Made by a program: the position numbers and the translations under genes | Sequence record: LC918680.1 | Length of the DNA stretch: 46,345 bases | Direction: 5' to 3' (one strand) | Origin: a phage | Notes under the pieces: generated by a model | What the model saw: the letters and a program-made list of their open reading frames with translations, nothing else | Database searches by the model: none | Told to the model about the DNA's origin: nothing | Shown: in pieces, positions 1 to 46,345 of the stretch | How positions within the stretch are numbered: position 1 is the stretch's first letter | How the letters are laid out: each line of letters starts with the position of its first letter

Positions 1-1620
1 ATGCTTCACAACTGGATTCTTAATTGTCGTGATGGTTGGATTGGTGAAATTATGGCTAATTTAGTTTGGGAGGAAATGACGCCAGCAGAAAAGATGGCGG
101 TTAAGGCGATATCCACTCATAGCTTCGAGGGATTCTTGCGGGTGTGGTTCCAGCTAACTCAGGGAGAGCGGTACATTCCAAACTGGCATCATAAATACCT
201 TTGCAGAATCATTGACGAGATTATAGCAGGTGAGCGCAAGGACACTATCATTAACATAGCACCAGGTAGCGGAAAAACAGAGATAGCCTCAATTCACTTC
301 CCAGCCTACTCAATGGTTAAGTTGAGAAAGGTAAGGAACCTGAATATATCGTATGCTGACTCACTGGTTAAGCGTAACTCCAAGCGTGTGCGCGACTTAA
401 TTAAGTCTGTTGAGTTCCAGGAGTTGTTCCCATGTAAGTTTGGTACGTGTAAGGATGATGAGCTACAGGTCCTGGATGACTATGGCAAGGTCAGGTTTGA
501 GTCAATCTCTAAAGCCACTGGCGGCCAAATTACAGGCGCAAGGGGTGGATATATAACCGATTCGTATAGTGGTGCGGTACTGTTAGATGATTTTGACAAA
601 CCAGCCGACATGCTTTCTGCTGTTTTTCGCGCTAACAATCACGTGATGCTAAAGAATACAATACGCTCTCGTAGGGCGAGCTCCGTAAAAGGAAAGGCGA
701 CGCCGATTATCTCTATCCAACAGCGCCTTCATGTGAACGATAGTACGTGGTTCATGATGAATGGCGGTATGGGTATTAGCTTCGACTTGATTAAGATACC
801 GGCGCTCGTAACTGAGGATTACGTCGACACGCTTCCTGACTGGGTTAAGCAGCAATTCATTGATGACGTTCTATCAAGCGAATATATTGAGCGTGATGGT
901 GTTAGGTACTATAGCTATTTCCCTGGCAAGGAATCTGTTCACGACCTAATTGCAATGTGGGATTCTGATAGCTATACATTCCTTAGCCAGTATCAGCAAG
1001 AACCAGTAGCACTTGGCGGCAACCTGATTAACGTAGACTGGCTTCAACGCATTAGCGACACTCTGCGACCGCCAGCTAAGTACGATTACAGGTTTATGGT
1101 CCTTGATACTGCGATGACAACCAAAAGTTACAGCGACTTTAGCGTCATGCAGCTATGGGGTTATAAGGATGGGAAGATTTATCTGCTTGACCAGCGACGC
1201 GGTAAATTTGAAGCTCCTGAGCTCGAGGCTGAGTTATTGGATTTCGAGAAGATGGCTAGGGCATCCAATCAGATAGATGGCATCCTTCGTAAAATCATCA
1301 TCGAGAAGAAAGCCTCTGGTATTGGCCTGATTCAATCAGCCGGAAGGGTTATGCGAACGCCTATCGAGCCGTACGTGCCAGATAACGATAAGCTGACTCG
1401 CGTAATGAGTGCATTACCGCAGATTAAAGCTGGTAACGTAATCCTTCCGGAGTCTGCTACTTGGCTTAATGGCTTGCTAACGGAGATTGCGGCATTCACG
1501 GCAGATGATTCACATGTTCACGATGACCAGATAGACTGTTTGACAATGGCTGTCAACCTGGTACTGAACATTGCAGAAGACCCTAAATCGAGGATGATGC
1601 GCCTCGCTGGCATCAAATAG
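1..1620 (+). CDS. terL: terminase large subunit (start at window edge; may be 5'-truncated)
   Basis: 539-aa ORF; Walker A-like IAPGSGKT, Walker B-like VLLDDFD, C-terminal acidic nuclease-type residues (VLDTA, DDQIDC); heads the structural module. Confidence 0.85.
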   Translation: MLHNWILNCRDGWIGEIMANLVWEEMTPAEKMAVKAISTHSFEGFLRVWFQLTQGERYIPNWHHKYLCRIIDEIIAGERKDTIINIAPGSGKTEIASIHFPAYSMVKLRKVRNLNISYADSLVKRNSKRVRDLIKSVEFQELFPCKFGTCKDDELQVLDDYGKVRFESISKATGGQITGARGGYITDSYSGAVLLDDFDKPADMLSAVFRANNHVMLKNTIRSRRASSVKGKATPIISIQQRLHVNDSTWFMMNGGMGISFDLIKIPALVTEDYVDTLPDWVKQQFIDDVLSSEYIERDGVRYYSYFPGKESVHDLIAMWDSDSYTFLSQYQQEPVALGGNLINVDWLQRISDTLRPPAKYDYRFMVLDTAMTTKSYSDFSVMQLWGYKDGKIYLLDQRRGKFEAPELEAELLDFEKMARASNQIDGILRKIIIEKKASGIGLIQSAGRVMRTPIEPYVPDNDKLTRVMSALPQIKAGNVILPESATWLNGLLTEIAAFTADDSHVHDDQIDCLTMAVNLVLNIAEDPKSRMMRLAGIK

Positions 1621-1632
1621 CACGTTTTGCTA
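1618..1632 (+). promoter_or_regulatory. boundary motif TAGCAC-N3-TTGCTA, copy 1
   Basis: TAGCACGTTTTGCTA; first 3 nt are the terL stop codon. Confidence 0.6.
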
Positions 1633-1689
1633 AAGACGCTCCGCCAAGGATGGCTTATAGTTACTTCACGCAAACGAGAGGAGTAAAAA

Positions 1690-2043
1690 ATGAAAGCAGT
1701 ATTTAAAGGGTATAAAAAAGATGGTTATTTTAAGTTTACCGTTGGTAAGATTTATGACTTATCAAGAACGCCTGGAAGTAATAATGAATACGTCAAAGTT
1801 AAGGATGATAAAGGCTATTTTGGCGTAATTAATCTTAGTGTTTATGATTTCGAAGTTATAGAGCCTACCGATTTTGTCGTTAAAGGTGATAATTTTAAAG
1901 TTGAAAAGGCTGGGATTAAATACTTCATCAACAAAAACATAGTAACTAAAGAGGCATTTTATGAAGTCAGAAGGGAGGTTCGCCAGTTAACACTTAATGG
2001 AGTGAAAACATCATCAATCAAGTTCGAAGTAAAATTCGAGTAA
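1690..2043 (+). CDS. hypothetical protein (AT-rich moron between terL and portal)
   Basis: ATG with SD GAGAGGAG upstream; boundary motif upstream and hairpin+T-run downstream; Lys/Tyr-rich, no recognisable motifs. Confidence 0.55.
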   Translation: MKAVFKGYKKDGYFKFTVGKIYDLSRTPGSNNEYVKVKDDKGYFGVINLSVYDFEVIEPTDFVVKGDNFKVEKAGIKYFINKNIVTKEAFYEVRREVRQLTLNGVKTSSIKFEVKFE

Positions 2044-2065
2044 CCATAAAAGCTATGCTAAACTA

Positions 2066-2089
2066 AGCCCCTAAATTGGGCTTTTTATT
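2066..2089 (+). terminator. intrinsic terminator candidate
   Basis: AGCCC-CTAAATT-GGGCT + TTTTTATT. Confidence 0.5.
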
Positions 2090-2101
2090 GGAGCAAATAA
2101 A

Positions 2102-3373
2102 ATGGTAAAAGCAGATTCATACGCCACGCAATTTCTTGGTGGCCCCAGTGATGGTAGCGAGATTTACGGGCACTTTGGCAACACGTATCTTACACCTCCT
2201 TTCGCTGATTCACTGTACGCATCAAACTCAATTGTACGCCGCATCGTCGACACCATACCGGAGACAGCAATCGCCGCAGGTTTCCATATCGATGGTATTG
2301 ATGACGAAGGTGAATTCTGGTCCAGGTGGGATTACCTGAAGGTTAACGAGTCAATCTCTGACGCATGGTCATGGGCGAGGTTATTTGGCGGCTCTGCAAT
2401 TGTGGCTATCGTTAAGGACAATCGTGCGCTAACCAGCCCGGTACGTGAAGGCGCGGAACTTGAATCACTTCGCGTTTATGAGCGTAGCCAGGTAAGAGTT
2501 CAGACTAAGGAGGAAAACCCTCGCAATGTGCGATTCGGTAAGCCATTAACGTACCGCATCACGCCAGAAGGTAGCGCCATGTTTTATGATGTGCACTACT
2601 CGCGAGTTCACATTATGGATGGCGAGAAGATTCCTAGTTCATTGCGTCGCGGTAATGAAGGGTGGGGTGCTAGCGTTCTGGTTCCTGACCTGCTTGAATC
2701 AATCAAGGATTATCAGACGTGTGAGAAACTGGCAACTCAGTTATTGCGCCGCAAGCAGCAGGCGGTGTGGAAGGCTAAAGGCCTTGCTGAACTGTGTGAC
2801 GACGCGGAAGGTTTTGGTGCGGCCAGGTTGAGGCTTGCCCAGGTTGATGATAACTCTGGCGTTGGTCGCGCGATTGGTATCGACGCTGAAGCTGAAGAGT
2901 ACAGCGTTCTTAACTCGGATATTGGTGGGATTGATGGATTCCTCGATAAGAAGTTCGACAGAATTGTTGCTCTGAGCGGTATCCATGAAATCATTCTCAA
3001 AGGTCGTAACGTTGGCGGGTTGTCATCAAGCCAGAATACAGCGCTAGAGACTTTCCACAAGCTAATCGACCGCAAGCGCAATGAGGAGTTACTTCCAGTG
3101 CTTGGTTTCTTAATCCCATTCATCACAACCGAGCAGGAATGGTCAGTTGAGTTTAAACCTCTAGCTCAGGAATCGAAAAAGGACCGAGCTGAAATACTGA
3201 AGAATAACGTTGATTCAATATCCGCCCTCATCACTAACGGCGTAATGGATGCTGATGAAGCACGAGATACCTTGCGCGCATTAGCCCCAGAGGTTAAGAT
3301 TGGTGATGGTTCGATTGCAAATGAGCAGCCCGCTCAGGAAGAATCACCAAAAGAGGAGCCTGCAATTGAATAA
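2102..3373 (+). CDS. portal protein (by position and size)
   Basis: 423-aa ORF immediately after terL with acidic C-terminus; assignment is positional, no motif check possible. Confidence 0.6.
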   Translation: MVKADSYATQFLGGPSDGSEIYGHFGNTYLTPPFADSLYASNSIVRRIVDTIPETAIAAGFHIDGIDDEGEFWSRWDYLKVNESISDAWSWARLFGGSAIVAIVKDNRALTSPVREGAELESLRVYERSQVRVQTKEENPRNVRFGKPLTYRITPEGSAMFYDVHYSRVHIMDGEKIPSSLRRGNEGWGASVLVPDLLESIKDYQTCEKLATQLLRRKQQAVWKAKGLAELCDDAEGFGAARLRLAQVDDNSGVGRAIGIDAEAEEYSVLNSDIGGIDGFLDKKFDRIVALSGIHEIILKGRNVGGLSSSQNTALETFHKLIDRKRNEELLPVLGFLIPFITTEQEWSVEFKPLAQESKKDRAEILKNNVDSISALITNGVMDADEARDTLRALAPEVKIGDGSIANEQPAQEESPKEEPAIE

Positions 3374-3393
3374 TAAAGGTGAGGAGGATTGGG

Positions 3394-4500
3394 ATGTATA
3401 AGAATCGCTTTGATACAGCAACATTCAAAGCCACCATTGACGAGAATGGTTTTCTCGTCGATACGCCAGTAGTAGCAAGGGTTGGTGTGCAGGTTTATTT
3501 CACAGAGGACGGTTCGACTGTTCGAGAGTTCAGGCCAGCAGAAGAAGTCTTCAAAGAGGAGTCGCTAGCCAGTTACCAGGGTAAGCCAATGACTCTTAAC
3601 CACGTCTTTGTAAACTCCGATAACGCTAAAGACGTAGTGGTCGGCTCGGTAACTGGTAAAGCTGAGGCTCTAGGAAGTACGGTAATTGCGCCAATTGTCG
3701 TATACTCTCAAGAAGCTATTGACGAGGCTCGCTCAGGTAACGCTAAGGAATTATCTGTAGGTTACTCGGCAGTTCTTGATGAAACTCCAGGTTGGGGCGA
3801 CCCGGCAACTGGTAAGTACATTCTTAGGACTGACAACACGCAGGGTTTGGATATACCCACTGACTGGCAAGAGTTCGACGCAATCCAGAGAGACATTAAG
3901 GTAAACCATTTAGCTATGGTCTTCAGGGGTAGGGCTGGAATTGCTAAGCTAAATATGGACGGGCAGCAAGAAAACCCGTATACTGACAACGTTGATTTAA
4001 ATACTAAGGAAAACAAAATGACAGTTAAGATTAAGATTGACTCTGTTGAAGTTGAGGTGTCCAAAGAAGTTGCAGACCACATCTCCAAGATTAACTCCGC
4101 TGTTGAAGCACAGAAAGCTAAGGTTGACTCCATTGAAGCTGAGCGTGATGCACTGAAAGCCAAGGTGGACGCAATGCCTGCTGAAATCGAGAAAGCAGTC
4201 AAAGCCGCTAAAGCTGATGCTGAAGCGCTTGCCGCTCTGGTTGCCGTAGCCGCAGAGGTTGGCGTTAAGACTGATGGTCTGGAAGCTAAAGATATAAAAG
4301 CAGCATACGTTAAAGAAGTTTCCGGCCTTGATGTTTCCGAGAAGTCCGACGCATACATCGACGCAGCGTTCGACATTGCCAAAGATTCTGATAAAATGGC
4401 TGAAGTTCGCAAGGCAACCGCAGCTTCCGACAAATCTGATGCTGCCGACGCACCTAAGAAATTAGACCCGCGCGCTCGTTTAGCAAAAATTAAAAAGTAA
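3394..4500 (+). CDS. putative head maturation/scaffolding protein (globular N-domain + Ala/Lys/Glu-rich coiled-coil C-domain)
   Basis: ATG 3394 with AGGAGG 6 nt upstream (track start 3379 is GTG); C-terminal half strongly coiled-coil-like (AEAL, KAKVD repeats). Confidence 0.45.
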   Translation: MYKNRFDTATFKATIDENGFLVDTPVVARVGVQVYFTEDGSTVREFRPAEEVFKEESLASYQGKPMTLNHVFVNSDNAKDVVVGSVTGKAEALGSTVIAPIVVYSQEAIDEARSGNAKELSVGYSAVLDETPGWGDPATGKYILRTDNTQGLDIPTDWQEFDAIQRDIKVNHLAMVFRGRAGIAKLNMDGQQENPYTDNVDLNTKENKMTVKIKIDSVEVEVSKEVADHISKINSAVEAQKAKVDSIEAERDALKAKVDAMPAEIEKAVKAAKADAEALAALVAVAAEVGVKTDGLEAKDIKAAYVKEVSGLDVSEKSDAYIDAAFDIAKDSDKMAEVRKATAASDKSDAADAPKKLDPRARLAKIKK

Positions 4501-4511
4501 GGAGATAGATA

Positions 4512-5009
4512 ATGGCAATTCGTTCTGTAGCACTGGCTGGTATGGTATCTGATACCTCCCTGTATAATATCGATGGCGCGTGTGTAGTTGGCGGTACCAC
4601 TGAAATTCCTGTTGGTGTAGCTGTTAAAGTATCTACGCTAGAACCGTTAGCTGATGGTCACAAATCCGTTATTGCAACTGGTATTGCTGCAAACTCGGCT
4701 TGTGGCGTAGTTGTTCGTTCTAATTACGAGACTCCAGATGGCACCGCTAAAGTGAAAGAGGCTGTTAACGTAATGACCGCTGGCCGAATCTGGATGCGCA
4801 CTAACCTTAAAGTAGCGCCAAGCTTCGGTACTGCCGTTTTTGTGAATTCAACTGGCGTAGTTGTTGCAGGCGCAGAAGCTGGCGGCGTGGCAACTGGCTG
4901 GACATTCGCTGGCGGATTCATTCCCGCAGCAACCGCAGATGGCGCAATGCCAACTCAAGGTGATAGCGTTGATGGTCCTCTGGTAGAAGTTCAGGTTAAG
5001 CAGAAGTAA
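4512..5009 (+). CDS. putative head decoration/minor capsid protein
   Basis: 165-aa Gly/Ala/Val-rich ORF between scaffold-like gene and capsid gene, followed by strong terminator. Confidence 0.4.
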   Translation: MAIRSVALAGMVSDTSLYNIDGACVVGGTTEIPVGVAVKVSTLEPLADGHKSVIATGIAANSACGVVVRSNYETPDGTAKVKEAVNVMTAGRIWMRTNLKVAPSFGTAVFVNSTGVVVAGAEAGGVATGWTFAGGFIPAATADGAMPTQGDSVDGPLVEVQVKQK

Positions 5010-5029
5010 GATTATCATTAATTAAACAA

Positions 5030-5051
5030 GCCTCCTTCGGGAGGTTTTTTG
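5030..5051 (+). terminator. intrinsic terminator
   Basis: GCCTCC-TTCG-GGAGG + TTTTTT. Confidence 0.75.
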
Positions 5052-5158
5052 TGTCTTTTGCCATCCAGATTTAATCCTCATGTATGATGCTATTGTAGCA
5101 ACCACAAAGTCGTGTATAATTGACTCGTACATACCTAACTGAAAAGGAATAAACAAGA

Positions 5159-6106
5159 ATGGCCATTAAATTTGATGCAGAACAAGCAAAAATCACCGCT
5201 CACCTTGAGCAAATGGGTGTAGATAAGGCTGATGCTGCTGGTATCTGGACCGTTAAGCAGTTAACCGCATCACTGAATCGCGCTTACGAACAAGAATACT
5301 CAGATAACTCAGTTGTTAATATCTTTCCTGTAACCAATGAAATCCCTGGTCACGCGAAGTACTTCGAGTATCCAGAGTTTGATGGTGTTGGTATTGCTCA
5401 GATTATCTCTGATTACTCTGACGACCTGCCGTTGGTTGATGCGCTCATGACAGAGAAGCAGGGTAAAGTATTCCGCTTTGGTAACGCGTTTATGATCTCA
5501 GTTGATGAGATTAAAGTTGGCGCAGCTACTGGTCAGCCATTGTCTGCTCGTAAACAGGCTCTGGCTTTCGAGGCTCACGACAACCTGCTCGATAAACTGG
5601 TATGGTCCGGCTCTTCTCCGCACGGAATCGTAAGTGTTTTTAACCATCCGAATATTAACAACGTAGTTGCAACCCCTAATTGGAGCGTTCCGCAAAACGC
5701 AGTTGACGACATTACCGCAATGATTGACGCGGTTGAGAGCAGTACTCGAGGATTCCACCATGTAACTGACATTCTGTTGCCAGCATCTGCTCGCCGCCAC
5801 ATGCAGCGACTGGTTGATAATACAACCTTAAGCTATGGTGAGTTATTTACTCGCAATAACCCAGGTATCACCTTGCGCTACATGCAGGCCCTGGATAACT
5901 ACGATGGCGCAAATGGAAAAGCTGCACTGGCATTTGAGAAGAACGCATTAAATGCTAGTATTGAGATTCCAGAAGCGACTAACGTGTTACCTGCTCAGCC
6001 GCGCGACTTGCACTTCCGATTCCCTGTAACTTCCAAGTCCACAGGCTTGGTTATTTATAGGCCTCTAACTTTCGCAGTAATCAAAGGCATTACCTTTACT
6101 GCGTAA
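5159..6106 (+). CDS. major capsid protein (by position and size)
   Basis: 315-aa ORF in head module flanked by strong intrinsic terminators, consistent with a highly expressed structural gene. Confidence 0.6.
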   Translation: MAIKFDAEQAKITAHLEQMGVDKADAAGIWTVKQLTASLNRAYEQEYSDNSVVNIFPVTNEIPGHAKYFEYPEFDGVGIAQIISDYSDDLPLVDALMTEKQGKVFRFGNAFMISVDEIKVGAATGQPLSARKQALAFEAHDNLLDKLVWSGSSPHGIVSVFNHPNINNVVATPNWSVPQNAVDDITAMIDAVESSTRGFHHVTDILLPASARRHMQRLVDNTTLSYGELFTRNNPGITLRYMQALDNYDGANGKAALAFEKNALNASIEIPEATNVLPAQPRDLHFRFPVTSKSTGLVIYRPLTFAVIKGITFTA

Positions 6107-6112
6107 TGAATC

Positions 6113-6136
6113 GCCCTCTTAGGAGGGCTTTTTTTA
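6113..6136 (+). terminator. intrinsic terminator after capsid gene
   Basis: GCCCTC-TTAG-GAGGGC + TTTTTTT. Confidence 0.8.
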
Positions 6137-6199
6137 CGTCTGTACCAAATGGAACTGTTGGGTTATAATCACTAAATCAGATAAACAAAGGAGCAAGTA

Positions 6200-6445
6200 A
6201 TGATTAAGTTAGAACACACTGGCGCATGCATGATTGTTTATAATGGTGCCAAATACTTACCAGGCGACACAATTGAAGCAAATGAACTTTGTGATGGACT
6301 TAAGCGCCTGATTGCTGAAGGCAAGCTCGCTATTGAAGGTGACTACAAGGCAACTAAAGAAGTGGCGCAGGAAATCAACAGTAAGAAAAAACGCAAAGAA
6401 CCGAAGACCATTGACGAAGCTCAGACTGGTCAGGAATATAAATAA
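6200..6445 (+). CDS. hypothetical protein
   Basis: 81-aa ORF with SD AAGGAG upstream; Lys-rich C-terminus. Confidence 0.5.
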   Translation: MIKLEHTGACMIVYNGAKYLPGDTIEANELCDGLKRLIAEGKLAIEGDYKATKEVAQEINSKKKRKEPKTIDEAQTGQEYK

Positions 6446-6451
6446 CCAAAT

Positions 6452-6474
6452 GGGCGCTTAGGCGTCCGTTTTTG
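6452..6474 (+). terminator. intrinsic terminator candidate
   Basis: GGGCGC-TTAG-GCGTCC (one G-U) + GTTTTT. Confidence 0.45.
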
Positions 6475-6486
6475 TATGGAGGTTTT

Positions 6487-6882
6487 ATGAACGAACAAGC
6501 ATTAGCCTTTATGAAGTCGCTGGTTCCTGCTCTTAAGAATATTCCAGATGAAACGCTGGACGTATGGCTTGAGTTAGCTAAGCTATACATCTGCACCAGT
6601 AAGTTTGGTGATGATGCTTATAAAGCGCTGTCGCTATACACTCTGCACATTGCCTTTCTTGATGGCGCGCTTAAGCAGAATGAGTCGCTGGATGATTATG
6701 GCAAGAAGGTGGCAAGTTACTCCCTGAGCGGTGAATTTTCTATCAGCTATGAATCCACCTCGCAAACTCAATCATCATTGACAGCTACGCCGTGGGGCAG
6801 ACTTTACTGGAATCTCCTGCGCAAGAAAGGCGGCGGATTTGGCTTGATTACGTCCGCTGGGCGTGAGTGCGGTTGCCAATGA
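6487..6882 (+). CDS. putative head-tail connector/adaptor protein
   Basis: ATG 6487 with GGAGG upstream (track start 6472 is TTG); position between capsid and tail genes; stop overlaps next start (ATGA). Confidence 0.45.
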   Translation: MNEQALAFMKSLVPALKNIPDETLDVWLELAKLYICTSKFGDDAYKALSLYTLHIAFLDGALKQNESLDDYGKKVASYSLSGEFSISYESTSQTQSSLTATPWGRLYWNLLRKKGGGFGLITSAGRECGCQ

Positions 6883-7250
6883 ATTACTCCCAAGTAGAAT
6901 CATTAATGCGCACGGGCATCAATATCTTTAGTGATGGCGATGGTACATTCACGATGAATACTGGTAAAGGTGGTGTCGAAATTGTTGACGGCGTTGAGGT
7001 TCCTGTAGCTGGCGGCACTGCATTAATCAAGGGGCTGGTGAGGGAGATTAAAACCAGAGATATTGATGGCGAATATATCCAGTTTGGTGACAAGCGTGGA
7101 ATTTTCACTTCTGAAGTCCCAATCTTGCAGGGCTACAGGATTATAGTTGACGATGAAACTTACACTGTAGTCGACCCGAGGCCAGTCAAACCAACAGGAA
7201 CTATAGTGGCTTACAGACCAATTCTAAGGAGGGTTGCTACCTATGGCTAG
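6879..7250 (+). CDS. putative head-tail joining protein
   Basis: ATGA-coupled to upstream gene; neck-module position. Confidence 0.45.
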   Translation: MNYSQVESLMRTGINIFSDGDGTFTMNTGKGGVEIVDGVEVPVAGGTALIKGLVREIKTRDIDGEYIQFGDKRGIFTSEVPILQGYRIIVDDETYTVVDPRPVKPTGTIVAYRPILRRVATYG

Positions 7251-7680
7251 AAATATTGGTGGGTTGGCTACATTTACGAATAGTATTGCTGATTGGATTG
7301 ATAGAGCTGATGATAACTTCTCTGATATTGTTTCTGGCACTGTAATTAAGGCTGCTAACGCCATCGTTGATTTATCGCCTGTTGATACTGGTAGGTTTAA
7401 GGCTAACTGGCAGATTACAGCGAACTCCCCAGCCGCCCAGTCTCTGAATGATTACGACAAAACAGGTGGAGATACAAAAAGGTATCTGGCAAGGCAAGCT
7501 CGAGCTGTGGCTAATTCACCAGCGACAAAGGTTATCTACATAACTAACAGGCTTGATTACGCCTCTGACCTTGAGTATGGAGCGTCACAACAAGCTCCAG
7601 CAGGTGTCCTTGGCGTTGTGAATATCAGGTTAGGAAGATACTTCGAAGAGGCAGTTGCCGAAGCAAGGAGTAAAAGATAA
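7243..7680 (+). CDS. putative neck/head-tail joining protein (HK97 gp10-like by position)
   Basis: ATG 7243 overlapping upstream stop; neck-module position; family assignment unverified. Confidence 0.45.
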   Translation: MARNIGGLATFTNSIADWIDRADDNFSDIVSGTVIKAANAIVDLSPVDTGRFKANWQITANSPAAQSLNDYDKTGGDTKRYLARQARAVANSPATKVIYITNRLDYASDLEYGASQQAPAGVLGVVNIRLGRYFEEAVAEARSKR

Positions 7681-8078
7681 TGCAGTATGAGCTATCCTTA
7701 GCAGCAAGGAGGTTTGTGACTGATTTGGTTAAAACGTTTCCAGTCAGGTATCCAATTTCCTATGAAAACGTAGCCTTCTCTCCTCCCAATAATGGTGGTA
7801 TGTGGCTGAAATACGATTACACAGAGGCAGATACCGTAACCTACAGCCTGAGTCGCAAGTGTAAGTACTATGTTGGCATGGTTCAGGTATCCGTCTTTTT
7901 CTCACCAGGTGATGGTGTCGACAGTGCAAGGAGGGTTGCTAATCAATTGGCAGAATCCATGACTGATGGTACAATGCTTGACACAGGCTACATTTATGAG
8001 GGCGGCGTGGTTCACCCAGTAGTGAAGTCAAAATCTGGCTGGTTTATTCCAGTTCGTTTCTATGTTCGTCTTGACTAA
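7680..8078 (+). CDS. putative tail terminator/completion protein
   Basis: 132-aa ORF start-overlapping upstream stop, immediately before major tail gene. Confidence 0.45.
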   Translation: MQYELSLAARRFVTDLVKTFPVRYPISYENVAFSPPNNGGMWLKYDYTEADTVTYSLSRKCKYYVGMVQVSVFFSPGDGVDSARRVANQLAESMTDGTMLDTGYIYEGGVVHPVVKSKSGWFIPVRFYVRLD

Positions 8079-8089
8079 AAGGAAAATAT

Positions 8090-8749
8090 ATGGCCCATCT
8101 TAGTAATGGCACTCAGGTCTTCGTAGAAGGCTCCAGGGGAGCTACTATTGACGTAACTGCAATTTCCAATGCTGTTACTCCTGTTTTAACTTTGTCCAGC
8201 GTTGCTGGTATTGCACGCGGTGATTACCTGCTATTTACCAGCTCAGCTTCGACCCTGCTGGCTGATAAGCAAGTTCGCGTTACCGAGGTATCTGATTCAA
8301 CCGTAACTGTTGAAGGTATTGATACCTCCAACACCACTAAGTTCCCAGCTGGCTTAACTGGTGAAGTTGTTAAGATTCTTACTTGGTTTGAAGTTCCTTG
8401 TGTTCATGACGTATCCACTGATGGCGGCGAACAGCAGTTCGTTAACTTCCAGTGTTTATCTGATGAACGTGAGCAGCAGATTCCAACTTATAAGTCTGCG
8501 GTAACCAACACCTACACGTTTGCGCACGAATACACCAACCCGATATATCCGATTCTGCGTAACTATGACGAAGCTGGTACTATTGTTGCTATTCGTCTGT
8601 TCGTACCTCGAGCTAGAGAGATGCGTCTCCAGTCTGGCACTATCGCTTTCAACGACACCCCAAGCATTGGTGTTAACGAAATCGAAACGGTATCCATCGC
8701 GGTATCTATCCGTGGTAGGTTGAGTTCTGTAGCTTCTGAACTGGCATAA
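8090..8749 (+). CDS. major tail protein
   Basis: 219-aa ORF before chaperone and tape measure genes, followed by strong terminator. Confidence 0.6.
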   Translation: MAHLSNGTQVFVEGSRGATIDVTAISNAVTPVLTLSSVAGIARGDYLLFTSSASTLLADKQVRVTEVSDSTVTVEGIDTSNTTKFPAGLTGEVVKILTWFEVPCVHDVSTDGGEQQFVNFQCLSDEREQQIPTYKSAVTNTYTFAHEYTNPIYPILRNYDEAGTIVAIRLFVPRAREMRLQSGTIAFNDTPSIGVNEIETVSIAVSIRGRLSSVASELA

Positions 8750-8756
8750 ATATAAA

Positions 8757-8778
8757 CCCTCTTCGGAGGGTTTTTTAT
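8757..8778 (+). terminator. intrinsic terminator after major tail gene
   Basis: CCCTC-TTCG-GAGGG + TTTTTT. Confidence 0.75.
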
Positions 8779-8781
8779 TGA

Positions 8782-8796
8782 TAGCACTTTTTGTTA
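8782..8796 (+). promoter_or_regulatory. boundary motif copy 2
   Basis: TAGCACTTTTTGTTA after major-tail terminator. Confidence 0.5.
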
Positions 8797-8857
8797 AAGA
8801 CCAAATCGCGGATTGCTGTATAGTTCATTCATCGAAACGAAATGAGATATTAGTGAA

Positions 8858-9106
8858 ATGAACAACGTTAAAAACATCATCAAACTTGCTGCTGCTCTTG
8901 GTGCTTTCTACCTGGCAATTCAGATTGTTAACCCAACTGGTGGCGAAACCGCAAACTCTGATGCAATAAAGTATGAACATGAATTTAATAGTGCATATTC
9001 TCATTGTGAAAAAGTAGCTGGCGATAAGACAAATCAGATTCTGCATTATGGTCGCGAGGTGTGCACCGAAGTTGCTCACAACATTGTAAAAAACGAATCA
9101 AAGTAA
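8858..9106 (+). CDS. small secreted/membrane protein (moron in tail module)
   Basis: N-terminal hydrophobic segment IIKLAAALGAFYLAIQIV; AT-rich; preceded by terminator, boundary motif and conserved CATCGAAACGAAA leader. Confidence 0.55.
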   Translation: MNNVKNIIKLAAALGAFYLAIQIVNPTGGETANSDAIKYEHEFNSAYSHCEKVAGDKTNQILHYGREVCTEVAHNIVKNESK

Positions 9107-9141
9107 TATAATCATTCAACACAAACAAAGGAGATAACGAG

Positions 9142-9456
9142 ATGGCAAAATTTAAACTTTCACTTAAGGCGCTGCCTGACTTTAAACTTCCGGTTAAGTT
9201 TCAGTTAGCGAATGGTGAAGATGCAGAGGTGGTACTAACAGTTAAGCACAAGAAATCATCTGAACTTCAGGAGATTCTTAATCGTGAAAACTTCAGCACT
9301 AAAGAATTGATTAACGAAATCTGCTCTGACTGGGATTTAGAAGAACCATTTACCGATGAGAACGTAGATGAGTTTGCCAACCTTTTCCCTGGTGCCGTTC
9401 CATCACTGATGGATAGCTACATGAAAGCGCTAGCAGGTCAGCGAGTAAAAAACTAA
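9142..9456 (+). CDS. tail assembly chaperone (lambda G-like)
   Basis: 104-aa acidic ORF directly upstream of tape measure gene; ends in slippery A_AAA_AAC. Confidence 0.6.
   Translation: MAKFKLSLKALPDFKLPVKFQLANGEDAEVVLTVKHKKSSELQEILNRENFSTKELINEICSDWDLEEPFTDENVDEFANLFPGAVPSLMDSYMKALAGQRVKN
9447..9453 (+). other. -1 programmed ribosomal frameshift slippery heptamer A_AAA_AAC
   Basis: X_XXY_YYZ heptamer in G frame 3 nt before stop; -1 frame open into T-like ORF. Confidence 0.55.
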
Positions 9457-9770
9457 AACGCGCAGTATACTTACAATACCAGTCACCGCCAACGGATGCT
9501 GAACTCGAAGCTATCGGAATGAAACGTTCCGATTATGAAGGTGAGGAGCCTGAAGAGTTATACTTCGATGAAACAATGATGCAAAGCTGGGATGTGTACT
9601 GTGCCATGTCAACTCAATGGCGAGTAGGGGCTTGCGGTGCCACAGGCCTTGATTATAATTGCCTTCCATTCTTATTCAAAGTCTATAAAATAGATGATGA
9701 CGAAATGGTACTTAACGACATCAGAATACTTGAGGCTAAAGCCTTAGATATGATGAACGCCAAGAAATAG
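9447..9770 (+). CDS. tail assembly chaperone frameshift extension (lambda T-like; expressed as G-T fusion by -1 frameshift)
   Basis: Frame -1 relative to G is open from the slippery heptamer 9447-9453 through 9770 with no stop. Confidence 0.5.
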   Translation, partial: KKLKRAVYLQYQSPPTDAELEAIGMKRSDYEGEEPEELYFDETMMQSWDVYCAMSTQWRVGACGATGLDYNCLPFLFKVYKIDDDEMVLNDIRILEAKALDMMNAKK

Positions 9771-9795
9771 CCATCCTTCGGGGTGGCTTTTTTAT
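9770..9795 (+). terminator. intrinsic terminator/attenuator between G-T and tape measure gene
   Basis: GCCATCC-TTCG-GGGTGGC + TTTTTT. Confidence 0.65.
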
Positions 9796-9807
9796 TATGG
9801 AGACAAC

Positions 9808-12789
9808 ATGGCAACTAACGAAATTGCTGGTATCACGCTAGCCGTCGACGTAGCTCAGGTCGATAAGGGTACGCAATCCTTACAGAAATTCAGGCAAGCA
9901 AACGAGCAAGCTGCAACAGGCATTAATAGCTTCGTCAACGCCGAACTTGTAGCCAAGACTCAAGCAAGGGACACTGCAAGGCAGCTTGAGGAGCAGCGCA
10001 AATCTTTCGCATCACTTCAGCAAGCCATAGACCCAACCGCTGCTAAATTCCTGAAGTTGCAGAAAGCAGCAACAGATTTGGACAAAGCATTTGAATCCGG
10101 GATAGTTCCTGATGATGAATTCTTCAGGCTTGGCTCTGTTATTGAAACTCAAATCAATAAGCTAAACAGGTCTAAAGCCGCTCTTAGCGAAGAAGGCAGG
10201 GCTGCACTACAGGCATCAATAGATAAAGAGAAAGCAACAACAGCAGCGCAAAAGTTCATTCAATCTCTTGAGAACGAGGCGAATGCAGCAAGCCTGACAA
10301 GGACTGAACTTCTTCAGCTTAAGGCTGCTCAGCTAGGAGTTAGTGACCAGGCTGCACCGATTATCGACAGGATTGGAAAGGCTGCCGAGGCATCTGCGGT
10401 ACAATTGCAGAAGCAAAGCTCCGCTTTTGTTAAGTCTGGGCTTAGTGCCGGTCAATACAAGCAAGCAATTCGACAGCTTCCAGCGCAGATTACAGATATC
10501 GTTACATCTCTTGCTAGCGGCATGCCAATCTGGCTTGTAGCAGTCCAGCAGGGCGGTCAGATTAAGGATAGTTTTGGTGGTATCGGCAATACAGCAAGGT
10601 TTGCACTGGCAGCCATTAACCCATTAACGGCGGTTGTTGGGACTCTGGGTCTGGCTCTTGGGGCCTTGGGTATTGCTGCTTATCAGGCTGATAGGAGAGC
10701 ACGAGAGCTAGCAGCAACAATAACGCTGGTTGGAAACTCAACAATCACATCAACAGGGCAAATAAACCAGGTTGTTGATAGCATTGAGAGTTCCACGCTA
10801 GCCACGCGCGGACTCATCCAAGAGATAGCGAATAGTCTTGTAGCAAACGGTAATCTAACGCTTACGCAGATAGATAAGATAACCAAAGCAACTGCTCAGT
10901 GGGCAACTGTTACATCAACGGATTCAAAAACTATACTTGGGTACTTTGACAAGATCACAAAAGACCCGGTTAAAGGCCTTGCTGAGCTTGATAAGCAATT
11001 TAACTTCCTTCAGTCCGGACAGTTAAAACACATAGAGAACTTGAGGAAGACAGCAGGAGAGACAGAAGCTGTAACGGCAGCTACTGAGCTATTCGCTAAC
11101 GTTATGGAGAATAGGCTGGAAGATGTTGCGCTAAGCCTTAACCCCCTTGAAAGTGCATGGAATAGCTTCAGAAAGTTTGTAAGCGACATTTGGGATAGAA
11201 TCGGCAAGCGCACACTTGGTGCTCTTAACTTAATAACTGACGTTGTTGCTGGTACGATTGAGCAGATAAGGTCGTTTATAAACTCAGGCGACATTCTTCT
11301 TGGTGAATTTGCTATCGCTGCAACCAAGACGCTTCAGTCAATACCGGGGCTTGGTGATGTAGGTAACGGCATAATTGCTGAGCAGCAAAAGGTTGTCGAT
11401 GCAGCCAAGAAGCAAAACGAGGAGTTAGCAAAAAGCATCGCTGAGCGAGATGCTAGGATCAGAAAGGGAGAGATGGGATATGTTAAGGAAAACAGCGATA
11501 TCAACCTAACTGGCAACAAACCATCAACAGATAAGGAATTTGCAGCAAGAAGGAAGGCGCTAGCTGATGAGCTTGATGGGATAAAGAAAGCGAGGAGTGA
11601 GAGGAACAAGGCAGTAAAAGAAGAAAGGGATTTAACCTTATCTTATGAATCTGGCGTTCTTGCACTTCAGGCTCAGCTAAAGGTTTTACAAGAGCACAGG
11701 ACGATAAACGATGTAATAAGTAACGAACGCAAGCAGCTATTCCAGGAGGAAGCTAAGTTTGCAATACTTGAGCAAAGGAAAGCGGATGGTGCGCTTACAA
11801 AATCACAGGCTAAGCTACTTGCGCAGAAGAATATCATTCTTGAACAGGCTAAACAGAAGGCTGAACTTGGTGACCAGATTGTGCTTCAGGAGAGGTCAAA
11901 CAAGTTACTTGATGACAACCTTAAGAAGACAATACAGATTACCAATGAGGCGAAGAATGTTTCACTTGCTGCGGGTCTATCCGAAAGGGAGCGGCAAAGG
12001 GCAGGAGAACTTAAGGCGCTAGAGTCCAATCAGGTAAACAAGGGTGGCTCTGTAGATGATGTTGATTTCCAGAATCTGCTGGAAGCAAGAAAAGAATACT
12101 ACAGGCAGGAAGATAACCTAAGGTCAGACTGGCAAGCTGGTGTAACTTCAACGCTTGCTGACTTAACTGAGAAGTACACTGACTTCAACCAAATTGCTAA
12201 GGATTTGACTGTCGCAGCTTTTGATGGAATTACCGACCAGATTACAAACCTTGTAACCACTGGAGAAACTAATTTCAGGGAGTTCACGGCAAACATACTG
12301 AAAATGATTGCGAAAATTGCAACTCAGCTACTTTTGGTAAAGGCTATTGAATCTACAATTAAGAGCTTTGGTGGTGACACTGGAGCAGGTAGTGCCTTTG
12401 AGTCAATAAAGTCAGCAATTGGCTTTGCTGGTGGCGGCTACACTGGAGACGGCGGGAAGTATCAACCTGCTGGAACTGTGCACCGCGGTGAGTTTGTATT
12501 CACAAAAGAAGCTACAAGCAGGATTGGCGTTAAGAACCTGTACAAGCTAATGCGAGGTTATGCAAATGGCGGCGCTGTTGGTGGGCCCTCTGGCTATGCT
12601 AATGGTGGAGTTGTTGGTGGCACGAATGTCAGTGTTGGCGGCGTGACGGTTAACGTAAACTCTGGAATTGGTGGCGGAAATGATGCTAAGGCGATAGAAT
12701 CTGGAGTTAAGGTTATCGTTGCTGAGGAAATCAGCAAGTCATTCCAGCAGGGCGGAAGAGCCTTTGCTTATCTGAGGGGTTACAACTAA
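9808..12789 (+). CDS. tail tape measure protein
   Basis: 993-aa ORF, coiled-coil-rich, Gly-rich C-terminal region, follows G/GT chaperone pair. Confidence 0.9.
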   Translation: MATNEIAGITLAVDVAQVDKGTQSLQKFRQANEQAATGINSFVNAELVAKTQARDTARQLEEQRKSFASLQQAIDPTAAKFLKLQKAATDLDKAFESGIVPDDEFFRLGSVIETQINKLNRSKAALSEEGRAALQASIDKEKATTAAQKFIQSLENEANAASLTRTELLQLKAAQLGVSDQAAPIIDRIGKAAEASAVQLQKQSSAFVKSGLSAGQYKQAIRQLPAQITDIVTSLASGMPIWLVAVQQGGQIKDSFGGIGNTARFALAAINPLTAVVGTLGLALGALGIAAYQADRRARELAATITLVGNSTITSTGQINQVVDSIESSTLATRGLIQEIANSLVANGNLTLTQIDKITKATAQWATVTSTDSKTILGYFDKITKDPVKGLAELDKQFNFLQSGQLKHIENLRKTAGETEAVTAATELFANVMENRLEDVALSLNPLESAWNSFRKFVSDIWDRIGKRTLGALNLITDVVAGTIEQIRSFINSGDILLGEFAIAATKTLQSIPGLGDVGNGIIAEQQKVVDAAKKQNEELAKSIAERDARIRKGEMGYVKENSDINLTGNKPSTDKEFAARRKALADELDGIKKARSERNKAVKEERDLTLSYESGVLALQAQLKVLQEHRTINDVISNERKQLFQEEAKFAILEQRKADGALTKSQAKLLAQKNIILEQAKQKAELGDQIVLQERSNKLLDDNLKKTIQITNEAKNVSLAAGLSERERQRAGELKALESNQVNKGGSVDDVDFQNLLEARKEYYRQEDNLRSDWQAGVTSTLADLTEKYTDFNQIAKDLTVAAFDGITDQITNLVTTGETNFREFTANILKMIAKIATQLLLVKAIESTIKSFGGDTGAGSAFESIKSAIGFAGGGYTGDGGKYQPAGTVHRGEFVFTKEATSRIGVKNLYKLMRGYANGGAVGGPSGYANGGVVGGTNVSVGGVTVNVNSGIGGGNDAKAIESGVKVIVAEEISKSFQQGGRAFAYLRGYN

Positions 12790-12820
12790 TTAACGGGGCT
12801 TCGGCCCCTAAGGATTTTAA

Positions 12821-13171
12821 ATGGCATTGCAAACATTTAACTGGTGCTTGAACGTTCTCAACGGTGGATCATTATTTAGTAACAAGAACAACGTTAGAAT
12901 TGTATCCTTTGGCAACGGCTTTGAACAAAGGGGTACTGGAGGATACAGGACAAACAAAAGGACGTATACGGTTAGCTACGTTGGTCGTGAGTGGGAGGCA
13001 GTAATGAACTTCTGCTTTGATCACATTGTAAAACCTTTCGCATGGACTACGCCACAGGGTGAATTAAAGCTGTTTGTTATTCAGCAGGATAGTATCAGCG
13101 TCACTCCTAGCACAAAAGAAGTCCAGACTGTTAGCATGCAATTTACTGAAGTTTTTACTTCAATGGGTTAA
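12821..13171 (+). CDS. minor tail protein (lambda M-like)
   Basis: 116-aa ORF directly after tape measure gene. Confidence 0.6.
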   Translation: MALQTFNWCLNVLNGGSLFSNKNNVRIVSFGNGFEQRGTGGYRTNKRTYTVSYVGREWEAVMNFCFDHIVKPFAWTTPQGELKLFVIQQDSISVTPSTKEVQTVSMQFTEVFTSMG

Positions 13172-13175
13172 ACTA

Positions 13176-13199
13176 AGGCCCATAGAGGGCCTTTTTTAT
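13176..13199 (+). terminator. intrinsic terminator candidate
   Basis: AGGCCC-ATAGA-GGGCCT + TTTTTT. Confidence 0.65.
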
Positions 13200-13209
13200 T
13201 GGAGAGAAT

Positions 13210-13965
13210 ATGGCAAGTTTAAAGTTTGAAAACCAGCTTCAATCACTTTTTCCTGGTGAAGTGGTTACGCTTATTGAGGTTGACGGAAGTAAATTCGGGG
13301 CAAGGGTTTACAGGTTTCATGGGGAGAACATCTCATACACGCCTGAAGAAATCATGCAAGCCCAAGCGTCCGGCCAGCCACTACCATCCAAGACAATCAC
13401 TTTCCGTGGAGAAGAGTATGGAGCCAGGCCTTTCGGTATTAGCGGCATTAATCTTACTTCTGACGGCAAAGCAAACAAGCTCACGCTAATTTTATCAAAC
13501 GTAGACCAGGCTGTTTCCGCGCTAATACGTCAGTATAATGGCATGGTTCAGGCTAAGGTGACAATTTGGGTTACTATCAGGGATAATATCAATGAGGACG
13601 GCAGCATTGCAGATGGTGATTATCGTAAGATGGTTTACTTTATTGAGCGTCCAAAGCAGGTTGACTACAAAACTGCCTCTTTTGAGTTATCTAGCCCAAT
13701 TGATATGGATGGCATTTATATTCCAGCGAGGTTAGTCCAGTCAGTATGCTACTTCGCTTCCCGTGGCTGGTATCGTAGTGGTAACGGTTGTGATTATGCC
13801 GGGAATCGATACTTTGATAAAGACAATAATCCGGTTGATGACCCTGGCCTGGATTTCTGCGCCGGAACTGTTGATGCATGTAAGTTAAGGTTTGGTGAAA
13901 ACAACCAGCTATCATTTGGAGGTTGTGCCTCTGCTAGCTTGCAAGCCAAGAATAACCAGAACTAA
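13210..13965 (+). CDS. minor tail protein (lambda L-like)
   Basis: 251-aa ORF with C-terminal Cys cluster resembling the gpL Fe-S cysteines. Confidence 0.65.
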   Translation: MASLKFENQLQSLFPGEVVTLIEVDGSKFGARVYRFHGENISYTPEEIMQAQASGQPLPSKTITFRGEEYGARPFGISGINLTSDGKANKLTLILSNVDQAVSALIRQYNGMVQAKVTIWVTIRDNINEDGSIADGDYRKMVYFIERPKQVDYKTASFELSSPIDMDGIYIPARLVQSVCYFASRGWYRSGNGCDYAGNRYFDKDNNPVDDPGLDFCAGTVDACKLRFGENNQLSFGGCASASLQAKNNQN

Positions 13966-13975
13966 GGAGTCTAAA

Positions 13976-14734
13976 ATGCTTACACCAAAAGTTAAACTAG
14001 AAATCATGCGCCACGCAAAAGAGGATTACCCAAACGAGTGCTGCGGCGTAGTCACCCAAAAAGGCATGGCACAAAAATACCATAGAATCACCAACGCATC
14101 GAAAGACCCTGAAAATGAGTTCATTCTTGACGCCAGTGAGTACATGAATATTGTCTTTAATCTTGGCTACAGCGAGTCAATTGTTTACGTAGCTCACTCA
14201 CACACTGGAGATGGTGCAACTACAAGGCCTAGCCCGGCAGACATATGCAGTTGCAATGAGTGCGAGATTCCATATGTCATCGTTAGTTACCCGGAAGGAG
14301 ATCTGCGAATCCTTGAACCAGTTGATATGCCGCTAGCAGGAAGACCGTGGGGTTTGGGTAGCTTCGATTGCTGGGGATTGATAATGTCATTCCACGCAAA
14401 ACACGGCGTTAAACTGGCTGATTACCGCGTTAATTATCCATGGTGGAACAAGGAGTATGGCGAAAATATCTATGACGAGAATTGGATTAAGGAAGGATTT
14501 GAGCTAGTAGAAACTGATGATATTCCAGTTGGCTCCATGATTATGATGCAGATTCAAAGTGAGACGACAAACCACGCAGGAATCTACATTGGAGATAACA
14601 AGTTCCTGCATCACCTTTACGGAAAGATGAGTAAAGTAGATACTTATAGCGATTACTGGCGCGAGCGCACGGTTCGAATCGTTCGCCACAAAGATTTACC
14701 AGAAGGAGCAAATTACAATGCAGAGACTGATTAA
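13976..14734 (+). CDS. tail assembly protein (lambda K-like; MPN/JAB + NlpC/P60 domains)
   Basis: JAMM-like HSHTGDGATTRPSPAD and NlpC/P60 Cys (FDCWGL) and His (HAGIYIG); ATG 13976 with AAGGAG upstream (track start 13892 is upstream alternative). Confidence 0.75.
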   Translation: MLTPKVKLEIMRHAKEDYPNECCGVVTQKGMAQKYHRITNASKDPENEFILDASEYMNIVFNLGYSESIVYVAHSHTGDGATTRPSPADICSCNECEIPYVIVSYPEGDLRILEPVDMPLAGRPWGLGSFDCWGLIMSFHAKHGVKLADYRVNYPWWNKEYGENIYDENWIKEGFELVETDDIPVGSMIMMQIQSETTNHAGIYIGDNKFLHHLYGKMSKVDTYSDYWRERTVRIVRHKDLPEGANYNAETD

Positions 14735-15293
14735 GGTTAAGCTTGGCTTGTCACTTGGCAGAAGGTACGGGAAAGTCCATGAGTTGTGCGTGGAGTCTGT
14801 ACCGGAAGCACTTCGAGCATTATCGGTAAACATTCCAGCATTTAAAGAGTTCATGCAAAGCCATGCTGGACAAAGGACTAGGTTCGCAATATTTGCTGAC
14901 GGGAAGAACCTTAATGAACATCGTATCAAGGATTTTAAGGTAGTTGGTGAGATTCGTATTATGCCAATACCTCAAGGAAGAAAAAGCGGAGGGTTATTCC
15001 AGACAGTAATAGGTGCGGCGCTCATTGGTGCTAGCTTCTTCCTTACTGGTGGTATTGCAACCGCTGTTCTTGGTGCTGGTATCTCACTAGCTGCTGGCGG
15101 TGTAGCTCAGTTACTTTCCCCACAAGCAACTGGATTAAAGACGCAGGAGTCTGCGCAAAACAGGGCTTCATACGCATTCGGGTCGGCTGTTAACACTGTA
15201 GCTGCTGGATACCCAATATGTTTGCCATACGGTTATCGAAGTGTTGGCGGCTCTGTATTTAGTGCTGGGAGTTACTCAGAAGATATCGCTTAA
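14718..15293 (+). CDS. tail assembly protein (lambda I-like)
   Basis: 191-aa ORF with Gly/Ala-rich hydrophobic C-terminal half, between K-like and J-like genes; strong terminator downstream. Confidence 0.6.
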   Translation: MQRLIKVKLGLSLGRRYGKVHELCVESVPEALRALSVNIPAFKEFMQSHAGQRTRFAIFADGKNLNEHRIKDFKVVGEIRIMPIPQGRKSGGLFQTVIGAALIGASFFLTGGIATAVLGAGISLAAGGVAQLLSPQATGLKTQESAQNRASYAFGSAVNTVAAGYPICLPYGYRSVGGSVFSAGSYSEDIA

Positions 15294-15298
15294 ATTAA

Positions 15299-15324
15299 GA
15301 CCCGCCTAGTGCGGGTTTTTTATT
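15299..15324 (+). terminator. intrinsic terminator before J-like gene
   Basis: ACCCGC-CTAGT-GCGGGT + TTTTTT. Confidence 0.7.
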
Positions 15325-15333
15325 TAGTGTAGA

Positions 15334-18300
15334 ATGGCACAAATGGTCAAAACAAATGCGGAGCTATGTGATATGGCGGAAGAAATTAAGATTTATGGAA
15401 GTAAGGGCGGACAGCCAAAGCAGCACCAACCTGTAGAGCAGCCTGATAACCTGATATCCGTAAACAAGGTTAAGGTTTTGCTAGCTGTTTCTGATGGTGA
15501 GGTTGATAGCTCATTCTCCCTAAAGGACCTTTACCTTGCTGACGTTCCTGTACAGAACCAGAATGGCACATACAACTACGAGGGTGTAACGGCAGAGTTT
15601 CGCCCTGGCACACAGAGTCAGGATTACATTGCCGGGCTAGAGGGTGCTAGCTCGGAAGTGCAAGTGAACAGGGAGATTAAAAACTCAACTCCTTACATCA
15701 TTGCTGTTAATAACACCCAGCTATCAGCGATTAGGGTTAAGCTGTTTTGGCCTCGTCTGATTAATCAGGAAAGTAACGGAGATCTTAACGGTACCACTTG
15801 CGAGTATGCGATTGACCTGTCCGTTGATGGCGCTACATACACTGAGTACACGCGCGGAGTAGTTAATGGCAAGACAACTAGCGGGTACGACAGAAGTATC
15901 AGGGTTAACCTTCCTGCTGAGTTCTCGAGTGCGTTGGTGAGGGTTCGTAAGATCACGGCAGATTCAGAAAGTTCGACGCTGGTTAACGACATGCAAATTA
16001 CGACCTATCAGGAAGTAATTGATGCTAAATTCCGCTACCCACTTACAGCTCTGGTTTACGTTGAGTTCAGTTCTGACCTCTTCCCTAACGGAATCCCGAC
16101 GATTTCAATCAAGAAGAAGTGGAAGTTGATTCGCGTTCCAACTAACTACAACCCAGAGACAAGGACTTACAGCGGAACCTGGAACGGCACCTTTAAGATG
16201 GCGTATTCCAATAACCCGGCGTGGGTTCTTTACGACTTGGTGACGAATCAGCGTTACGGACTTGACCAGCGAGAGCTTGGCATTACTATTGATAAGTGGG
16301 GTCTGTATGAGGCGGCGCAATTCTGTGACCAGATGGTTCCAGATGGTAAGGGTGGAGTTGAGCCGCGCTACCTGTGTGATGTTGTCATTCAGCAGAAAGT
16401 TGAAGCATATCAGGTAATCCGTGATATTTGCTCTATCTTCCGTGGGCTGACATTCTATGACGGCGAGCAGATAGGGATTGTTGTCGATAAGCCGCGTCAA
16501 CCATCGTACGTATTCACCAATGACAACGTTGTTGATGGATTGTTCAACCGTACATTTGGTAGCGATAAGTCACTTTACACGGTTGCCAACGTTCAGTTTG
16601 ATGACGTTGAAAACTCATACCAACAGGATGTTGAGCCAGTATTCGAGTTAGAGGCAACAAGGCGTTTTGGTTACAACCCGGTCGACCTTACAGCTATTGG
16701 ATGTACTCGCAGGAGTGAGGCAAACCGCCGCGGGCGCTGGTTATTAAAGACGAACATTCGCAGCGAGACTATTAGTTTCACTACTGGTCTGGAAGGTATG
16801 ATTCCAATGATTGGTGAGGTTATTGCAGTTAATGACCAGGCATGGTCTAGCAACTACACCCTTAACCTTTCTGGTCGTATCGAGTCAGTAAGTGGGTTGC
16901 AAGTTTTTGTGCCATTTAAGATTGATGCTACTGCTGGCGACAGGATTCTAATAAACAAGCCTGATGGAATGCCAGAGTACAGGACCATTGCATCTGTATC
17001 TGAAGATGGTATGACGCTTCAACTTAATACAGCGTTTAGCTTTACTCCTCAGCCTGACACAGTATTTGCGATTGATAAGGAAAATCTTGCTCTTCAGCAA
17101 TATGTTGTGACCGGTATTCAAAAAGCAGACAGCGATGGAGATGATGCGTTTGGTTACACGATTACCGCAGTTGAGTACGACCCGAACAAATACGACGAGA
17201 TTGATTACGGCGTAAACATTCAGGACAGGCCAACTTCAATCGTGGAGCCAGATACATTACTGGCACCCGAGAATGTTCAGGTTAGCAGTTACAGTAAGGT
17301 TGTTCAGGGTTTATCAGTTGAGACAATGGTAATCACGTGGGACAAGGTTCAGTACGCGAAAACCTACACGGTCCAGTGGCGCAAGGAGAACGGAAACTGG
17401 ATTAACGTGCCGCGCACAGCAAGCACAGAGGTTGATATTGAAGGTATCTATGCCGGAATTTACCAGGTTCGCGTAAGGGCCGTTTCTGATACTGAAAACG
17501 TATCCGCATGGTCTGACATTGTTTCAGTAAGCCTCACAGGCAAGATTGGGACCCCTTCTTCACCTACAGTAATCACCGCTTCAGATGATGAAATATTCGG
17601 CATTAGGGTTAAGTGGGGATTTCCTGAAAACTCAGCCGATACGTCATACACTGAATTGCAGCAAGTAGCCGACAATGGTGATGGTACTTATACACCAGAG
17701 AATGCTAGCCTTCTGACTCTGGTGCCTTACCCGAGTTACGAGTACTGGCATACTACACTTCCTGCTGGAAAGGTCATCTGGTACAGGGCGCGACTGATTG
17801 ACAAGATTGGTAACGTCTCACCATGGACTGATTTTGTAAGGGGTATGGCAAGCGATGATGTGTCGTCAATCATTGGTGATATTAAGGTTGATATAGAAAA
17901 CTCAGATGGGTTCAAGTATCTCCAGCAGAATGCCATTGAGTCAAACGGAGCTATTCAGGCGCAAGCGGAATCAATAATTGAGAACGCCCTGGCTAATGAT
18001 GGTGACGTGCGTAGAATGACGAAGGAAAACGGCAAGAGGAAGGCCGAATTTGTTCAGGCTGTGAATCTTATCGCCGATGAAGAAAGGGCTCGCGTAGAGG
18101 CTCTGACGCAGCTTAAGGCGCAGATTGATGATGAGATTGTAGCTTCATTGACAAGGATTGATACGGCGCTAGCGGAAGAGACGCAAGCAAGGACCACTGC
18201 GGACACTGCTTTATCTGCAAGGCTAGGTGATAATGAGGCTGCGTTAAATGAGAAGCTGGACACTTACGTTACTGCCGATTCAATTGGTGCTCAGTACGGG

Positions 18301-18729
18301 ATTAAACTTGGCCTCAAATACAATGGCGTTGAGTACAGTTCTGGCATGAGTATGGAGCTAACTGGTTCTGATGGCAATGTTCGTAGTCAGGTCATCTTTG
18401 ATGCTAACAGGTTCGCAATCAGTAACGGTGTTAGTTCAGGTTCCGGTCAGTGGTCATTGCCTTTCGTAGTTGAGAATAACCAGGTATTCATCCAAAGCGC
18501 GGTAATTCAGGATGGTTCAATTACTAACGCGAAGATTGGTAACTCGATTCAGTCAAACAACTACGTTGCTAACTCGCAGGGCTGGAGTTTAAACAAAGCT
18601 GGGACATTCGAGAATAACGGCTCAACTGCTGGCGAAGGTAAGATGAAGCAGACGAACCAAACAATTTCGGTTGCGGATGCTAATGGAAGGCTTCGTGTTC
18701 AGATTGGTCGTTTAACTGGCACATACTAA
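15334..18729 (+). CDS. tail tip/central fibre host-specificity protein (lambda J-like)
   Basis: 1131-aa ORF at end of tail module, larger than any other non-tape-measure ORF. Confidence 0.85.
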   Translation: MAQMVKTNAELCDMAEEIKIYGSKGGQPKQHQPVEQPDNLISVNKVKVLLAVSDGEVDSSFSLKDLYLADVPVQNQNGTYNYEGVTAEFRPGTQSQDYIAGLEGASSEVQVNREIKNSTPYIIAVNNTQLSAIRVKLFWPRLINQESNGDLNGTTCEYAIDLSVDGATYTEYTRGVVNGKTTSGYDRSIRVNLPAEFSSALVRVRKITADSESSTLVNDMQITTYQEVIDAKFRYPLTALVYVEFSSDLFPNGIPTISIKKKWKLIRVPTNYNPETRTYSGTWNGTFKMAYSNNPAWVLYDLVTNQRYGLDQRELGITIDKWGLYEAAQFCDQMVPDGKGGVEPRYLCDVVIQQKVEAYQVIRDICSIFRGLTFYDGEQIGIVVDKPRQPSYVFTNDNVVDGLFNRTFGSDKSLYTVANVQFDDVENSYQQDVEPVFELEATRRFGYNPVDLTAIGCTRRSEANRRGRWLLKTNIRSETISFTTGLEGMIPMIGEVIAVNDQAWSSNYTLNLSGRIESVSGLQVFVPFKIDATAGDRILINKPDGMPEYRTIASVSEDGMTLQLNTAFSFTPQPDTVFAIDKENLALQQYVVTGIQKADSDGDDAFGYTITAVEYDPNKYDEIDYGVNIQDRPTSIVEPDTLLAPENVQVSSYSKVVQGLSVETMVITWDKVQYAKTYTVQWRKENGNWINVPRTASTEVDIEGIYAGIYQVRVRAVSDTENVSAWSDIVSVSLTGKIGTPSSPTVITASDDEIFGIRVKWGFPENSADTSYTELQQVADNGDGTYTPENASLLTLVPYPSYEYWHTTLPAGKVIWYRARLIDKIGNVSPWTDFVRGMASDDVSSIIGDIKVDIENSDGFKYLQQNAIESNGAIQAQAESIIENALANDGDVRRMTKENGKRKAEFVQAVNLIADEERARVEALTQLKAQIDDEIVASLTRIDTALAEETQARTTADTALSARLGDNEAALNEKLDTYVTADSIGAQYGIKLGLKYNGVEYSSGMSMELTGSDGNVRSQVIFDANRFAISNGVSSGSGQWSLPFVVENNQVFIQSAVIQDGSITNAKIGNSIQSNNYVANSQGWSLNKAGTFENNGSTAGEGKMKQTNQTISVADANGRLRVQIGRLTGTY

Positions 18730-18739
18730 CTGATAAAAT

Positions 18740-18760
18740 AGGCAAATGGATTTGCCTTTA
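18740..18760 (+). terminator. hairpin/weak terminator after J-like gene
   Basis: AGGCAAA-TGGA-TTTGCCT then TTTATAAAT. Confidence 0.4.
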
Positions 18761-18776
18761 TAAATAGGAGTAAATT

Positions 18777-19091
18777 ATGGCTGAGTATGGAATTGCAACA
18801 TATGACGCGAACGGTAATTACAATAACTACGGGATTAGACCTGTAACAGTTGTTGGTAATATCTCGCTTGCTAATGGACAGACATCTGGTAGCTACAGCT
18901 TTACGATACCAGCAGGTACTAAGGTTAATTTCGTCGTCGCGACTCAATCTGACTCGCTAATTAGCTACACCAATAAGCGTTTAATATCCGCATCTGGAAA
19001 TACGATAAATATATCTGCAACAACAGGATATGGTAACGGCGTTACATCCACTGGTGCTTCTAATGTTATTGTCTTTCTGGAGAATGCGTAA
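18777..19091 (+). CDS. hypothetical Ser/Thr/Asn/Gly-rich protein (putative fibre-associated)
   Basis: 104-aa ORF immediately after J-like gene; composition resembles the next ORF. Confidence 0.45.
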   Translation: MAEYGIATYDANGNYNNYGIRPVTVVGNISLANGQTSGSYSFTIPAGTKVNFVVATQSDSLISYTNKRLISASGNTINISATTGYGNGVTSTGASNVIVFLENA

Positions 19092-19759
19092 TGAGTTATG
19101 GAGCGTACATAAATGTAAATGGTAACCCGTTCATAACCCAGAACTCAACGCCGATGGCGCTTTATAGAAAAGTTACAATTAACTCAACGAAATCAAATAA
19201 TTTCAACTCAGCTAGCGCCTCAGTAAACATACCAGGAGGAACGTCACTGATAGGTTTTGGGAGGACCAGTGGGTATGCAGCAATAAGTAGCTCAATATCT
19301 GGGAGTACAGTTTCGGTAAGCGCTAGCAACTACAAAGTTACAAATTTCACTCTTGAAGCTTATTTCTTTGCTATATTCCCACAAGAACTACCAGCGTGGG
19401 GTATGGCAATATGGGATGATTCAGGTAAGTTAATACTAACAAATGAAACAAAAGTAATGACTGACTTGATAACGATTGGTACGCCAGGAGCTTCTAGTGG
19501 AGGTGTGTTTATAGATACAACAATACAAGGTAGGAAGCTTGCTGTTTGCCCTGGGGTACTTGGTGCGGTTTTGCTTGCAGGCCCTCCTCAGCAGGGGCAG
19601 CCCACAATTCAGCCAGTCACGGCATACACTGCATGTCATGACCAAGATGGAGGAACAAGGTTTAGGTCAGCAACTTCAAGTAGCGCATCCGGCGGTAGCC
19701 TTGGAGCTTCAAACCTTGGAACAATAATGACCGCCATTGACGTTTCAATATATGACTAA
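19091..19759 (+). CDS. hypothetical Ser/Thr/Gly-rich protein (putative fibre-associated)
   Basis: 222-aa ORF start-overlapping upstream stop (TAATG); followed by strong terminator. Confidence 0.45.
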   Translation: MSYGAYINVNGNPFITQNSTPMALYRKVTINSTKSNNFNSASASVNIPGGTSLIGFGRTSGYAAISSSISGSTVSVSASNYKVTNFTLEAYFFAIFPQELPAWGMAIWDDSGKLILTNETKVMTDLITIGTPGASSGGVFIDTTIQGRKLAVCPGVLGAVLLAGPPQQGQPTIQPVTAYTACHDQDGGTRFRSATSSSASGGSLGASNLGTIMTAIDVSIYD

Positions 19760-19782
19760 GCCCCTTTCGGGGCTTTTTTATT
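19759..19782 (+). terminator. intrinsic terminator at end of + strand structural block
   Basis: AGCCCC-TTTC-GGGGCT + TTTTTT. Confidence 0.8.
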
Positions 19783-20002
19783 AACCACCACAGTCGTGAT
19801 CTTTAAAGTTAGACTCCGAAACGTAGTGGAAAGAGAATGGGTATCCAGCACGTAACAGTAGTTCGTCACCTCTTTGCTGAGTACCAAAAACATAAACCGA
19901 GTACTCTGACCCAGCAGATTCATAAATTGCGGTACAAGTGCGCTCAGGCATTGAAGAGCATCCAGTCAGTAATAACGCTGCGCAGATAATAAACTTTTTC
20001 AT
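19781..20002 (-). CDS. small lipoprotein, Cor-like superinfection-exclusion candidate
   Basis: MKKFIICAALLLTGC signal peptide with lipobox; 73 aa; convergent with tail module. Confidence 0.55.
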   Translation of the reverse strand: MKKFIICAALLLTGCSSMPERTCTAIYESAGSEYSVYVFGTQQRGDELLLRAGYPFSFHYVSESNFKDHDCGG

Positions 20003-20168
20003 AAAATCTCCTTAGAAGCCGTTAAAGTTTGAGGCAAGCAGCAGAACCCACACTAAGAAACCAGTTACAGAAGCACCCGCAAAAGTTGAAATTAAGTTAG
20101 TAGTTAATCTCTTGTTTAGGTTGTTTCGTTTCGATGTGGTAATCATAAACCATCATTAAGCTTTGTCT

Positions 20169-20858
20169 TTAGCTATTAGTGCTATTTGCAATAAACACAG
20201 CCTTTGCAAAACCGCGAGGAGTTAGGCTGCGGATTACCTTTGTCTTCTTGCTCTTTCCACCTAACTTCTTGTATTGGTCAGAGAATCCATCGTTAACGCC
20301 CACCGGAATCGCCTTAGGCCATTTAAACCCATTACCAAACCAAATGCATGTCTTCTTAGGATATGCGTCTCTTGGCTTTATTAGGTCGCTAAAAAACGGG
20401 TGTAAATCATCTTCCGGCAAATAGCCTCCGTATTCATATGGGTGGAAAGTCTTATTAGGCTTTCTCCAGAGTGATGACAGTACGCTGATTGGATTCTCAA
20501 TCATGTATGGGACTTCGTACTTATTAGCCAAGTTAAAAGCAACTTTACATGTTTCCGCAGCTTCAATCTGGAAGTTATGGTTAACCAGTCGCTTTCGCTC
20601 AAAGTGCCTTGACCCGCTCACGGCTAAATCCGTACACGGCGGGAACGCTAAAATGATATCAGGCTTCACATCAAAGTCGAAGTCGGCATCTATCCAGACA
20701 TTAACGTAGGTGATGTTCTCATGTCCAAATTTTGCATTTAAATCCACGTAACTACCGTGGTCAGACTCATCAAAGTTGAAACAGTAGCACTCGTGACCAG
20801 CCTCAGCCCAATCTTTCACAGCCAGCCCTGAACCATCAAATAAAGACCAAACAACCAT
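20169..20858 (-). CDS. putative DNA methyltransferase with C5-cytosine MTase-like motifs
   Basis: Motif I-like FDGSGL, Pro-Cys FPPCTDLAVSG, ENV-like IENP; start placed at internal ATG 20858 preceded by conserved ACGAGAGAGG leader (track start 20900 has no RBS); unusually short (229 aa). Confidence 0.5.
   Translation of the reverse strand: MVVWSLFDGSGLAVKDWAEAGHECYCFNFDESDHGSYVDLNAKFGHENITYVNVWIDADFDFDVKPDIILAFPPCTDLAVSGSRHFERKRLVNHNFQIEAAETCKVAFNLANKYEVPYMIENPISVLSSLWRKPNKTFHPYEYGGYLPEDDLHPFFSDLIKPRDAYPKKTCIWFGNGFKWPKAIPVGVNDGFSDQYKKLGGKSKKTKVIRSLTPRGFAKAVFIANSTNS
20170..20184 (-). promoter_or_regulatory. boundary motif copy 3
   Basis: - strand TAGCACTAATAGCTA overlapping MTase stop. Confidence 0.5.
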
Positions 20859-20900
20859 TTTGAAATCCTCTCTCGTTTTTTTGTGTGACCAACTATACAT

Positions 20901-21399
20901 GGTTTTGCGGATTAGTTTTAGCTATTCGTGCTGTTGGTTACGCGTAACCGATGTAACTCTATGTATACCATATGCATCAGCGGGAAATCGTATACGCCTA
21001 ATTACGCTTTGATACGCCATAGTTACATTAAAATATATATATATATCAACCTTTTACTCTTATTATTATTATTATATATATTACTGTGTATATCATGTAA
21101 CTACTGTCATGGAGCGTTCCGGTTATAATTTTTATATCATGTGATTTTATACAGTATTTCGCTGCACCTATACCTATGCACCATCCGCTAAAATTGGTAT
21201 ACACGATATACGCACCATTTACATTGAGCTATAGCTGGGCTCAGGCAGTGAAAAACGTAACCAATAGAAATGTCTACACGTAGTTACGGATTTATACGCG
21301 TATACTTGATTAATTAATCGGCGATACCAATTGGACTGTGTGTCTTGCGTGCGGCATCATTAACGCATCGAAAGCAAACAGCCACAGAGAGATAGAGAA
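20901..21399. repeat. control region A: gene-free AT-rich divergent intergenic region, paralogous to region B
   Basis: Shares with region B the blocks TATATATATCAACCTTTTACT, (ATT)n-TATATATA microsatellite and AGCTATAGCTGGGCT...CGTAACCAAT; contains palindromes GGTTACGCGTAACC (20936-20949) and TATACGCGTATA (21293-21304). Confidence 0.7.
20919..20933 (-). promoter_or_regulatory. boundary motif copy 4 (degenerate)
   Basis: - strand CAGCACGAATAGCTA upstream of MTase leader. Confidence 0.4.
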
Positions 21400-21585
21400 A
21401 TGAAAATGCCTGATAAATTAAAAGCGCACACAGTAATACTACCAACGTATTCTCCTGTTGCTATATTCCTTACGCATGACATGGCTGTTAGATTCTGCGA
21501 ATTATCATACGGTAAACAATGGGAGCAAACAGGCGCAAGGATAGAAAAGACAACATCAGAACACATCAAAGTCATTAAGGGATAA
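21400..21585 (+). CDS. hypothetical early protein
   Basis: First + strand ORF after control region A; CATCGAAAGC...AGAGAG leader upstream. Confidence 0.45.
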   Translation: MKMPDKLKAHTVILPTYSPVAIFLTHDMAVRFCELSYGKQWEQTGARIEKTTSEHIKVIKG

Positions 21586-21589
21586 AATC

Positions 21590-21784
21590 ATGCCACACTT
21601 CATAATTAAAGAGAAAAACAACGCACTGTTCGGCGATTGCTACTTTGGTGGCCCAGCCGGATACACTACCAACAAATCTGAAGCCGACCAATTCGAGACA
21701 AAGGAAGAGGCCAAGGAGTTGCTGACAGGATACTTCACTGAAGAAGATTTGAAAGCTATTAAGATTGTTAAAATTAAGGATTGA
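21590..21784 (+). CDS. hypothetical protein
   Basis: 64-aa ORF, closely spaced with neighbours. Confidence 0.5.
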   Translation: MPHFIIKEKNNALFGDCYFGGPAGYTTNKSEADQFETKEEAKELLTGYFTEEDLKAIKIVKIKD

Positions 21785-21787
21785 ACC

Positions 21788-22759
21788 ATGACATTTAAAG
21801 TTTATACGAACGACGAGCTAACAAATGAATCCTATCACGAAGAGCAAGACCATATCTCTGGCTCTTCACTGGCTGAGATTCTTGCTACCTCACCAGCTAA
21901 ATGGAAGTTTAAGCAGCGCAATAACTCTAGCGCAGCACTTAAGTTTGGCACACTAAGTCACTGCATGATGCTAGAGCGCGAGGTGTTTGACTCAACATAC
22001 ATGCGAGCTACTGACTTTGACGAAGTGGAAGGATTGATTACTAGCCAAACGGCTTTATCCGCAGCGCTTAAAAAAGTTGGAGTTTCAGGCACGTCAGGGA
22101 AGGGTTATAACGAGCTTGTAGAGATGATGTATAAGTGTGGTGAGGATTGGCCTGTTAAATGGTTAATTGAGCAGCAGGAGAGCGCTCATGCGCTAATTAG
22201 TGGCAAAGAGCTCGTTACTGCGAAAGATTACGATAAAGTAATTCAAATGCGAGAGGTTCTAACTAATATTCCGGCATATGATTCGGTCATTAATTCACCA
22301 TCAGCGCAGAAAGAACTATCAATATTTGGTGAGATTCTCGGTTGTGGTGTTAAGGTTCGTCTTGACCATGTGGATGTTGTTGATGGTATTGTCTACATTA
22401 CTGACTACAAAACCACAGCAGATGCAAGTCCTAGAGGATTTGGGAAGTCAGCTTATGACCATGGATACCTGTGCAAGATGGCACTTCAGCGAGATCTGTT
22501 TGTGAAAGCCTTTAATGAGAAACGCAAGGTTGTAGTTCGCCTTTTGGCACAGGAGAAAGCAGAGCCTTACTTACCTATGTGCTACACGCTTACGGATGAG
22601 CAGCTTCGCATTGGGCGCTTACAATATTTAGAGGCTCTGGCTGTTTACAAGCAGTGCAAGGAACTTGATGTGTGGCCTGGGTATAGCAATGGGATTACAG
22701 AGCAAGATTTGATGATTCCTGAGTGGGTAAGTAAGCAGTATCAAGAACTTCTAAAATAG
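21788..22759 (+). CDS. PD-(D/E)xK family exonuclease (recombination exonuclease)
   Basis: VRLDHVDVVDGIVYITDYKT gives D...D-x-K nuclease motif; adjacent to Erf-like and SSB genes. Confidence 0.7.
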   Translation: MTFKVYTNDELTNESYHEEQDHISGSSLAEILATSPAKWKFKQRNNSSAALKFGTLSHCMMLEREVFDSTYMRATDFDEVEGLITSQTALSAALKKVGVSGTSGKGYNELVEMMYKCGEDWPVKWLIEQQESAHALISGKELVTAKDYDKVIQMREVLTNIPAYDSVINSPSAQKELSIFGEILGCGVKVRLDHVDVVDGIVYITDYKTTADASPRGFGKSAYDHGYLCKMALQRDLFVKAFNEKRKVVVRLLAQEKAEPYLPMCYTLTDEQLRIGRLQYLEALAVYKQCKELDVWPGYSNGITEQDLMIPEWVSKQYQELLK

Positions 22760-22771
22760 CACTAATTGCTA
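22757..22771 (+). promoter_or_regulatory. boundary motif copy 5
   Basis: TAGCACTAATTGCTA; starts at exonuclease stop TAG. Confidence 0.6.
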
Positions 22772-22829
22772 AAGACAAAATTAACAGGTGGGGTATCATT
22801 ACCCCATCGAAACGAAAGAGAGATGGGGA

Positions 22830-23480
22830 ATGAAAACTTCTGAGCAAAACAAGCAAGTATTGAAGGCGTTATTCGAGGCTAAATCAAAGTTTGCTAAGGC
22901 TGAAAAGTCTAAGCAGAACTCACACCTCAAGAATAAGTACGCTACTTTAGATGATGTTTTAGCAGCTGTAGAGCCAGGCTTGGCTGATAGCGGACTGGTG
23001 ATGTTTCAGTCGATGATTGATGATGATGTAAGCACTCGTATTAAGGTTGAAACAACCATTTATCACGCAGAGTCTGGGGAGTGGGTTAGCTTCCTGACAA
23101 TCGTCCCAATCAGTAAGCAAGATGCTCAAGGTTATGGGTCATCACTTACATACGCTCGCCGTTACGCAATCACAGCGGCGTTAGGTTTAAGCCAGGCAGA
23201 TGATGATGGTCAGCTTGCAGTTAAGGGTATCAACTCATTTAAGAAAGATTTAGCTAAGTGCAACACTCTTGATGACCTGCGCGATGTATACAAAGAAGCT
23301 AAGCAGTCTCTTGATTCAGCTGGTTGGCTGGTGATTGAACCTCACATTATTGAGCGTAAGGCAGAGATTCAGGCTAATGCAACTAACGGCTTCAATCCTG
23401 CAAAACCTAAACAGGTTGCACAAAAGTCTGTTCAAGAAGAAAAAGTTGAAGTACAATCTCAAGAAATCGACACATTCTAA
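22830..23480 (+). CDS. Erf-like single-strand annealing protein
   Basis: ATG 22830 after conserved leader (track start 22788 lies inside the upstream hairpin); sits between exonuclease and SSB; family call from overall resemblance only. Confidence 0.55.
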   Translation: MKTSEQNKQVLKALFEAKSKFAKAEKSKQNSHLKNKYATLDDVLAAVEPGLADSGLVMFQSMIDDDVSTRIKVETTIYHAESGEWVSFLTIVPISKQDAQGYGSSLTYARRYAITAALGLSQADDDGQLAVKGINSFKKDLAKCNTLDDLRDVYKEAKQSLDSAGWLVIEPHIIERKAEIQANATNGFNPAKPKQVAQKSVQEEKVEVQSQEIDTF

Positions 23481-23520
23481 TTTAACGGAGCTGCGGCCCC
23501 AACATTAAGAGAGAAAGAAA

Positions 23521-23952
23521 ATGAGTCATGTAATCACTGGCGTTATCCGTCGCGCTCCGTTCACTAAAGAAGGTCAGAATGCAAATGGCAGTTGGAAGAT
23601 GTACGCGGTTGATTTAAGTGAGCGTTACAAGGATAAAGATGGTCAATCTCAGTATAGCAACTATCGTGCCGTCTTCTTCGCAAAGGAATCAATGCTTACA
23701 TGGTATAACGAAGCGTTTCAGGAAGGGAAGATTGTTAGCGTAAGTTGTGAGACGTTAGCATTAGATGTTCGAGATAAAGATGGCAAGACTTACATAACAA
23801 TTAACATGAATAATCCTCGTCTTGAGTTTAGTCAGCGTGGTGAGGGTGTACAGCAACATAAAAATACAGAGCAACAACAGCGCCATCAACCGCAACAGCA
23901 ACAGCAACAACCACAACAGCAAAACACATTCGACGGAGATATTCCATTCTGA
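23521..23952 (+). CDS. ssb: single-stranded DNA-binding protein
   Basis: OB-fold-like N-region, Gln/Pro-rich linker, acidic tail ending DGDIPF. Confidence 0.8.
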   Translation: MSHVITGVIRRAPFTKEGQNANGSWKMYAVDLSERYKDKDGQSQYSNYRAVFFAKESMLTWYNEAFQEGKIVSVSCETLALDVRDKDGKTYITINMNNPRLEFSQRGEGVQQHKNTEQQQRHQPQQQQQQPQQQNTFDGDIPF

Positions 23953-23960
23953 TAAAAGAT

Positions 23961-23984
23961 AAAGCCCCTTTCGGGGCTTTTTTA
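23961..23984. terminator. bidirectional intrinsic terminator between convergent ssb and tail-fibre genes
   Basis: A-run + GCCCC-TTTC-GGGGC + T-run. Confidence 0.8.
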
Positions 23985-26516
23985 TGCAAGAGAAACTCTT
24001 GAGTTTGCAAATATCAAGGCGTCCCTTTGATTATCAAATTCTACAACAAAATAATCAGCAAGGCTTAATACCATACCAGTTAATCCATTGAGGTTAATGT
24101 TAAGGTTTGCAACGCCAGAAACCGAAGCCTGACCAACTCCAAATGTATGAACCCACTTACCACGCTCAGTAAACACACTGCCTAATGATGCGCTACCAAA
24201 AATGTTTATAATACCATCAGCACCGCCTTGAATCCTGTTTGCAGAAATACCCCAAACATACCATTTTCCGGAAGTTATATTAAAGCGACCATTTATCAAT
24301 TCGTACTGAGCCGCACCATCTAATTCGTAGTATCCAGATGATTGCGAGTGTATACCCCTTGTATCAGAACCTTCCCTTGACGACCCTGTTCCACCAAAGT
24401 CGTTTCCACCAGTACCAAAAGGCCTCCTGACTAAAACAATTCCGGAATCGGGGTTAAAAACTCGACCTTTAGTAACATATCCTCTAACAGATAGGTTTGA
24501 AGTGCCAGTTATCTTGGCTGTCTGTGATACCAGCGACTCAACTATAACGTTTGATGTTGAAGATCCATTCAGGTATGCATCCTTAGCAAAAATAATACTG
24601 TTCGAATCAAGAGAGAAACTTTGGTGCCCATCAGCGTTATCAAACCTGCACCCATAAGTTACAAGGTTTGAATTTGATAACTCAATGTTATTAATATAAG
24701 AATGCTCAGCAAAGAAAACGGACGTATCGATGAGCTTCAAAACCCTTGGGAGTTCAGCTCCCTCACCTACGTTAATTGCTCCCCCAGTTGCTATCGCTTC
24801 AAACCATACGTTAGACAATCCGCAAGGTGATGTTGGGCAATCTCCAGGTTTATTCTTTAACCTTATACCGCCGCCAGCAGAGGCCTCCATTATTGAATCC
24901 CTAATCCACCACCCACCAATTCCTCCAGCAACAGGGTTCGTTGCGCTACTTGTGCTTGTCGCATCTAGCATTACTGAATATTGAGAGATTGTATCTGAGT
25001 GGTATCCGTATAAAGTGTCCGCTCCTATATGCATTTCGTCATGAGCTTTGGCTCGATACCCGTAATTCGCATTTCTAATACTTACGTTTCTGTAGGTATT
25101 TCCAATGTTGCCAGCATTTTTCCTTATACCAACATCCAGGTTATTGAAGTAAAGCCTATCCAATACAACCCTTCCAGCATAAGGGTCATCCGGGAATTGA
25201 AAGCCGTTATTACCTTGTATTGCAGTACCTGTAAACTGCAAATCCGATAAATGCTTTTGCCTCCAGTGCGGAACCGATAGCGTTGAGGTGAGTCCGGTTT
25301 CAAAAGGTTTAACACTTATTACGGTATTATATCCAGAGCCTGATATGTTCCTGCCAGCAAAGGAGTAGTTATTACTCTCATAAGTTCCCGGGCTTATAAC
25401 TACCGACCCGCCATCGCCAGCGGCTTCTATTGCTGAAGATATTGAGCCGCTATAGCTTGATGTGCTTTTTGAATCTGTATTTAAAATTGATGACACCTCA
25501 CCCTTTGAGTAAACATCAAGGTTGGTTCTTGCCACGGACTTATCTGCAATGTCTGAAAGATTCAATGATTTTTGAAACGTCTCGGATTTTGAGTAAACAT
25601 CAAGCAACCCCCTAACCCTTGACGCGCTTGATCCACCAGTTGCAGCATTACCGCCAGGCAAGCTTAGTACTTCCCTTACATAAAAAACCCTAGATCCAGT
25701 CTCACCAGAAATTGTGACATCTGCAATCCTAAAATTTGAGTCTGACCCAGTAGACGGAGATAACCTTAATACATTAGCCGAATTAACACCCCTAGATGCA
25801 ATAACATCAATACAAATAGGAGTTGTTGAAACCGGAAACATTGAACTAATTTCTTTTGGGGTGTTTAACATATTCCTAAGTGTGCACTGATAACGACCTC
25901 CGGAATAAAATTGCATTGTTTGCCAATCTAAAGAGGTAAGTAATGGCGTTGTCGTGCTACCTATTCCGTGATTAGCAAAGTAAGCAACAGCCGCTGTATT
26001 TCCAGCTGCATTTATTGCCTCAACCGTCCTGTTATATGAATTTTGTGCGTTAGTGCTTGCACCAACTGCGGTCGCTGCACTTTCAGCAGCAGCAATCTGA
26101 CTAGCTAACGCCTCCGCAGCTCCGGTAGTTGACTGAGTTGCCAGTTGTTCAAAACGAGGCCAATCAAAAGTATCTTGACCAATAAATTGCAGTAGACTTT
26201 CAATAGAAGTCTCTTTTGACTGGTAGTAACGCAATGTTTCCGCAACATCCTGTGCCAACCCCTGAACAGTAATTCCATCATGAGCAAGAATTGCGTAACC
26301 AGTACCAGCGGGAACAGTTTCAGAACTTGGATTATAAACATTAACCTGAGTATCGCTGATGATTTCAGAGATGGTGTAAATTTTCAGAGGGCTGGTTTTG
26401 AAAATGATAGTAGCACCTACACGAATCAGTGTAAGAGGTGCTTTCCATGTAGTACCTACGCCAGTAACCTCGCCATTTGAGGCTAGTGATGCTGTTCCTA
26501 AGTCATAAATTGCCAT
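23982..26516 (-). CDS. tail fibre/tailspike protein
   Basis: 844-aa ORF, Gly/Ser/Asn/Thr-rich with repetitive beta-rich character; own promoter-like TGGTAGAAT upstream. Confidence 0.7.
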   Translation of the reverse strand: MAIYDLGTASLASNGEVTGVGTTWKAPLTLIRVGATIIFKTSPLKIYTISEIISDTQVNVYNPSSETVPAGTGYAILAHDGITVQGLAQDVAETLRYYQSKETSIESLLQFIGQDTFDWPRFEQLATQSTTGAAEALASQIAAAESAATAVGASTNAQNSYNRTVEAINAAGNTAAVAYFANHGIGSTTTPLLTSLDWQTMQFYSGGRYQCTLRNMLNTPKEISSMFPVSTTPICIDVIASRGVNSANVLRLSPSTGSDSNFRIADVTISGETGSRVFYVREVLSLPGGNAATGGSSASRVRGLLDVYSKSETFQKSLNLSDIADKSVARTNLDVYSKGEVSSILNTDSKSTSSYSGSISSAIEAAGDGGSVVISPGTYESNNYSFAGRNISGSGYNTVISVKPFETGLTSTLSVPHWRQKHLSDLQFTGTAIQGNNGFQFPDDPYAGRVVLDRLYFNNLDVGIRKNAGNIGNTYRNVSIRNANYGYRAKAHDEMHIGADTLYGYHSDTISQYSVMLDATSTSSATNPVAGGIGGWWIRDSIMEASAGGGIRLKNKPGDCPTSPCGLSNVWFEAIATGGAINVGEGAELPRVLKLIDTSVFFAEHSYINNIELSNSNLVTYGCRFDNADGHQSFSLDSNSIIFAKDAYLNGSSTSNVIVESLVSQTAKITGTSNLSVRGYVTKGRVFNPDSGIVLVRRPFGTGGNDFGGTGSSREGSDTRGIHSQSSGYYELDGAAQYELINGRFNITSGKWYVWGISANRIQGGADGIINIFGSASLGSVFTERGKWVHTFGVGQASVSGVANLNINLNGLTGMVLSLADYFVVEFDNQRDALIFANSRVSLA

Positions 26517-26538
26517 TGTAAAGTCTCCATTTGTAAAG

Positions 26539-26553
26539 TAGCACTAATTGCCA
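26539..26553 (+). promoter_or_regulatory. boundary motif copy 6
   Basis: TAGCACTAATTGCCA between tail fibre and primase genes. Confidence 0.45.
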
Positions 26554-26580
26554 AAATTCATTCTACCATCTTTCAGGCAA

Positions 26581-26602
26581 TAAAAAACCTCCCGAAGGAG
26601 GT
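26581..26602 (-). terminator. intrinsic terminator (- strand) after primase
   Basis: Plus-strand AAAAAA + CCTCC-CGAA-GGAGG, i.e. hairpin then U-run on - strand. Confidence 0.7.
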
Positions 26603-27525
26603 TAGTTTAGCAAGTCGTTTGCTTTGTACACTTTCTTTCGTATGCCTGTTTTAAATGACTCACCGTCATTAGGAACTACAACATCAACACCCCTATCGTC
26701 AGCAACAGCGAGTATATCGCTATCAGAATCACGGCAAGCAATTCTGAACTTCCTTGACTTGTCGCGGTGGATAACCATCTCCATATTGTAACAGGAGAAA
26801 GCAACAAACACTTCGCGCCCACCAGTAGCAAGGTGAACACGTATGCCATCAATATAATTGTCAACAACATAAGTATAACTATCATCCTGCTTAGAACCAA
26901 TAACGGAAACAGAATCACGAGTGTAATCACCAGCAAGGAACTTAACATTTGAATCCTCATCAATAAACATTACGTTACAGAACTCATCACTAAGCCCATC
27001 TTCATAAACCATCGAACAAGGGATTGCGTGAATCATTGAACCATTTTTAGCTATACCAACATCAAAACCAAACTCGTCATAAATACCCTCGTATGTCGTG
27101 AGTGGACTAGATTCAACTCGCTGAGTCCTCTCCATGACCTCAAGAACTTTCTTGTGGTCTACTTGAGCGCCCATTTTATAACGCAGCGTTCTTGATGCTT
27201 GCTTGTTAGCTTTAACTATAACCTCAATTGGTGTTAAGTTCAGCCAGTCACCAAGCAAATTTACTGAATCGGCGAAGGACAATCCAGTGCACTTCATGAC
27301 CCACCCTATACCGGAGTCACTTCCGCATTTCGAACAAATTGCCGCGCCATTTCCTTTTTCACTGCCTATTTCGTCGGTAAATCTGAATCTGTCAGTGCCA
27401 AAGCAGTATGGGCATGGTCCGTGCTTCTTACTTAGGTGTCTATCATTCCAACCAAGTTCCTTTGCATAAAATGATTTCCACAATCCGGCCATCTTAGGTA
27501 TAACTTCATTCTTATCGTAATTCAT
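26602..27525 (-). CDS. DNA primase (zinc-binding + Toprim-like)
   Basis: CPYC...CSKC zinc-ribbon near N-terminus, acidic D-rich C-terminal region. Confidence 0.7.
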   Translation of the reverse strand: MNYDKNEVIPKMAGLWKSFYAKELGWNDRHLSKKHGPCPYCFGTDRFRFTDEIGSEKGNGAAICSKCGSDSGIGWVMKCTGLSFADSVNLLGDWLNLTPIEVIVKANKQASRTLRYKMGAQVDHKKVLEVMERTQRVESSPLTTYEGIYDEFGFDVGIAKNGSMIHAIPCSMVYEDGLSDEFCNVMFIDEDSNVKFLAGDYTRDSVSVIGSKQDDSYTYVVDNYIDGIRVHLATGGREVFVAFSCYNMEMVIHRDKSRKFRIACRDSDSDILAVADDRGVDVVVPNDGESFKTGIRKKVYKANDLLN

Positions 27526-27881
27526 TTGCTTAAACCGTGATTTTCGTGAAAGTTGTATTTTCTCTCTGCTTCAATTCTTACTTTATACGCCTGCTCTGGA
27601 GTATCTAAGTTACCAAGGTGTAGCTGCTTGCCGTCAACCTTGATGTAAGCCTTAAATTTTCCGTGATTTAGCTTTGCCACTCCACAATAACCAGTTGTTG
27701 ATAAAACGCTAAGCTTGCAATTTCTTGAGTTACCTTGATTTGTTGTTACTCTTAGGTTTTCTATTCTGTTATCTAATTTGTTATGGTTTATATGATCAAT
27801 GTAGTCGCCATTTTGAAGTTCTCCATTAAACATCTCCCACACAACTCTATGTACATAAGTCCTAAAGCCATTAACAGACAC
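27522..27881 (-). CDS. HNH homing endonuclease with AP2-type DNA-binding domain
   Basis: HNH motif DHINHNKLDNRIENLRVTT followed by AP2-like GYCGV...FKAYI segment. Confidence 0.8.
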   Translation of the reverse strand: MSVNGFRTYVHRVVWEMFNGELQNGDYIDHINHNKLDNRIENLRVTTNQGNSRNCKLSVLSTTGYCGVAKLNHGKFKAYIKVDGKQLHLGNLDTPEQAYKVRIEAERKYNFHENHGLSK

Positions 27882-28052
27882 TTTGTAATAGCCAGATGTA
27901 GATAGTGAGTTGCACTCATCGCCAACCTTAACACGTCTTGCAGTGCTAATCTTTCAATGCAATTTGCCATCTACATAGTAAAAATAATCATGCCAGTTCA
28001 TTTTCTTCTCCCCAATAAAAAGGGATGTACCGATTATGGCACATCCAATTAT

Positions 28053-28526
28053 TTAATCTTTAGCTTTTCGTGCTGCTTCGTTGGCAATCTTATTCTTGCG
28101 CCATGGTCGACATGGTGGCTTTGTTGCTAGTTCAGCTTCGGTAACAACCCGCAGCATATGGCGTTTCTTGCATCTAAGCGTTAATGGCTTACCGTTTCCG
28201 TCGAATTGCAGGTCTGGTCGGCAGAACGTAGCTCTAAAGCCTTCCTTATTTCGCTTGTATGCATTGTGAGCCCTCTGGGCACCTCGAGCCGAAATCATCC
28301 CGCGATCAAACCATTGCTCTACAGTCTGGTGAGATACATTTAACTGCTTGGCGATATTGGCCTTCGTGCCGTAGAAATCAAGAACCATCTCCAGACGAGC
28401 TCGTAGCCCAGCCTTTACTTCATCTTTCAATACGTAGTAGCCTGACGGTCGTTTGCGCTGTTTCTTGTCTTGCGTGCGGATGGTTCCGTTATTGCCGTTG
28501 ATAGTTCGCTTGTCAATTTCACACAT
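28053..28526 (-). CDS. basic HTH DNA-binding protein
   Basis: HTH-like IAKQLNVSHQTVEQWF; highly basic termini. Confidence 0.45.
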   Translation of the reverse strand: MCEIDKRTINGNNGTIRTQDKKQRKRPSGYYVLKDEVKAGLRARLEMVLDFYGTKANIAKQLNVSHQTVEQWFDRGMISARGAQRAHNAYKRNKEGFRATFCRPDLQFDGNGKPLTLRCKKRHMLRVVTEAELATKPPCRPWRKNKIANEAARKAKD

Positions 28527-28539
28527 CTCATTACCTCAA

Positions 28540-37407: not shown

Positions 37408-38991
37408 TTACCCCAGCAATAGTGGATTAATGTAAATTTTATCACCAATCAGGCATGTGTAGTTTTTCTCATCAAGCATAGGAATCAAGTGGTCCTTAAT
37501 GCGAGTCATAATTCCAGCCTGAGCTTCAAAAGGTTTAACCTTGCGTGCAGCCTCATACAACGAGCGAACACCAACAACACCTTTACCATTCTTGCCCTGC
37601 TTAATCAGGATATCAACCAGCTTGTTCATCTCGGCATTGTCACCAGCATGACCAGCAGCACTAGCGGATGATAAATAAGTCTTGCTTAGTTCGTTGAAAA
37701 TCATAACCGCTTCCTGCATTGTATCCAGTTCAATCTCTCTTGACTTTTGAGGGCTGGATCCGGCTGGTGAGAACCAGTTACGAATTACGTGCAGAACAGA
37801 AGCGATGCGGATTGCTTGCTTATCAAACTTACCAAGAGCACCGCGCAACATTGTGTGAGAATACTTGCCACCATCACCAAGATGAGGCTCCATCTCTTGA
37901 CGAGCGCGGTTAAGGTAACGCATTGATGACGCGCTTACAGTAAGTTTCACTTCAACTTCATTCATAATCTCATGAACAAGACGGAAATAGTCTGCTTTCA
38001 GGCCGTCATCAATAGCCTCATAGGTTGAATCACCATTTTCATCAACAAATACACGTTCGCCAAGAAATGATTTTTCACGCACCAGAAGGAAACGCTCAGA
38101 TACACCAATACCACGCGCACCAGCATTCATAATGGCATTGATTGTTTCATCCTGAGCAATTACGGAGATGCATCCCATAGCCACAAAGCTCATGTTATTT
38201 TCTGCGTTCGCACGGGCAATTGACACATTACCTGCATCCCATGCTTTCAGCACGAGCTCGCTGTTCGTTTTCTTCGAGCCATCACCGTAAGTCATGCCTA
38301 ACAGTGAGTTGACGCTAGTAGCCTCATCAGAGATTACCGCAAAATTACCCTGGCGATTGTTGATTCGCGCAAGACCTTCCGGAGTAGTATCGGAGACAGG
38401 GAATACTATATCGCATAGCTTCTCGAGCTTCTCCTCTAAATCCTCCTTCTCCTCAAAAAGTGAAGCCATTTCAGAAGGTGATTTCTCCTGCTTCATCTCT
38501 TTAGCCAGAGCGGACAGTTTAGCCATAATCTTTTTTCGATCACGTTTACGTACTTCATTCAACCGCTCAGTCTCAGCAATCATCGGCGCAATTGATAGCG
38601 AGTTAATGGCTGATTTACCAGTTGAAGGCGGCTGACTTGTTACCACGTACAAAGATGTTGGCTGTTGGGTTCCATGATACTCGACAGTAAAACGCCCAAG
38701 CATTGCAGCAGAAACACAACCAAGAAAGTGCATGTAAACTGACGACTCAGGGAACTGAACCGAGCGAGCGATATTAGCCGATAGCTTACCAACAACATCA
38801 ATATCATTACCGAGTGAGATTACTGGATACTTATCATTACCTGTATCAATCTCGACAGGTGCTTTCCAGAACGATTGAGAATGTCGATAGCCATTGGCAT
38901 TAATAGCCACGCGAAGCGGTGGTAGGTTTTCATTGGCAGCGATTGCCATAACCTGCTCAACAGATAGTTTATCTTCGTTGAAATCAAACAT
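37408..38991 (-). CDS. P-loop NTPase (DUF3987-like), putative replication-associated ATPase
   Basis: Walker A SQPPSTGKS and Walker B-like AVISDEAT; 527 aa; boundary motif and conserved leader upstream. Confidence 0.55.
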   Translation of the reverse strand: MFDFNEDKLSVEQVMAIAANENLPPLRVAINANGYRHSQSFWKAPVEIDTGNDKYPVISLGNDIDVVGKLSANIARSVQFPESSVYMHFLGCVSAAMLGRFTVEYHGTQQPTSLYVVTSQPPSTGKSAINSLSIAPMIAETERLNEVRKRDRKKIMAKLSALAKEMKQEKSPSEMASLFEEKEDLEEKLEKLCDIVFPVSDTTPEGLARINNRQGNFAVISDEATSVNSLLGMTYGDGSKKTNSELVLKAWDAGNVSIARANAENNMSFVAMGCISVIAQDETINAIMNAGARGIGVSERFLLVREKSFLGERVFVDENGDSTYEAIDDGLKADYFRLVHEIMNEVEVKLTVSASSMRYLNRARQEMEPHLGDGGKYSHTMLRGALGKFDKQAIRIASVLHVIRNWFSPAGSSPQKSREIELDTMQEAVMIFNELSKTYLSSASAAGHAGDNAEMNKLVDILIKQGKNGKGVVGVRSLYEAARKVKPFEAQAGIMTRIKDHLIPMLDEKNYTCLIGDKIYINPLLLG

Positions 38992-39048
38992 TACTTCTCT
39001 CCGTGTTGTTATGAGCGGCCATTATATCAATAGCCGCTTATAATGCAT

Positions 39049-39063
39049 TATCAATTAGTGCTA
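39049..39063 (-). promoter_or_regulatory. boundary motif copy 11
   Basis: - strand TAGCACTAATTGATA upstream of DUF3987-like gene. Confidence 0.5.
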
Positions 39064-39221
39064 TTTAGTAAGATGCAATCTATCTTGTAGTAGTCAAAGT
39101 GATTTTCTGAAGATATTTCTTTGTTATATTTAAACTCCTGTGCTTTGAATTCTTCATCGAAAGCGGCAATCACTTCGCTTCCATCATAGTGTGTGCAACC
39201 ACTTACAATGTATAATTTCAT
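39051..39221 (-). CDS. hypothetical small protein
   Basis: 56-aa ORF, start overlaps upstream stop (ATGA); C-terminus LNSTN encoded by boundary motif; below track cutoff. Confidence 0.4.
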   Translation of the reverse strand: MKLYIVSGCTHYDGSEVIAAFDEEFKAQEFKYNKEISSENHFDYYKIDCILLNSTN

Positions 39222-39607
39222 TTGTATTGAGCCTCAAAGTGGTAAGTTTCACACAACGTATAAAAGCCAACATCTTCGCTGCGATATAGCTGCCAGGCGT
39301 TGCCATCTTCATCGTAAATGTATCCAGCTGACTGACCAAGTCCGCTATGCATGTTGACCTGGTATCGCTTACCTTCTTTGAAGTCTTTCTTAACGCCAGA
39401 CTTATGGTTAACCTTTGTGCAGTAAAGAGTTTTGGTTTTAATGTATTTTCCACGTTCTTCCAGGTTGATCCATTTGCCGTCTTTTTTGATTTGCTCAAAT
39501 TCAACTTCCTCAGCGACACCGTTAACCCACTGGTGAATCTTTTTAACGCGAGCTTTAAATAGCTTGTTGTCGTTGCTAATGAAATTTTTGGTTATCGTAG
39601 TAGTCAT
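39218..39607 (-). CDS. hypothetical protein
   Basis: 129-aa Lys-rich ORF. Confidence 0.5.
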   Translation of the reverse strand: MTTTITKNFISNDNKLFKARVKKIHQWVNGVAEEVEFEQIKKDGKWINLEERGKYIKTKTLYCTKVNHKSGVKKDFKEGKRYQVNMHSGLGQSAGYIYDEDGNAWQLYRSEDVGFYTLCETYHFEAQYK

Positions 39608-39768
39608 TATTTTAATCTCTTAGTTGTCAACATGAATTTGTTTGGTACTGATTTGCGCACAATACGCACAACAATCTTATCAAACTTCTGAACTAAACCG
39701 TAAATCTTACCATCTAGCGACGCCCTGAGAACCGCCTCTTCCATCTCGTCATAAAAGTTGTCGAACAT
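39607..39768 (-). CDS. hypothetical small protein
   Basis: Start placed at ATG 39768 after conserved CATCGAAACGAAAGAGAG leader (track start 39834 is TTG within the motif). Confidence 0.4.
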   Translation of the reverse strand: MFDNFYDEMEEAVLRASLDGKIYGLVQKFDKIVVRIVRKSVPNKFMLTTKRLK

Positions 39769-39827
39769 GATCTCTTGCTCTCTTTCGTTTCGATGGAGTA
39801 AATATACGCCATCCGTGGCGGTGAGTT

Positions 39828-39992
39828 TTAGCAATTAGTGCTATTTTTTCTGGCCTTCTCAATTGCCTTCAACATAATCTCGTGAGACTCAAGCAGGTCC
39901 TCGTTAAACCAGTCCCCGCAAGGCCAACCCTTTCCGCTGTAAGCACTTATGACTTCCAGATCGAAATAGTTTATCTCAGATGGTAAAAGCAT
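39828..39992 (-). CDS. hypothetical small protein
   Basis: 54-aa ORF; C-terminus KNSTNC encoded by boundary motif; start overlaps upstream stop; below track cutoff. Confidence 0.4.
   Translation of the reverse strand: MLLPSEINYFDLEVISAYSGKGWPCGDWFNEDLLESHEIMLKAIEKARKNSTNC
39829..39843 (-). promoter_or_regulatory. boundary motif copy 12
   Basis: - strand TAGCACTAATTGCTA perfect 6-3-6. Confidence 0.6.
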
Positions 39993-40195
39993 TATTCAAT
40001 CACCTTAAAAGTTGCGATGCCGTGGATGATTACGTAATCAAGGCATTTAAGCGCCTGGAACGTGTCGTGATGCTTGTGTGGACGTTCGCCGGTAACAAGG
40101 CACATATCATTTTTAAACTCGGTAGCGTTGTATTCAGAGCCCTTATTGAAGGCATCGTTAAAGTCTTTAATTACGTTCGTGCATAATAGTTTCAT
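39992..40195 (-). CDS. hypothetical protein
   Basis: 67-aa ORF. Confidence 0.5.
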   Translation of the reverse strand: MKLLCTNVIKDFNDAFNKGSEYNATEFKNDMCLVTGERPHKHHDTFQALKCLDYVIIHGIATFKVIE

Positions 40196-40380
40196 TTTAC
40201 TACCTCAAACTCTCCAGGGTGGATAACTAATGGCTTGGCTTTACCATCCATTATTACAACAGTTCCATTTTCGTGTTCCATGAATACCTCGTAAACACCT
40301 CCAGGTTCAAGGCCGTAGAATTCGTATTCGTCATCGTCAAACCCATCTGTCTTACTTAGCGCTATTATTTTTACCTTCAC
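40192..40380 (-). CDS. hypothetical protein
   Basis: GTG 40380 with SD GAGGAGG 5 nt upstream (track TTG start 40422 lacks RBS); first - strand gene leaving control region B. Confidence 0.5.
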   Translation of the reverse strand: MKVKIIALSKTDGFDDDEYEFYGLEPGGVYEVFMEHENGTVVIMDGKAKPLVIHPGEFEVVK

Positions 40381-40436
40381 ATATCCCTCCTCGTTGTTGA
40401 TGAGCGAACTATAACTCCGCAATACCTAAATGTCTT

Positions 40437-40450
40437 TAGCAAAAAGTGCT
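40437..40450 (-). promoter_or_regulatory. boundary motif copy 13 (spacer variant)
   Basis: - strand TAGCACTTTTGCTA at edge of control region B. Confidence 0.4.
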
Positions 40451-41053
40451 ATTAGTTGGATTTATTTATTGTTGCAGATATTGCAATGATTAATCTTACT
40501 ATTGCACATATAACAATATTGCATCGAATGCAATGATGTTTTTGATTGTTGCGGGATTTGCAATGATTGATGTGAGGGTGAATGAATGGTGAATGAACTA
40601 CCATACAAGTTGATTTTGATTCTTGCTGAGCCAATTTGGATATACACGTTATCGAAGTTATGGTGTGTATATGAGGTGCGCTTCCGAAGAATCATACACG
40701 CCTACCACGCTAGATTACGCAATGGTTACATAATAATATCTATATATATCAACCTTTTACTATATTATTATTATTATTATATATATGTATGTATATGGTG
40801 TAGATTGGTCGTATGGATGGGTCGATAGTTTTTCTATGAAAACTACTAATTTTATCTATATAGATACATATGCATACCCCCGGCGAATCCGCGTAAAATA
40901 TTACACAGGGTAATTACACCAGCTATAGCTGGGCTGAGAGGTCAAAAAGCGTAACCAATGCAGATATAAACACAACATAACACTTGATAACGCGTATATT
41001 CATGATACCATGGTTTCATCTTAACGAAGAGCAACCAATCAGGAGTAACGAAT
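40451..41053. repeat. control region B: gene-free AT-rich divergent intergenic region, paralogous to region A; iteron-like TGCAATGAT repeats
   Basis: Same conserved blocks as region A at about 40741-40790 and 40920-40975; three TGCAATGAT copies plus further TTGCA half-sites at about 40470-40570; coordinates +/-2. Confidence 0.7.
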
Positions 41054-41575
41054 ATGTCAGAACATAAAGAAGCAGTAAGTTTGGGTGAAATCATTCGATA
41101 CATGGCGAGTCAGGCGCTCAAGTCAGAAGACAAAGTGTGCACAGTCCCTGTGACCATGATTGCTCGTCAATACTTCGGCATGAGTCGTGAGACGTTCGTA
41201 TCGCTAAGTGGTGAGGAGGTTCTACCTGGTGGTGAATACCACATGCCAAAACTAAAAGCGTCATACGTTTCAAACACCGTAAGCCGAATGCCTGAGATTA
41301 AGGCGGCTGACGTGCGCTCAAGGTTCTCACTTAGTTTTACTGACTTTGAGGGCGAGAGTGAGACATACTGCGCATCACTTAGCCTGGTTCCTGGCGCTGT
41401 AAAATCCGGCTCAAGAAGCAAGGCAGAGCAAGAGAAGGAGGCGGCTACCATTGAAAGGTTCAAGGCTCGATTGTTGAAACTATCACCAAGCGTCGCTGGT
41501 CTTGAAGGTGATGAACTTAAGGGTGCAGTATCAATGATTAACGCATACCAAGAAATGATTAAGGAGACTAAATAG
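41054..41575 (+). CDS. hypothetical early protein
   Basis: 173-aa ORF, first + strand gene leaving control region B; SD AGGAG upstream. Confidence 0.55.
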   Translation: MSEHKEAVSLGEIIRYMASQALKSEDKVCTVPVTMIARQYFGMSRETFVSLSGEEVLPGGEYHMPKLKASYVSNTVSRMPEIKAADVRSRFSLSFTDFEGESETYCASLSLVPGAVKSGSRSKAEQEKEAATIERFKARLLKLSPSVAGLEGDELKGAVSMINAYQEMIKETK

Positions 41576-41678
41576 TGGGTATGGTAGTAGACTACCATAC
41601 CATCAGCGGTACAGTGAGGATGAGGTTGAGGTGGCTATGGATTTATATCGGAAAGCTAAATTACTACTGATTGGGAAA

Positions 41679-41694
41679 TAGCACTTTTTGCCTA
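41679..41694 (+). promoter_or_regulatory. boundary motif copy 14 (degenerate)
   Basis: TAGCACTTTTTGCCTA. Confidence 0.4.
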
Positions 41695-41753
41695 ACGATA
41701 TGACGCCAAGGATGGCATAATTACCTCATCAGATAAAGAGTGGAGATAGAGAC

Positions 41754-41864
41754 ATGAATAAAGAAACCAAGCAGCACCCATCAAGTAATCATCATTGCGA
41801 ACACATTATGCAATACTACCGAAACAACCTGAAGACCAAAGGCGTATTCGGTAAAGTTAAATGA
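41754..41864 (+). CDS. hypothetical small protein
   Basis: 36-aa His/Cys-containing ORF between two boundary motifs. Confidence 0.35.
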
Positions 41865-41870
41865 GATAAA

Positions 41871-41885
41871 TAGCACAAATTGTTA
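41871..41885 (+). promoter_or_regulatory. boundary motif copy 15
   Basis: TAGCACAAATTGTTA. Confidence 0.5.
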
Positions 41886-41945
41886 AACCTTCCGCAAGGC
41901 CATTTGATATAGTGGCCTTATTAAAGCAAAGCAAGAGAGGGTGGG

Positions 41946-42176
41946 ATGGATAGGAACAAATATGAAAGAGAGATTACTGGGCTTAATGGCGAGCGTGCTA
42001 TTGTTGATGTGTATCGCACGCTATCAGCGTTCAACGTTACAGACCCAGCATGTCAGCATGCAATCAAAAAGCTGCTCTGCATGGGTTTACGAGGTCACAA
42101 GGATGTTATCACAGACCTTGATGACGCAATAGACTCACTGAACAAGATGAAAACTTACCTGGAACAAACTAAATGA
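41946..42176 (+). CDS. hypothetical protein
   Basis: 76-aa ORF after boundary motif; preferred over overlapping 41941 frame (GTG start). Confidence 0.45.
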   Translation: MDRNKYEREITGLNGERAIVDVYRTLSAFNVTDPACQHAIKKLLCMGLRGHKDVITDLDDAIDSLNKMKTYLEQTK

Positions 42177-42415
42177 TTACAATTAAACTGTCAGAGAAAG
42201 ATGCAGCAATCCTTGAATCGATCATAATGAAGCCGATGTACTCTACGCTCACCTTTGAGCAGATGCGTGTCGTAAAAGAGACTAGCGCGCAAATCAACAA
42301 TCAGCAGTTCGACGTATCAGACTTCGAGTTATCTCGCCAGTACGAAGCTCTAAGCATCCAGAATGCTGGCTACCTCACTAAAACTGGGATAAGGCGACAA
42401 AGAAATGATTTATAA
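42173..42415 (+). CDS. hypothetical protein
   Basis: 80-aa ORF, ATGA-coupled. Confidence 0.5.
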   Translation: MITIKLSEKDAAILESIIMKPMYSTLTFEQMRVVKETSAQINNQQFDVSDFELSRQYEALSIQNAGYLTKTGIRRQRNDL

Positions 42416-42584
42416 AAAAGGAGATGAGATTTACAGCAAGCACACATTGAACAGATTCATCATTGAATACACTGATGGAAATTGCGTCATCCTGAAAAGT
42501 ATTGATGGCAAGTATGATGAAACCAGATGCTACTACATGCATGACATTAAAGAGAGCTTTAGACATGTCATGGTGAAGAAATGA
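42405..42584 (+). CDS. hypothetical small protein
   Basis: 59-aa ORF overlapping neighbours at both ends. Confidence 0.45.
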   Translation: MIYKKGDEIYSKHTLNRFIIEYTDGNCVILKSIDGKYDETRCYYMHDIKESFRHVMVKK

Positions 42585-42724
42585 TTTACGTTCACACGTA
42601 CTATACAGGTAAGTTTAACAGCGTTAAGCACGTGCGAGTTTATGAATCCTACAATGAAGCAAAAGCTCAGATGGATGTTCTTGGTGGTGCCGTGCATCGA
42701 TGCGAAGTAGTTGAAGAATTATAA
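42581..42724 (+). CDS. hypothetical small protein
   Basis: 47-aa ORF; stop immediately precedes a boundary motif. Confidence 0.4.
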   Translation: MIYVHTYYTGKFNSVKHVRVYESYNEAKAQMDVLGGAVHRCEVVEEL

Positions 42725-42725
42725 A

Positions 42726-42740
42726 TAGCACGAATTGCTA
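42726..42740 (+). promoter_or_regulatory. boundary motif copy 16
   Basis: TAGCACGAATTGCTA directly after stop TAA. Confidence 0.6.
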
Positions 42741-42799
42741 AACATGAATTGGGATAGGTTGTTATACTTATCCCATCAAAACGAGATGAGGAATTGACG

Positions 42800-42979
42800 A
42801 TGCGTTTTAGACAATCAGCCGCCAAGCTCCAGGCTAACAACTTCGATGGTTACACAACATTTATCATCGCCAAGGCTTTCGGTTTGCATGATGAACCTGA
42901 GGTTCATACTATCCACTTAAATGAAGAGCAAGCTCGAGAACTGGCTTTCGAGATTCTTGATCAATTGAATAAAATTTAA
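42800..42979 (+). CDS. hypothetical small protein
   Basis: ATG 42800 with SD GAGGAA upstream (track start 42794 is TTG). Confidence 0.45.
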   Translation: MRFRQSAAKLQANNFDGYTTFIIAKAFGLHDEPEVHTIHLNEEQARELAFEILDQLNKI

Positions 42980-42989
42980 GGTTTATAAA

Positions 42990-43412
42990 ATGAAATTAAG
43001 CAAATCTCAAAGGGAAGAGTTGAAGGGCAAGTTCGGTGGTCGCTGCGCTTATTGTGGGTGTGAACTACCTGAGAAAGGCTGGCATGCTGACCATGTTGAA
43101 CCGGTGCTACGTAAATCTGAGGTATGCATGAAGGCAGCGGAGAAAGGAACTTTCAAGCTGAAGGCGACAGGTGAGTTTAATCGACCACAAGCTGATCGAA
43201 TGGAAAACCTTTACCCTGCATGTGCTCCATGCAACCTCATGAAAGCTTGCTATTCCCTTGAAATGTTCAGGGAACAGGTGTCTCTTCAAGTCGCTCGCGG
43301 GCGTAAGAGCAGCATGAATTTTCGCACGGCAGAGCGGTTCGGCCTCATCTCCATAGTGGAGGATCCAGTTGTTTTCTGGTTTGAGAAGTTTGAGCAAATT
43401 AACAAAATCTGA
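42990..43412 (+). CDS. HNH endonuclease (free-standing)
   Basis: CAYCG...HADHVEP...CAPCNLMK gives Cys-x2-Cys / H-x-D-H / Cys-x2-Cys-N HNH architecture. Confidence 0.75.
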   Translation: MKLSKSQREELKGKFGGRCAYCGCELPEKGWHADHVEPVLRKSEVCMKAAEKGTFKLKATGEFNRPQADRMENLYPACAPCNLMKACYSLEMFREQVSLQVARGRKSSMNFRTAERFGLISIVEDPVVFWFEKFEQINKI

Positions 43413-43575
43413 GGATAGAGAAATGAATACTTGGTTAATGATGGATGAAGTTCTGGTTGAAGTATTGCCATGGTTACTCTGGTTATTGGGCTTCATGATT
43501 ATTTACATTATTTCAGCAGCCGTAGATGACGCTAAAAGCGATTCTAACGAACTATAATTTAAGTGAGGTGATTGC

Positions 43576-43737
43576 ATGATTAAGATCGTATACATTGGTC
43601 AGGATGATTATATGGCGCGCTTAAAGCATGGCGACGTATTCTATGCAGAGCCTAGCGAAGATGGAAATGGGTACTTCATTAAAAACAAGCACGATGAGGA
43701 GCTTTACATAGCAAACCACGAGGCTCTTGTTTACTAA
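43576..43737 (+). CDS. hypothetical small protein
   Basis: 53-aa ORF with SD GTGAGGTG upstream; coordinates +/-1. Confidence 0.4.
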   Translation: MIKIVYIGQDDYMARLKHGDVFYAEPSEDGNGYFIKNKHDEELYIANHEALVY

Positions 43738-43868
43738 TGGATAACTACGAAACACCAAGCCAGTGGGCTAAACGGATGCAGGAAGAAGCAAAGAACGGAG
43801 AAGAGGCGATGGCTTACTACGAGCTGGCGCAAATTTGGATGGATCGGGAGAAAAAGAGCAATGGTTAA
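43737..43868 (+). CDS. hypothetical small protein
   Basis: 43-aa ORF start-overlapping upstream stop. Confidence 0.4.
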   Translation: MDNYETPSQWAKRMQEEAKNGEEAMAYYELAQIWMDREKKSNG

Positions 43869-43921
43869 CACTTGCATTTATTTTTATGTCAATGAGTTTA
43901 TTGATGACTTAATGTATTTTA

Positions 43922-44143
43922 ATGAAAAGTATGGTGACACATTCGAGTGTGACGGCGACAACCTTGAGGTACTATCAACATTCAATAGAGGTGAAAAGAA
44001 TGAGCTTCACTGAATATGTTATCGCATGTGAACGACTGGTCTTTGATATGAAGACTTTTCACTGGTTCATAATTAAGGATTTAATCAAGCCTTACAAGCA
44101 AGGAGTAACACCTGAGACGTTTGTTAAGTCATTCTATAAATAG
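43922..44143 (+). CDS. hypothetical protein
   Basis: 73-aa ORF; stop TAG is the first 3 nt of a boundary motif. Confidence 0.45.
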   Translation: MKSMVTHSSVTATTLRYYQHSIEVKRMSFTEYVIACERLVFDMKTFHWFIIKDLIKPYKQGVTPETFVKSFYK

Positions 44144-44155
44144 CACGAATTGCTA
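44141..44155 (+). promoter_or_regulatory. boundary motif copy 17
   Basis: TAGCACGAATTGCTA; starts at upstream stop TAG. Confidence 0.6.
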
Positions 44156-44213
44156 AATGCATGCGTCATGGATGGCATATAATTACCATATCAACATAAC
44201 GAGAGGGTAGAAA

Positions 44214-44450
44214 ATGTTCGGATTAGAAGACGCATACTTTAACGCAGTCAAGCGACAGGCTGATAAGCTGAATGAAGAGTACGGCAAACTTGGCGCAAAG
44301 AAGAAAGATGATAAGGTTGTTGCGGCGCTTATCACTCAGATATGGGGGCCGGTATCCACGATAATCGCACGTGACAAGTTTGTGTGGATTGCTGGGTATC
44401 GAAAAGGTCGCGTGGGTCATGATGAGAATGGGAATAGCCTTTATGAATGA
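44214..44450 (+). CDS. hypothetical protein
   Basis: 78-aa ORF after boundary motif and ACGAGAGGG leader. Confidence 0.5.
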   Translation: MFGLEDAYFNAVKRQADKLNEEYGKLGAKKKDDKVVAALITQIWGPVSTIIARDKFVWIAGYRKGRVGHDENGNSLYE

Positions 44451-44752
44451 CATTATCATTGATTTAGTGTTAACTTTTATTGCTGTTGGTCTTGCTATTG
44501 CAACGGGTGTAGGTATGCTTTTGCTTGTAATGAGCTGGTGATAAGAGCGGGAGCTCCATGTATGAATGGGAATGAGAATAACCAAAAACATCGATACGTT
44601 TACGCGTTCACGTCAATCATTAACGATTTTGACATTAAAGCGCTAAATGCTGGGTATTATGAGTCAACAAAACAGGGTCTATCAATCGGTGAGAGTTGCT
44701 AATTTTACGAGTGCAAAGATTGTGGCAAGATGCTTATCACTGAGGAGTTTTG

Positions 44753-44950
44753 ATGAATAAAATTATTAAGAAAGGCGATGCTATCAAGTGCACAAAGGCG
44801 GCATCGGATGACTTCATGGATGGATGCGATTACCAGGTCGAAAATGTATCGAAGACTGGCCACGTATTCTGCTACAGCGATAATGGCGAATTGGTGAGCA
44901 TTGACTACCCGTATGACCAGAATTATGGGAAATTCGAAAGAGTAAGTTGA
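44753..44950 (+). CDS. hypothetical protein
   Basis: 65-aa ORF, SD GAGGAG upstream. Confidence 0.45.
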   Translation: MNKIIKKGDAIKCTKAASDDFMDGCDYQVENVSKTGHVFCYSDNGELVSIDYPYDQNYGKFERVS

Positions 44951-44975
44951 CACATCTAACCCTGACTGGTACATT
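44947..44975 (+). promoter_or_regulatory. candidate sigma70-like promoter upstream of tRNA-Arg
   Basis: TTGACA (44947-44952), 17-bp spacer, TACATT (44970-44975). Confidence 0.35.
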
Positions 44976-45138
44976 AACAACTGTAGACAGACGAGGCCAC
45001 CAAGTGGCAACGGCGCACGGAGCGCAACACAAAGTCCATAGCTCACTAAGCAGCGTATATGGCGAAATCGGTCGAGAAACTCGACGCTGGAAGCGTAACC
45101 AGCAATCCTTCAATAGCGCAATCGCTACTCAAGGATTT

Positions 45139-45214
45139 GTTCTGCTGGCGTAACAGGATAACGCAAAGACCTCCTAAGTCTTAGTTACTGGTTCGAGTCC
45201 AGTGCGGAACACCA
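45139..45214 (+). tRNA. tRNA-Arg (anticodon CCU, reads AGG)
   Basis: Manual cloverleaf: 7-bp acceptor stem (one G-U), 4-bp D-stem with GG in loop, 5-bp anticodon stem with loop CTCCTAA, T-arm ACTGG/TTCGAGT/CCAGT, discriminator A, encoded CCA. Confidence 0.8.
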
Positions 45215-45245
45215 AATTAAGAAACCAATAATCCTGGGGGATTAA

Positions 45246-45458
45246 ATGAAAAAAGTAACAATCATCGTAAAAGATATTGAAAGCGGCACTTCCCAAAAAT
45301 TCAACGCAACACTTGACCGTGAACATAAATGCTTAAAGGGTGTGATTGGCGGGGTTTCAGTTAGCGCGGATATTAAAGGTTATCTCGAGCTTGAAAGAGA
45401 AACTCAAAACTATAGCAATCAGAGCGGGAAGATAAAAAATGCAGCTCTGGGATGTTAA
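45246..45458 (+). CDS. hypothetical protein
   Basis: 70-aa ORF with SD GGGGGA upstream. Confidence 0.45.
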   Translation: MKKVTIIVKDIESGTSQKFNATLDREHKCLKGVIGGVSVSADIKGYLELERETQNYSNQSGKIKNAALGC

Positions 45459-45627
45459 GCTTTCAATCCGATTAATGGGTCGTAGTTGCAAAAGTTGCAC
45501 TCAAGAATTTATCGCGTCGGTTACTGCTAAGTCCTCAGAGGAAGCAGTAGCGAAAGTTAAGGTAATGTCTGGTGCCGACCAGGATTGCCACAAATTCATA
45601 GTAGCTTACGTTCGTGAGCGAAAGTAA
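45439..45627 (+). CDS. hypothetical protein (Cys-containing)
   Basis: 62-aa ORF overlapping upstream gene. Confidence 0.4.
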   Translation: MQLWDVKLSIRLMGRSCKSCTQEFIASVTAKSSEEAVAKVKVMSGADQDCHKFIVAYVRERK

Positions 45628-45680
45628 AAGAAGTTCTACTCTCTGTTTGTTTCATATCTCTCGTTGTTGTTCGATACTTT

Positions 45681-45705
45681 GCCCTCTTCTTGAGGGCTTT
45701 TTTTC
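45681..45705 (+). terminator. intrinsic terminator before terS
   Basis: GCCCTC-TTCTT-GAGGGC + TTTTTTT. Confidence 0.75.
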
Positions 45706-45715
45706 GTTTGCTATA

Positions 45716-45724
45716 TGATATAAT
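45716..45724 (+). promoter_or_regulatory. candidate extended -10 promoter element TGATATAAT upstream of terS
   Basis: Perfect TGnTATAAT 27 nt upstream of terS ATG, right after a terminator; no good -35. Confidence 0.4.
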
Positions 45725-45751
45725 GCATCTCTAAACAAAGGAGGTAACAAA

Positions 45752-46276
45752 ATGAAAGGCGAAAACTTCACCAGCCATGCGCAAGAAAAGATTCGCTCTG
45801 GCAACTTCAAGGCTATGTACAACAAGAAATATTCCGACATTACAACTCTAGCCAAAAACAGAATCATGACCCCAGAACAGTTATTCAACTTGGCTGTGAA
45901 ATACTTCTCATGGGCAGAGGATAATGCAATCAAAGCGGCTGAGACGGCCAGCTTCCAGGGCGTGGTCACTGAGAGCCTTGTGCATAAGCCACGAGTATTC
46001 ACGTTAACAGGGTTCTGCCTTTACTGCGGCGTTACTTCAAGTGCCATTGAGAAATGGAGGAAGTCTGCGGGTTATGACGATGTGATGACATTCATTGATT
46101 CCGTGATTAGAGAGCAGAAGTATCAGCTGGCAGCGTCTGGCATTGTTAACCCTGGCATGATTTCCAAGGAGCTTGGAATCGACAAACCGCAGGAGATCAC
46201 TATAAGCAATAACTCTTCTGCTAACGACGTCGAAACGATGAAGGAAGCTCTGGAGTCTGTGATTAGTAAGCTGTAA
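45752..46276 (+). CDS. terS: terminase small subunit
   Basis: 174-aa ORF after terminator and extended -10, SD AAGGAGG; position immediately upstream of terL if the genome is circularly joined. Confidence 0.6.
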   Translation: MKGENFTSHAQEKIRSGNFKAMYNKKYSDITTLAKNRIMTPEQLFNLAVKYFSWAEDNAIKAAETASFQGVVTESLVHKPRVFTLTGFCLYCGVTSSAIEKWRKSAGYDDVMTFIDSVIREQKYQLAASGIVNPGMISKELGIDKPQEITISNNSSANDVETMKEALESVISKL

Positions 46277-46345
46277 TAACATGGGGTAGATTGGCGTGAT
46301 CAAATTAATGAAGGCGTTATTGGTGTATTACATGATGGCAGCTAC

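What the first reader, a model, noticed from the sequence alone, without database searches (positions are those of the whole stretch)
20170..39843. Four unrelated proteins share a C-terminal NSTN(C/S) tail because their stop codons lie inside the boundary motif
The MTase-like protein ends FIANSTNS, the kinase ends AINSTNC, and two small - strand ORFs (39828-39992 and 39051-39221) end KNSTNC and LNSTN. Each is encoded by AAT AGC ACN AAT (T/A)GC TAA, which is the motif itself. Other genes end with AAA TAG, the TAG being the first three motif bases. A non-coding element is therefore imposed on coding ends, which fits the motif acting as a recombination or regulatory joint at cassette borders.
Basis: seen in the sequence. 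Interest (0 to 1): 0.55.

Follow-up and report, generated by a model that had tools for sequence, protein, structure and literature searches.

The report
Promoter motif overlaps gene ends
Four unrelated proteins of this T1-like E. coli phage share an NSTN(C/S) tail only because their genes run into a repeated promoter element, and that element matches the binding site (marbox) of the host stress regulators MarA/SoxS/Rob, placed as in host promoters those regulators activate.

Summary
The window is a Drexlerviridae (Braunvirinae, Rtp/T1-like) coliphage. TAGCAC-N3-TTGCTAAA occurs 17 times, and 15 copies head one co-oriented module: motif, 19-21 nt, a TAnnnT -10, a short CATCGAAACGA-type leader, RBS, start codon. 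The motif has TAG in one frame and TAA in another. Of 100 modules with an upstream ORF in eight genomes, 40 end on the TAG, 20 on the TAA (NSTNC-type tail) and 19 within 6 nt upstream. Orthologues of all four tail-bearing proteins that lack a downstream motif lack the tail, so the tail is a DNA-level by-product.

The motif is not a special recombination joint: homology breakpoints are no commoner at module junctions than at other gene junctions. It is the upstream part of a sigma-70-type promoter cassette with a weak -35 and a stem-loop within the spacer or bracketing the -10, much like T4-type PeSLs. It matches the E. coli marbox at every specified position, forward, with micF's 20-nt gap to the -10, centred near -40. 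It is asymmetric. The phage's only HTH regulator is Cro-like with a variable recognition helix.

Whether MarA/SoxS/Rob really act here is inferred (about 0.45). I found no published description.

The parts
1618..1692 (+). Promoter module: motif TAGCACGTTTTGCTAAA 1618-1634 (exact marbox), -10 TATAGT 1656-1661, inferred TSS ~1668, ATG 1690. It follows the terminase large-subunit gene, whose stop is the motif's TAG.
   Evidence: the orthologous site in AN_ECEAS is at 46536
8782..8850 (+). Promoter module in the structural region: motif 8782-8798 (exact marbox), -10 TATAGT 8819-8824, leader CATCGAAACGA. It is preceded by a terminator hairpin.
20135..20184 (-). Promoter module: motif 20168-20184 (TAGCACTAATAGCTAAA, 1 mismatch to the marbox), -10 TATGAT 20142-20147. 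The MTase gene (20169-20858/20900, -) ends inside it: ..ANSTNS, stop TAA 20169-20171.
20858..20933 (-). Promoter module upstream of the MTase gene: motif CAGCACGAATAGCTAAA 20917-20933, -10 TATAGT 20892-20897, RBS, ATG at 20858. Together with the 20168-20184 module it brackets the MTase cassette, which the closest relative AN_ECEAS lacks.
22757..22832 (+). Promoter module: motif 22757-22773 (exact marbox), -10 TATCAT 22794-22799 inside the stem GGTGGGGTA/TACCCCATC, leader CATCGAAACGAAA. The exonuclease gene 21788-22759 stops on the motif's TAG. The recombinase gene lies downstream.
26539..26555 (+). Orphan motif (exact marbox, no -10 at the expected distance). It is reversed relative to the flanking minus-strand genes and lies between the primase terminator and the lateral tail-fibre gene RBS. 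It is conserved in relatives and in T1 (34905).
28540..28625 (+). Promoter module for the helicase gene in the divergent region: motif TAGCATTTTTTGTTAAA 28540-28556 (exact marbox), -10 TATTAT 28576-28581. The same motif lies 13 nt upstream of the ATG (28526) of the minus-strand Cro-like regulator gene, downstream of that gene's own canonical promoter (TTGTTA-16-TATAAT, 28604-28577).
29946..30050 (+). Module inside the intein/LAGLIDADG insertion of the helicase gene: motif TAGCATTTATTGCTAAT 29946-29962, -10 TATATT 29984-29989. It lies upstream of ORF 30048-31757.
32176..32247 (+). Promoter module: motif 32176-32192 (exact marbox), -10 TATTGT 32213-32218 bracketed by the stem GGTGAGTTG/CAACTCATC. 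The VRR-NUC gene 31759-32178 stops on the motif's TAG.
33245..33261 (-). Orphan motif copy (TAGCACAAATTGCTAAT) on the minus strand inside plus-strand ORF 33045-33296. No -10 follows it.
35599..35675 (+). Promoter module: motif 35599-35615 (exact marbox), spacer hairpin GCCGGAgtaaTCCGGC, -10 CATAAT 35636-35641. The dNMP-kinase-like ATPase 35060-35614 ends inside it (..AINSTNC, TAA 35612-35614).
38989..39063 (-). Promoter module for the DUF3987 helicase (37408-38991): motif TAGCACTAATTGATAAT 39047-39063, -10 TATAAT 39021-39026 in the loop of AGCGGC/GCCGCT. The DUF7336 ORF 39051-39221 ends inside it (..LLNSTN, TGA).
39766..39843 (-). Promoter module: motif 39827-39843 (exact marbox), -10 TATATT 39801-39806, leader CATCGAAACGAAA. 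ORF 39828-39992 (PHROG 4548) ends inside it (..RKNSTNC).
40380..40451 (-). Promoter module: motif TAGCACTTTTTGCTAAA 40435-40451 (exact marbox), -10 TATAGT 40408-40413.
41871..41948 (+). Promoter module: motif TAGCACAAATTGTTAAA 41871-41887 (exact marbox), -10 TATAGT 41908-41913 overlapped by the stem AAGGCCA/TGGCCTT.
42726..42799 (+). Promoter module: motif 42726-42742 (exact marbox), -10 TATACT 42763-42768 in the loop of TGGGATA/TATCCCA. The upstream ORF 42581-42724 stops at a TAA abutting the motif.
44141..44216 (+). Promoter module: motif 44141-44157 (exact marbox), -10 TATAAT 44178-44183. ORF 43922-44143 stops on the motif's TAG.
28053..28526 (-). Candidate phage-encoded reader (rival hypothesis): a 157-aa single-HTH Cro/cI-type regulator, PHROG 2856, a core gene of the family.

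Best explanation
The motif is the upstream, activator-site part (about -49 to -33) of a repeated promoter cassette read by host sigma-70 RNA polymerase, used by the whole T1 family (Drexlerviridae).

Each cassette runs as follows: [AA]TA-GCACnWWTTGYTAAA; 19-21 nt (20 in 10 of the 15 window modules) that usually carry one arm of a short stem-loop; a TAnnnT -10, often with a TGn extension; a discriminator that forms the other arm; then a short CATCGAAACGA-type leader, RBS and start codon. There is no good -35.

The genome is tightly packed and the motif contains TAG in frame 0 and TAA in frame 2, so upstream genes simply run into it. Frame 0 ends ..K*. Frame 2 acquires the tail N-S-T-N-C. Frame 1 genes stop just before it. 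The tail is therefore a by-product with no implied protein function.

The stem-loop most likely attenuates read-through from the upstream gene, as was shown for the equivalent stem-loops of T4-type PeSL cassettes. Each gene block would then depend on its own promoter.

The 15-mer inside the motif equals the E. coli marbox in the forward, class II position. The most likely reader is therefore a monomeric MarA/SoxS/Rob-type host activator that contacts alpha-CTD and sigma region 4 in place of a -35 contact.

Shown: the repetition, architecture, rigid spacing and asymmetry of the motif; its match to the marbox; the geometry shared with micF; and that the tails track the motif.

Inferred: promoter activity and the transcription start sites (probability about 0.9); attenuator function of the stems (about 0.5); and that MarA/SoxS/Rob are the physiological readers (about 0.45).
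For: - **Repetition and architecture.** The motif occurs 17 times in the window, and 15 copies have the full co-oriented module. There are 14-20 modules per genome in AN_ECEAS, SU57, phiA2-1, TR2, T1, a 51-kb contig and Vibrio phage Vc1. SU57's annotators placed BPROM sigma-70 promoters at the equivalent places.
- **Stop-codon statistics.** Over 116 modules, 40 upstream ORFs stop on the motif's TAG, 20 on its TAA, and 19 within 6 nt upstream. Tail peptides vary with the motif variant.
- **Tails absent without the motif.** ATPase homologues at >=59% identity end (I/V)NSTNC-like, while those at <=55% identity end otherwise. In L010 and T1 the ATPase/dNMP-kinase orthologue ends on the TAG instead. 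In the MTase family the conserved end ..AN is followed by variable tails, and only motif-adjacent copies have STN(C/S). The same holds for PHROG 4548 and DUF7336 homologues.
- **Marbox match.** The published consensus forms are GCAnnWWnTGnnAAA and GCAHWWWWTGYYAAA. Class II sites are forward, overlap the -35 and are centred at -36..-55, about -41 at micF. The window has 12 exact matches against 0.89 expected, and 17 at <=1 mismatch against 1.96 expected. E. coli micF has GCACTGAATGTCAAA, then 20 nt, then TAGAAT, centred at -41. The phage gap is 20 nt in 10 of 15 modules and 19 or 21 in the rest. The site at 1618 differs from the marRAB marbox at 1 of 15 bases.
- **Asymmetry under a symmetric seed.** Mismatches fall 29 distal against 99 proximal (p=4e-10). 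Positions 6 and 10 are complementary in 1 of 161 modules. The trailing AA is conserved in 152 and 138 of 161 modules, although it worsens the -35.
- **No phage MarA-like protein.** Pfam and PHROG scans of the ORFs tested find none. The one HTH regulator has a Cro/cI fold, and its recognition helix is its least conserved part even though the motif is invariant.
- **Stems.** Arm-to-arm duplex energies are -10.0, -9.8 and -9.3 in three subfamilies, against -5.8, -5.1 and -4.7 for chimeras (0 of 1000 permutations each). [quoted passage not shown]
Against: - No transcription start site, binding or expression data exist for these sites. I found none in the literature.
- Vibrio phage Vc1 keeps the same modules, and its recorded host is V. 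cholerae. I could not verify whether that host has marbox-binding proteins.
- The motif is more constrained than the marbox needs. T1, A2 and the upstream A-run are conserved, and the motif has partial dyad symmetry.
- The phage does encode a conserved Cro-like regulator. That gene has a canonical promoter, and a reversed motif copy lies in the DNA of its 5' leader, which looks like autoregulation.
- Many modules have near-consensus or extended -10 elements, so they might fire without any activator.
- The stems are not maintained in a fixed register. A compensatory-change count was no better than its control, and the stem signal is weak in SU57 and TR2.
Confidence: 0.8

Rival explanations
1. 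The motif is the operator of the phage's own conserved Cro/cI-type regulator (28053-28526, minus strand). The regulator would bind as a dimer to the dyad TAGCA-N5-TGCTA centred at -42 and activate through sigma region 4, as lambda cI does at P_RM. It would also repress its own gene and the lateral tail-fibre gene through the reversed copies.
For: - The 5+5 dyad has half-site centres 10 bp apart.
- The regulator is a core family gene that co-occurs with the motif in 831 phage records, including Vibrio phage Vc1.
- Its gene has a canonical marbox-free promoter, TTGTTA-16-TATAAT.
- A reversed motif lies 13 nt before its ATG, in both the window and T1.
- T1 and A2 of the motif are conserved beyond what the marbox requires.
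Against: - The site is strongly asymmetric and orientation-locked. Mismatches at symmetry partners 3/13 are 4 against 57, and at 5/11 are 0 against 23. Positions 6/10 are complementary in 1 of 161 modules. The flanks are AAA on both sides, not TTT/AAA.
- The recognition helix is the least conserved segment of the protein. It reads HQTVEQW, PQTVEEW, NQAVSEW, NQTVQGW and CVRLTNA in phages that share an identical motif.
- A perfect match to an 18-bit host consensus, at the exact micF spacing, would have to be coincidence.
Confidence: 0.2
2. The motif is primarily a recombination joint. Repeated about 70-bp cassettes at gene borders would serve as sites of homologous exchange that shuffle gene cassettes, as in PeSL-mediated modular shuffling.
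For: - The MTase cassette is bracketed by two modules and is absent from the closest relative.
- Twenty of 132 homology edges fall inside modules against 3.5 expected at random positions.
- One isolated copy of the module occurs in an unrelated ~150-kb Phapecoctavirus.
- The phage encodes its own exonuclease and recombinase.
- There is precedent in T4-type phages.
Against: - Against the proper control there is no enrichment. Module-bearing junctions carry an edge in 10 of 16 cases and module-free junctions in 25 of 62 (p=0.16). In the non-structural half the figures are 8 of 14 and 19 of 41 (p=0.55).
- The rigid spacing to a -10, the fixed orientation with the downstream gene and the position-specific conservation are promoter properties that recombination does not require.
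Confidence: 0.1
3. The motif is read directly by RNA polymerase or by another promoter-recognition system, with no separate activator. Candidates are a UP-like or curved upstream element for alpha-CTD, a sigma-54-type -24/-12 promoter, or a T4 MotA-box-like element read by an unidentified small phage protein.
For: - The motif is invariant across subfamilies and also occurs in a phage recorded on Vibrio, which favours a very conserved reader such as RNAP.
- A-runs flank the motif on both sides.
- TAGCAC-N3-TTGC superficially resembles sigma-54's TGGCAC-N5-TTGC, and TTGCTAAA resembles the MotA box (comparisons from my own knowledge).
Against: - Sigma-54: the motif has AG in place of the near-invariant GG, the spacing is 2 nt too short, and a sigma-70-type -10 sits at a fixed distance downstream.
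- UP elements are A/T tracts, whereas the strongest positions here are G, C, A and G.
- A MotA box is centred near -30, not -37, and none of the phage ORFs scanned against Pfam or PHROGs matched MotA or AsiA.
Confidence: 0.1
4. The NSTN(C/S) tail is selected at the protein level, for example as a shared degradation, localisation or interaction tag, and the DNA repeat is secondary.
For: The tail is kept in all close orthologues of the ATPase and of PHROG 4548.
Against: - Orthologues without a downstream motif lack the tail in all four families, even at 89% identity (L018).
- T1 and L010 orthologues of the ATPase use the same motif in another frame and end ..K*.
- Tail sequence changes with motif variants: NSTNR, NSTFC, NSINC, YSTKS.
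- Twice as many genes use the TAG frame, which adds no tail.
- The motif also occurs where no gene ends (8782, 28540).
Confidence: 0.02

Closest known systems
Class II MarA/SoxS/Rob (marbox/soxbox) promoters of E. coli, e.g. micF
   Same: They share the 15-mer consensus GCAnnWWnTGnnAAA / GCAHWWWWTGYYAAA and the forward orientation. The site overlaps a non-optimal -35. The gap from the box to the -10 hexamer is 20 nt, putting the centre at about -40/-41. The site is asymmetric, as expected for a monomer with two HTH motifs.
   Different: Here the sites are on a virulent phage genome, at 12-20 promoters per 45-50 kb, far denser than chance (12 exact against 0.89 expected). They are more uniform than host marboxes, with extra conserved T, A and an A-run upstream. 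They are embedded in a cassette with a stem-loop and a conserved leader. Binding and activation are untested, and one family member is recorded on V. cholerae.
PeSL (promoter-early stem-loop) cassettes of T4-type phages (Arbiol et al. 2010, PMC2839356; Comeau et al. 2014, PMC4122927)
   Same: Both are repeated intergenic composite elements. Each begins at the stop codon of the upstream gene, then has a sigma-70-type promoter, a stem-loop placed between the -35 and -10 or overlapping the -10, then a Shine-Dalgarno sequence and start codon. Both flank small accessory genes (searches compared).
   Different: PeSLs have a consensus -35 with an AT-rich upstream region and no transcription-factor site. 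Here the -35 is poor and a marbox takes its place. PeSL recombination was demonstrated, whereas here breakpoints are not enriched over other gene junctions. Here the motif itself supplies the stop codons and so writes a fixed peptide tail.
Lambda cI at P_RM (class II activation by a phage repressor bound at O_R2, centred at -42)
   Same: A roughly 15-17-bp site centred near -42 touches the -35 region. The phage encodes a Cro/cI-fold protein, and a motif copy is placed where it could autoregulate that protein's gene.
   Different: The site is asymmetric and the regulator's recognition helix is not conserved with it. The phage is virulent, and the site heads most promoters of the genome rather than one switch.
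Mycobacteriophage L5-type 'stoperators' and cluster K start-associated sequences (from my own knowledge; not checked here)
   Same: These are short asymmetric regulatory sites repeated many times, oriented with transcription, lying in tiny intergenic gaps and often overlapping stop or start codons.
   Different: Stoperators bind the phage repressor and silence transcription in lysogens, and they are not promoters. Here the element is part of a promoter in a virulent phage.

Membership tests
Class II marbox (MarA/SoxS/Rob-dependent) promoter | Marbox sequence GCAnnWWnTGnnAAA (or GCAHWWWWTGYYAAA) | tested here: met
   The window has 12 exact matches against 0.89 expected, and 17 at <=1 mismatch to the stricter form against 1.96 expected. 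The marbox is exact and in register in 109 of 161 modules collected with a seed that did not require WW or AAA.
Class II marbox (MarA/SoxS/Rob-dependent) promoter | Forward orientation, overlapping the -35, centred between -36 and -55 (about -41) | tested here: met
   All 15 window modules have GCAC distal and AAA proximal to the -10. The centre is about -40 relative to a TSS inferred 7 nt after the -10. The TSS is inferred, not measured.
Class II marbox (MarA/SoxS/Rob-dependent) promoter | Same box-to-(-10) spacing as a validated class II promoter | tested here: met
   E. coli K-12 micF has 20 nt between the marbox and TAGAAT. The phage modules have 20 nt in 10 of 15 cases, 19 in 2 and 21 in 3.
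Class II marbox (MarA/SoxS/Rob-dependent) promoter | Non-optimal -35 hexamer | tested here: met
   The -35 region reads AAAGAC, AAACAA or AAAACT. The consensus scan picks up only AAGACA-type partial matches.
Class II marbox (MarA/SoxS/Rob-dependent) promoter | Asymmetric site, as for a monomeric two-HTH protein | tested here: met
   With a symmetric seed, mismatches fall 29 in the distal half against 99 in the proximal half (p=4e-10). The centre and flanks are not self-complementary.
Class II marbox (MarA/SoxS/Rob-dependent) promoter | Bound and activated by MarA, SoxS or Rob | not testable with these tools
   No binding or expression data were found. It needs EMSA, in vitro transcription and mutant hosts.
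Class II marbox (MarA/SoxS/Rob-dependent) promoter | Every host of motif-bearing phages has a marbox-binding activator | not tested
   Vibrio phage Vc1 (recorded host V. cholerae) carries the modules. The MarA-family content of that host could not be checked here.
PeSL-type promoter/stem-loop cassette | Repeated intergenic unit of upstream stop codon, sigma-70-type promoter, stem-loop in the spacer or over the -10, then SD and start codon | tested here: met
   Architecture. Stems: real against chimera energies -10.0 vs -5.8, -9.8 vs -5.1 and -9.3 vs -4.7, with 0 of 1000 permutations reaching the real value. PeSL definition.
PeSL-type promoter/stem-loop cassette | Consensus -35 with an AT-rich upstream region | tested here: not met
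   The -35 is poor and the upstream region is the G/C-containing marbox motif.
PeSL-type promoter/stem-loop cassette | Cassettes are preferred sites of indels and recombination | tested here: inconclusive
   Breakpoints are enriched against random positions but not against other gene junctions. The MTase cassette is bracketed by modules.
PeSL-type promoter/stem-loop cassette | The stem-loop terminates or attenuates upstream transcription | not testable with these tools
   No U-tract follows the stems, and PeSL stems also act without one. It needs reporter assays.
Operator of a Cro/cI-type phage regulator | A cognate single-HTH dimeric regulator is encoded by the phage | tested here: met
Operator of a Cro/cI-type phage regulator | Two-fold symmetric operator | tested here: not met
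   Only 4 of 5 dyad pairs are conserved. There is strong half-site asymmetry and the centre and flanks are non-complementary.
Operator of a Cro/cI-type phage regulator | The recognition helix is conserved together with the operator | tested here: not met
   Helix 3 is the least conserved segment (2.3 bits against 3.4-3.5) and differs among phages with an identical motif.
Sigma-54 (-24/-12) promoter | TGGCAC-N5-TTGC with a near-invariant GG and fixed spacing (from my own knowledge) | tested here: not met
   All copies read TAGCAC-N3-TTGC, with AG instead of GG and 2 nt less spacing. A sigma-70-type -10 follows at a fixed distance.

The most novel reading that the evidence does not exclude
Most promoters of the classic T1 phage family are class II marbox promoters. 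These virulent phages would wire their gene expression to the host's MarA/SoxS/Rob stress-response activators. Rob is constitutively abundant and is activated by bile salts; MarA and SoxS are induced by antibiotics, phenolics and oxidants (these properties are from my own knowledge). Alternatively, hundreds of replicated marbox copies could titrate those activators away from the host's resistance regulon. Either way, phage development and the host's multidrug-resistance circuitry would be directly coupled.
Probability: 0.4. Interest if true: 0.8.

Novelty: new variant of a known kind. Interest (0 to 1): 0.55.

Why it matters
The shared tail itself is ordinary. It is a reminder that conserved C-terminal peptides in compact phage genomes can be written by overlapping regulatory DNA, so they should not be read as protein motifs or used to infer homology.

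The motif behind it matters more. The transcription programme of T1-like phages is essentially uncharacterised, even though T1 is among the oldest model phages and a notorious laboratory and fermentation contaminant. This analysis gives a precise, family-wide promoter model: motif, spacing, -10, stem-loop and leader. That model can improve annotation, since published genomes list only 4-20 generic sigma-70 predictions.

It also yields a sharply testable hypothesis: these promoters carry consensus marboxes in the class II position. If MarA/SoxS/Rob act there, phage susceptibility would be linked to the host's antibiotic- and stress-response state. That is relevant to phage-antibiotic combinations and to controlling T1 contamination.

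Tried and rejected
- **Recombination joint.** The apparent enrichment against random positions disappears against other gene junctions.
- **Lrp site.** My recalled consensus YAGHAWATTWTDCTR matches only 11 of 15 positions, with the central positions mismatched. I dropped it in favour of the complete marbox match.
- **Sigma-54 promoter and T4 MotA box.** Wrong invariant bases, spacing or position.
- **Sigma-70 -35 inside the motif.** TTGCTA would need a 22-nt spacer, which is too long.
- **Known RNA family.** Rfam finds only a tRNA at 45139-45211.
- **Fixed-register covariation of the stems.** Changed cells still pair in 36% of cases, no better than the slid control. Orthologous promoters often swap to a different stem register, and the loose pattern also admitted spurious sites. 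Only register-independent tests support the stems.
- **Distribution test to separate regulator from host factor.** Uninformative, because the regulator is a core gene that co-occurs with the motif everywhere.
- **Scan of viral contigs for the motif.** Dominated by single chance hits.
- **rV5-like/Phapecoctavirus hit.** Only one isolated module, not a promoter family there.
- **Literature.** No paper in the library holds the motif strings, and I found none linking marboxes to phage promoters (only titles and abstracts of the 'marbox' + 'bacteriophage' hits were read) or giving TSS or transcriptome data for Drexlerviridae. The T1 genome paper (PMID 14972552) is not held, so I cannot exclude that it mentions a conserved promoter sequence.
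- **My own error.** I first wrote the spacer as N4; the motif is TAGCAC-N3-TTGCTA (corrected).

Full report
**1. What the window is.** A 20-kb query from the window matches Drexlerviridae/Braunvirinae (Rtp/T1-like) coliphages. The best matches are AN_ECEAS and ES at 92% identity. The window holds the structural genes up to about 19 kb, followed by recombination, replication, lysis and many small early-type genes.

**2.
- The 18-mer AATAGCACNAATWGCTAA occurs 7 times against 0.00 expected. The 13-mer core at <=1 mismatch occurs 12 times against 0.56 expected.
The MTase-like ORF is a short C5-cytosine methyltransferase (PHROG 757) whose real start is probably 20858 (MVVWSLFDG), as in its homologues. 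The 'kinase' is a dNMP-kinase-like ATPase (PHROG 139). The small ORFs belong to PHROG 4548 and DUF7336.
- Three other genes end AAA-TAG on the first three motif bases: 21788-22759, 31759-32178 and 43922-44143.

**3. The motif is the head of a longer module.**
- Allowing the centre to vary (TAGCA-N5-TGCTA, <=1 mismatch) gives 17 relevant sites. One further match, at 4528, differs at a core base (TGGTA instead of TGCTA), lies a few nucleotides inside a predicted coding region and was set aside.
- Fifteen of the 17 share one architecture, always co-oriented with the downstream gene: [AA]TAGCAC-N3-TTGYTAAA; 19-21 nt (20 in 10 of 15); a TAnnnT hexamer that follows sigma-70 -10 rules (A2 and T6 invariant, T1 less so); about 6 nt; often CATCGAAACGA; then an RBS and start codon.
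- The generic scan finds at most AAGACA-type partial -35 hexamers right after the motif.
- Two copies are orphans without a -10: 26539 (+) and 33247 (-).
- The same modules occur 14-18 times per genome at syntenic places in AN_ECEAS, SU57, phiA2-1 and TR2. A different 51-kb lineage has 13 in 12 kb. T1 itself has about 20. Vibrio phage Vc1 also carries them.
- SU57's annotators independently placed BPROM sigma-70 promoters at the equivalent positions.

**4. Why proteins get the tail.**
- Read as AAA|TAG CAC NAA TTG CTA A.., frame 0 stops at TAG, frame 2 reads N-S-T-N-C then TAA, and frame 1 is open.
- Over 116 modules in eight genomes, 100 have an upstream ORF. Of these, 40 stop on the TAG, 20 on the TAA (tail), 19 within 6 nt upstream, 13 further upstream and 8 elsewhere.
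- Tail peptides follow the motif variant: NSTNC, NSTNS, NSTNR, NSINC, YSTKS and others, and NSTFC in an ATPase homologue.

- **ATPase.** All 22 homologues at >=59% identity end (I/V)NSTNC or a one-base variant. All at <=55% identity end otherwise. One such homologue (L009) is followed by a terminator and no motif. In L010 and T1 the ATPase/dNMP-kinase orthologue ends ..K* on the motif's TAG, so the same element is used in another frame.
- **MTase.** The family's conserved end is ..PRGFAxAVxxAN, followed by a hypervariable tail. Only the window and its three closest relatives continue STN(C/S), and the DNA of one relative (MG065688) shows the motif there. An unrelated phage with ..YEANHV has none.
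- **PHROG 4548.** Motif-adjacent copies end ..R(K)NSTNC. L018 (89% identical) and L015 have no motif and end ..KNINGEHK and ..KEKKK.
- **DUF7336.** The L016 homologue has no motif and ends ..EVKVAI.
- In other subfamilies even the regulator protein ends in STNC, NSTNS or DSTDC.
- Conclusion: the tail is a DNA-level by-product.

**5. Not a special recombination joint.** Homology edges against four relatives fall inside modules 20 times out of 132, against 3.5 expected for random positions. But mosaic breakpoints sit at gene borders anyway. Module-bearing junctions have an edge in 10 of 16 cases and module-free junctions in 25 of 62 (Fisher p=0.16). In the non-structural half the figures are 8/14 and 19/41 (p=0.55). 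A secondary role in shuffling cannot be excluded. The MTase cassette is bracketed by two modules, and one isolated module sits in a Phapecoctavirus.

**6. The motif equals the host marbox in the class II position.**
- Published marbox consensus forms are GCAnnWWnTGnnAAA (PMC12052159) and GCAHWWWWTGYYAAA, bound by monomeric MarA in a defined orientation (PMC6900184).
- Class II promoters carry the box forward, overlapping a non-optimal -35, centred at about -41 at micF. The activator contacts alpha-CTD and sigma-70 region 4 and occludes the -35 contact (PMC8811837 and PMC9638938).
- The phage motif TA-GCACnAATTGCTAAA matches every specified position. The window has 12 exact matches against 0.89 expected, and 17 at <=1 mismatch to the stricter form against 1.96 expected.
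- I fetched E. coli K-12 micF. Its box GCACTGAATGTCAAA is centred at -41 from the annotated +1 and is followed by 20 nt and TAGAAT. The phage gap is also 20 nt.
- The marRAB marbox (CCACGTTTTGCTAAA, reverse strand) differs from the window's site at 1618 by one base.
- To avoid circularity I re-collected modules with a symmetric dyad seed plus the -10, giving 161 unique modules. Mismatches fall 29 in the distal half against 99 in the proximal half (p=4e-10). Symmetry partners 3/13 carry 4 against 57. Unconstrained positions 6 (C, 147/161) and 10 (T, 139/161) are complementary once in 161. The two A's after the dyad are conserved in 152 and 138 of 161, although T there would improve the -35, and the mirror positions are also A. 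The exact marbox appears in register in 109 of 161.
- The variable positions (5 and 11 of the marbox) are 'n' or 'Y' in the consensus.

**7. Who reads it?**
- None of the phage ORFs scanned against Pfam or PHROGs matched an AraC/MarA-type domain.
- It remains a serious rival. A dimer centred at -42 is the lambda cI/P_RM geometry. Its gene has a canonical marbox-free promoter. A reversed motif lies 13 nt before its ATG in both the window and T1.
- Against it stand the asymmetry above and the fact that its recognition helix is its least conserved segment (2.3 bits per residue against 3.4-3.5). The helix differs among phages with an identical motif: HQTVEQW, PQTVEEW, NQAVSEW, NQTVQGW and CVRLTNA.
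- A caution for the host-factor model: Vibrio phage Vc1, recorded on V. cholerae, keeps the modules, and I could not check that host's MarA-family content.
- My estimates: MarA/SoxS/Rob-type host activators about 0.45, the phage regulator about 0.2, and direct RNAP reading or an unidentified factor for the rest.

**8. The stem-loop.**
- Most modules carry an inverted repeat. The right arm is the discriminator/TSS region (-6..+3, ending in the CATC of the leader). The left arm lies in the spacer, in varying register. Some modules instead have a hairpin wholly within the spacer.
- Mean MFE of 119 modules is -7.1, against -5.0 +/- 0.17 for chimeras that pair the arms of different modules.
- Arm-to-arm duplex energies are -10.0 against -5.8 (window), -9.8 against -5.1 (T1) and -9.3 against -4.7 (L010), with 0 of 1000 permutations reaching the real value in each. 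The effect is weaker in SU57 and TR2.
- At the promoter after the VRR-NUC gene, close relatives show double changes that keep pairing (GGTGAGTTG/CAACTCATC, GATGAAGTG/CACTTCATC, GGTGGGGTG/CACCTCATC). More distant relatives use another register.
- A fixed-register count is no better than its control.
- The stem lies upstream of the inferred TSS, so it can act only as DNA or in read-through RNA.
[quoted passage not shown] Its stem-loop attenuates upstream transcription in reporter assays (PMC2839356; PMC4122927). I adopt that function as the likeliest here (about 0.5).

**9. Comparison and novelty.**
- The cassette works like a PeSL whose -35 has been replaced by a class II marbox. It fails the PeSL features 'consensus -35' and 'recombination hot-spot'. 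It meets every sequence and geometry feature of a class II marbox promoter, while the defining biochemical feature is untested.
- I found no description of the motif. The motif strings are absent from the paper library. I found no paper linking marboxes to phage promoters, judging the hits for 'marbox' plus 'bacteriophage' by title and abstract only. The two T1-like genome papers I could read list only generic sigma-70 predictions. The 2004 T1 genome paper could not be read.
- Verdict: the shared tail is real but ordinary. The element causing it is a new variant of known kinds and yields a clear, cheap experimental test.

Noticed in passing
window 28623-31757: The replicative helicase gene is one 1995-nt ORF in SU57, phiA2-1 and TR2. 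Here it is split into three ORFs in different frames: 28623-29432 (ResIII N-terminus plus an intein splicing/HINT domain), 29261-30115 (LAGLIDADG endonuclease) and 30048-31757. This looks like an intein or homing-endonuclease insertion, possibly degenerate. A promoter module (29946) sits inside it, upstream of the C-terminal part. L009 has an intact 890-aa helicase with Hom_end domains.
   Followed up: partly
window 40452-41053: A ~600-bp non-coding gap, also unannotated in AN_ECEAS, contains several copies of an ATTGCAAT-type palindrome (40470-40570) and a very AT-rich (TATTAT)n stretch (40730-40870). It looks like a replication origin (iterons plus an unwinding element) or another regulatory hub.
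   Followed up: partly
window 40984-41011 and 28577-28604 (minus strand): These are two conventional, marbox-free sigma-70 promoters. TTGATA-16-TACCAT (with TG) precedes the DUF7174 gene at 41054. TTGTTA-16-TATAAT precedes the Cro-like regulator gene. They are candidates for activator-independent immediate-early promoters.
   Followed up: partly
window 26539-26555; T1 (L141) 34905: An orphan motif copy is conserved across the family. It is reversed relative to the flanking genes and lies between the primase terminator and the lateral tail-fibre gene, just downstream of a -10-like hexamer (TAGAAT in the window, TAAAAT in T1). It is placed where a bound protein would repress rather than activate.
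   Followed up: partly
L140 (Escherichia phage tuntematon, Phapecoctavirus) 20012; also Ro121c4YLVW, O157 typing phage 14, Mangalyan: A single near-identical copy of the whole module (about 78-83% identity over ~81-86 nt, including the motif, the -10 and the leader) occurs in unrelated 130-150-kb myoviruses. This suggests horizontal transfer of the promoter cassette.
   Followed up: partly
alignment A1 (regulator homologues P0271, P0292, P0299, P0304, P0322, P0328, P0334-P0342): In other Drexlerviridae subfamilies the Cro-like regulator itself ends in motif-type tails (..STNC, ..NSTNS, ..DSTDC). So the same by-product recurs on different proteins in different lineages.
   Followed up: no
window 20169-20900 (minus strand): The C5-cytosine methyltransferase cassette is bracketed by two promoter modules. 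It is absent from the closest relatives AN_ECEAS and ES, which carry other genes there. The same MTase with the same tail is present in MG065688. The longest ORF over-calls the start by 14 codons.
   Followed up: partly
window 45139-45211: A tRNA gene (Rfam RF00005, 58.9 bits), presumably the tRNA-Arg annotated in relatives.
   Followed up: no
L142 (Vibrio phage Vc1, MT360682): A Drexlerviridae member recorded on Vibrio cholerae has the same marbox modules and the same regulator, with 44.7% GC.
   Followed up: partly
P0032 (ATPase homologue, 16.8-kb contig): A distant ATPase homologue (51% identity) ends ..NPNSTMS, which hints at a related but different motif variant in another lineage.
   Followed up: no

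What the first reader, a model, noticed from the sequence alone, without database searches (positions are those of the whole stretch)
20169..20858. Unusually short C5-cytosine-methyltransferase-like gene
The ORF has motif I-like FDGSGL, a Pro-Cys catalytic dipeptide context (FPPCTDLAVSG) and an ENV-like IENP, but is only ~229 aa and shows no clear target-recognition domain or motifs IX/X. It may be a minimal anti-restriction methylase or another SAM-dependent enzyme.
Basis: partly seen in the sequence, partly recalled or inferred. Interest (0 to 1): 0.5.

Follow-up and report, generated by a model that had tools for sequence, protein, structure and literature searches.

The report
Compact phage Dcm-like cytosine methyltransferase
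The gene is real and encodes a compact phage DNA cytosine-C5 methyltransferase from a large, already annotated family, one member of which has been shown to make 5-methylcytosine and to set off the bacterial retron Ec86 defence, so it is an ordinary find.

Summary
The ORF at 20169-20858 lies on the minus strand and encodes 229 aa. The quoted motifs are present: FDGSGL at residues 7-12, FPPCTDLAVSG at 72-82 and IENP at 120-123.

It belongs to PHROG 757, "DNA methyltransferase" (E 1e-84). The family occurs in about 1,535 phage genomes and forms about 1,190 clusters at 50% identity, nearly all of the listed members 205-260 aa long. The short length is therefore normal for the family, not a truncation.

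The window is a T1-like Drexlerviridae phage. Its JeanPiccard ortholog (91% identical) is annotated "Dcm-like C5 cytosine methyltransferase". The protein is 58% identical over its full length to the KarlJaspers Dcm. The near-identical K42 enzyme was reported to produce 5mC and to trigger retron Ec86. Its catalytic C82, E128, K175 and K176 map to C75, E121, K168 and K169 here.

A short hypervariable segment (about residues 182-198) sits where a target-recognition domain would. A motif IX-like IRSLTPRG follows it, and no motif X was found.

This is a new member of a known kind, of low interest. The target sequence remains unproven.

The parts
20169..20858 (-). CDS for the 229-aa compact C5-cytosine DNA methyltransferase (Dcm-like, PHROG 757)
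   Evidence: ORF. phrog_757 at E 1e-84. 90.8% identical to the JeanPiccard 'Dcm-like C5 cytosine methyltransferase'. 58% identical to the KarlJaspers Dcm. Fold matches.
20866..20872 (-). Shine-Dalgarno-like GAGAGGA, with the AGGA 7 nt upstream of ATG 20858
   Evidence: Read from the sequence. No comparable site precedes the alternative ATG at 20900.
20826..20840 (-). Motif I, F7-D-G9-S-G11, the SAM-binding glycine loop
   Evidence: Invariant in the close family. Aligned to M.HhaI F18-G22 by hhalign.
20628..20645 (-). Motif IV, F72-P-P-C75-T-D77, with the catalytic cysteine C75
   Evidence: C75 is invariant in 77 diverse homologs. Aligned to M.HhaI P80-C81. Equivalent to C82 of the K42 Dcm.
20490..20498 (-). 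Motif VI, E121-N-P123 (ENV-type), with the glutamate that protonates cytosine N3
   Evidence: E121 and N122 are at least 90% conserved and P123 is invariant. Aligned to M.HhaI E119-N-V121. Equivalent to E128 of the K42 Dcm.
20340..20369 (-). Conserved D164-x-Y166-P-K168-K169-T170-C-I-W173 strand at the position of motif VIII; KK stands in place of the canonical QxRxR
   Evidence: Conservation. Strand 170-175 in the model. K168 and K169 correspond to K175 and K176, which were mutated in the K42 Dcm study. The motif VIII assignment is inferred from order and secondary structure, not from a significant alignment.
20265..20333 (-). Residues 176-198: a conserved GNGFxxP lead-in followed by the family's only hypervariable segment (about 182-198), the candidate mini target-recognition element
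   Evidence: Variation in length and sequence across 77 homologs. Lower pLDDT here, 75-78.
20211..20234 (-). I209-R-S-L-T-P-R-G216, a motif IX-like element before the C-terminal helix
   Evidence: Invariant in the close family. R210, P214 and G216 are at least 90% conserved in the wide family. A relaxed hhalign places it on M.HhaI RKLHPRE, but not significantly: E 0.08, probability 0.7%.
20012..20146 (-). 44-aa hydrophobic ORF immediately downstream on the same strand; function unknown
   Evidence: ORF. No PHROG hit.
19781..20002 (-). Cor superinfection-exclusion lipoprotein, the last gene of the same minus-strand unit
   Evidence: phrog_1119 at E 4e-27. Lipobox-type N-terminus MKKFIICAALLLTGC.
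19758..19775 (.). GC-rich hairpin between the convergent plus-strand tail-associated genes and the minus-strand methyltransferase-cor unit
   Evidence: Terminator-like site.
20859..21399 (.). AT-rich divergent intergenic region upstream of the gene, holding promoter-like sites for the minus strand (21062-21096)
   Evidence: These are consensus matches only.

Best explanation
The gene encodes an orphan, SAM-dependent DNA cytosine-C5 methyltransferase of the compact "Dcm-like" family that is common in virulent enterobacterial phages.

Mechanism, inferred from the family chemistry: the target cytosine is flipped into the active site. Cys75 (motif IV, PPC) attacks C6. Glu121 (motif VI, ENP) protonates N3. 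The methyl group of SAM, held by the F7-x-G-x-G11 loop, is transferred to C5. Beta-elimination then releases the enzyme.

The enzyme consists of little more than the catalytic Rossmann-type domain. The large target-recognition domain of canonical enzymes is replaced by a short variable loop (about residues 182-198) between a motif VIII-like strand and a motif IX-like IRSLTPRG.

The gene sits in a variable accessory region between the tail-tip gene and the recombination genes. It is read on the minus strand together with a cor superinfection-exclusion gene.

Its likely biological role is to methylate phage DNA during infection, probably at Dcm-type CCWGG sites, so that methylation-sensitive restriction such as EcoRII-type enzymes is evaded. 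As a side effect, it should make the phage detectable by retron Ec86 (Eco1), which senses methylation of its msDNA.

What is shown here: family membership, fold, conservation of catalytic residues and gene context. What is shown elsewhere for a 58% homolog: 5mC formation and retron triggering. What is inferred: activity of this particular protein, its target sequence and its anti-restriction benefit.
For: - phrog_757 "DNA methyltransferase" matches at E 1e-84 over the full length.
- tblastn finds the family in 1,535 phage records. JeanPiccard is 90.8% identical and annotated "Dcm-like C5 cytosine methyltransferase".
- The protein is 58% identical (E 4e-96, full length) to KarlJaspers bas06_0055, with C75, E121, K168 and K169 aligned to C82, E128, K175 and K176.
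- The Dcm of K42, a phage 95% identical to KarlJaspers, gave raised 5mC in msDNA by LC-MS. The effect was abolished in the C82A/E128A/K175A/K176A mutant. All four Ec86 escape phages had lesions in dcm (bioRxiv 10.1101/2023.08.16.553469). The work was published as Cell Rep 2024;43:114857, as cited.
- The AlphaFold2 model has pLDDT 87.6 and pTM 0.88.
- The top Foldseek hits are the DNMT3A/3B catalytic domains, E 3e-7.
- hhalign of the family profile against a canonical C5-methyltransferase profile aligns residues 1-129 to M.HhaI 10-127, with motifs I, IV and VI in register (E 4.4e-4).
- Catalytic residues are conserved across 77 homologs.
- No restriction endonuclease gene is adjacent, and the neighbours are Cor, tail and recombination genes. 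The enzyme is therefore an orphan.
- Two phages carrying family members have DNA reported as refractory to EcoRII: AAS23 gp52, 56% identical (PMC8004638), and KP36 gp74, 47% identical (PMC3620542).
Against: - Pfam PF00145 scores below its gathering threshold (15.5 vs 22 bits, N-terminal 90 residues only). Only 3 of 77 family members reach E 0.01.
- Sequence searches against PDB chains find no methyltransferase significantly.
- hhalign probability is only 34%. The C-terminal half has no significant alignment to canonical enzymes.
- No motif X (GN[AS]V) was found. In M.HhaI that motif contributes to the SAM pocket, so SAM binding here is assumed, not shown.
- CCWGG specificity is not established even for the K42 enzyme. 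It was assumed from host Dcm and supported only by loss of defence in msDNA site mutants, in a dcm+ host whose own Dcm left the msDNA poorly methylated.
- The variable loop of the window protein (GFSDQY type) differs from that of K42/KarlJaspers and AAS23 (NPGW type).
- The EcoRII-resistance reports may be confounded by host methylation; for KP36 the authors themselves attributed it to the Klebsiella host Dcm.
- The BASEL study saw no simple link between methyltransferase genes and restriction resistance.
- CCWGG is mildly under-represented in the window (70 observed vs about 98 expected), which gives no support either way.
Confidence: 0.85

Rival explanations
1. It is an active C5-cytosine DNA methyltransferase, but its target is not host-Dcm-type CCWGG. 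The mini recognition loop would give a different or shorter site, or a preference for hairpin or single-stranded DNA, and loop variants within the family would have different specificities.
For: - The only hypervariable segment of the family lies at the TRD position. It differs between this protein and the characterised K42/KarlJaspers type.
- In dcm+ MG1655 the host Dcm left the msDNA poorly methylated and did not trigger Ec86, whereas the phage enzyme did both. The two enzymes are therefore not functionally equivalent.
- The protein shows no specific sequence relationship to E. coli Dcm (hhalign probability 1.2%).
Against: - Mutating CCTGG in the msDNA abolished defence against K42.
- DNA of AAS23 and KP36, which carry family members, was refractory to EcoRII.
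- 34 of 35 Ec86-sensitive phages of several families carry a Dcm. That suggests a shared target across divergent family members.
Confidence: 0.25
2. It transfers a group other than methyl, for example carboxymethyl from host-made Cx-SAM as the phage enzyme CmoX does, giving 5-carboxymethylcytosine.
For: - E. coli makes Cx-SAM through CmoA. CmoX selectivity depends on an Arg replacing the motif X Asn of M.HhaI (PMC12783734).
- This family has no recognisable motif X Asn and has invariant Arg210 and Arg215 near the C-terminus.
Against: - The K42 homolog, which has the same C-terminal IRSLTPRGFA motif, produced 5mC by LC-MS in a cmoA+ host.
- The window has no other methyltransferase-motif ORF, and the genes examined around the locus show no cmoA or ligase. 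CmoX is typically found together with CmoA.
- IRSLTPR fits motif IX (RKLTPRE) better than motif X.
Confidence: 0.04
3. It is an RNA (tRNA) cytosine-C5 methyltransferase, or a catalytically inactive methyltransferase-like DNA-binding protein, and not a DNA methyltransferase.
For: - Motif X is missing and motif VIII is non-canonical.
Against: - DNA methyltransferases rank above DNMT2.
- The catalytic Cys and Glu are under strong conservation.
- The homolog methylated msDNA in a way that depended on the mutated C82/E128/K175/K176 set.
Confidence: 0.03

Closest known systems
Phage KarlJaspers (Bas06) / K42 'Dcm', the trigger of retron Ec86 (Eco1) (bioRxiv 10.1101/2023.08.16.553469; Cell Rep 2024;43:114857)
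   Same: Same family and architecture: 58% identity over the full length, with aligned C75, E121, K168 and K169 and the same C-terminal IRSLTPRGFA. Both are from Drexlerviridae coliphages.
   Different: The variable loop differs: GFSDQY here, DNPGWAK there. The genomic position differs: next to cor between the tail-tip and exoVIII genes here, among early genes near a helicase in KarlJaspers. Activity and retron triggering have not been tested for this protein.
JeanPiccard (Bas02) bas02_0026, 'Dcm-like C5 cytosine methyltransferase' (BASEL collection, PMC8594841)
   Same: 90.8% identical, same length (229 aa), and the same locus between the J-like tail-tip gene and exoVIII, on the opposite strand to them.
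   Different: The downstream genes differ. The annotation is computational only.
Canonical bacterial C5-cytosine methyltransferases (Pfam PF00145: M.HhaI, M.HaeIII, E. coli Dcm)
   Same: The catalytic-domain fold, and motifs I, IV and VI in the same order and register.
   Different: About 100-240 residues shorter. No large TRD. QxRxR is replaced by a PKKT strand. No detectable motif X. Below the Pfam threshold. No specific relationship to E. coli Dcm.
DNMT3A/DNMT3B catalytic domains
   Different: 12-18% identity. The eukaryotic enzymes keep motif X (from general knowledge of these enzymes) and act as oligomers with regulatory partners.
CmoX, a phage DNA cytosine C5-carboxymethyltransferase (PDB 8yf3; PMC12783734)
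   Different: CmoX is 333-372 aa and has a motif X Arg that binds Cx-SAM. It is typically found together with CmoA, often alongside CmoY-type ligases. No such genes were seen around this locus.

Membership tests
PHROG 757 (compact phage 'DNA methyltransferase' / Dcm-like family) | Significant full-length match to the family profile | tested here: met
   E 9.7e-85, residues 1-227 on profile positions 15-220 of 247. 1,997 homologs in the word-indexed search and 1,191 clusters at 50% identity.
PHROG 757 (compact phage 'DNA methyltransferase' / Dcm-like family) | Family-typical length of about 205-260 aa with a conserved C-terminal IRSxTPRG | tested here: met
   229 aa. Lengths of homologs. Motif conservation.
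C5-cytosine DNA methyltransferases (PF00145 class) | Pfam PF00145 score at or above the gathering threshold | tested here: not met
   15.5 bits against a cut-off of 22, residues 3-90 only. Only 3 of 77 family members match at E 0.01 or better.
C5-cytosine DNA methyltransferases (PF00145 class) | Motif I (FxGxG), motif IV (PC with catalytic Cys) and motif VI (ENV), in order and in register | tested here: met
   F7xG9xG11, P74-C75 and E121-N-P123 align to M.HhaI F18..G22, P80-C81 and E119-N-V121 (hhalign E 4.4e-4, probability 34%). Conserved in the family.
C5-cytosine DNA methyltransferases (PF00145 class) | Motif VIII (QxRxR) | tested here: inconclusive
   No QxRxR is present. A conserved D-x-Y-P-K-K-T-C-x-W strand occupies the expected position. 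No significant alignment.
C5-cytosine DNA methyltransferases (PF00145 class) | Variable target-recognition domain between motifs VIII and IX | tested here: inconclusive
   There is only a short segment that varies in length and sequence (about residues 182-198) at that position. About 181-186 of the 229 residues align structurally to catalytic domains.
C5-cytosine DNA methyltransferases (PF00145 class) | Motif IX (RxLTxRE) and motif X (GN[AS]V) | tested here: inconclusive
   IRSLTPRG resembles the motif IX consensus RKLTPRE, but the alignment is not significant (E 0.08). No GN[AS]V-like motif follows, and the protein ends 13 residues later.
C5-cytosine DNA methyltransferases (PF00145 class) | Catalytic-domain fold closer to C5 DNA methyltransferases than to other SAM-dependent methyltransferases | tested here: met
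C5-cytosine DNA methyltransferases (PF00145 class) | SAM-dependent formation of 5-methylcytosine in DNA | not testable with these tools
   Reported for the K42 homolog family member by LC-MS (58% identity measured to the KarlJaspers ortholog). Not tested for this protein.
Dcm in the strict sense (CCWGG-specific, ortholog of E. coli Dcm / M.EcoRII) | Sequence orthology to E. coli Dcm | tested here: not met
   hhalign of the family against E. coli K-12 Dcm gives probability 1.2%, with only 23 columns aligned around motif IV.
Dcm in the strict sense (CCWGG-specific, ortholog of E. coli Dcm / M.EcoRII) | Methylation of the inner cytosine of CCWGG | not testable with these tools
   Only indirect literature support for homologs. 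CCWGG counts in the window are uninformative: 70 observed against about 98 expected.
Orphan (solitary) phage methyltransferase | No cognate restriction endonuclease gene adjacent | tested here: met
   The neighbours are a 44-aa ORF, Cor, tail-associated genes, exonuclease VIII and Erf.
Triggers of retron Ec86 (Eco1) | Methylates the msDNA stem-loop and activates the effector | not tested
   Shown for the K42 Dcm only. 34 of 35 Ec86-sensitive phages carry a Dcm.

The most novel reading that the evidence does not exclude
The compact family is a minimal C5-methyltransferase scaffold: a catalytic domain without motix X, plus a recognition loop of roughly 10-35 residues. Under this reading its real substrate rule differs from host Dcm, for example a different or relaxed site, or a preference for hairpin or single-stranded DNA such as msDNA. 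The loop variants, including the GFSDQY type in this window, would then have distinct specificities. CCWGG would be a label borrowed from the host enzyme and not a measured property.
Probability: 0.25. Interest if true: 0.45.

Novelty: new member of a known kind. Interest (0 to 1): 0.2.

Why it matters
For this window the result is mostly routine annotation. The gene can be labelled a Dcm-like orphan C5-cytosine methyltransferase.

Two practical consequences follow. First, phage DNA is likely to carry 5mC, which matters for restriction mapping, bisulfite or nanopore analysis and cloning. Second, the phage is predicted to be sensitive to retron Ec86/Eco1, which senses this enzyme class.

More generally, the family is poorly covered by Pfam and NCBIfam and has been missed in published annotations. 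KP36 was reported as lacking a cytosine methyltransferase although its gp74 is a member.

The family's target sequence and the way such a small enzyme reads DNA remain unmeasured. That question is modest but tractable.

Tried and rejected
- **Direct sequence routes to canonical enzymes gave little.** NCBIfam returned no hit. phmmer and profile hmmsearch against PDB chains found no methyltransferase significantly. hhalign against E. coli Dcm alone found only motif IV at probability 1.2%.
- **The C-terminal half could not be aligned.** Aligning it to canonical motifs VIII-X gave no significant result. Model coordinates are not exposed, so the motif IX/X assignment could not be settled structurally.
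- **Longer family members were checked for informative fusions.** Pfam found nothing in nine of ten. The tenth had an HNH_2 domain, probably a homing endonuclease fused or adjacent.
- **CCWGG statistics were uninformative.** The count in the window (70 vs about 98 expected) does not bear on specificity. A comparison with relatives lacking the gene was considered and dropped, because two or three genomes give no statistical power.
- **The 243-aa form starting at ATG 20900 was rejected.** It has no ribosome-binding site, and homologs start at the inner Met.
- **Truncated pseudogene was rejected.** The whole family has this length.
- **The published Cell Reports version of the Ec86 study was not available to read**.
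- **One literature search returned nothing relevant**, and two calls failed on syntax.

Full report
**Observation**

The window has an ORF on the minus strand from 20858 down to 20169, 229 codons plus a stop. Its translation begins MVVWSLFDGSGL.

An in-frame ATG at 20900 would add 14 residues. ATG 20858 is preceded by GAGAGGA with the AGGA 7 nt upstream. Homologs, including the annotated 690-bp gene of phage JeanPiccard, start at this Met.

**Genome**

The window is a T1-like siphovirus of the Drexlerviridae (Braunvirinae). Its closest DNA matches are Escherichia phages ES and AN_ECEAS, about 91% identical over 75% of a 10-kb probe.

**Family**

- Pfam PF00145 (C-5 cytosine DNA methylase) matches only residues 3-90 at 15.5 bits, below the 22-bit cut-off.
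- NCBIfam and a phmmer search of PDB chains find nothing.
- PHROG 757, "DNA methyltransferase", matches the whole protein at E 1e-84.
- tblastn finds the protein in 1,535 phage records, mainly Escherichia, Klebsiella, Salmonella and Shigella phages, plus some Vibrio, Arthrobacter and other phages.
- An exhaustive HMMER scan finds 1,191 clusters at 50% identity with E of 0.001 or better. Nearly all full-length listed members are 205-260 aa.

The short length is therefore the family norm and not a truncation.

The best named match, JeanPiccard bas02_0026 (90.8% identical), is annotated "Dcm-like C5 cytosine methyltransferase" and lies at the same locus.

**Link to an experimentally studied member**

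A preprint on retron Ec86 (bioRxiv 10.1101/2023.08.16.553469) was later published as Cell Rep 2024;43:114857, according to citations seen. It studied phage K42, which is 95.4% identical to KarlJaspers/Bas06. The reported findings are as follows:

- All four Ec86 escape mutants had lesions in a 711-bp dcm gene or just upstream of it.
- Expressing Dcm was toxic only in cells carrying Ec86.
- The msDNA gained 5mC by LC-MS with wild-type Dcm but not with a C82A/E128A/K175A/K176A mutant.
- Mutating CCTGG in the msDNA stem abolished defence.
- 34 of 35 Ec86-sensitive phages encoded a Dcm.

I fetched KarlJaspers bas06_0055 (711 bp). It is 58% identical to the window protein over the full length (E 4e-96). 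C75, E121, K168 and K169 of the window protein align to the four residues that were mutated. The window gene thus belongs to a family with direct, if limited, biochemical support.

**Structure**

An AlphaFold2 model built from 26 homologs is confident (pLDDT 87.6, pTM 0.88).

- Foldseek against the PDB returns DNMT3A/3B catalytic domains first (E 3e-7), then M.HaeIII, DNMT1 and DIM2.

About 80% of the protein is therefore a C5-methyltransferase catalytic domain.

**Motif mapping**

I confirmed an M.HhaI sequence as identical to PDB 10mh_A. I then aligned it with seven phage C5 methyltransferases and E. coli Dcm. Comparing this profile with a 77-sequence family profile gave the following result (hhalign E 4.4e-4, probability 34%):

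| Window protein | M.HhaI |
|---|---|
| Residues 1-129 | Residues 10-127 |
| F7xG9xG11 (motif I) | F18..G22 |
| P74-C75 (motif IV) | P80-C81 |
| E121-N-P123 (motif VI) | E119-N-V121 |

The C-terminal half has no significant alignment. A relaxed alignment places IRSLTPR (residues 209-215) on M.HhaI RKLHPRE, which is motif IX (E 0.08).

Across the family, the only segment that varies strongly in both length and sequence is about residues 182-198. It lies between the conserved TCLWxGNGFxMP and LGGKSxxTKxIRSxTPRG. That is the canonical position of a target-recognition domain.

No GN(A/S)V motif X follows, and the protein ends 13 residues after G216.

**Context**

The gene is the first of a short minus-strand unit. 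A 44-aa hydrophobic ORF (20146-20012) follows it, then a Cor superinfection-exclusion lipoprotein (20002-19781; phrog_1119, E 4e-27). The unit is convergent with two plus-strand tail-associated genes and ends at a GC hairpin at 19758-19775.

Upstream lies a 540-bp AT-rich divergent region, then exonuclease VIII and an Erf-type annealing protein on the plus strand.

AN_ECEAS, one of the two closest genomes, lacks the methyltransferase at this locus. In KarlJaspers and AAS23 the homolog sits elsewhere, among early genes. The gene is therefore a mobile accessory gene in a variable region, with no restriction endonuclease partner. It is an orphan methyltransferase.

**Mechanism and role**

The most likely function is SAM-dependent C5 methylation of cytosines in DNA by the standard covalent mechanism. 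Cys75 would be the nucleophile and Glu121 the acid.

The conventional role is protection of rapidly replicating phage DNA from methylation-sensitive restriction.

- Supporting but confounded observations: DNA of AAS23 (gp52, 56% identical) and of KP36 (gp74, 47% identical) was reported refractory to EcoRII. The KP36 authors believed that phage had no cytosine methyltransferase gene and credited the host.
- Against a simple story: the BASEL study found no clear link between methyltransferase content and restriction sensitivity in Drexlerviridae.

A predicted cost of carrying the gene is sensitivity to retron Ec86/Eco1.

**Open point: the target sequence**

CCWGG was assumed for the K42 enzyme from the name of the host enzyme. 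The experiments were done in dcm+ MG1655, where the host Dcm left the msDNA poorly methylated.

The family has no specific sequence relationship to E. coli Dcm. The window protein's variable loop (GFSDQY type) differs from the NPGW type of K42, KarlJaspers and AAS23. CCWGG frequency in the window (70 observed against about 98 expected) is uninformative.

I give about 25% to a specificity or substrate preference that differs from host Dcm.

A CmoX-like carboxymethyl transfer is a further low-probability rival, at about 4%. CmoX selectivity rests on an Arg in place of the motif X Asn (PMC12783734), and this family has no visible motif X. However, the homolog produced 5mC in a cmoA+ host.

**Verdict**

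The gene is a new member of a known, widely annotated phage family, one member of which has been characterised. Interest is low. The residual interest lies in the unmeasured specificity and in the minimal architecture.

Noticed in passing
whole window (1-46345): GATC is strongly under-represented: 34 observed against about 187 expected, a ratio of 0.18. CTGCAG is absent (0 against about 10 expected). No ORF with a DPPY-type (Dam-like) methyltransferase motif was found. In JeanPiccard a small N6-adenine methyltransferase sits between exoVIII and the recombinase. That slot is empty here (22759-22788).
   Followed up: partly
window 19781-20146 (minus strand): A Cor superinfection-exclusion lipoprotein (phrog_1119) and a 44-aa hydrophobic ORF with no family match lie directly downstream of the methyltransferase. 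They appear to form one accessory unit with it. The closest genome, AN_ECEAS, has a different gene set at this locus.
   Followed up: partly
window 20859-21399: A 540-bp AT-rich divergent intergenic region holds (TA)n and (TTA)n runs, several TATACGC-like words, and a 16-nt inverted repeat (21192-21207 and 21317-21332). These may be regulatory sites for early transcription.
   Followed up: no
L016 (Klebsiella phage KP36, NC_029099) 17553-18245: KP36 gp74 is a family member: 47% identical, with motif IV reading PSC in place of PPC. The 2013 paper that found KP36 DNA refractory to EcoRII at 155 predicted sites stated that the phage had no cytosine methyltransferase gene and credited the host.
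   Followed up: partly
family alignment A2, residues about 182-198 of the window protein (window 20265-20315): Several loop types occur in the family's only hypervariable segment. The most recognisable are GYSxQ[HY], which includes this protein, and NPGW, which includes K42/KarlJaspers and AAS23. They may mark different target specificities.
   Followed up: partly
BFVD entries A0A6J5SE15 and A0A6J5NPY6; protein P0253: Two very large proteins of uncultured phages (1,397 and 1,126 aa; the first named "Helicase/UvrB, N-terminal") contain a domain with this compact methyltransferase fold. One family representative carries an HNH_2 endonuclease domain at its C-terminus.
   Followed up: no

What the first reader, a model, noticed from the sequence alone, without database searches (positions are those of the whole stretch)
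20901..41053. Two paralogous ~0.5-kb AT-rich control regions at the two divergent strand-switch points
Region A (20901-21399) and region B (about 40451-41053) each separate a - strand gene block from a + strand early block. They share ~45-55-bp blocks: TATATATATCAACCTTTTACT with an (ATT)n-(TA)n microsatellite, and AGCTATAGCTGGGCT...AAAAA.CGTAACCAAT, which contains the palindrome AGCTATAGCT. Region A also has perfect palindromes GGTTACGCGTAACC and TATACGCGTATA; region B has a related ACGCGTATA element. These are candidate divergent early promoter/operator regions, possibly also origin-like (AT-rich unwinding element plus repeats).
Basis: seen in the sequence. Interest (0 to 1): 0.68.

Follow-up and report, generated by a model that had tools for sequence, protein, structure and literature searches.

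The report
Duplicated origin-like control element, T1-family phages
This Rtp/T1-type coliphage carries two ancient copies of a strongly conserved non-coding DNA module (phased short repeats, an IHF-consensus site and an easily melted AT spacer of fixed length) that looks more like the family's still-unidentified replication origin(s) than like a simple promoter region.

Summary
Regions A (20859-21399) and B (40381-41053) share a homologous core of about 350 bp (alignment z=35; z=9.5 with the microsatellite masked). Each complete Braunvirinae genome examined has exactly two copies, both on the + strand.

The interpretation needs revising. The divergent promoters sit at the edges of each region: a leftward promoter carrying the known 21-nt repeat, and a rightward sigma70-like promoter plus leader. 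The shared core lies between them.

The centre of the core has fixed geometry in all 24 copies examined:
- four repeats at -52/-42/-32/-21 from a perfect IHF consensus;
- a spacer that ends with the next repeat array 41±1 bp after the IHF core;
- (TTA)n and (TA)n counts inside that spacer trade off, so total length is kept.

The two AT tracts are the least stable duplex in the genome. The cores are as conserved as, or more conserved than, neighbouring genes. They show no RNA structure, no conserved reading frame, no DnaA boxes and no gene conversion.

Region B also has a B-only block of TTGCA-N5-TGCAA palindromes. The T1 and TLS genome records start inside that block, so it is a pac candidate.

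Best reading (confidence about 0.4): an iteron/IHF/DUE-type replication origin pair. Main rival (0.3): transcription control only. Nothing has been tested experimentally.

The parts
20892..20937 (-). Leftward promoter of region A. It carries the 21-nt family repeat (ACAGCACGAATAGCTAAA, 20934->20917) and a -10-like TATAGT (20897->20892). The leader and Shine-Dalgarno sequence run to ATG 20858.
   Evidence: (D4); the repeat family is described for TLS/T1/Rtp in PMC11447400
20936..20967 (+). Array 1: the palindrome GGTTACGCGTAACC overlapping three 9-10-bp-phased repeats (CGTAAC 20943, TGTAAC 20952, TGTATA 20962).
20991..21027 (-). Array 2: four direct repeats (TATACG, ATTACG, GATACG, GTTACA) spaced 10, 10 and 11 bp apart. 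They start at -52/-42/-32/-21 relative to the IHF core in every A-type copy.
21044..21056 (+). Perfect IHF core consensus WATCAANNNNTTR (TATCAACCTTTTA), preceded by an A/T tract.
   Evidence: 4 sites in the genome, 2 of them these; invariant or nearly so in 24 copies
21057..21085 (.). (TTA)5(TA)n spacer. Together with the IHF core it forms the AT tract 21023-21082, the second least stable 60-mer in the genome. The next array starts a constant 41±1 bp after the IHF core.
21086..21101 (+). Array 3: GTGTATATCATGTAAC, two 9-bp-phased repeats inverted relative to array 2. In A it forms the inverted repeat AGTTACAT...ATGTAACT that brackets the AT tract.
21198..21223 (-). Array 4: TATACA, TATACG, TTTACA at 9 and 11 bp spacing (GGTATACACGATATACGC...TTTACAT).
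21227..21266 (.). Shared block AGCTATAGCTGGGCT..AAAAACGTAACCAAT. It is paralogous to 40921-40960.
   Evidence: (D9). In IME542-B and the Sd1-group B copies it is replaced by other GC-rich sequence.
21294..21305 (.). Palindrome TATACGCGTATA. Relatives have ACGCGTAA here, about 30 bp upstream of the rightward -35.
21331..21399 (+). Rightward promoter and leader of region A: TTGGAC (21331-36), 18 nt, CATCAT (21355-60; TATAGT in most relatives), leader CATCGAAAGCAA, Shine-Dalgarno sequence, ATG 21400.
   Evidence: alignment
40408..40452 (-). Leftward promoter of region B: the 21-nt repeat (40452->40435), AAGACA-N17-TATAGT (40436->40408), leader, Shine-Dalgarno sequence, GTG 40380.
40455..40640 (.). 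B-only block with no counterpart in A. It opens with GGATTTAT (40458-65). It holds TTGC-N7-GCAA palindromes at 40472-86, 40519-33 and 40549-63, plus a near copy at 40497-513. It is a candidate pac/terminase or regulator site. The T1, Rtp and TLS genome records start inside the equivalent block.
40640..40673 (+). B counterpart of array 1 (ATACACGTTATCGAAGTTATGGTGTGTATATG; GTTAT/GTTAT/GTATA at 10-bp phase).
40693..40732 (-). B counterpart of array 2 (ACACGC, CCACGC, TTACGC, GTTACA) at -53/-42/-32/-21 from the IHF core.
40747..40759 (+). Identical IHF consensus TATCAACCTTTTA.
40760..40788 (.). (TTA)5(TA)n spacer. The AT tract 40730-40789 is the least stable 60-mer in the genome.
40789..40806 (+). 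B counterpart of array 3 (ATGTATATGGTGTAGAT).
40921..40960 (.). Shared block AGCTATAGCTGGGCT..AAAAAGCGTAACCAAT.
   Evidence: D9
40984..41053 (+). Rightward promoter and leader of region B: TTGATA (40984-89), 16 nt containing ACGCGTATA (40991-99), extended -10 TGaTACCAT (41003-11), leader CATCTTAACGAAG, Shine-Dalgarno sequence, ATG 41054 (a DUF7174 gene).

Best explanation
The shared core is a cis-acting nucleoprotein assembly site and most likely the phage's replication origin, present as two ancient copies ('oriA' and 'oriB'). It sits between flanking promoters but is separable from them.

Proposed mechanism:
1. A phage-encoded sequence-specific protein occupies the helically phased YGTAWM repeats on both sides of the centre.
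2. Host IHF binds TATCAACCTTTTA and bends the DNA, bringing the inverted arrays 2 and 3 together.
3. The stress melts the length-constrained (TTA)n(TA)n spacer, which is the weakest duplex in the genome.
4. The phage's own AAA+/MCM-like helicase (DUF3987, with a C-terminal winged helix) and its Zn-ribbon primase then load there, independently of DnaA.
5. Transcription from the adjacent early promoters may assist opening.

The extra palindrome block in region B is a separate module, probably pac or a regulator site.

What is shown: the sequence anatomy, the fixed geometry, the duplex stability, the conservation, the two-copy state and the protein folds. What is inferred: protein binding, melting and initiation of replication.
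For: 1. The paralogy is real and ancient, and it is held by selection rather than gene conversion. In the central block, A-A identity is 0.92 and B-B is 0.71. A-B identity is 0.674 within a genome and 0.675 between genomes. A profile of the module finds exactly two strong + strand hits per complete Braunvirinae genome.

2. The geometry is fixed in all 24 copies from several subfamilies. Repeats lie at -52/-42/-32/-21 from the IHF core and the next array starts at +40 to +42, while the (TTA)n and (TA)n counts trade off. Helically phased repeats plus a nucleoid-protein site plus an A+T-rich DUE is the published signature of iteron origins (PMC5043065).

3. The two AT tracts are the two least stable 40-, 60- and 100-mers in the 46-kb genome (z=5.5-5.6; the next best is 3.5).

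4. YGTAWM repeats are 7-fold (A) and 4-fold (B) denser than the genome average. Region A is the densest 400 bp in the genome (19 copies against 4.0±1.9 in shuffles), and the copies form four phased arrays.

5. T1 and TLS have the same two-region layout but with lineage-specific motifs shared by both regions within each phage. In T1, 5 of the 6 genome-wide TGTAACA copies lie in the two regions. In TLS, 4 of 8 GTGAACA copies do. This is what co-evolution with a phage-encoded binding protein predicts.

6. The module behaves as an autonomous unit. In TLS the A-type copy lies between two + strand genes. Indels are tolerated between the module and the flanking promoters but not inside it.

7. The cores are as conserved as, or more conserved than, neighbouring genes. 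Against Rtp and JulesPiccard, the central modules are 83-87% identical and the whole A core 78-82%. The whole B core is 74-79% (partial coverage in JulesPiccard). For comparison, exoVIII/erf/ssb are 73-76% and the capsid gene is 80%.

8. The phage has its own primase (Zn_Ribbon_Prim) and a DUF3987 protein. Its AF2 model (pLDDT 88) best matches MCM subunits and ends in a winged-helix-like alpha-beta-alpha-alpha-beta-beta unit.

9. There are no DnaA boxes in either region.

10. The family's origin is explicitly unknown (PMC11447400; PMC7718038).

11. SPP1, another lytic pac phage, has two discrete initiator-bound origin regions (PMC5737612).
Against: - There is no experimental evidence of any kind: no marker-frequency data, no TSS maps, no binding data.
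- The repeats have only a 5-6 bp core and a degenerate consensus that I derived from these same sequences, so the enrichment P-values are post hoc.
- The perfect IHF consensus is absent from the T1 and TLS equivalents, which have only one-mismatch candidates.
- GC skew shows only transcription-coupled asymmetry and no origin signal.
- No initiator has been identified. The DUF3987-to-MCM match is modest (TM about 0.35), and no sequence-level link to P4 alpha or other origin-binding proteins was found.
- AT-rich, IHF-containing, repeat-laden regions between divergent early operons are also typical of complex promoter/operator regions.
- One relative's GenBank record annotates predicted promoters on the AT tract.
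Confidence: 0.4

Rival explanations
1. Transcription control only. On this reading the core is an enhancer/operator array for the divergent early operons. A phage regulator (for example the Cro-like HTH protein at 28053-28526) and IHF would assemble on it to activate, and later shut off, the flanking promoters. The AT tract could itself be a strong early promoter or UP-like element. The comparison is with Mu Pe/Pc or lambda pL with IHF, which I recall from established knowledge rather than from a source read here.
For: - In most genera both regions lie between divergent operons that contain early-type genes: exoVIII/erf/ssb; DUF7174 and many small ORFs; DUF3987 helicase.
- The rightward promoters are the only family-type promoters that lack the 21-nt repeat, so they may depend on the core instead.
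- Palindromes overlap or adjoin them: ATTGG-N6-CCAAT at the -35 in A-type relatives, and ACGCGTATA in the B spacer.
- Promoter-like hexamers occur on the AT tract (TTTACT-18-TATATT), and phiSITE predictions are annotated there in CEB_EC3a.
- A spacer constraint would also keep the tract length fixed.
Against: - Promoter-like hits in the two regions are no more frequent than in shuffles (5 against 3.6±1.9, and 5 against 4.6±2.3).
- At the fixed position, the -10-like hexamer differs among B copies (TATATT, TATATA, ATTATA, TTATAT).
- The central module is 250-300 bp from the rightward promoters, and variable-length DNA lies between them in B.
- In TLS the A copy is not at a divergent point.
- Nine or more phased repeats in four arrays, plus the weakest duplex in the genome, is more than known phage operator regions need.
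Confidence: 0.3
2. Packaging or recombination site. On this reading the core is a recognition site for terminase (a primary pac in B and a secondary pac in A) or for the phage recombination system. The architecture resembles P1 pac or lambda cosB (repeats flanking an IHF site), a comparison recalled from established knowledge.
For: - The T1, Rtp and TLS genome records begin inside the region-B equivalent. The TLS pac site was placed there by restriction mapping.
- Repeats flanking an IHF bend are the layout of known packaging sites.
- Region A heads the exoVIII/erf/ssb recombination operon.
- The module sits at a mosaic junction: the gene to the left of A differs between relatives (Cor lipoprotein, Roi/KilA-like protein, methyltransferase-like protein), while A itself is conserved.
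Against: - The record starts fall in the B-only palindrome block, 200-270 bp to the left of the shared core. Region A lacks that block.
- T1-type phages are described as packaging from a single pac site (PMC11447400).
- The A copy, which has no known link to pac, is the more constrained of the two.
- How the T1 and Rtp record starts were chosen could not be checked, because those papers are not held.
Confidence: 0.1
3. The core encodes a conserved non-coding RNA or a small protein.
For: The core shows high nucleotide conservation. Several GenBank records place 'hypothetical protein' ORFs over it. The window has ORFs at 20928-21128 and 40586-40828.
Against: - Rfam at gathering thresholds finds only the tRNA.
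- RNAalifold energies across the shared core equal those of column shuffles on both strands. The only signals are strand-symmetric DNA palindromes.
- The two ORFs cross the microsatellite in different frames after a 2-nt indel (a poly-Leu run against a poly-Tyr run), and they are interrupted in relatives.
Confidence: 0.04
4. Chance low-complexity similarity between two AT-rich intergenic regions.
For: The most eye-catching shared block is AT-rich and repetitive.
Against: z is 9.5 with the microsatellite masked. The homology is colinear over about 350 bp. Both regions are conserved in more than 125 phage records. Geometry is identical in 24 copies.
Confidence: 0.01

Closest known systems
Iteron-type replication origins with an IHF site and an A+T-rich DUE (pSC101, R6K gamma ori, lambda ori; reviewed in PMC5043065)
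   Same: Short repeats in phase with the DNA helix, a nucleoid-protein (IHF) site, and an adjacent easily melted A+T-rich segment. Geometry is intolerant of indels.
   Different: There are no DnaA boxes. The repeat core is only 5-6 bp and the repeats sit in four arrays of both orientations. No rep gene is adjacent or contains the site. The element is present twice. Neither binding nor initiation has been shown.
Bacillus phage SPP1 oriL/oriR (PMC5737612)
   Same: A lytic, pac-packaging siphovirus with two discrete, related genome regions. In SPP1 the initiator binds both with similar affinity. oriL consists of repeats (AB boxes) plus an AT-rich DUE.
   Different: SPP1 oriL lies inside gene 38, and its initiator (G38P), helicase loader and DnaB-type helicase are known. 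Here the elements are intergenic, the initiator is unknown, and the helicase is an AAA+/MCM-like DUF3987 protein.
Satellite phage P4 ori/crr (recalled from memory: two cis sites about 4.5 kb apart sharing alpha-protein-binding TGTTCACC repeats)
   Same: Two separated cis regions carry the same short repeat. TLS's enriched motif (GTGAACA/TGTTCAC) resembles the P4 repeat. GenBank records describe the T1-family primase as similar to P4-type alpha primases.
   Different: No alpha-type fused primase-helicase-winged-helix protein is present; the primase and helicase are separate genes. No sequence match to solved P4 alpha or other initiator structures was found. The resemblance was not tested beyond this.
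Divergent early control regions with an IHF site (Mu Pe/Pc operator region; lambda pL with IHF sites; from established knowledge)
   Same: Located between divergently transcribed early operons, with an IHF consensus and palindromic operator-like sequences near the promoters.
   Different: Here the promoters are at the edges and the conserved module is 30-300 bp away from them. The module persists in TLS without divergent transcription. It contains phased direct-repeat arrays and the weakest duplex in the genome.
The 21-nt intergenic repeat aaATAGCACnnnTTGnTAAAA of TLS/T1/Rtp (PMC11447400)
   Same: One copy forms the leftward promoter module at the left edge of each region (20934-20917 and 40452-40435). 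The window has about 17 copies in all.
   Different: It is a dispersed family that is already described and is not part of the A/B paralogous core. The rightward promoters of A and B lack it.
P1 pac / lambda cosB (from established knowledge: repeats flanking an IHF site)
   Same: Repeat arrays on both sides of an IHF bend, and region B contains the conventional genome start.
   Different: The shared core exists twice. The record starts map to the B-only palindrome block, not to the core.

Membership tests
Iteron-type replication origin | [quoted passage not shown] | tested here: met
   Repeats lie at 9-11 bp spacing in four arrays in A. They sit at -52/-42/-32/-21 from the IHF core in 24 copies. 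The motif was defined post hoc.
Iteron-type replication origin | Adjacent A+T-rich DNA unwinding element of low duplex stability | tested here: met
   21023-21082 and 40730-40789 are the two least stable 60-mers in the genome (z=5.5 and 5.6; next best 3.5).
Iteron-type replication origin | Binding site for a nucleoid-associated protein (IHF/HU) | tested here: met
   A perfect WATCAANNNNTTR is found at the same place in A and B; only 4 such sites exist in the genome. It is conserved in the Rtp-, Sd1- and XGG1-type copies. T1 and TLS have only one-mismatch candidates. This is consensus only; no binding data exist.
Iteron-type replication origin | A replicon-specific initiator protein binds the repeats | not testable with these tools
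   Candidates only: the DUF3987 AAA+/MCM-like helicase with a C-terminal winged-helix-like unit and the Cro-like HTH protein. Lineage-specific motifs are consistent with such a protein.
Iteron-type replication origin | Replication initiates at the site, or the site confers replication in cis | not testable with these tools
   No data in the searchable literature. GC skew is uninformative.
Iteron-type replication origin | DnaA boxes (common in plasmid iteron origins, not universal in phage origins) | tested here: not met
   No TTWTNCACA in either region.
Divergent sigma70 early promoter/operator region | -35/-10 hexamers with 16-18 bp spacing pointing at each flanking operon | tested here: met
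   Present at the edges: 20934->20892, 21331-21360, 40452->40408 and 40984-41011. All are conserved in relatives, together with a common leader.
Divergent sigma70 early promoter/operator region | The shared (paralogous) blocks are the promoter/operator elements themselves | tested here: not met
   The core lies between the promoters. Only B's ACGCGTATA falls within a promoter, in its spacer. The central module is 250-300 bp from the rightward promoters, and indels are tolerated in between.
Divergent sigma70 early promoter/operator region | Transcripts initiate there and a regulator binds | not testable with these tools
   No TSS data were found for any Drexlerviridae phage.
pac site (headful packaging start) | Ends of the first headful map to the site | tested here: inconclusive
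   The T1 record starts at the palindrome GTTGCATGGTGTGCAAC, which belongs to the B-only block. The TLS start was placed by restriction mapping plus similarity to P22 pac. This concerns 40455-40640, not the shared core. The basis for the T1 and Rtp coordinates could not be read.
pac site (headful packaging start) | A single site per genome | tested here: not met
   The shared core occurs twice per genome. The B-only block occurs once.
P4 ori/crr two-site system | Two cis regions sharing the same initiator-binding repeats | tested here: met
   The same enriched short motifs occur in both regions of the window, T1 and TLS. This is sequence evidence only.
P4 ori/crr two-site system | An alpha-type primase-helicase with a C-terminal origin-binding domain | tested here: not met
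   The primase (307 aa) and the DUF3987 helicase (527 aa) are separate genes. phmmer against PDB sequences gave no P4 alpha hit.
Structured non-coding RNA | A conserved secondary structure, or a match to an Rfam family | tested here: not met
   Rfam finds only the tRNA. alifold energies equal those of shuffles across the core on both strands.

The most novel reading that the evidence does not exclude
These two elements are the long-missing replication origins of the T1 phage family and work as a two-site system. A phage-encoded protein (the MCM-like DUF3987 helicase through its C-terminal winged helix, or the Cro-like HTH protein) would recognise lineage-specific YGTAWM-type iterons. IHF would fold the inverted arrays together, and a spacer of exactly about 41 bp made of (TTA)n(TA)n would melt. 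The two copies would either fire independently or cooperate through looping, as in P4 ori-crr or SPP1 oriL/oriR. In region B the origin would lie directly next to the packaging start.
Probability: 0.35. Interest if true: 0.7.

Novelty: new member of a known kind. Interest (0 to 1): 0.55.

Why it matters
T1 is one of the classical T phages, and Drexlerviridae are among the most commonly isolated coliphages. Even so, recent genome papers state that no origin of replication has been found for the family (PMC11447400, PMC7718038).

This analysis pins down two compact (about 110-150 bp) modules with exact geometry. That makes the origin question directly testable by marker-frequency sequencing, origin-rescue plasmids and spacer mutants.

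It also separates three things that have been lumped together as 'large intergenic regions':
- the already known 21-nt-repeat promoters;
- a probable pac/palindrome block found only in region B;
- the duplicated core.

Finally, it flags hypothetical ORFs that several GenBank records draw across these regions as probable mis-annotations. For phage engineering, these are cis elements that should not be disrupted, and they may be useful for building T1-dependent replicons.

Tried and rejected
- **Structured RNA.** Rfam at gathering thresholds and an alifold scan with column-shuffle controls on both strands found nothing in the shared core.
- **Coding potential.** ORFs 20928-21128 and 40586-40828 cross the AT tract in different frames and are not conserved.
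- **DnaA boxes.** None in either region.
- **GC/AT skew as an origin signal.** It only tracks transcription direction, including at the third divergent switch.
- **Gene conversion between A and B.** Rejected, because same-genome and cross-genome identities are equal.
- **Copies outside the phage family.** No hits in 5,426 E. coli genomes or in PLSDB plasmids. The invariant 18-mer hits only Drexler-sized viral contigs or fragments in IMG/VR.
- **Sequence homology to solved structures.** The DUF3987 helicase, the primase and DUF7174 gave nothing.
- **DUF7174 as a DNA mimic or binder.** Its composition is neutral (pI 6.2), which gives no clue. Its structure was not predicted.
- **Terminal-domain divergence of DUF3987 as a sign of a specificity domain.** The pattern is suggestive only.
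- **Original papers.** The T1 (Virology 2004) and Rtp (J Bacteriol 2006) genome papers are not held, so I cannot exclude that they comment on these regions.
- **Literature on T1-family transcription, origin or IHF dependence.** Searches returned nothing relevant.

Full report
**Identity of the window.** The window is a complete, circularly permuted genome of an Rtp-like coliphage (Drexlerviridae, Braunvirinae). Its closest relatives are phages ES and AN_ECEAS. Gene order matches Rtp and T1.

Region A lies between a leftward methyltransferase-like gene and a Cor-type lipoprotein gene on one side, and the rightward exoVIII/erf/ssb operon on the other. Region B lies between a leftward operon of small genes that ends in a DUF3987 helicase, and a rightward operon of small early-type genes that begins with a DUF7174 gene.

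**Check of the observation.** The A/B similarity is not low-complexity chance:
- The local alignment scores 126, against 24±3 for dinucleotide-preserving shuffles.
- With the microsatellite masked it is still z=9.5.
- No other part of the genome resembles region A.
- The homology is a colinear core of about 350 bp, not just two blocks.

Four corrections are needed:
- The leftward genes most likely start at 20858 and 40380, behind good Shine-Dalgarno sequences. The intergenic spans are therefore 541 and 673 bp.
- A third divergent strand switch at 28527-28622 lacks the element.
- The left 185 bp of region B has no counterpart in A.
- The perfect GGTTACGCGTAACC palindrome is peculiar to this phage and ES.

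**The promoters are at the edges.** A dispersed module of about 17 copies precedes most operons on both strands. It consists of the inverted repeat TAGCA-N5-TGCTA, then AAGACA, 16-17 nt, TATAGT, then CATCGAAACGA and a Shine-Dalgarno sequence. Its 21-nt upstream part is the 'aaATAGCACnnnTTGnTAAAA' repeat already described for TLS, T1 and Rtp, whose function is unknown (PMC11447400). One copy fires leftward from the left edge of each region (20934->20892 and 40452->40408).

Alignments of 13 A-type and 11 B-type regions from relatives reveal the rightward promoters at the right edges:
- Region A: TTGGAC-N18-TATAGT (CATCAT in this phage) at 21331-21360.
- Region B: TTGATA-N16-TGaTACCAT at 40984-41011.
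- Each is followed by the same kind of leader.

**Anatomy of the shared core.** Reading left to right in A:
- Array 1: three 10-bp-phased repeats (CGTAAC, TGTAAC, TGTATA; 20943-20967).
- Array 2: four repeats on the other strand at 10/10/11-bp spacing (20991-21027).
- An A/T tract ending in TATCAACCTTTTA (21044-21056), a perfect match to the IHF core consensus WATCAANNNNTTR.
- The (TTA)5(TA)n tract.
- Array 3: GTGTATATCATGTAAC, from 21086.
- Array 4 (21198-21223).
- The AGCTATAGCTGGGCT...CGTAACCAAT block.
- The ACGCGT palindrome.

One degenerate motif, YGTAWM, describes all the repeats. Region A holds 19 copies, seven times the genome density and the densest 400 bp in the genome (shuffles give 4.0±1.9). 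B's core holds 10 copies (P=0.003). The B-only block holds none. I derived this motif from the same sequences, so these P-values are descriptive only.

Only four IHF-consensus sites exist in the genome. Two of them are these identical, co-oriented ones.

**Fixed geometry.** In all 24 copies (A and B; Rtp-, Sd1-, XGG1- and Veterinaerplatzvirus-type phages), the left repeats start at about -52/-42/-32/-21 from the IHF core and the right array starts at +40 to +42. The numbers of TTA and TA units differ between copies but compensate for each other. The 'microsatellite' is therefore a length-constrained spacer.

By contrast, a 25-bp insertion is tolerated between the leftward promoter and the core in one clade of A. 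Indels of 10-15 bp are tolerated between the central module and the rightward promoter in B. The central module behaves as an autonomous unit.

**Physical property.** The two AT tracts (40730-40789 and 21023-21082) are the two least stable duplex segments of the genome at window sizes of 40, 60 and 100 bp (z about 5.5; next best 3.5).

**Evolution.**
- Both regions are conserved over nearly their full length in more than 125 phage records.
- Against Rtp and JulesPiccard, the central modules are 83-87% identical and the A core 78-82%. The adjacent exoVIII/erf/ssb genes are 73-76% and the capsid gene 80%.
- Central-block identity is 0.92 among A copies and 0.71 among B copies. A against B is 0.674 within a genome and 0.675 between genomes. 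This means an ancient duplication under parallel purifying selection, with no gene conversion.
- A profile of the module finds exactly two strong hits per complete Braunvirinae genome, both on the + strand.

T1 (Tunavirinae) and TLS (Tempevirinae) are too diverged for blastn. Even so, their equivalent gaps are paralogous to each other (scores 66 and 63 against about 22±2.7 for shuffles). They carry lineage-specific repeats shared by both gaps: in T1, 5 of 6 genome-wide TGTAACA copies; in TLS, 4 of 8 GTGAACA copies. In TLS the A-type gap lies between two + strand genes, so the element does not depend on divergent transcription.

**What the core is not.**
- It is not a structured RNA.
- It is not a gene.
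- It does not depend on DnaA boxes.
- It was not detected in E. coli chromosomes or plasmids.
- GC skew is uninformative, because it tracks transcription at all three divergent points.

**The B-only block (40455-40640).** It begins with GGATTTAT. It contains three perfect TTGC-N7-GCAA palindromes and one near-perfect one within 92 bp, against two elsewhere in 46 kb. It is conserved into T1.

The T1 reference record starts exactly at one of these palindromes and carries a terminal-repeat annotation. Rtp's record starts 13 bp from the equivalent point. The TLS start was placed in the equivalent gap by restriction mapping plus similarity to the P22 pac sequence.

This block is therefore a reasonable pac candidate (about 0.5). 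It could instead be an operator array for a dimeric HTH protein. It is distinct from the shared core.

**Mechanism.** The combination seen here is the published signature of iteron-type origins (PMC5043065):
- helically phased short repeats in inverted arrays;
- a nucleoid-protein bend site;
- the weakest duplex in the genome, held at fixed length.

A two-copy arrangement has a precedent in SPP1 oriL/oriR (PMC5737612).

The phage supplies its own Zn-ribbon primase and a DUF3987 protein. The confident AF2 model of that protein (pLDDT 88, pTM 0.86) best matches MCM-type AAA+ helicase subunits (E=6e-6, TM about 0.35). It ends in an alpha-beta-alpha-alpha-beta-beta unit typical of winged helices. 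Its termini diverge more between lineages than its core does.

The family's origin is explicitly unidentified. I therefore rate 'replication origin pair embedded between early promoters' as the best single explanation, but only at about 0.4. Every functional step is inferred. The IHF consensus is not conserved in T1 or TLS. A transcription-only role (about 0.3) fits the location equally well.

**Novelty and score.** If correct, this is a new member of a known kind (iteron/IHF/DUE origin) in a classical phage family whose origin is unknown. Within the literature I could search, the duplicated module and its geometry have not been described, but I could not read the original T1 and Rtp genome papers. 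A specialist would not find it startling. It does, however, turn an acknowledged open question into a precise experiment with a few clear readouts. Interest: 0.55.

Noticed in passing
window 28623-31757: The SNF2-type helicase gene (Rtp53/T1 gp22 homologue) is 'fractured'. The N-terminal part carries an intein N-splicing half (ORF 28623-29432). A LAGLIDADG endonuclease ORF lies in another frame (29261-30115). An intein C-splicing half plus Helicase_C follows (ORF 30048-31757). Nine in-frame stops separate the two halves. Phage ES has the same three-ORF split, whereas Rtp's gene is intact and 1.14 kb shorter. This is either a split intein with a free-standing homing endonuclease or a decayed intein.
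   Followed up: partly
window, about 17 sites, e.g. 22756-22830, 32175-32250, 42725-42800, 39844-39770 (-): The 21-nt-repeat promoter modules each contain a hairpin-forming inverted repeat that spans the -10-like TATAGT. The stem sequence differs from copy to copy but stays complementary (for example GGGGTATCATTACCCC, GAGTTGGTGTATTGTCAACTC, GGGATAGGTTGTTATACTTATCCC). Each is followed by the conserved CATCGAAACGA. The 21-nt repeat itself is already described (PMC11447400); the covarying stems are unexplained.
   Followed up: no
window 40455-40640: A B-only block of TTGCA-N5-TGCAA palindromes begins with GGATTTAT. The T1, Rtp and TLS genome records start inside the equivalent block, so it is a probable pac or regulator site. 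The half-site geometry (5 bp, N5, 5 bp) mirrors the TAGCA-N5-TGCTA of the 21-nt repeat.
   Followed up: partly
window 21400-21585: An extra 61-aa gene with no family match sits between region A and the 64-aa gene that directly follows region A in ES and other relatives. Several GenBank records (Rtp rtp46, JulesPiccard bas03_0033, IME542, BEK3, EC3a) annotate longer ORFs that extend back over the conserved promoter and core. These are probably mis-annotated starts.
   Followed up: partly
window 19781-20858 (-) and the equivalent positions in relatives: The genes immediately to the left of region A vary between relatives. Here they are a methyltransferase-like protein (phrog_757) plus a Cor-type lipoprotein. 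Elsewhere they are a lipoprotein plus a membrane protein, or a Roi/KilA/anti-repressor-like DNA-binding protein. Region A itself stays conserved, so the element sits at a mosaic junction.
   Followed up: no
window 28527-28622: A third divergent strand switch lies between the Cro-like HTH regulator gene and the helicase gene. It is only 96 bp long and carries a degenerate 21-nt repeat (CAATAGCATTTTTTGTTAAAC), but none of the A/B core.
   Followed up: yes
window 45139-45214: A tRNA-Arg (anticodon CCU) lies in the early region upstream of terS. This is the only Rfam hit in the window.
   Followed up: yes
GenBank MG065688.1 (hit H1): A record named 'Campylobacter phage A110b' (44,238 bp, unannotated) matches 96% of the 20600-21800 query at 78% identity. 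It therefore looks like a Drexlerviridae coliphage-type genome, and the host label may be wrong.
   Followed up: no

What the first reader, a model, noticed from the sequence alone, without database searches (positions are those of the whole stretch)
23982..26516. Large tail-fibre/tailspike gene displaced into the replication region on the opposite strand
The 844-aa fibre-like ORF is encoded on the - strand between ssb and primase, ~5 kb away from the tail module. It has a bidirectional terminator downstream and an extended -10-like TGGTAGAAT upstream. The central and C-terminal portion is repetitive and beta-rich, as seen in beta-helix depolymerase-type tailspikes.
Basis: partly seen in the sequence, partly recalled or inferred. 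Interest (0 to 1): 0.45.

Follow-up and report, generated by a model that had tools for sequence, protein, structure and literature searches.

The report
T1-family lateral tail fibre, tailspike type
This is the ordinary side tail fibre gene of a T1-like (Drexlerviridae) E. coli phage, carrying a sugar-targeting beta-helix "tailspike" head, and its position among the replication genes is the normal layout of the family, not a displacement.

Summary
The 844-aa ORF at 23982..26516 (-) is real. It lies between ssb and primase, and both flanking hairpins and the TGGTAGAAT motif are present. The window is a Drexlerviridae (Braunvirinae) coliphage.

The position is family-typical. The fibre gene sits at the same place and orientation in T1, DTL, JeanPiccard, AN_ECEAS and PaulSarasin, and the BASEL paper describes this locus as fully syntenic. 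"Displaced" is therefore a family-wide, long-known arrangement.

The protein is modular:
- Residues 1-118/174 are the family-wide N-terminal domain, 52% identical to the T1 fibre. They match the solved Klebsiella Webervirus tailspikes DpK2 and Depo32 at E 1e-32.
- Residues 1-~310 are shared with other Braunvirinae fibres.

This C-terminal module is 44-49% identical to most related tailspikes, which carry P22-type, T7-type or CBA120-type N-termini; these include LM33_P1 and ES17.

The most likely function is a trimeric lateral tail fibre that binds, and probably cleaves, an O-antigen as primary receptor. Enzymatic activity and glycan specificity are inferred, not shown. The finding is ordinary and already known.

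In passing, the helicase gene carries a split intein with a LAGLIDADG gene.

The parts
23982..26516 (-). Lateral tail fibre / tailspike gene, 844 aa plus stop
   Evidence: ORF list. PHROG tail-fibre families phrog_24092 (res 1-373) and phrog_27367 (res 343-844). 95.4% nt identity over the full length to genes of phages AN_ECEAS (annotated 'tail fiber protein') and ES.
26163..26516 (-). Residues 1-118: family-wide N-terminal domain, inferred virion-attachment part
   Evidence: 52% identity to T1 ST26 residues 1-118, E 2e-31. Residues 1-174 match the N-termini of PDB 7LZJ (DpK2) and 7VYV/7VZ3 (Depo32), E 1e-32. tblastn finds it in 901 phage records. AF2 monomer confidence is low here.
25974..26162 (-). 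Residues ~119-181: long Ala/Ser-rich alpha-helix, probable trimeric helical neck
   Evidence: AF2 helices 119-171 and 174-181. DpK2 has an N-terminal triple helical bundle (PMC8552709). The trimer itself was not tested.
25647..25949 (-). Residues ~190-290: small beta domain shared with other Braunvirinae fibres
   Evidence: AF2 strands 208-285, block pLDDT mostly 64-88. It lies within the 79%-identical region shared with the JeanPiccard lateral tail fibre, residues 1-310.
25470..25646 (-). Residues ~291-349: flexible linker with two LDVYSK motifs; module junction and recombination breakpoint
   Evidence: Low pLDDT. 17-nt direct repeat at 25504-25520 and 25588-25604. Homology to JeanPiccard ends at RVRGLLDVYS. 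The nt identity profile drops at about 25540.
24447..25469 (-). Residues ~350-690: right-handed parallel beta-helix, putative glycan-binding/cleaving domain (boundaries approximate)
23985..24446 (-). Residues ~691-844: C-terminal beta-sandwich domain (boundary approximate)
   Evidence: Long antiparallel strands 752-827 and terminal helix 830-839. Foldseek hit to CBM22 over 166 columns, TM 0.53 normalised to the target.
23961..23980 (.). Convergent (bidirectional) intrinsic terminator hairpin between the ssb stop and the fibre stop
   Evidence: Conserved in AN_ECEAS, JeanPiccard and DTL, with a different stem sequence at the same place in T1. T1 annotates terminators on both strands there.
26586..26603 (-). 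Terminator-like hairpin plus U-run directly after the primase stop codon
   Evidence: -11.8 kcal/mol, z -2.8. Conserved, with a compensatory stem change in T1: CCGCC/GGCGG instead of CCTCC/GGAGG.
26560..26568 (-). TGGTAGAAT, extended -10-like promoter element for the fibre gene
   Evidence: Sequence. Same position in relatives as TGCTACAAT (AN_ECEAS, JeanPiccard, DTL) and TGATAAAAT (T1). Not enriched genome-wide. No good -35. Promoter activity not tested.
26525..26528 (-). GGAG ribosome-binding site, 8 nt before the ATG
   Evidence: Sequence. Conserved in the Braunvirinae relatives.

Best explanation
The ORF is the lateral (side) tail fibre of a Drexlerviridae (T1-like, Braunvirinae) coliphage, of the tailspike type. 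Its position on the opposite strand between ssb and primase is the standard locus for this gene across several subfamilies of the family.

The protein is a three-part mosaic:
1. A conserved N-terminal part (about 118 residues family-wide, about 310 residues within the subfamily). It is homologous to the N-terminus of the Webervirus tailspikes DpK2 and Depo32, and most likely forms the trimeric anchor and neck that fixes the fibre to the tail tip.
2. A flexible linker with LDVYSK motifs, where modules are exchanged by recombination.
3. A C-terminal receptor module of about 500 residues: a right-handed beta-helix plus a beta-sandwich. It belongs to a family shared horizontally with tailspikes that carry P22-type, T7-type and CBA120-type N-termini.

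Inferred mechanism:
- The fibre is made from its own extended -10 promoter, downstream of the primase terminator.
- It assembles as a trimer on the tail tip.
- It binds, and probably cleaves, a specific O-antigen (or other surface glycan) as a reversible primary receptor.
- This brings the gpJ tip and the receptor-binding proteins encoded after gpJ (a T1-like layout with cor) to the terminal outer-membrane protein receptor.

Shown here: gene, synteny, modular homology, predicted fold. Inferred: trimer, virion attachment, late expression, glycan specificity, enzymatic cleavage.
For: Identity and locus:
- ORF and neighbours.
- The window is Drexlerviridae/Braunvirinae.
- Same locus and orientation in T1, DTL, JeanPiccard ('lateral tail fiber protein'), AN_ECEAS and PaulSarasin.
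- PMC8594841 states that the locus is flanked by conserved, fully syntenic recombination and primase/helicase genes, and that only the 5' end of the fibre gene is conserved.

Modular homology:
- PHROG tail-fibre hits.
- N-terminus to DpK2/Depo32, E 1e-32. DpK2 was immunogold-localised to the distal tail appendages of a Webervirus virion and has an N-terminal helical bundle, a beta-helix and a C-terminal domain (PMC8552709).
- 752 homologues, of which only 7 are full length. The rest of the best 120 listed share mostly 37-52% of the query, at its N-terminus in the pairs checked, and about half carry Pfam-recognised C-modules (Pect-lyase, Beta_helix, Peptidase_S74).
- The C-module is mostly 44-49% identical over 86-99% of its length (weakest relatives 35-38%) to proteins with Head_binding (P22), Phage_T7_tail or Tail_spike_N N-termini, and 47-49% to the tail fibres of LM33_P1, ES17, Golestan and fFiEco03.

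Fold:
- AF2 pLDDT 91.4.

Regulatory elements:
- Conserved hairpins, TGNTANAAT and RBS.
Against: - No Pfam domain is detected in the query itself.
- Identity to any solved tailspike is only 8-16%, so catalytic residues cannot be transferred.
- Conserved acidic residues exist in the C-module alignment (D158, D198, E202, E231, E262, D284 and D295 in C-module numbering, add 342 for full-length numbering). Their spatial clustering could not be checked.
- For the closest characterised relative of the C-module (the ES17 tail fibre protein, 49% identity) the authors detected only binding to heparan sulfate, not depolymerisation (PMC7885116).
- The N-terminal 190 residues are poorly modelled as a monomer.
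- No expression or virion data exist for this phage.
Confidence: 0.88

Rival explanations
1. The fibre is a binding-only adhesin. The beta-helix module recognises a surface (or even host-mucosal) glycan but has no glycosidase, lyase or deacetylase activity.
For: - No catalytic Pfam family matches the query.
- For the ES17 tail fibre protein (49% identical C-module) only binding to heparan sulfate proteoglycans was detected (PMC7885116).
Against: - The fold is closest to enzymatically active tailspikes and pectin-lyase-fold enzymes.
- Several acidic residues and a histidine-containing motif (MHxGADT, DSIxEAS, WFEAIAT, CRFDN) are invariant or nearly invariant across 46 sequences down to 36% identity, as expected for an active site.
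Confidence: 0.25
2. The module targets a capsule (K antigen) or another exopolysaccharide rather than the O-antigen. This would make it a capsule depolymerase like the Klebsiella Webervirus tailspikes.
For: - The N-terminus is homologous to the K2 capsule depolymerases DpK2 and Depo32.
- Many structural neighbours are capsule depolymerases.
Against: - The C-module is unrelated in sequence to DpK2/Depo32.
- Its sequence relatives sit on P22-type tailspike scaffolds in E. coli, Citrobacter and Salmonella assemblies, and in phages such as LM33_P1. LM33_P1 is described in the title of Dufour et al. 2016 (cited in PMC7885116) as directed against the O25b clonal complex.
- The BASEL paper proposes O-antigen as the primary receptor for Drexlerviridae lateral fibres.
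Confidence: 0.15
3. One reading: the fibre gene was moved out of the tail module into the replication region in this genome (a lineage-specific rearrangement or inversion).
For: The gene is about 4 kb from the tail module, on the opposite strand.
Against: - Same order and orientation in T1, DTL, JeanPiccard, AN_ECEAS and PaulSarasin, covering three subfamilies.
- The flanking terminators and promoter-like motif are conserved as far as T1.
- Described as syntenic in PMC8594841.
- Any relocation would predate the divergence of these subfamilies.
Confidence: 0.02
4. The product is not a virion component but a free polysaccharide-degrading enzyme released at lysis.
For: The gene is transcriptionally separate from the structural operon.
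Against: - The N-terminal domain is homologous to that of DpK2, which was localised on the virion tail by immunogold labelling (PMC8552709).
- The N-terminal domain is conserved in 901 phage records while the C-termini vary, which is the pattern of an anchor domain.
Confidence: 0.03

Closest known systems
Lateral tail fibre of Drexlerviridae (T1 ST26; BASEL phage JeanPiccard bas02_0034; AN_ECEAS XES82184)
   Same: - Same locus, strand and flanking genes.
- Same flanking terminators and upstream TGNTANAAT motif.
- N-terminal identity: 52% over residues 1-118 to T1, and 79% over residues 1-310 to JeanPiccard.
- Full-length gene is 95.4% nt identical to AN_ECEAS and ES.
   Different: - The C-terminal 500 residues are unrelated to those of T1 and JeanPiccard.
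- Only 2 of 50,697 phage records carry this complete allele.
- The locus here holds a single gene, whereas T1 and PaulSarasin have extra small or accessory genes.
Webervirus tailspike depolymerases DpK2 (phage RAD2, PDB 7LZJ) and Depo32 (phage GH-K3, PDB 7VYV/7VZ3)
   Same: - Homologous N-terminal ~174 residues, E 1e-32.
- Same overall plan: N-terminal domain with a helical neck, a beta-helix and a C-terminal domain.
- Both come from Drexlerviridae siphoviruses.
   Different: - DpK2 and Depo32 cleave Klebsiella K2 capsule. The substrate here is unknown and more likely an E. coli O-antigen.
- In Webervirus TSK1 the gene follows ssb on the same strand.
Tail fibre/tailspike receptor modules of LM33_P1 (Kayfunavirus), ES17, Golestan/fFiEco03 (Kagunavirus), and P22-type 'head-binding domain' tailspikes found in Citrobacter and E. 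coli assemblies
   Same: - Mostly 44-49% identity over 86-99% of the C-terminal 502 residues; the weakest relatives are 35-38% identical, and two short proteins cover only 56-70%.
- Same PHROG (phrog_27367).
   Different: - Different N-terminal adaptors (Phage_T7_tail, Tail_spike_N, Head_binding).
- At about 47% identity the glycan specificity need not be the same.
Classical O-antigen tailspikes (P22, Sf6, HK620, CBA120 TSP2)
   Same: Predicted right-handed parallel beta-helix followed by a C-terminal beta domain.
   Different: - 8-14% sequence identity.
- TM-scores of only 0.25-0.47.
- Catalytic residues cannot be aligned with confidence.

Membership tests
Drexlerviridae lateral tail fibre | Gene located between the recombination/ssb genes and the primase/regulator/helicase genes, transcribed with the primase | tested here: met
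   Window gene map compared with T1, DTL, JeanPiccard, AN_ECEAS and PaulSarasin. PMC8594841 S1C legend.
Drexlerviridae lateral tail fibre | Conserved far N-terminal domain, variable remainder | tested here: met
   52% identity to T1 over residues 1-118 and nothing beyond. Of 752 homologues only 7 are full length. 901 phage records carry the N-terminal domain.
Drexlerviridae lateral tail fibre | Component of the virion, attached at the tail tip | not testable with these tools
   Only by homology to DpK2, which was immunogold-localised on RAD2 tails (PMC8552709).
Beta-helix tailspike / polysaccharide depolymerase | Right-handed parallel beta-helix (pectin-lyase fold) central domain | tested here: met
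   [not shown]
Beta-helix tailspike / polysaccharide depolymerase | Homotrimer | not tested
   Only monomer models were made. The long helix 119-171 is compatible with a trimeric neck like that of DpK2 (PMC8552709).
Beta-helix tailspike / polysaccharide depolymerase | Catalytic acidic residues in a groove; glycan cleavage | tested here: inconclusive
   Conserved Asp/Glu/His positions exist in the 46-sequence alignment. There is no Pfam catalytic family, no transferable active site at 8-16% identity, and model coordinates could not be inspected. ES17, the nearest characterised relative, showed binding only.
Endosialidase-type fibres with a C-terminal intramolecular chaperone (Peptidase_S74) | Peptidase_S74 domain at the C-terminus | tested here: not met
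   No Pfam hit in the query. Some sister alleles (for example P0011) do have it.
LM33_P1/ES17-type receptor module (phrog_27367) | Sequence homology across the whole ~500-residue C-terminal module | tested here: met
   phrog_27367, E 7e-139, residues 343-844. 47-49% identity over 94% of the module.

The most novel reading that the evidence does not exclude
The C-terminal module (residues ~345-844) belongs to a tailspike family with no Pfam model and no solved structure. Its only characterised member, the ES17 tail fibre protein, was reported to bind mammalian heparan sulfate. The most novel reading not excluded is that this Drexlerviridae fibre likewise binds a host-mucosal glycan, or has a new O-antigen specificity or chemistry, rather than being a routine O-antigen hydrolase.
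Probability: 0.1. Interest if true: 0.4.

Novelty: already known. Interest (0 to 1): 0.12.

Why it matters
It matters little beyond annotation. The result corrects the impression that this gene is misplaced: a fibre gene between ssb and primase is a hallmark of T1-like phages. It also gives a domain map and a recombination junction (about residues 310-345) that could be used to swap receptor modules when engineering host range. The receptor module is a rare allele among sequenced Drexlerviridae and belongs to an uncharacterised structural family shared with phages that target ST131 strains. That could interest people designing therapeutic phages, but nothing here is unexpected.

Tried and rejected
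- Pfam on the query gave nothing meaningful: one sub-threshold GCS2 hit at E 0.087, rejected as noise.
- Tandem and direct-repeat searches found no repetitive sequence. The 'repetitive' description was rejected except as structural coils.
- The TGNTANAAT motif count is not above chance, so the motif alone was rejected as evidence. Only its positional conservation was kept.
- The full-length AF2 model did not resolve the N-terminal 190 residues (pLDDT 31-60), so no fold claim is made for them.
- A second tailspike elsewhere in the window was considered. The other large ORFs are gpJ, the tape measure protein, helicases and an exonuclease.
- The idea that the fibre is the central tail fibre was rejected. 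gpJ (15334..18729), with the Phage_Tail_Tip domain, fills that role.
- Literature searches for the AN_ECEAS host or serotype, and for LM33_P1 gp17 enzymology, returned nothing usable.
- The exhaustive representative-protein search and the third fold search were not run, because the answer did not depend on them.
Full report
**1. Observation**

The ORF is as described: 23982..26516 on the - strand, ATG start, 844 aa. Upstream on the same strand is a primase (26602..27525, Zn_Ribbon_Prim, E 2e-10). Downstream and convergent is an SSB (23521..23952, phrog_44, E 5e-27). The SSB is preceded by Erf (22788..23480) and exonuclease VIII (21788..22759).

The tail module ends with gpJ (15334..18729, Phage_Tail_Tip), two small + strand genes (18777..19759) and a Cor lipoprotein (19781..20002, -). 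The fibre gene therefore lies about 4 kb beyond the tail module.

Between the ssb stop and the fibre stop there is one GC-rich hairpin (23961-23980). It has U-runs on both strands and folds at -14.4 and -13.6 kcal/mol. A second hairpin plus U-run follows the primase stop (26586-26603, -11.8 kcal/mol). It is followed by TGGTAGAAT (26560-26568) and a GGAG 8 nt before the ATG.

The TGNTANAAT pattern is not over-represented in the window: 15 matches against 10 +/- 3 expected. No sequence repeats exist in the gene apart from a 17-nt pair encoding LDVYSK twice.

**2. What the window is, and whether the position is unusual**

The region matches Drexlerviridae coliphages. The best matches are AN_ECEAS and ES at about 90% nt identity; DTL, JeanPiccard and others are more distant.

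In AN_ECEAS, JeanPiccard (BASEL Bas02, annotated 'lateral tail fiber protein') and DTL, the gene order is exoVIII - recombinase - ssb -> <- fibre <- primase <- regulator, then helicase ->. This is the same order as in the window. Phage T1 itself has this order, and its record annotates rho-independent terminators on both strands between ST27 and the tail fibre gene ST26. PaulSarasin (Tempevirinae) has it too, with extra accessory genes. In Webervirus TSK1 the fibre follows ssb on the same strand.

The BASEL paper states that the lateral tail fibre locus of 13 Drexlerviridae is flanked by highly conserved, fully syntenic recombination and primase/helicase genes. It adds that only the 5' end of the fibre gene is conserved (PMC8594841).

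The intergenic elements are conserved as well:
- the primase terminator, with a compensatory stem change in T1;
- TGNTANAAT at the same spacing (TGCTACAAT in three relatives, TGATAAAAT in T1);
- the RBS;
- the convergent terminator.

'Displaced' is therefore a long-known feature of this phage family, not an event in this genome.

**3. Anatomy of the protein**

Sequence comparisons define nested modules:
- Residues 1-118 are 52% identical to T1 ST26, with nothing similar beyond.
- Residues 1-174 match the N-termini of the solved Webervirus tailspike depolymerases DpK2 (7LZJ) and Depo32 (7VYV/7VZ3) at E 1e-32.
- Residues 1-~310 are 79% identical to the JeanPiccard fibre. Homology stops at RVRGLLDVYS, matching a drop in nucleotide identity at about 25540.

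Of 752 database homologues, only seven are full length. The rest of the best 120 listed mostly share 37-52% of the query, at its N-terminus in the pairs checked. About half of them have other Pfam-recognised C-terminal modules: Pect-lyase_RHGA_epim, Beta_helix, PF27114 or Peptidase_S74.

The C-terminal 502 residues have their own set of relatives. Most are 44-49% identical over 86-99% of the module; the weakest are 35-38% identical, and two short proteins cover only 56-70% of it. These relatives carry Head_binding (P22-type), Phage_T7_tail or Tail_spike_N N-termini. Among cultured phages they are the tail fibres or tailspikes of LM33_P1, ES17, myPSH1131, Golestan, fFiEco03, phiEc3/4 and others. 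This is the classic pattern of horizontal exchange of receptor modules between adaptor domains.

**4. Fold**

AlphaFold2 on residues 343-844, with a 46-sequence alignment, gave pLDDT 91.4 and pTM 0.89. Foldseek against the PDB returned almost only phage tailspikes and depolymerases: K2-2 TSP, CBA120 TSP2/4, Sf6, P22, HK620, Depo32 and DpK2, with E 3e-8 to 1e-4. It also matched a CBM22-like beta-sandwich for the last ~160 residues.

The full-length model (pLDDT 74.7) adds four features:
- a poorly defined N-terminal beta region;
- a long helix at 119-181;
- a small beta domain at about 190-290;
- a disordered linker at 291-349.

This plan matches the DpK2 description: N-terminal domain with a triple helical bundle, a beta-helix and a C-terminal domain (PMC8552709).

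**5. Mechanism**

Shown here:
- the gene and its conserved locus;
- its own conserved promoter-like element and flanking terminators;
- modular homology;
- the predicted beta-helix.

Inferred from established knowledge of tailspikes and from DpK2 and the BASEL paper:
- the protein trimerises;
- the N-terminal domain anchors it at the tail tip;
- the beta-helix binds, and probably cleaves, a specific O-antigen as primary receptor;
- this lets the gpJ tip complex reach its outer-membrane receptor.

Conserved acidic and histidine positions exist across the module family, but I could not test whether they form a site. The nearest characterised relative, the ES17 fibre, was reported only to bind heparan sulfate. 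Cleavage therefore remains an inference at about 60%. The glycan specificity is unknown.

**6. Comparison and novelty**

The gene is a member of the Drexlerviridae lateral tail fibre family; the locus and N-terminal domain tests were both met. It works like a beta-helix tailspike: the fold test was met, the trimer was not tested, and catalysis is inconclusive. It lacks the Peptidase_S74 chaperone found in some sister alleles.

A 95.4% nt-identical gene is already deposited in two phages, annotated 'tail fiber protein' in one of them (AN_ECEAS). The arrangement is present in the deposited T1 genome record. I rate it already known, with low interest.

**7. Seen in passing**

The helicase gene downstream is interrupted inside its DExH motif by a split intein. 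Its two halves are separate ORFs in one frame, with a LAGLIDADG endonuclease ORF in another frame. This is the 'fractured gene' layout of PMC2677866.

The element and about 800 nt downstream are about 99-100% identical to AN_ECEAS, while the flanks are 79-94% identical. This is a homing/co-conversion signature. Only ES and AN_ECEAS share the element among 50,697 phage records.

Noticed in passing
window 28623-31757 (+): N part 28623..29432, LAGLIDADG ORF 29261..30115, C part 30048..31757: The replicative helicase gene is interrupted in its DExH motif (AIDE|CH).
- The N-terminal ORF continues from 'DE' into a Hint N-part (CLTGDTM...) and stops at 29432.
- The C-terminal ORF starts with a Hint C-part (...GVVAHN) followed by CHMVDHM... 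It is in the same frame as the N-terminal ORF, with 9 stop codons between them.
- A 284-aa LAGLIDADG endonuclease ORF with its own RBS lies in another frame and overlaps both halves.
- This looks like a naturally split intein plus a free-standing homing endonuclease (the 'fractured gene' layout of PMC2677866), or an intein broken by two frameshifts.
- JeanPiccard, DTL and T1 have an uninterrupted helicase.

   Followed up: partly
window 29073-31020 versus AN_ECEAS (L001 11613-13560): The intein/endonuclease element and about 800 nt of downstream helicase sequence are about 99-100% identical to phage AN_ECEAS, whereas the flanking sequence is 79-94% identical. This looks like a recent homing/co-conversion tract. 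Only phages ES and AN_ECEAS share the element among 50,697 phage records. Weak partial matches occur next to homing endonuclease genes of Pectobacterium phages.
   Followed up: partly
window 27522-27881 (-): A 119-aa HNH_3 endonuclease ORF (E 2e-18) is wedged between the primase and the transcriptional regulator, and its stop overlaps the primase start codon. DTL has an HNH gene at the same place; AN_ECEAS and JeanPiccard do not.
   Followed up: partly
window 18777-20002: Downstream of gpJ the window has two + strand genes (104 and 222 aa; phrog_557 'outer membrane protein' and phrog_425 'membrane associated protein') and a - strand Cor superinfection-exclusion lipoprotein. This is the T1 layout (ST32/ST31/cor). 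It differs from the two - strand genes at this site in its closest relatives AN_ECEAS, JeanPiccard and DTL, so the terminal-receptor locus is mosaic too.
   Followed up: partly
window 26602-27525 versus AN_ECEAS: The primase gene is only about 62-73% nt identical to AN_ECEAS, although the adjacent fibre gene is 95% identical and the genome average is about 90%. There is a sharp mosaic boundary at the primase/fibre intergenic region.
   Followed up: no
window 23521-23952 (+): The SSB ends in a long Gln/Pro-rich tract (QQQRHQPQQQQQQPQQQ) followed by DGDIPF. From memory, this resembles the acidic C-terminal tip of bacterial SSB proteins.
   Followed up: no
window 18731-18739, 21766-21774, 37436-37444, 39021-39029: Further TGNTANAAT matches lie in or near intergenic positions, for example directly after the gpJ stop. 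They were not examined for conservation, and the motif as a whole is not enriched.
   Followed up: no

What the first reader, a model, noticed from the sequence alone, without database searches (positions are those of the whole stretch)
40470..40570. Iteron-like array of TGCAATGAT / ATTGCA repeats at the edge of control region B
Three copies of TGCAATGAT (about 40481, 40528, 40559) plus several ATTGCA/TTGCA half-sites lie within ~100 bp; ATTGCAAT is itself palindromic. Region A has a different repeat family ((A/C)TGCACC) instead. Repeats of this kind are typical of replication-origin or partition/regulator binding arrays. The ORFs predicted through this stretch look spurious.
Basis: seen in the sequence. 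Interest (0 to 1): 0.55.

Follow-up and report, generated by a model that had tools for sequence, protein, structure and literature searches.

The report
Conserved dyad-repeat array beside phage pac cut
The TGCAATGAT repeats are real: they are halves of four small palindromic protein-binding-type sites in the best-conserved non-coding DNA of a T1-like phage, about 30 bp from where relatives make the first DNA-packaging cut, so they most likely belong to the packaging start (pac) region rather than a proven replication origin.

Summary
TGCAATGAT occurs three times in the window, all within 86 bp (40482, 40529, 40559). The TTGCA/TGCAA density there is the genome-wide maximum (0 of 200 simulations reach it).

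The window is a complete Rtp-like (T1-like, Drexlerviridae) phage genome. The array lies in a ~670-bp non-coding gap between divergent early operons.

- **Anatomy.** Each TGCAATGAT is the right half of a 15-bp dyad, TTGCR-N5-WGCAA. There are four dyads, with centres at 40479, 40509, 40526 and 40556.
- **Conservation.** The array is the best-conserved part of the gap in 13 phages from three lineages (91-95% column identity). Half-sites are kept, while the spacers of dyads 3 and 4 vary.
- **Not coding, not RNA.** It is not coding and matches no Rfam family.
- **Link to packaging.** Two independent PhageTerm-defined pac termini in relatives (MSK, UDF157lw) map to window 40601 and 40594, which is 27-34 bp right of the last repeat. 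Record ends also pile up here.

My best explanation (confidence ~0.45) is that the array is the recognition or architectural arm of the pac site. It also lies upstream of the early leftward promoter.

The binding protein is unidentified. In relatives the dyad-module type tracks neither the small terminase nor the MCM-like helicase. An operator role or an origin role therefore remains possible.

The parts
40408..40413 (-). -10 hexamer (TATAGT) of the early leftward promoter P_L
   Evidence: Promoter scan. A -10-like hexamer sits at the same alignment column in 12 of 13 relatives although the surrounding sequence varies.
40433..40452 (-). 20-nt marbox-like promoter element of P_L (ATAGCACTTTTTGCTAAAGA); one of 19 copies in the genome
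   Evidence: The same repeat is described in TLS, T1 and Rtp with unknown function (PMC11447400). It forms the left border of the conserved block.
40459..40465 (+). GATTTAT heptamer, invariant or nearly so (one substitution at most) in 13 relatives; identical to the core of the P22 pac site as quoted in the TLS paper
   Evidence: Alignment A1. P22 pac GAAGATTTATCTGAAGTCGTTA is quoted in PMC11447400. The small terminase here belongs to the P22 gp3 family PF16677. A 7-mer match could be chance.
40472..40486 (.). Dyad 1: TTGCA gatat TGCAA (contains TGCAATGAT copy 1 at 40482-40490 and the palindrome ATTGCAAT)
   Evidence: conserved in 13 of 13 relatives.
40502..40516 (.). Dyad 2: TTGCA catat AACAA (relatives: AGCAA)
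40519..40533 (.). Dyad 3: TTGCA tcgaa TGCAA (TGCAATGAT copy 2 at 40529-40537); the N5 spacer varies among relatives
   Evidence: inverted repeat I1.
40549..40563 (.). Dyad 4: TTGCG ggatt TGCAA (TGCAATGAT copy 3 at 40559-40567); N5 varies and the right half-site is weaker in some relatives
   Evidence: T1 has the homologous unit TGATTGTTGCttagaaTGCAATGATTG.
40462..40571 (+). Span of the two 33-nt composite direct repeats (40462-40494 and 40539-40571, 79% identical), each holding ATTGTTGC-N6-TTGCAATGAT
   Evidence: family D1.
40574..40597 (+). G-rich block (GAGGG) followed by tandem GGTGAATGAA(T) x2; a G-rich block at this distance from P_L is present in most Drexlerviridae lineages examined (absent from some)
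40594..40601 (+). Inferred position of the pac (series-initiation) cut, with packaging proceeding rightward
   Evidence: The PhageTerm terminus of phage MSK (position 36,862, forward, p=1.6e-9; PMC8421802) maps to 40601. Position 1 of the UDF157lw record, which the authors re-organised according to their PhageTerm analysis (PMC10838988), maps to 40594. Not measured for this phage itself.
40598..40625 (+). Conserved segment right of the cut (ACTACCATACAAGTTGATTTTGATTCT); possible packaged-side arm of pac
   Evidence: Alignment A1: conserved in all ten phages other than the three Nouzillyvirus ones, which differ.
40735..40800 (.). AT-rich block (24-26% G+C) with (TAT)6 and TATATATATG x2, largely invariant in relatives; candidate unwinding element or promoter cluster
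40984..41011 (+). Rightward promoter P_R (TTGATA, 16 nt, TG-n-TACCAT) ahead of the DUF7174 gene (41054-41575)
   Evidence: found at the same column in 10 of 13 relatives; Pfam DUF7174.
45752..46276 (+). Small terminase gene (PF16677 GP3_package; phrog_606); candidate binder of the pac region
37408..38991 (-). DUF3987 (SF6/MCM-like) helicase gene in the operon driven by P_L; candidate initiator under the origin hypothesis
   Evidence: Family function from PMC4889955 and PMC11724360. 90-96% identical in four phages that share the array.

Best explanation
The array is part of the packaging-initiation (pac) region of a T1-like headful-packaging phage.

Shown: four dyad-symmetric 15-bp sites (TTGCR-N5-WGCAA, centres 40479, 40509, 40526, 40556) form the most conserved non-coding DNA of the genome. 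They are unique to this locus. In relatives, the first packaging cut maps 27-34 bp to their right (window ~40594-40601), at the end of a G-rich block plus the tandem GGTGAATGAA(T) x2. Packaging then runs rightward, towards terS and terL.

Inferred: late in infection a protein assembly occupies the dyads and the adjacent G-rich/tandem-repeat block and bends or wraps the DNA. This assembly would be the small terminase (P22 gp3 family), possibly together with a dimeric phage or host DNA-binding protein. It would position the large terminase for a fairly precise cut. The array would be the arm that is left outside the first packaged chromosome, comparable to pacL of SPP1 or the hexamer clusters of P1 pac.

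Speculative: the array also spans about -70 to -165 relative to the start of the early leftward promoter P_L. Its occupancy could therefore influence early-left transcription as well.
For: 1. The cluster is real and non-random.
2. It is non-coding and matches no Rfam family.
3. In 13 phages of Braunvirinae, Rogunavirinae and Nouzillyvirus, window 40447-40546 has 91-95% mean column identity. The flanking left gene cannot be aligned, and the rest of the gap scores 55-85%. Half-sites are kept, while the N5 spacers of dyads 3 and 4 vary. In the more divergent e4/1c the dyads persist while the inter-dyad DNA changes.
4. Physical ends: the MSK PhageTerm terminus maps to 40601. The UDF157lw record start, set from the authors' PhageTerm analysis, maps to 40594.
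5. TLS pac was mapped by a sub-molar restriction fragment to the start of its record, which lies in the same gap. The SU57 authors report a PhageTerm end in this untranslated region and state that the T1 pac site lies in the corresponding region.
6. The records of T1, Rtp, Rogue1, IMM-001, ESCO41 and FP start inside or beside the array. Six of about 50 otherwise randomly opened 44.2-kb genomes from one study break within about -170 to +360 bp of it, where about 0.6 is expected.
7. The phage has a headful-type terminase: TerS PF16677 and TerL Terminase_6C.
8. The dyad motif occurs nowhere else in the genome above chance, as expected for a single-copy cis site.
9. T1 and some TLS-like phages keep pairs of the same dyad 30-31 bp apart, just upstream of the G-rich block.
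Against: - No terminus data exist for this phage itself, and no binding data exist for any T1-like small terminase.
- The small terminase is only 62-68% identical among phages whose arrays are more than 90% identical.
- Across the family, the segment between P_L and the G-rich block carries interchangeable dyad modules. I call them Y (the motif here), X (TTATTCC..GGAATAA), Z (AGACC-N4-GGTCT) and W (TGATT/GATG repeats). Module type does not track small-terminase similarity: X occurs with terminases about 50-75% identical to each other, and Y with terminases 45-57% identical.
- The feature common to most lineages examined is the G-rich/TG-rich block, not the dyads. The core pac signal may therefore lie just right of the reported array.
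- Dyad symmetry with 10-bp half-site spacing is more typical of dimeric regulators than of known terminase sites.
- Several record starts follow the T1 convention and are not independent measurements.
Confidence: 0.45

Rival explanations
1. Operator array for a dimeric transcription regulator. A phage-encoded or host dimeric DNA-binding protein binds the four dyads and controls the early leftward promoter P_L, and perhaps the timing of early versus late expression at this divergent control region. Closeness to the pac cut would be coincidental or only loosely coupled.
For: The sites are dyad-symmetric 15-mers with conserved half-sites and variable spacers, which is the classic signature of dimeric regulators. 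The array lies directly upstream of P_L, with dyad centres about -78 to -155 from the inferred start site. Related lineages carry other palindromic modules at the same place, resembling exchangeable regulator/operator pairs. The left operon encodes two small conserved proteins that the T1 record annotates as HTH-like.
Against: No dyad overlaps the core promoter. The motif occurs at no other promoter in the genome. No flanking protein co-varies with module type: not the first left gene, DUF7174, or the two small HTH-like proteins. Those two proteins have no Pfam, NCBIfam or PDB sequence match, and a single-sequence structure model was unusable (pLDDT 42).
Confidence: 0.2
2. Replication origin. 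The dyads are binding sites for the phage initiator, for example through the C-terminal winged helix that the family literature assigns to DUF3987/MCM-like helicases. Unwinding would start in the AT-rich (TAT)n/TATATA block 170-230 bp to the right, possibly helped by transcription from the divergent promoters.
For: The repeat cluster is unique in the genome and lies near a strongly conserved AT-rich block of 24-26% G+C. It sits at the head of the operon that encodes the DUF3987 helicase. That family is proposed to be replicative and to carry a C-terminal winged helix (PMC4889955), and one member has been shown to be a 5'-3' helicase (PMC11724360). This helicase is 90-96% identical in four array-sharing phages, more conserved than the large terminase at 72-76% where a match was found.
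Against: In TLS-like phages, helicases 80-89% identical overall (C-terminal region 83-85%) sit beside different modules (X, W, Y). Meanwhile the same module occurs with helicases only 57-72% identical. The sites are dyads with 30/17/30-bp spacing, not regularly phased direct iterons. There are no DnaA boxes in the gap. No origin has been mapped in any T1-like phage. The primase, SNF2-type helicase and recombination genes lie in a different module, next to the other divergent control region near 21 kb.
Confidence: 0.15
3. No dedicated sequence-specific function. The block would be a conserved boundary sequence kept by frequent homologous recombination between mosaic modules, and the repeats would be remnants of local duplication (the 33-nt direct repeat).
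For: The genes on both sides are highly mosaic while the block is shared. Part of the repetition comes from one 33-nt duplication.
Against: The conservation is selective. Half-sites stay fixed while the N5 spacers and inter-dyad DNA diverge. The same dyad with the same 30-31-bp pairing recurs in T1 and some TLS-like phages whose surrounding sequence cannot be aligned. Virion ends map beside the block.
Confidence: 0.07

Closest known systems
pac region of T1-like phages (T1, TLS, Rtp), as mapped at low resolution
   Same: It is the same locus: the non-coding gap between the divergent early operons, 5-9 kb upstream of terS. TLS pac was mapped here by a sub-molar restriction fragment (PMC11447400). 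The SU57 authors state that the T1 pac site lies here (PMC7718038). The T1, TLS and Rtp records start here.
   Different: None of the accessible papers defines the sequence determinants. The TLS authors fixed the exact base only by resemblance to P22 pac (AGATTT). The four-dyad anatomy, its conservation pattern and its 27-34 bp offset from the PhageTerm cuts are worked out here, not in those papers.
SPP1 pac (pacL-pacC-pacR) (features from my own knowledge, not checked in a paper here)
   Same: A multi-site recognition region flanks a fairly precise first cut. One arm stays outside the first packaged chromosome, and intrinsic or induced DNA bending is involved.
   Different: The SPP1 boxes are short direct repeats and A-tracts recognised by an unrelated small-terminase family, and pac overlaps the terminase gene region. 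Here the units are 15-bp dyads, 5 kb from terS, and binding by the terminase is untested.
P1 pac site (features from my own knowledge, not checked in a paper here)
   Same: Clusters of a short palindromic motif (TGATCA/G in P1) surround the cut, with help from a host bending protein. The site is a single copy.
   Different: The P1 motifs carry GATC and are controlled by Dam methylation, and the cut lies between two clusters. This array contains no GATC (read directly), and the inferred cut lies outside the array, to its right.
P22 pac site
   Same: The small terminase here belongs to the same Pfam family as P22 gp3 (PF16677). A near-invariant GATTTAT at 40459-40465 matches the core of the 22-bp P22 pac as quoted in PMC11447400.
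   Different: As I recall it, P22 pac is a single asymmetric 22-bp site inside the terS gene, with cuts spread over about 120 bp. Here there are four dyads in an intergenic region. Only 7 bases match P22, which could be chance.
Iteron-type origins (lambda ori, plasmid and satellite origins)
   Same: Clustered short repeats lie near an AT-rich segment, in a single copy per genome.
   Different: As I recall them, iterons are direct repeats with helical phasing, usually inside or next to the initiator gene, and they co-vary with the initiator. The lambda ori iterons lie inside gene O in the annotated record. Here the units are dyads with 30/17/30 spacing, and module type does not follow the helicase.

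Membership tests
pac (packaging-initiation) site of a headful phage | Virion DNA termini or the series-initiation cut map at or next to the element | tested here: met
   Tested through relatives only. The MSK PhageTerm terminus maps to window 40601 and the UDF157lw record start (set from a PhageTerm analysis) to 40594. TLS restriction mapping and a pile-up of record ends agree. No read data exist for this phage itself.
pac (packaging-initiation) site of a headful phage | The genome encodes a headful-type terminase (small and large subunits) | tested here: met
   TerS PF16677 / phrog_606 at 45752-46276; TerL Terminase_6C at 1-1620.
pac (packaging-initiation) site of a headful phage | Single-copy cis element | tested here: met
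   TGCAATGAT occurs only here. The dyad pattern elsewhere stays at chance level.
pac (packaging-initiation) site of a headful phage | The element co-varies with the small terminase that recognises it | tested here: not met
   TerS is 62-68% identical among phages with arrays more than 90% identical. Modules X and Y each occur with terminases only 45-75% identical to one another. This lowers the claim that the dyads themselves are the terminase sites. It does not affect the claim that the region is pac.
pac (packaging-initiation) site of a headful phage | The small terminase binds the element, and the element alone directs packaging of foreign DNA | not testable with these tools
   Needs EMSA or footprinting and a plasmid-transduction assay.
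Iteron-type replication origin | Several direct repeats in one orientation with regular, helically phased spacing | tested here: inconclusive
   TGCAATGAT x3 are direct but spaced 47 and 30 bp apart. The functional-looking units are dyads at 30/17/30 bp.
Iteron-type replication origin | Adjacent AT-rich unwinding element | tested here: met
   40735-40800 has 24-26% G+C with (TAT)6, and is conserved in relatives. It lies 170-230 bp from the array.
Iteron-type replication origin | The repeats co-vary with the cognate initiator protein | tested here: not met
   The DUF3987 helicase, including its C-terminal region (alignment columns 420 to the end), does not track module type in TLS-like phages.
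Iteron-type replication origin | Replication initiates there | not testable with these tools
   No origin mapping exists for T1-like phages in the accessible literature.
Operator array of a dimeric transcription regulator | Dyad-symmetric sites with conserved half-sites and a free spacer | tested here: met
   Four TTGCR-N5-WGCAA sites. Half-sites are conserved and the N5 of dyads 3 and 4 varies in 13 phages.
Operator array of a dimeric transcription regulator | Sites overlap or closely abut a core promoter that they control | tested here: inconclusive
   The nearest dyad centre is about -78 from the inferred P_L start. No conserved promoter lies inside the array.
Operator array of a dimeric transcription regulator | An identifiable cognate regulator gene | tested here: not met
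   No flanking gene within about 6 kb co-varies with module type. The HTH-like candidates have no family or structure match.

The most novel reading that the evidence does not exclude
The array is one cassette of a family-wide, shuffled set of short dyad modules (Y = TTGCA-N5-TGCAA, X = TTATTCC..GGAATAA, Z = AGACC-N4-GGTCT, and others). These modules sit between a marbox-type early promoter and the pac cut. They would be read by an unidentified dimeric protein, either a hijacked host transcription factor or a small phage protein encoded elsewhere in the genome. That protein would couple shut-off of early transcription to activation of the pac site, acting as a transcription-to-packaging switch.
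Probability: 0.15. Interest if true: 0.7.

Novelty: new member of a known kind. Interest (0 to 1): 0.45.

Why it matters
T1 is one of the classic coliphages, and T1-like phages are notorious laboratory and fermentation contaminants and generalized transducers. Yet none of the papers I could read defines the pac site at sequence level. The TLS authors placed it by resemblance to P22.

This work ties a sharply conserved four-dyad array, a G-rich block with a tandem repeat, and two concordant PhageTerm cut positions to within about 130 bp. That turns the question of what the T1-family pac signal is into a small, directly testable deletion and footprinting problem.

It also shows that the segment next to the cut is a modular cassette that differs between lineages. 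This bears on packaging specificity, transduction and engineering of these phages. If the dyads prove to be read by a host factor or an unknown phage protein, that would be a new layer of control at a pac site.

Tried and rejected
1. **Known RNA.** Rfam at E<=1 on 40300-41150 found nothing.
2. **Coding potential.** The ORFs over the array were rejected.
3. **Promoters inside the array.** No sigma-70-like site is conserved within 40455-40600. Only P_L and P_R are conserved.
4. **DnaA boxes.** None in the gap.
Not enriched (7 found, 11 expected). Two copies lie near 21.17 kb. Not followed further.
6. **Rtp genome paper.** Not held in the library.
7. **Test against phage lambda.** I recalled from memory that T1 starts packaging lambda DNA at a site between genes P and Q. 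Short 11-13-mers matching T1's first dyad occur at lambda 27164, 33458, 39898 and 42844. These are at chance level overall and only one lies between P and Q, so the test is inconclusive.
8. **Scan of viral contigs for TTGCA-N5-TGCAATGAT.** Almost all hits were chance matches.
9. **Scan of 185,579 species' genomes for two dyads 30 bp apart.** The 80 rows displayed (120 stretches found) were scattered across unrelated taxa, with no Enterobacteriaceae site.
10. **Co-variation of module type with proteins.** I tested TerS, the DUF3987 helicase (N-terminus, core, C-terminus), two HTH-like proteins, DUF7174 and the first left gene. None tracks module type.
11. **DUF7174-anchored search.** It returned only 9 loci, too few to use.
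12. **The HTH-like protein at 37069-37404.** No Pfam, NCBIfam or PDB sequence hit, and a single-sequence AlphaFold model at pLDDT 42 was unusable.
13. **Host-factor guesses from memory** (CytR, MarR, LysR-type, FNR and others). None fits the TTGCA-N5-TGCAA geometry well enough to claim.

Full report
**What the window is.** The 46,345-bp window is a complete genome of an Rtp-like (T1-like) phage of the family Drexlerviridae.
- It opens at the large-terminase gene (1-1620, Terminase_6C).
- The small terminase gene lies at 45752-46276 (PF16677 GP3_package; phrog_606).
- The closest records are Escherichia phages ES and AN_ECEAS, 97-98% identical over the region studied. More distant relatives are IME542, Rtp, Msk, the BASEL 'Piccard' phages, Sd1 and others.

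The finding (40470-40570) lies in a non-coding gap of about 670 bp.
- To the left is a leftward operon. Its first gene most likely starts at a GTG near 40380, after the ribosome-binding site GAGGAGG. That operon includes a DUF3987 helicase at 37408-38991.
- To the right is a rightward operon that starts with a DUF7174 gene at 41054 and runs on to terS and terL.
- The same divergent gap of about 650-700 bp is present in every relative examined.

- TGCAATGAT occurs three times in the window, all on the + strand within 86 bp: 40482, 40529 and 40559.
- Counting TTGCA/TGCAA in 110-bp windows gives a genome-wide maximum of 8 here. The next best elsewhere is 5, and none of 200 first-order Markov simulations reaches 8.
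- The repeat finder also reports a 33-nt direct repeat (40462-40494 and 40539-40571, 79% identical) and a tandem GGTGAATGAA(T) x2 at 40577-40597.
- The ORFs predicted across the stretch are spurious. Variable alignment columns show no codon periodicity. Lengths differ by non-multiples of three. Nearly every frame has stops in relatives.
- No Rfam family matches.

**Anatomy.** Each TGCAATGAT is the right half of a 15-bp dyad, TTGCR-N5-WGCAA. There are four such dyads:

| Dyad | Coordinates | Sequence |
|---|---|---|
| 1 | 40472-40486 | TTGCA gatat TGCAA |
| 2 | 40502-40516 | TTGCA catat AACAA (AGCAA in relatives) |
| 3 | 40519-40533 | TTGCA tcgaa TGCAA |
| 4 | 40549-40563 | TTGCG ggatt TGCAA |

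- The centres are 30, 17 and 30 bp apart, an arrangement symmetric about 40517.5 (read).
- The pattern gives 7 strand-matches against 1.17 expected, and 5 of the 7 are in the array.
- Immediately to the left is a 20-nt element (40433-40452, minus strand). It belongs to the early leftward promoter P_L, whose -10 TATAGT lies at 40413-40408.
- Immediately to the right are a G-rich block and the tandem GGTGAATGAA(T) repeat.

**Conservation.** I aligned 13 phages from Braunvirinae, Rogunavirinae (Sd1) and Nouzillyvirus.
- Window 40447-40546 has 91-95% mean column identity.
- The adjacent left gene cannot be aligned, and the rest of the gap scores 55-85%.
- Substitutions concentrate in the N5 spacers of dyads 3 and 4 and in the DNA between dyads. 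The half-sites are nearly invariant.
- In the more divergent phage e4/1c the four dyads persist although the DNA between them has changed.
- T1 itself carries two such dyads 30 bp apart: TTGCA tggtg TGCAA and TTGCT tagaa TGCAA. The second sits in a unit clearly homologous to the window's right-hand repeat.
- This is the pattern expected of sites read by a dimeric DNA-binding protein, not of neutral DNA or a recent transfer.

**Link to packaging.** Several independent lines place the headful series-initiation site (pac) here.
1. The MSK paper reports a PhageTerm pac-type terminus, forward direction, at position 36,862 with p=1.6e-9 (PMC8421802). In my alignment this maps to window 40601.
2. The authors of the Rogunavirus UDF157lw re-organised their sequence according to a PhageTerm analysis (PMC10838988). 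I read both ends of the deposited record; its first base maps to window 40594. These two analyses come from different subfamilies and agree within 7 bp, at the end of the tandem repeat and 27-34 bp right of the last TGCAATGAT.
3. TLS pac was mapped by a sub-molar restriction fragment to the start of its record, which lies in the homologous gap (PMC11447400).
4. The SU57 authors report a PhageTerm end in this untranslated region and state that the T1 pac site lies in the corresponding region.
5. The records of T1, Rtp, Rogue1, IMM-001, ESCO41 and FP begin inside or beside the array. Some of these merely follow convention.
6. Among about 50 nearly identical 44.2-kb genomes from one study, the start points are otherwise scattered. 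Six break within about -170 to +360 bp of the array, where about 0.6 is expected.

**Who binds the dyads?** I could not identify the protein.
- Within 6-8 kb on either side, the only protein as conserved as the array is the DUF3987 helicase. It is 90-96% identical in four array-sharing phages, but 56% in T1 and 71% in TLS.
- The small terminase is only 62-67% identical in those same four phages.
- The DUF3987 family is regarded as an SF6/MCM-like replicative helicase with a C-terminal winged helix (PMC4889955). One member has been shown to be a 5'-3' helicase (PMC11724360). That made the origin hypothesis worth testing.

I therefore collected 46 helicase-anchored and 55 terminase-anchored loci from viral contigs. 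From each I extracted the segment to the right of the P_L element.
- Across the family this segment is a cassette of different short dyad modules:
  - Y is the motif studied here.
  - X is TTATTCC..GGAATAA.
  - Z is AGACC-N4-GGTCT, found in TLS.
  - Other modules are rich in TGATT or GATG.
- In most lineages examined the cassette is followed by a G-rich block about 140-170 bp from P_L.
- Module type tracks neither the helicase nor the small terminase.
  - Helicases 80-89% identical (C-terminal region 83-85%) sit beside X, W or Y.
  - X occurs with terminases about 50-75% identical to one another, and Y with terminases 45-57% identical.
- Module type also does not follow the two small HTH-like proteins that flank the helicase, DUF7174, or the first left gene.

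So the most widely shared candidate for the core pac signal is the G-rich/TG-rich block at the cut. The dyads are a lineage-variable accessory part of the same region.

**Conclusion and weights.**
- My best explanation (0.45) is that the array is the recognition or architectural arm of the pac region. It would be occupied by the small terminase and/or a dimeric accessory protein that positions the cut at about 40594-40601.
- It may also act on P_L, since it lies about 70-165 bp upstream of the P_L start site.
- The rivals are a regulator operator array (0.2), a replication origin with the AT-rich block at 40735-40800 as unwinding element (0.15), and a functionless recombination boundary (0.07).
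The repeats are real and look like protein-binding sites. They are dyads rather than iterons, and the only physical evidence available points to packaging.

**Side observation.** The 20-nt element next to the array occurs 19 times in the genome, where 0.6 copies are expected.
- In 14-16 of those copies a -10-like TAnnnT (or cataat) hexamer follows 17-19 nt later, and then a shared leader.
- The element fits the E. coli marbox consensus AYnGCACnnWnnRYYAAAY at every specified position.
- Its position and orientation are those of class II MarA/SoxS/Rob promoters (PMC3709825, PMC12052159).
- The TLS paper lists this repeat as of unknown function. No paper in the searched library links the marbox with T1-like phages.

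Noticed in passing
19 sites: 1617+, 8781+, 20168-, 20917-, 22756+, 26538+, 28539+, 29945+, 32175+, 33245-, 34511+, 35598+, 39047-, 39827-, 40435-, 41678+, 41870+, 42725+, 44140+ (start coordinates of the 18-nt match): The family-wide repeat ATAGCACnnnTTGnTAAA (19 copies, 0.6 expected) behaves as one promoter type. After the 20-mer come 17-19 nt, then a -10-like TAnnnT or cataat hexamer in 14-16 copies, then a shared leader CATCGAAACGAAA. There is no usable -35. The 20-mer matches the E. coli marbox (AYnGCACnnWnnRYYAAAY) at every specified position. It sits where class II MarA/SoxS/Rob marboxes sit (forward orientation, about -50 to -31). T1-like phages may run most of their operons from Rob/MarA/SoxS-type promoters or from a mimic. 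The TLS paper calls the repeat's function unknown.
   Followed up: partly
window 28623-31757 (+): The SNF2/Helicase_C-type helicase gene appears to be interrupted by an intein. Weak, sub-threshold Intein_splicing and HINT matches occur at the end of ORF 28623-29432 and at the start of ORF 30048-31757.
   Followed up: no
window 40735-40800: An AT-rich block with (TAT)6 and TATATATATG x2 is largely invariant across 13 phages. An AT-rich TATATA-type block sits at the same relative position in T1- and TLS-like lineages too. It could be an unwinding element, a promoter cluster or a bent segment. Several promoter-like hits in both directions fall in it.
   Followed up: partly
relatives: L165-L198 and L205-L259 (segment right of the P_L element); T1 L016/L014; TLS L017/L015: The DNA between P_L and the G-rich block is a lineage-specific cassette of short palindromic modules. 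X is TTATTCC..GGAATA..GGAATAA (T1 and many TLS-like phages). Z is AGACCGATTGGTCT x2 (TLS). L248 has TGATT-N5-AATCA. Y dyads, wherever they come in pairs, are 30-31 bp apart. Module type follows none of the flanking proteins tested.
   Followed up: partly
window 37408-38991 (-): The DUF3987 (SF6/MCM-like) helicase is 90-96% identical in four phages in which the large terminase, where a match was found, is only 72-76% identical and most neighbouring genes are 35-70% or absent. Its N- and C-terminal ends are the parts that diverge most towards T1 and TLS.
   Followed up: partly
window 40459-40465: A near-invariant GATTTAT is identical to the core of the P22 pac sequence as quoted in the TLS paper, and the phage's small terminase belongs to the P22 gp3 Pfam family. 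It could be meaningful or a chance 7-mer.
   Followed up: no
T1 record positions ~102-120 (L014) and T1-like loci L219-L226: T1-like phages carry a second, leftward-pointing copy of the marbox-like element to the right of the array. In T1 the array and the pac region are therefore bracketed by two such elements.
   Followed up: no
window 42990-43412 (+): An HNH endonuclease gene in the rightward early operon has no counterpart in the six relatives compared, consistent with a mobile homing-type insertion.
   Followed up: no
lambda (L202) 27164, 33458, 39898, 42844: Four exact 11-13-mers in phage lambda all match the same 19-nt stretch of T1's first dyad (TTGTTGCATGGTGTGCAAC). Each is at chance level on its own, but their clustering on one query segment is odd. 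It may bear on the old observation, recalled from memory, that T1 starts packaging lambda DNA at a specific site.
   Followed up: partly

What the first reader, a model, noticed from the sequence alone, without database searches (positions are those of the whole stretch)
45139..45214. Phage-encoded tRNA-Arg(CCU) for the rare AGG codon, with an upstream sigma70-like promoter
A manually folded 76-nt cloverleaf has anticodon CCT, T-loop TTCGAGT and an encoded CCA. TTGACA-17-TACATT sits ~160 nt upstream (44947-44975), overlapping the stop of the previous gene. AGG is a rare codon in enterobacteria, so this may support translation of AGG-containing phage genes.
Basis: seen in the sequence. Interest (0 to 1): 0.5.

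Follow-up and report, generated by a model that had tools for sequence, protein, structure and literature searches.

The report
Phage tRNA-Arg for rare AGG codon
This T1-like E. coli phage carries a genuine arginine tRNA that reads AGG, a codon the host rarely uses but which is the phage's commonest arginine codon; the gene is already known in this phage family, so the finding is correct but ordinary.

Summary
ARAGORN and Rfam both call a 76-nt tRNA-Arg(CCU) at 45139-45214 (+), with an encoded CCA, and it is the only tRNA in the window. TTGACA-17-TACATT, with a TG extended -10, lies at 44947-44975.

The window is a virulent Drexlerviridae (Braunvirinae) coliphage. The same tRNA, 97-100% identical, sits at the same place in many relatives. 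It was described in 2012 for phage Rogue1 as "recognizing the rare codon AGG".

AGG is 12.7 per 1000 codons (27% of Arg) in the phage and 1.1 per 1000 in an E. coli K-12 sample. Late structural and lysis genes reach 18.4 per 1000.

Relatives whose orthologous tRNA reads UCU prefer AGA. tRNA-less relatives use few AGG. At conserved Arg sites the synonymous changes run in the direction each anticodon predicts.

The promoter is conserved in position in 55 loci. Not previously described, as far as I found: the ~156-nt leader between promoter and tRNA is a structured, covarying, non-coding RNA. It persists even in phages without the tRNA, including T1, and the site also hosts other tRNAs.

Verdict: real, functional, already known. 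The codon/anticodon co-variation and the leader give it modest extra interest.

The parts
44947..44975 (+). Sigma70-type promoter: -35 TTGACA (44947-44952), 17-nt spacer, TG (44967-44968), -10 TACATT (44970-44975). The -35 overlaps the stop codon of the upstream ORF.
   Evidence: Promoter scan, 10/12 with TG. The -35 TTG is nearly invariant and the -10 T-A-N3-T invariant in 15 aligned relatives. The same arrangement occurs in T1 and in 55 loci, 36 of them distinct. No transcription start site has been mapped.
44983..45138 (+). Non-coding structured leader of about 156 nt. It starts with GUAGAC (44983-44988, predicted transcript start region).
- H1: GCCAC-CAA-GUGGC, 44996-45008
- H2: GCGC-ACGGA-GCGC, 45013-45025
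- H4: 45071-45085
- H5: GCUGG-AAGCGUAA-CCAGC, 45086-45103
- H6: 45104-45137
   Evidence: MFE fold is a row of hairpins, z = -2.8. H1/H2 covariation: 93.2% of cells paired against at most 41.5% when partners are slid, and 0/500 shuffles reach it. H5 occurs as 6 different perfect 5-bp stems. Relatives have stops in all three frames. No Rfam family matches. The leader is present without the tRNA in T1 and in about 40 other loci.
45139..45214 (+). tRNA-Arg(CCU), 76 nt, reading AGG. Acceptor stem 45139-45145 / 45204-45210, anticodon 45173-45175, T-loop 45192-45198, discriminator A 45211, encoded CCA 45212-45214.
   Evidence: ARAGORN. Rfam 58.9 bits. Cloverleaf as the MFE fold. 10 of 21 pairs show compensatory double changes among 16 orthologues, with 99.7% of cells paired.
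45246..45458 (+). Small ORF (70 aa) that starts 32 nt after the tRNA, preceded by GGGGGA. Probably co-transcribed with it.
   Evidence: ORF list. Annotated as a hypothetical protein in AN_ECEAS. No Pfam family. No terminator lies between the tRNA and this ORF.
45439..45627 (+). Second small ORF (62 aa) of the same unit.
   Evidence: ORF list. Its homologue in TR3 is annotated as DUF3667. No Pfam hit here at E <= 0.01.
45681..45705 (+). Intrinsic terminator (GCCCTC-TTCTT-GAGGGC followed by T7) that closes the promoter-leader-tRNA-ORF unit, just upstream of the small terminase gene (45752-46276).
   Evidence: Terminator scan. T1 has an annotated terminator at the same relative place, before its TerS. 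TerS identified by Pfam GP3_package.

Best explanation
This is a functional phage-encoded elongator tRNA-Arg(CCU). Host RNA polymerase with sigma70 transcribes it from the conserved promoter at 44947-44975. The transcript is polycistronic: a ~156-nt structured leader, the tRNA, two small ORFs, then a terminator.

Host enzymes would cut out the tRNA: RNase P at the 5' end and endo/exonucleases at the 3' end. No CCA addition is needed because CCA is encoded. Host ArgRS would charge it.

The tRNA then adds to the very small host pool of tRNA-Arg(CCU) (argW). This lets the phage's many AGG codons, mainly in late tail, tape-measure, fibre and lysis genes, be translated without stalling.

Shown here: the gene, its fold, selection on its structure, the conserved promoter, the AGG-rich codon usage, and the co-variation of codon usage with anticodon.

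Inferred, not shown: transcription start, processing, charging, and any effect on translation or fitness.
For: The gene is real and under selection:
- ARAGORN and Rfam agree, 58.9 bits, and the MFE fold is a cloverleaf.
- Among 16 orthologues 99.7% of cells are paired and 10 pairs show compensatory double changes. At most 49% pair when partners are slid.

Features needed for use in E. coli, read from the sequence:
- A in the D-loop GGAUA context (position 20), C35, U36, A73 and encoded CCA. These are the ArgRS identity set as I know it from the literature.
- The anticodon loop CUCCUAA and A73-CCA are the same as in host argW. Overall identity to argW is only 49/76.

Demand for AGG:
- AGG is 12.7 per 1000 codons, 27% of Arg and the top Arg codon, in window ORFs.
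- It is 13.8 per 1000 in the annotated CDS of the closest database relative, AN_ECEAS (99% over the tRNA region, 80-99% elsewhere).
- It is 1.1 per 1000 in 26 E. coli K-12 genes.
- Late structural and lysis genes have 18.4 per 1000 (41% of Arg); other genes have 5.5.

Co-variation across relatives:
- CCU carriers (window, AN_ECEAS, Sf12, TR3): AGG 12.7-13.8 per 1000.
- UCU carriers (Rtp, 12210III): AGA 11.1-11.4 and AGG 7.5-8.4.
- T1, with no tRNA: AGG 5.3.
- Other G/A-ending codon pairs do not shift.

Conserved Arg sites in orthologous proteins:
- window AGG against AGA in the UCU phages, 28:10 (p = 0.005) and 35:6 (p = 5e-6)
- 9:13 against another CCU phage
- window AGG against CGN in T1, 52:7 (p = 1e-9)

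In 31 further loci, CCU carriers have AGG 9.9-14.1 per 1000 and tRNA-less loci 2.3-7.2.

The promoter is conserved in position in 55 loci.

Literature:
- The Rogue1/JK06 tRNA was described as recognizing the rare codon AGG (PMC3496638).
- AGG copy number lowers expression in E. coli and this is tunable by the cognate tRNA (PMC4745014, abstract).
Against: - There is no expression, processing or aminoacylation data for this or any Drexlerviridae tRNA that I could find.
- The codon/anticodon association rests on a handful of lineages and is not phylogenetically corrected. Part of the AGG excess could have arrived together with exchanged tail modules rather than by in-situ drift. In protein pairs at least 85% identical the trend has the right sign but is not significant.
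- Causality could run the other way, with the tRNA relaxing selection against AGG. The tRNA's function would still be AGG decoding.
- tRNA-less relatives such as T1 grow well on E. coli, so the tRNA is an optimisation, not a necessity.
- The phage also uses AGA at 7.2 per 1000, which a CCU anticodon cannot read.
Confidence: 0.8

Rival explanations
1. Anti-defence spare part. The phage tRNA replaces, or acts as a decoy for, host tRNA-Arg that is cleaved by a tRNA-targeting defence or toxin. AGG decoding capacity as such would be secondary.
For: - Phage tRNAs are known to counter tRNA nucleases (the PARIS and van den Berg 2023 papers are cited in PMC12916289).
- Retron Eco2 cuts host tRNAs including tRNA-Arg, and does not protect against Drexlerviridae.
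- The phage tRNA is only 49/76 identical to argW, with different stems, so a stem-specific nuclease could miss it.
- Relatives encode a polynucleotide kinase, and Rtp has an Stp-like peptide. This hints that the family encounters tRNA-damage defences.
Against: - The anticodon loop is identical to that of host argW, unlike the loop-mutated evasive tRNAs.
- I know of no nuclease specific for tRNA-Arg(CCU).
- A decoy model does not predict that genome-wide AGG against AGA usage tracks the anticodon, nor that AGG is concentrated in late genes.
- Eco2's lack of activity on Drexlerviridae applies to the BASEL representatives tested and was not linked to their tRNA.
Confidence: 0.1
2. Translational timer. 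The phage keeps late genes AGG-rich so that their translation waits for accumulation of the early-transcribed phage tRNA. This is a regulatory use of the same decoding activity.
For: AGG is 18.4 per 1000 in late and lysis genes against 5.5 in the others. The holin has 3/3 and the endolysin 6/8 Arg codons as AGG. The tRNA lies in a sigma70 unit upstream of the late operon.
Against: This is a refinement of the main explanation rather than an alternative. The most highly expressed late genes avoid AGG (major capsid 1/12, major tail 2/11 Arg codons). That fits simple efficiency selection better than a timer. No timing data exist.
Confidence: 0.07
3. Non-functional relic or passenger, for example a captured fragment, a former attachment site, or a processing signal only.
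For: Several database records do not annotate it (AN_ECEAS, IMM-001, JK06, Rtp, DTL). tRNA-less relatives are viable (T1).
Against: There are compensatory changes in all four stems and essentially no broken pairs over 16 orthologues. The Infernal score is high. CCA and the identity nucleotides are intact. No integrase is annotated in the closest relative, and the family is virulent. No similar sequence is found in 5,426 E. coli genomes.
Confidence: 0.03

Closest known systems
tRNA-Arg(CCU) of Rogue1, JK06, AHP24, AHS24, AKS96, Sf12 and phiEB49 (Drexlerviridae, Rogunavirinae)
   Same: Same gene. It is 92-97% identical over the full 76 nt. It has the same anticodon and the same place: after small early ORFs and a promoter/leader, one or two small ORFs before the small terminase. 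It was published as an arginyl-tRNA recognizing the rare codon AGG (PMC3496638) and counted in PMC4070988.
   Different: The window phage belongs to a different subfamily (Braunvirinae). Its large terminase is closest (89-90% aa) to phages that carry the UCU form. Its 5' leader is Rtp-like (97.7% over 44 nt), whereas its tRNA is Rogunavirinae-like. The locus therefore looks mosaic; this is an inference.
Orthologous tRNA-Arg(UCU) of Rtp, JeanPiccard, SU57, DTL, ESCO41, MSK and the Veterinaerplatzvirus phages
   Same: Same locus, same promoter and 5' leader, nearly the same T-arm and 3' acceptor half.
   Different: The anticodon is UCU (reads AGA, and AGG by wobble). The length is 77-78 nt with an argU-like D-arm. 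The genomes prefer AGA over AGG.
E. coli argW, the host tRNA-Arg(CCU)
   Same: Same anticodon, identical anticodon loop CUCCUAA, A73, encoded CCA, 4-nt variable loop and GGAUA D-loop motif. The decoding role is presumably the same.
   Different: Only 49/76 identical, with different stem sequences. No close copy of the phage tRNA exists in 5,426 E. coli genomes, so it is not a recent capture of argW.
tRNA sets of large virulent coliphages (T4 with 8 tRNAs including Arg-UCU; T5) and the codon-compensation model of Bailly-Bechet, Vergassola and Rocha 2007
   Same: The principle is the same: a virulent phage supplies tRNAs for codons that are common in the phage and rare in the host. This is from my own knowledge; the 2007 paper is cited in PMC8423285.
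   Different: Here a single tRNA sits in a ~46-kb siphovirus, embedded in an mRNA-type unit behind a structured leader rather than in a tRNA cluster.
Rare-codon helper plasmids used for protein expression (pRARE/Rosetta type, carrying argU and argW)
   Same: The same remedy for the same bottleneck: extra tRNA-Arg for AGG/AGA raises expression of AGG-rich genes in E. coli. This is from my own knowledge. PMC4745014 shows AGG-dependent and tRNA-dependent tuning of expression.
   Different: Those are engineered constructs that use host tRNA genes.

Membership tests
Bacterial elongator tRNA (Rfam RF00005) | Cloverleaf with 7-bp acceptor stem, D-arm, 5-bp anticodon stem, 7-nt anticodon loop with U33 and a purine at 37, and a 5-bp T-stem with a UUCRANY T-loop | tested here: met
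   Rfam 58.9 bits against a gathering score of 29, full-length model match 1-71. ARAGORN call. The MFE fold is the cloverleaf. Loop CUCCUAA and T-loop UUCGAGU read.
Bacterial elongator tRNA (Rfam RF00005) | Base pairs maintained by compensatory change among homologues | tested here: met
   16 orthologues: 99.7% of cells paired, 10 of 21 pairs with double changes, 0/500 shuffles reach it, slid controls at most 49%.
tRNA-Arg accepted by E. coli ArgRS | Identity nucleotides A20, C35, U36 or G36, and A73 or G73 (set recalled from the literature, not checked in a paper here) | tested here: met
   Read from the sequence: D-loop AACAGGAUA places A after G18G19, and C35, U36 and A73 are present. Host argW has the same nucleotides. 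Actual charging is not testable with these tools.
tRNA-Arg accepted by E. coli ArgRS | The mature tRNA is produced and aminoacylated in infected cells | not testable with these tools
   No expression or charging data were found in the literature searches.
Drexlerviridae syntenic tRNA-Arg (Rogue1/JK06 type) | Sequence homology and the same genomic position upstream of the small terminase | tested here: met
   114 phage records hold a homologue, 39 of them at 90% identity or more. Synteny is shown.
Codon-compensating phage tRNA | The cognate codon is much more frequent in the phage than in the host | tested here: met
   AGG 12.7 against 1.1 per 1000 codons.
Codon-compensating phage tRNA | Codon usage follows presence and anticodon of the tRNA among relatives | tested here: met
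   Caveat: few independent lineages and no phylogenetic correction.
Anti-defence phage tRNA (T5 tRNA-Tyr or PARIS-neutralising tRNA type) | The anticodon stem-loop differs from the host isoacceptor at nuclease determinants | tested here: inconclusive
   The loop is identical to argW and the stems differ. The determinants of any relevant nuclease are unknown.
Anti-defence phage tRNA (T5 tRNA-Tyr or PARIS-neutralising tRNA type) | A host defence nuclease targets the matching host tRNA, and the phage tRNA rescues infection | not testable with these tools
   The only lead is that Eco2 cuts tRNA-Arg among others and is inactive on Drexlerviridae.
tRNA gene serving as a phage attachment site | Adjacent integrase and temperate lifestyle | tested here: not met
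   No integrase among the 70 annotated CDS of the closest relative. The phage tRNA is absent from 5,426 E. coli genomes.
Sigma70 promoter | -35 and -10 hexamers with a 17 +/- 1 nt spacer, conserved in position | tested here: met
   10/12 plus TG. Conserved in 55 loci.
Sigma70 promoter | Mapped transcription start | not testable with these tools
   No TSS data were found.

The most novel reading that the evidence does not exclude
The tRNA is a cargo inserted into a family-wide cassette: a sigma70 promoter followed by a structured leader RNA. The leader has the 5' sequence GUAGAC..GAG, two covarying hairpins, and a distal hairpin with a CGUAA loop.

This leader exists in Drexlerviridae with or without a tRNA and matches no Rfam family. 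It could be a new cis-acting regulatory RNA. One possibility is a nut- or put-like signal that lets host polymerase read through the many intrinsic terminators of the late operon that starts just downstream. Another is a processing or stability element.

The site behind the leader acts as a landing pad for tRNA genes: Arg-CCU, Arg-UCU, Ser, Trp, Val, and up to six tRNAs in one phage. The anticodon of the resident tRNA then co-evolves with genome-wide codon usage.
Probability: 0.25. Interest if true: 0.6.

Novelty: already known. Interest (0 to 1): 0.3.

Why it matters
As a gene, it only confirms a known accessory of T1-like phages and corrects missing annotation. AN_ECEAS, IMM-001, Rtp, DTL and others lack the feature in their records.

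The wider value lies in the family as a natural experiment on the old question of why phages carry tRNAs. Close relatives carry one tRNA with CCU, one with UCU, or none. Their AGG/AGA usage shifts accordingly, mostly in late genes.

That makes codon compensation directly testable against anti-defence by anticodon swaps and deletions in a small, tractable, virulent coliphage.

It also bears on phage engineering and therapy. Such phages bring their own solution to an AGG bottleneck, and expressing their tail or lysis genes in E. coli will need argW supplementation.

The conserved structured leader is an unexplored RNA element at the head of the late region.

Tried and rejected
- **Host origin.** blastn of the tRNA against 5,426 E. 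coli genomes gave no match at E <= 0.01. A direct alignment with argW gave only 49/76 identical. A recent capture of argW, or carriage by a prophage, is rejected.
- **Rfam on the leader.** At E <= 10 over 44900-45750 only the tRNA and chance-level hits appeared, so no known family fits the leader.
- **Promoter statistics.** The number of promoter-like sites near the tRNA is not above shuffles. I therefore relied on conservation instead.
- **IMG/VR pattern scan for the tRNA.** It returned only 7 loci, mostly copies of GenBank phages, so it added little.
- **RNAalifold on the H5 hairpin.** It predicted nothing, because loop lengths of 8-10 nt put the arms out of register. A direct check showed perfect 5-bp stems in all 10 sequences.
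- **Leader as a small protein.** The window has one open frame (ORF 44947-45153, whose TTG start is the -35 itself). All relatives have stops in every frame, so this is rejected.
- **Recurrence of the leader's 5' motif.** It occurs only once in the window, so it is not a repeated nut-like site in this genome.
- **Ortholog test restricted to proteins at least 85% identical.** The trend has the right sign, but there are too few sites for significance.
- **Literature.** Searches for transcript maps or antitermination in T1-like phages found nothing relevant.
- **Published claim not upheld.** The statement that Rtp and DTL lack the tRNA (PMC8421802) is contradicted by ARAGORN.

Full report
**1. 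Observation**

ARAGORN finds exactly one tRNA in the 46,345-base window. Rfam's tRNA model (RF00005) matches 45139-45211 over its full length at 58.9 bits, against a gathering score of 29. The E-value is 2.6e-10 for the whole window, and this is the only family that reaches threshold.

Read from the sequence:
- acceptor stem GUUCUGC/GCGGAAC, with one U-G pair
- anticodon loop CUCCUAA, 45171-45177, with anticodon at 45173-45175
- 4-nt variable loop
- T-loop UUCGAGU, 45192-45198
- discriminator A, 45211
- encoded CCA, 45212-45214

Folded alone, the 76 nt adopt the cloverleaf as the minimum-free-energy structure.

The promoter scan reports TTGACA, 17 nt, TACATT at 44947-44975. That is 10/12 matches with a TG extended -10. 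The -35 overlaps the TGA stop of ORF 44750-44950.

**2. What the window is**

The region is 99% identical to Escherichia phage AN_ECEAS and the window is collinear with it. AN_ECEAS is a virulent siphovirus of the Drexlerviridae, subfamily Braunvirinae. In AN_ECEAS the tRNA is not annotated.

A search with the 76 nt alone finds homologues in 114 phage records, almost all Escherichia or Shigella Drexlerviridae. Three are at least 99% identical, 21 are 95-99% and 15 are 90-95%. Many are annotated tRNA-Arg.

The position is constant. Small early ORFs come first, then an ORF-free stretch, the tRNA, one or two small ORFs, a terminator, and the small terminase gene. The small terminase at 45752-46273 is confirmed by Pfam GP3_package.

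The literature already has this gene. Rogue1 and JK06 share "an arginyl-tRNA ... recognizing the rare codon AGG" (PMC3496638). AHP24, AHS24, AHP42 and AKS96 each have one arginyl-tRNA (PMC4070988).

**3. Is it a working tRNA?**

Sixteen orthologues keep all 21 cloverleaf pairs:
- 99.7% of cells are paired.
- Ten pairs show compensatory double changes.
- None of 500 column shuffles reaches this.
- Sliding the partners by 1-3 columns drops pairing to 27-49%.

That is selection on tRNA structure, not a relic.

The nucleotides I know to define arginine identity for E. coli ArgRS are A20, C35, U36/G36 and A73/G73. All are present by inspection. CCA is encoded, as in E. coli tRNA genes.

Compared with the host's own tRNA-Arg(CCU), argW, the anticodon loop, A73 and CCA are identical, but overall identity is 49/76. 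No E. coli genome among 5,426 holds a close copy. It is a phage lineage gene, not a recent capture.

**4. Does the phage need it?**

In 66 window ORFs of at least 60 aa, AGG occurs 169 times. That is 12.7 per 1000 codons and 27% of Arg codons, and it is the commonest Arg codon. In the 70 annotated CDS of AN_ECEAS it is 13.8 per 1000 and 31% of Arg. In 26 non-prophage E. coli K-12 genes (8,966 codons) AGG is 1.1 per 1000 and 2.6% of Arg. The difference is about eleven-fold.

AGG is concentrated in late genes:

| Gene or class | AGG use |
|---|---|
| Structural and lysis genes | 18.4 per 1000 (41% of Arg) |
| All other genes | 5.5 per 1000 (11% of Arg) |
| Tape measure | 28 of 45 Arg codons |
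| Tail fibre (J-like) | 21 of 52 |
| Tail fibre (second) | 24 of 37 |
| Holin | 3 of 3 |
| Endolysin | 6 of 8 |

An experimental paper shows that AGG copies depress expression in E. coli in proportion to their number, and that this is tunable through the cognate tRNA (PMC4745014).

**5. A sharper test: the anticodon varies among orthologues**

ARAGORN on relatives gives two forms at the same locus:
- CCU in the window, AN_ECEAS, TR3, AKS96, Sf12, phiEB49, AHP24 and Opt-719
- UCU in Rtp, DTL, SU57, 12210III, JeanPiccard, ZL19, OzMSK and ESCO41

The two forms share almost the same T-arm and 3' acceptor half.

Codon usage follows the anticodon:

| Phages | tRNA | AGG per 1000 | AGA per 1000 |
|---|---|---|---|
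| window, AN_ECEAS, Sf12, TR3 | CCU | 12.7-13.8 | 6.4-9.6 |
| Rtp, 12210III | UCU | 7.5-8.4 | 11.1-11.4 |
| T1 | none | 5.3 | 7.0 |

Other G/A-ending codon pairs do not move.

At Arg positions conserved between orthologous proteins, the synonymous differences are directional:
- window AGG opposite AGA in the UCU phages, against the reverse: 28:10 (p = 0.005) and 35:6 (p = 5e-6)
- against the CCU phage Sf12: 9:13, not significant
- window AGG opposite CGN in T1, against the reverse: 52:7 (p = 1e-9)

In 31 further loci centred on the large terminase:
- Four loci with the tRNA in view, plus two known carriers, have AGG 9.9-14.1 per 1000.
- Two UCU carriers have AGG 5.0-5.8 with AGA 8.0-8.2.
- Twenty-two tRNA-less loci have AGG 2.3-7.2.
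- The Mann-Whitney test gives p = 5e-6, not corrected for relatedness.

I found no paper that reports this co-variation.

Caveats:
- There are few independent lineages.
- Gene sets come from a simple ORF caller. It was checked against one annotated genome and gave 13.79 per 1000 in both.
- Exchange of AGG-rich tail modules could contribute. In proteins at least 85% identical the trend has the right sign but too few sites.

**6. Promoter and transcription unit**

Taken alone, the promoter match is not statistically remarkable. In an alignment of 15 relatives, however, the -35 TTG is nearly invariant and the -10 T, A and final T are invariant.

T1 has TTGACC-18-TAGTAT at the same place, again overlapping the upstream stop codon. 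A pattern search finds TTGNNN, a 15-19-nt spacer (17-18 in every locus listed), T[A/G]NNNT, 4-12 nt (6-7 in nearly all) and then GTAGAC at the syntenic site in 55 loci, 36 of them distinct.

No other + strand promoter-like site lies between it and the tRNA. No terminator lies before 45681-45697, which is followed by a T-run.

The inferred unit is therefore promoter, 156-nt leader, tRNA, ORF 45246-45458, ORF 45439-45627, terminator. The late operon begins right after it. Release of the tRNA by RNase P and 3' processing is inferred from how E. coli handles tRNAs embedded in mRNAs; this is my own knowledge.

**7.

The 144-242-nt stretch between promoter and tRNA has these properties:
- It is ORF-free in relatives, with stops in all three frames, and has 48-55% G+C against 43.6% for the genome.
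- It folds into a row of hairpins, z = -2.8.
- It matches no Rfam family.

Its first ~45 nt are conserved across the family: GUAGAC, three or four bases, GAG, hairpin H1, AAC/G, hairpin H2. The stems covary. H1 occurs as GCCAC/GUGGC, CCAUC/GAUGG, CUAGC/GCUAG, GCGC/GCGC, GCGG/CCGC and GCUC/GAGC. Overall 93.2% of cells are paired, against at most 41.5% when partners are slid, and 0/500 shuffles reach this.

A second module is a 5-bp hairpin with an 8-10-nt loop ending in CGUAA. It sits just before the tRNA and appears with six different perfect stems.

T1 and about 40 Klebsiella-type relatives keep the promoter and leader but have no tRNA. There the leader runs straight into the first ORF. The leader is therefore an element in its own right, and the tRNA looks like cargo placed behind it.

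Other phages carry different cargo at this site:
- tRNA-Ser(GCU) in L030
- Trp plus Arg in L023/L078
- Arg plus Val in phiEB49
- six tRNAs in L103

The late operon downstream holds many co-directional intrinsic terminators. There are 28 terminator-like sites against 16.1 +/- 4.0 in shuffles, and T1's record annotates about a dozen between its late genes. A cis-acting read-through signal is one speculative role for the leader. A processing or stability element is another. Nothing here tests either.

**8. Rivals**

- **Anti-defence.** This cannot be excluded. Phage tRNAs do neutralise tRNA nucleases, and Eco2 cuts tRNA-Arg among others. It is not favoured, because the anticodon loop equals the host's, no CCU-specific nuclease is known to me, and the model does not predict the codon co-variation.
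- **Translational timer.** This is a variant of the main explanation. The major capsid and major tail genes avoid AGG (1/12 and 2/11 Arg codons), which fits efficiency selection better.
- **Relic or attachment site.** This is rejected by the structural covariation, the absence of an integrase and the absence of the sequence from E. coli genomes.

**9. Verdict**

The feature is an already known accessory gene of T1-like coliphages.

Modest added interest comes from two things: the anticodon/codon-usage co-variation among close relatives, and the conserved structured leader and tRNA landing site.

Noticed in passing
window 44983-45138; also L021 (T1) 7624-7754, L036 862-930, L013 (Rtp) 442-683: The ORF-free leader between promoter and tRNA is a structured RNA with covarying hairpins: H1, H2 and a distal hairpin with a CGUAA loop. 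It is conserved across Drexlerviridae even where no tRNA is present, and it has no Rfam match. Its function is unknown; it could be a read-through, processing or stability element.
   Followed up: partly
L030 879-966; L078 8633-8787; L006 701-854; L103 8283-8930: The site behind the leader is a hot spot for tRNA genes. One phage has tRNA-Ser(GCU), one has Trp(CCA) plus Arg(CCU), phiEB49 has Arg(CCU) plus Val(AAC), and one 51-kb IMG/VR phage has six tRNAs (Arg-CCU, Ser-UGA, Ser-GCU, Asn, Trp, Met).
   Followed up: partly
L013 (Rtp) 684-760; L012 (DTL) 699-776; L002 (AN_ECEAS) 1938-2013: ARAGORN finds the tRNA-Arg in Rtp and DTL, although their records do not annotate it and a paper (PMC8421802) states it is absent from both. 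In DTL a CDS is annotated across it. AN_ECEAS, IMM-001, JK06, C119, phiKP26, e4/1c, Rao1 and CY1 also lack the annotation.
   Followed up: yes
window 44983-45026 versus 45139-45214: The locus looks mosaic. The 5' leader is 97.7% identical to Rtp, a UCU carrier, over 44 nt. The tRNA is 97% identical to the Rogunavirinae CCU tRNA. The window's large terminase is closest (89-90% aa) to UCU carriers. This suggests the tRNA cassette was exchanged between subfamilies.
   Followed up: partly
window 1-20000, + strand (e.g. 2065, 5028, 6113, 8754, 9769, 13175, 15297, 19758): The late structural operon contains many strong co-directional intrinsic terminators between genes: 28 terminator-like sites against 16.1 +/- 4.0 in shuffles. 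Promoter-like sites are not enriched. T1's record annotates the same pattern. How late transcription passes them is unclear.
   Followed up: no
window 5159-6106 and 8090-8749 versus 9808-12789, 15334-18729, 23982-26516 (-), 35926-36674: AGG use is very uneven. The putative major capsid and major tail genes nearly avoid it (1/12 and 2/11 Arg codons). The tape measure, tail fibres, holin and endolysin use it for 40-100% of Arg codons.
   Followed up: partly
L008 (Opt-719) 791-883: ARAGORN reports an odd 93-nt tRNA-like call with a two-base anticodon ('tRNA-???') directly after the tRNA-Arg. It may be a degenerate or intron-containing tRNA.
   Followed up: no
L018 (Rtp) 1444-1983 and 2432-2524; L016 (AN_ECEAS) 32373-32846; L021 (T1) 4948-5478; L106 (TR3) 28715-29263: Relatives encode a polynucleotide kinase/phosphatase, and Rtp6 is annotated as similar to T4 Stp, the activator of the PrrC anticodon nuclease. 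The family may therefore interact with tRNA-damage defences, which bears on the anti-defence rival.
   Followed up: no
L074 15853 and L075 10626: In two UCU-type relatives a second strong promoter (TTGCGT-16-TATAAT) upstream of a late gene is also followed by GTAGAC at the predicted start. The window has no second copy of that arrangement.
   Followed up: partly
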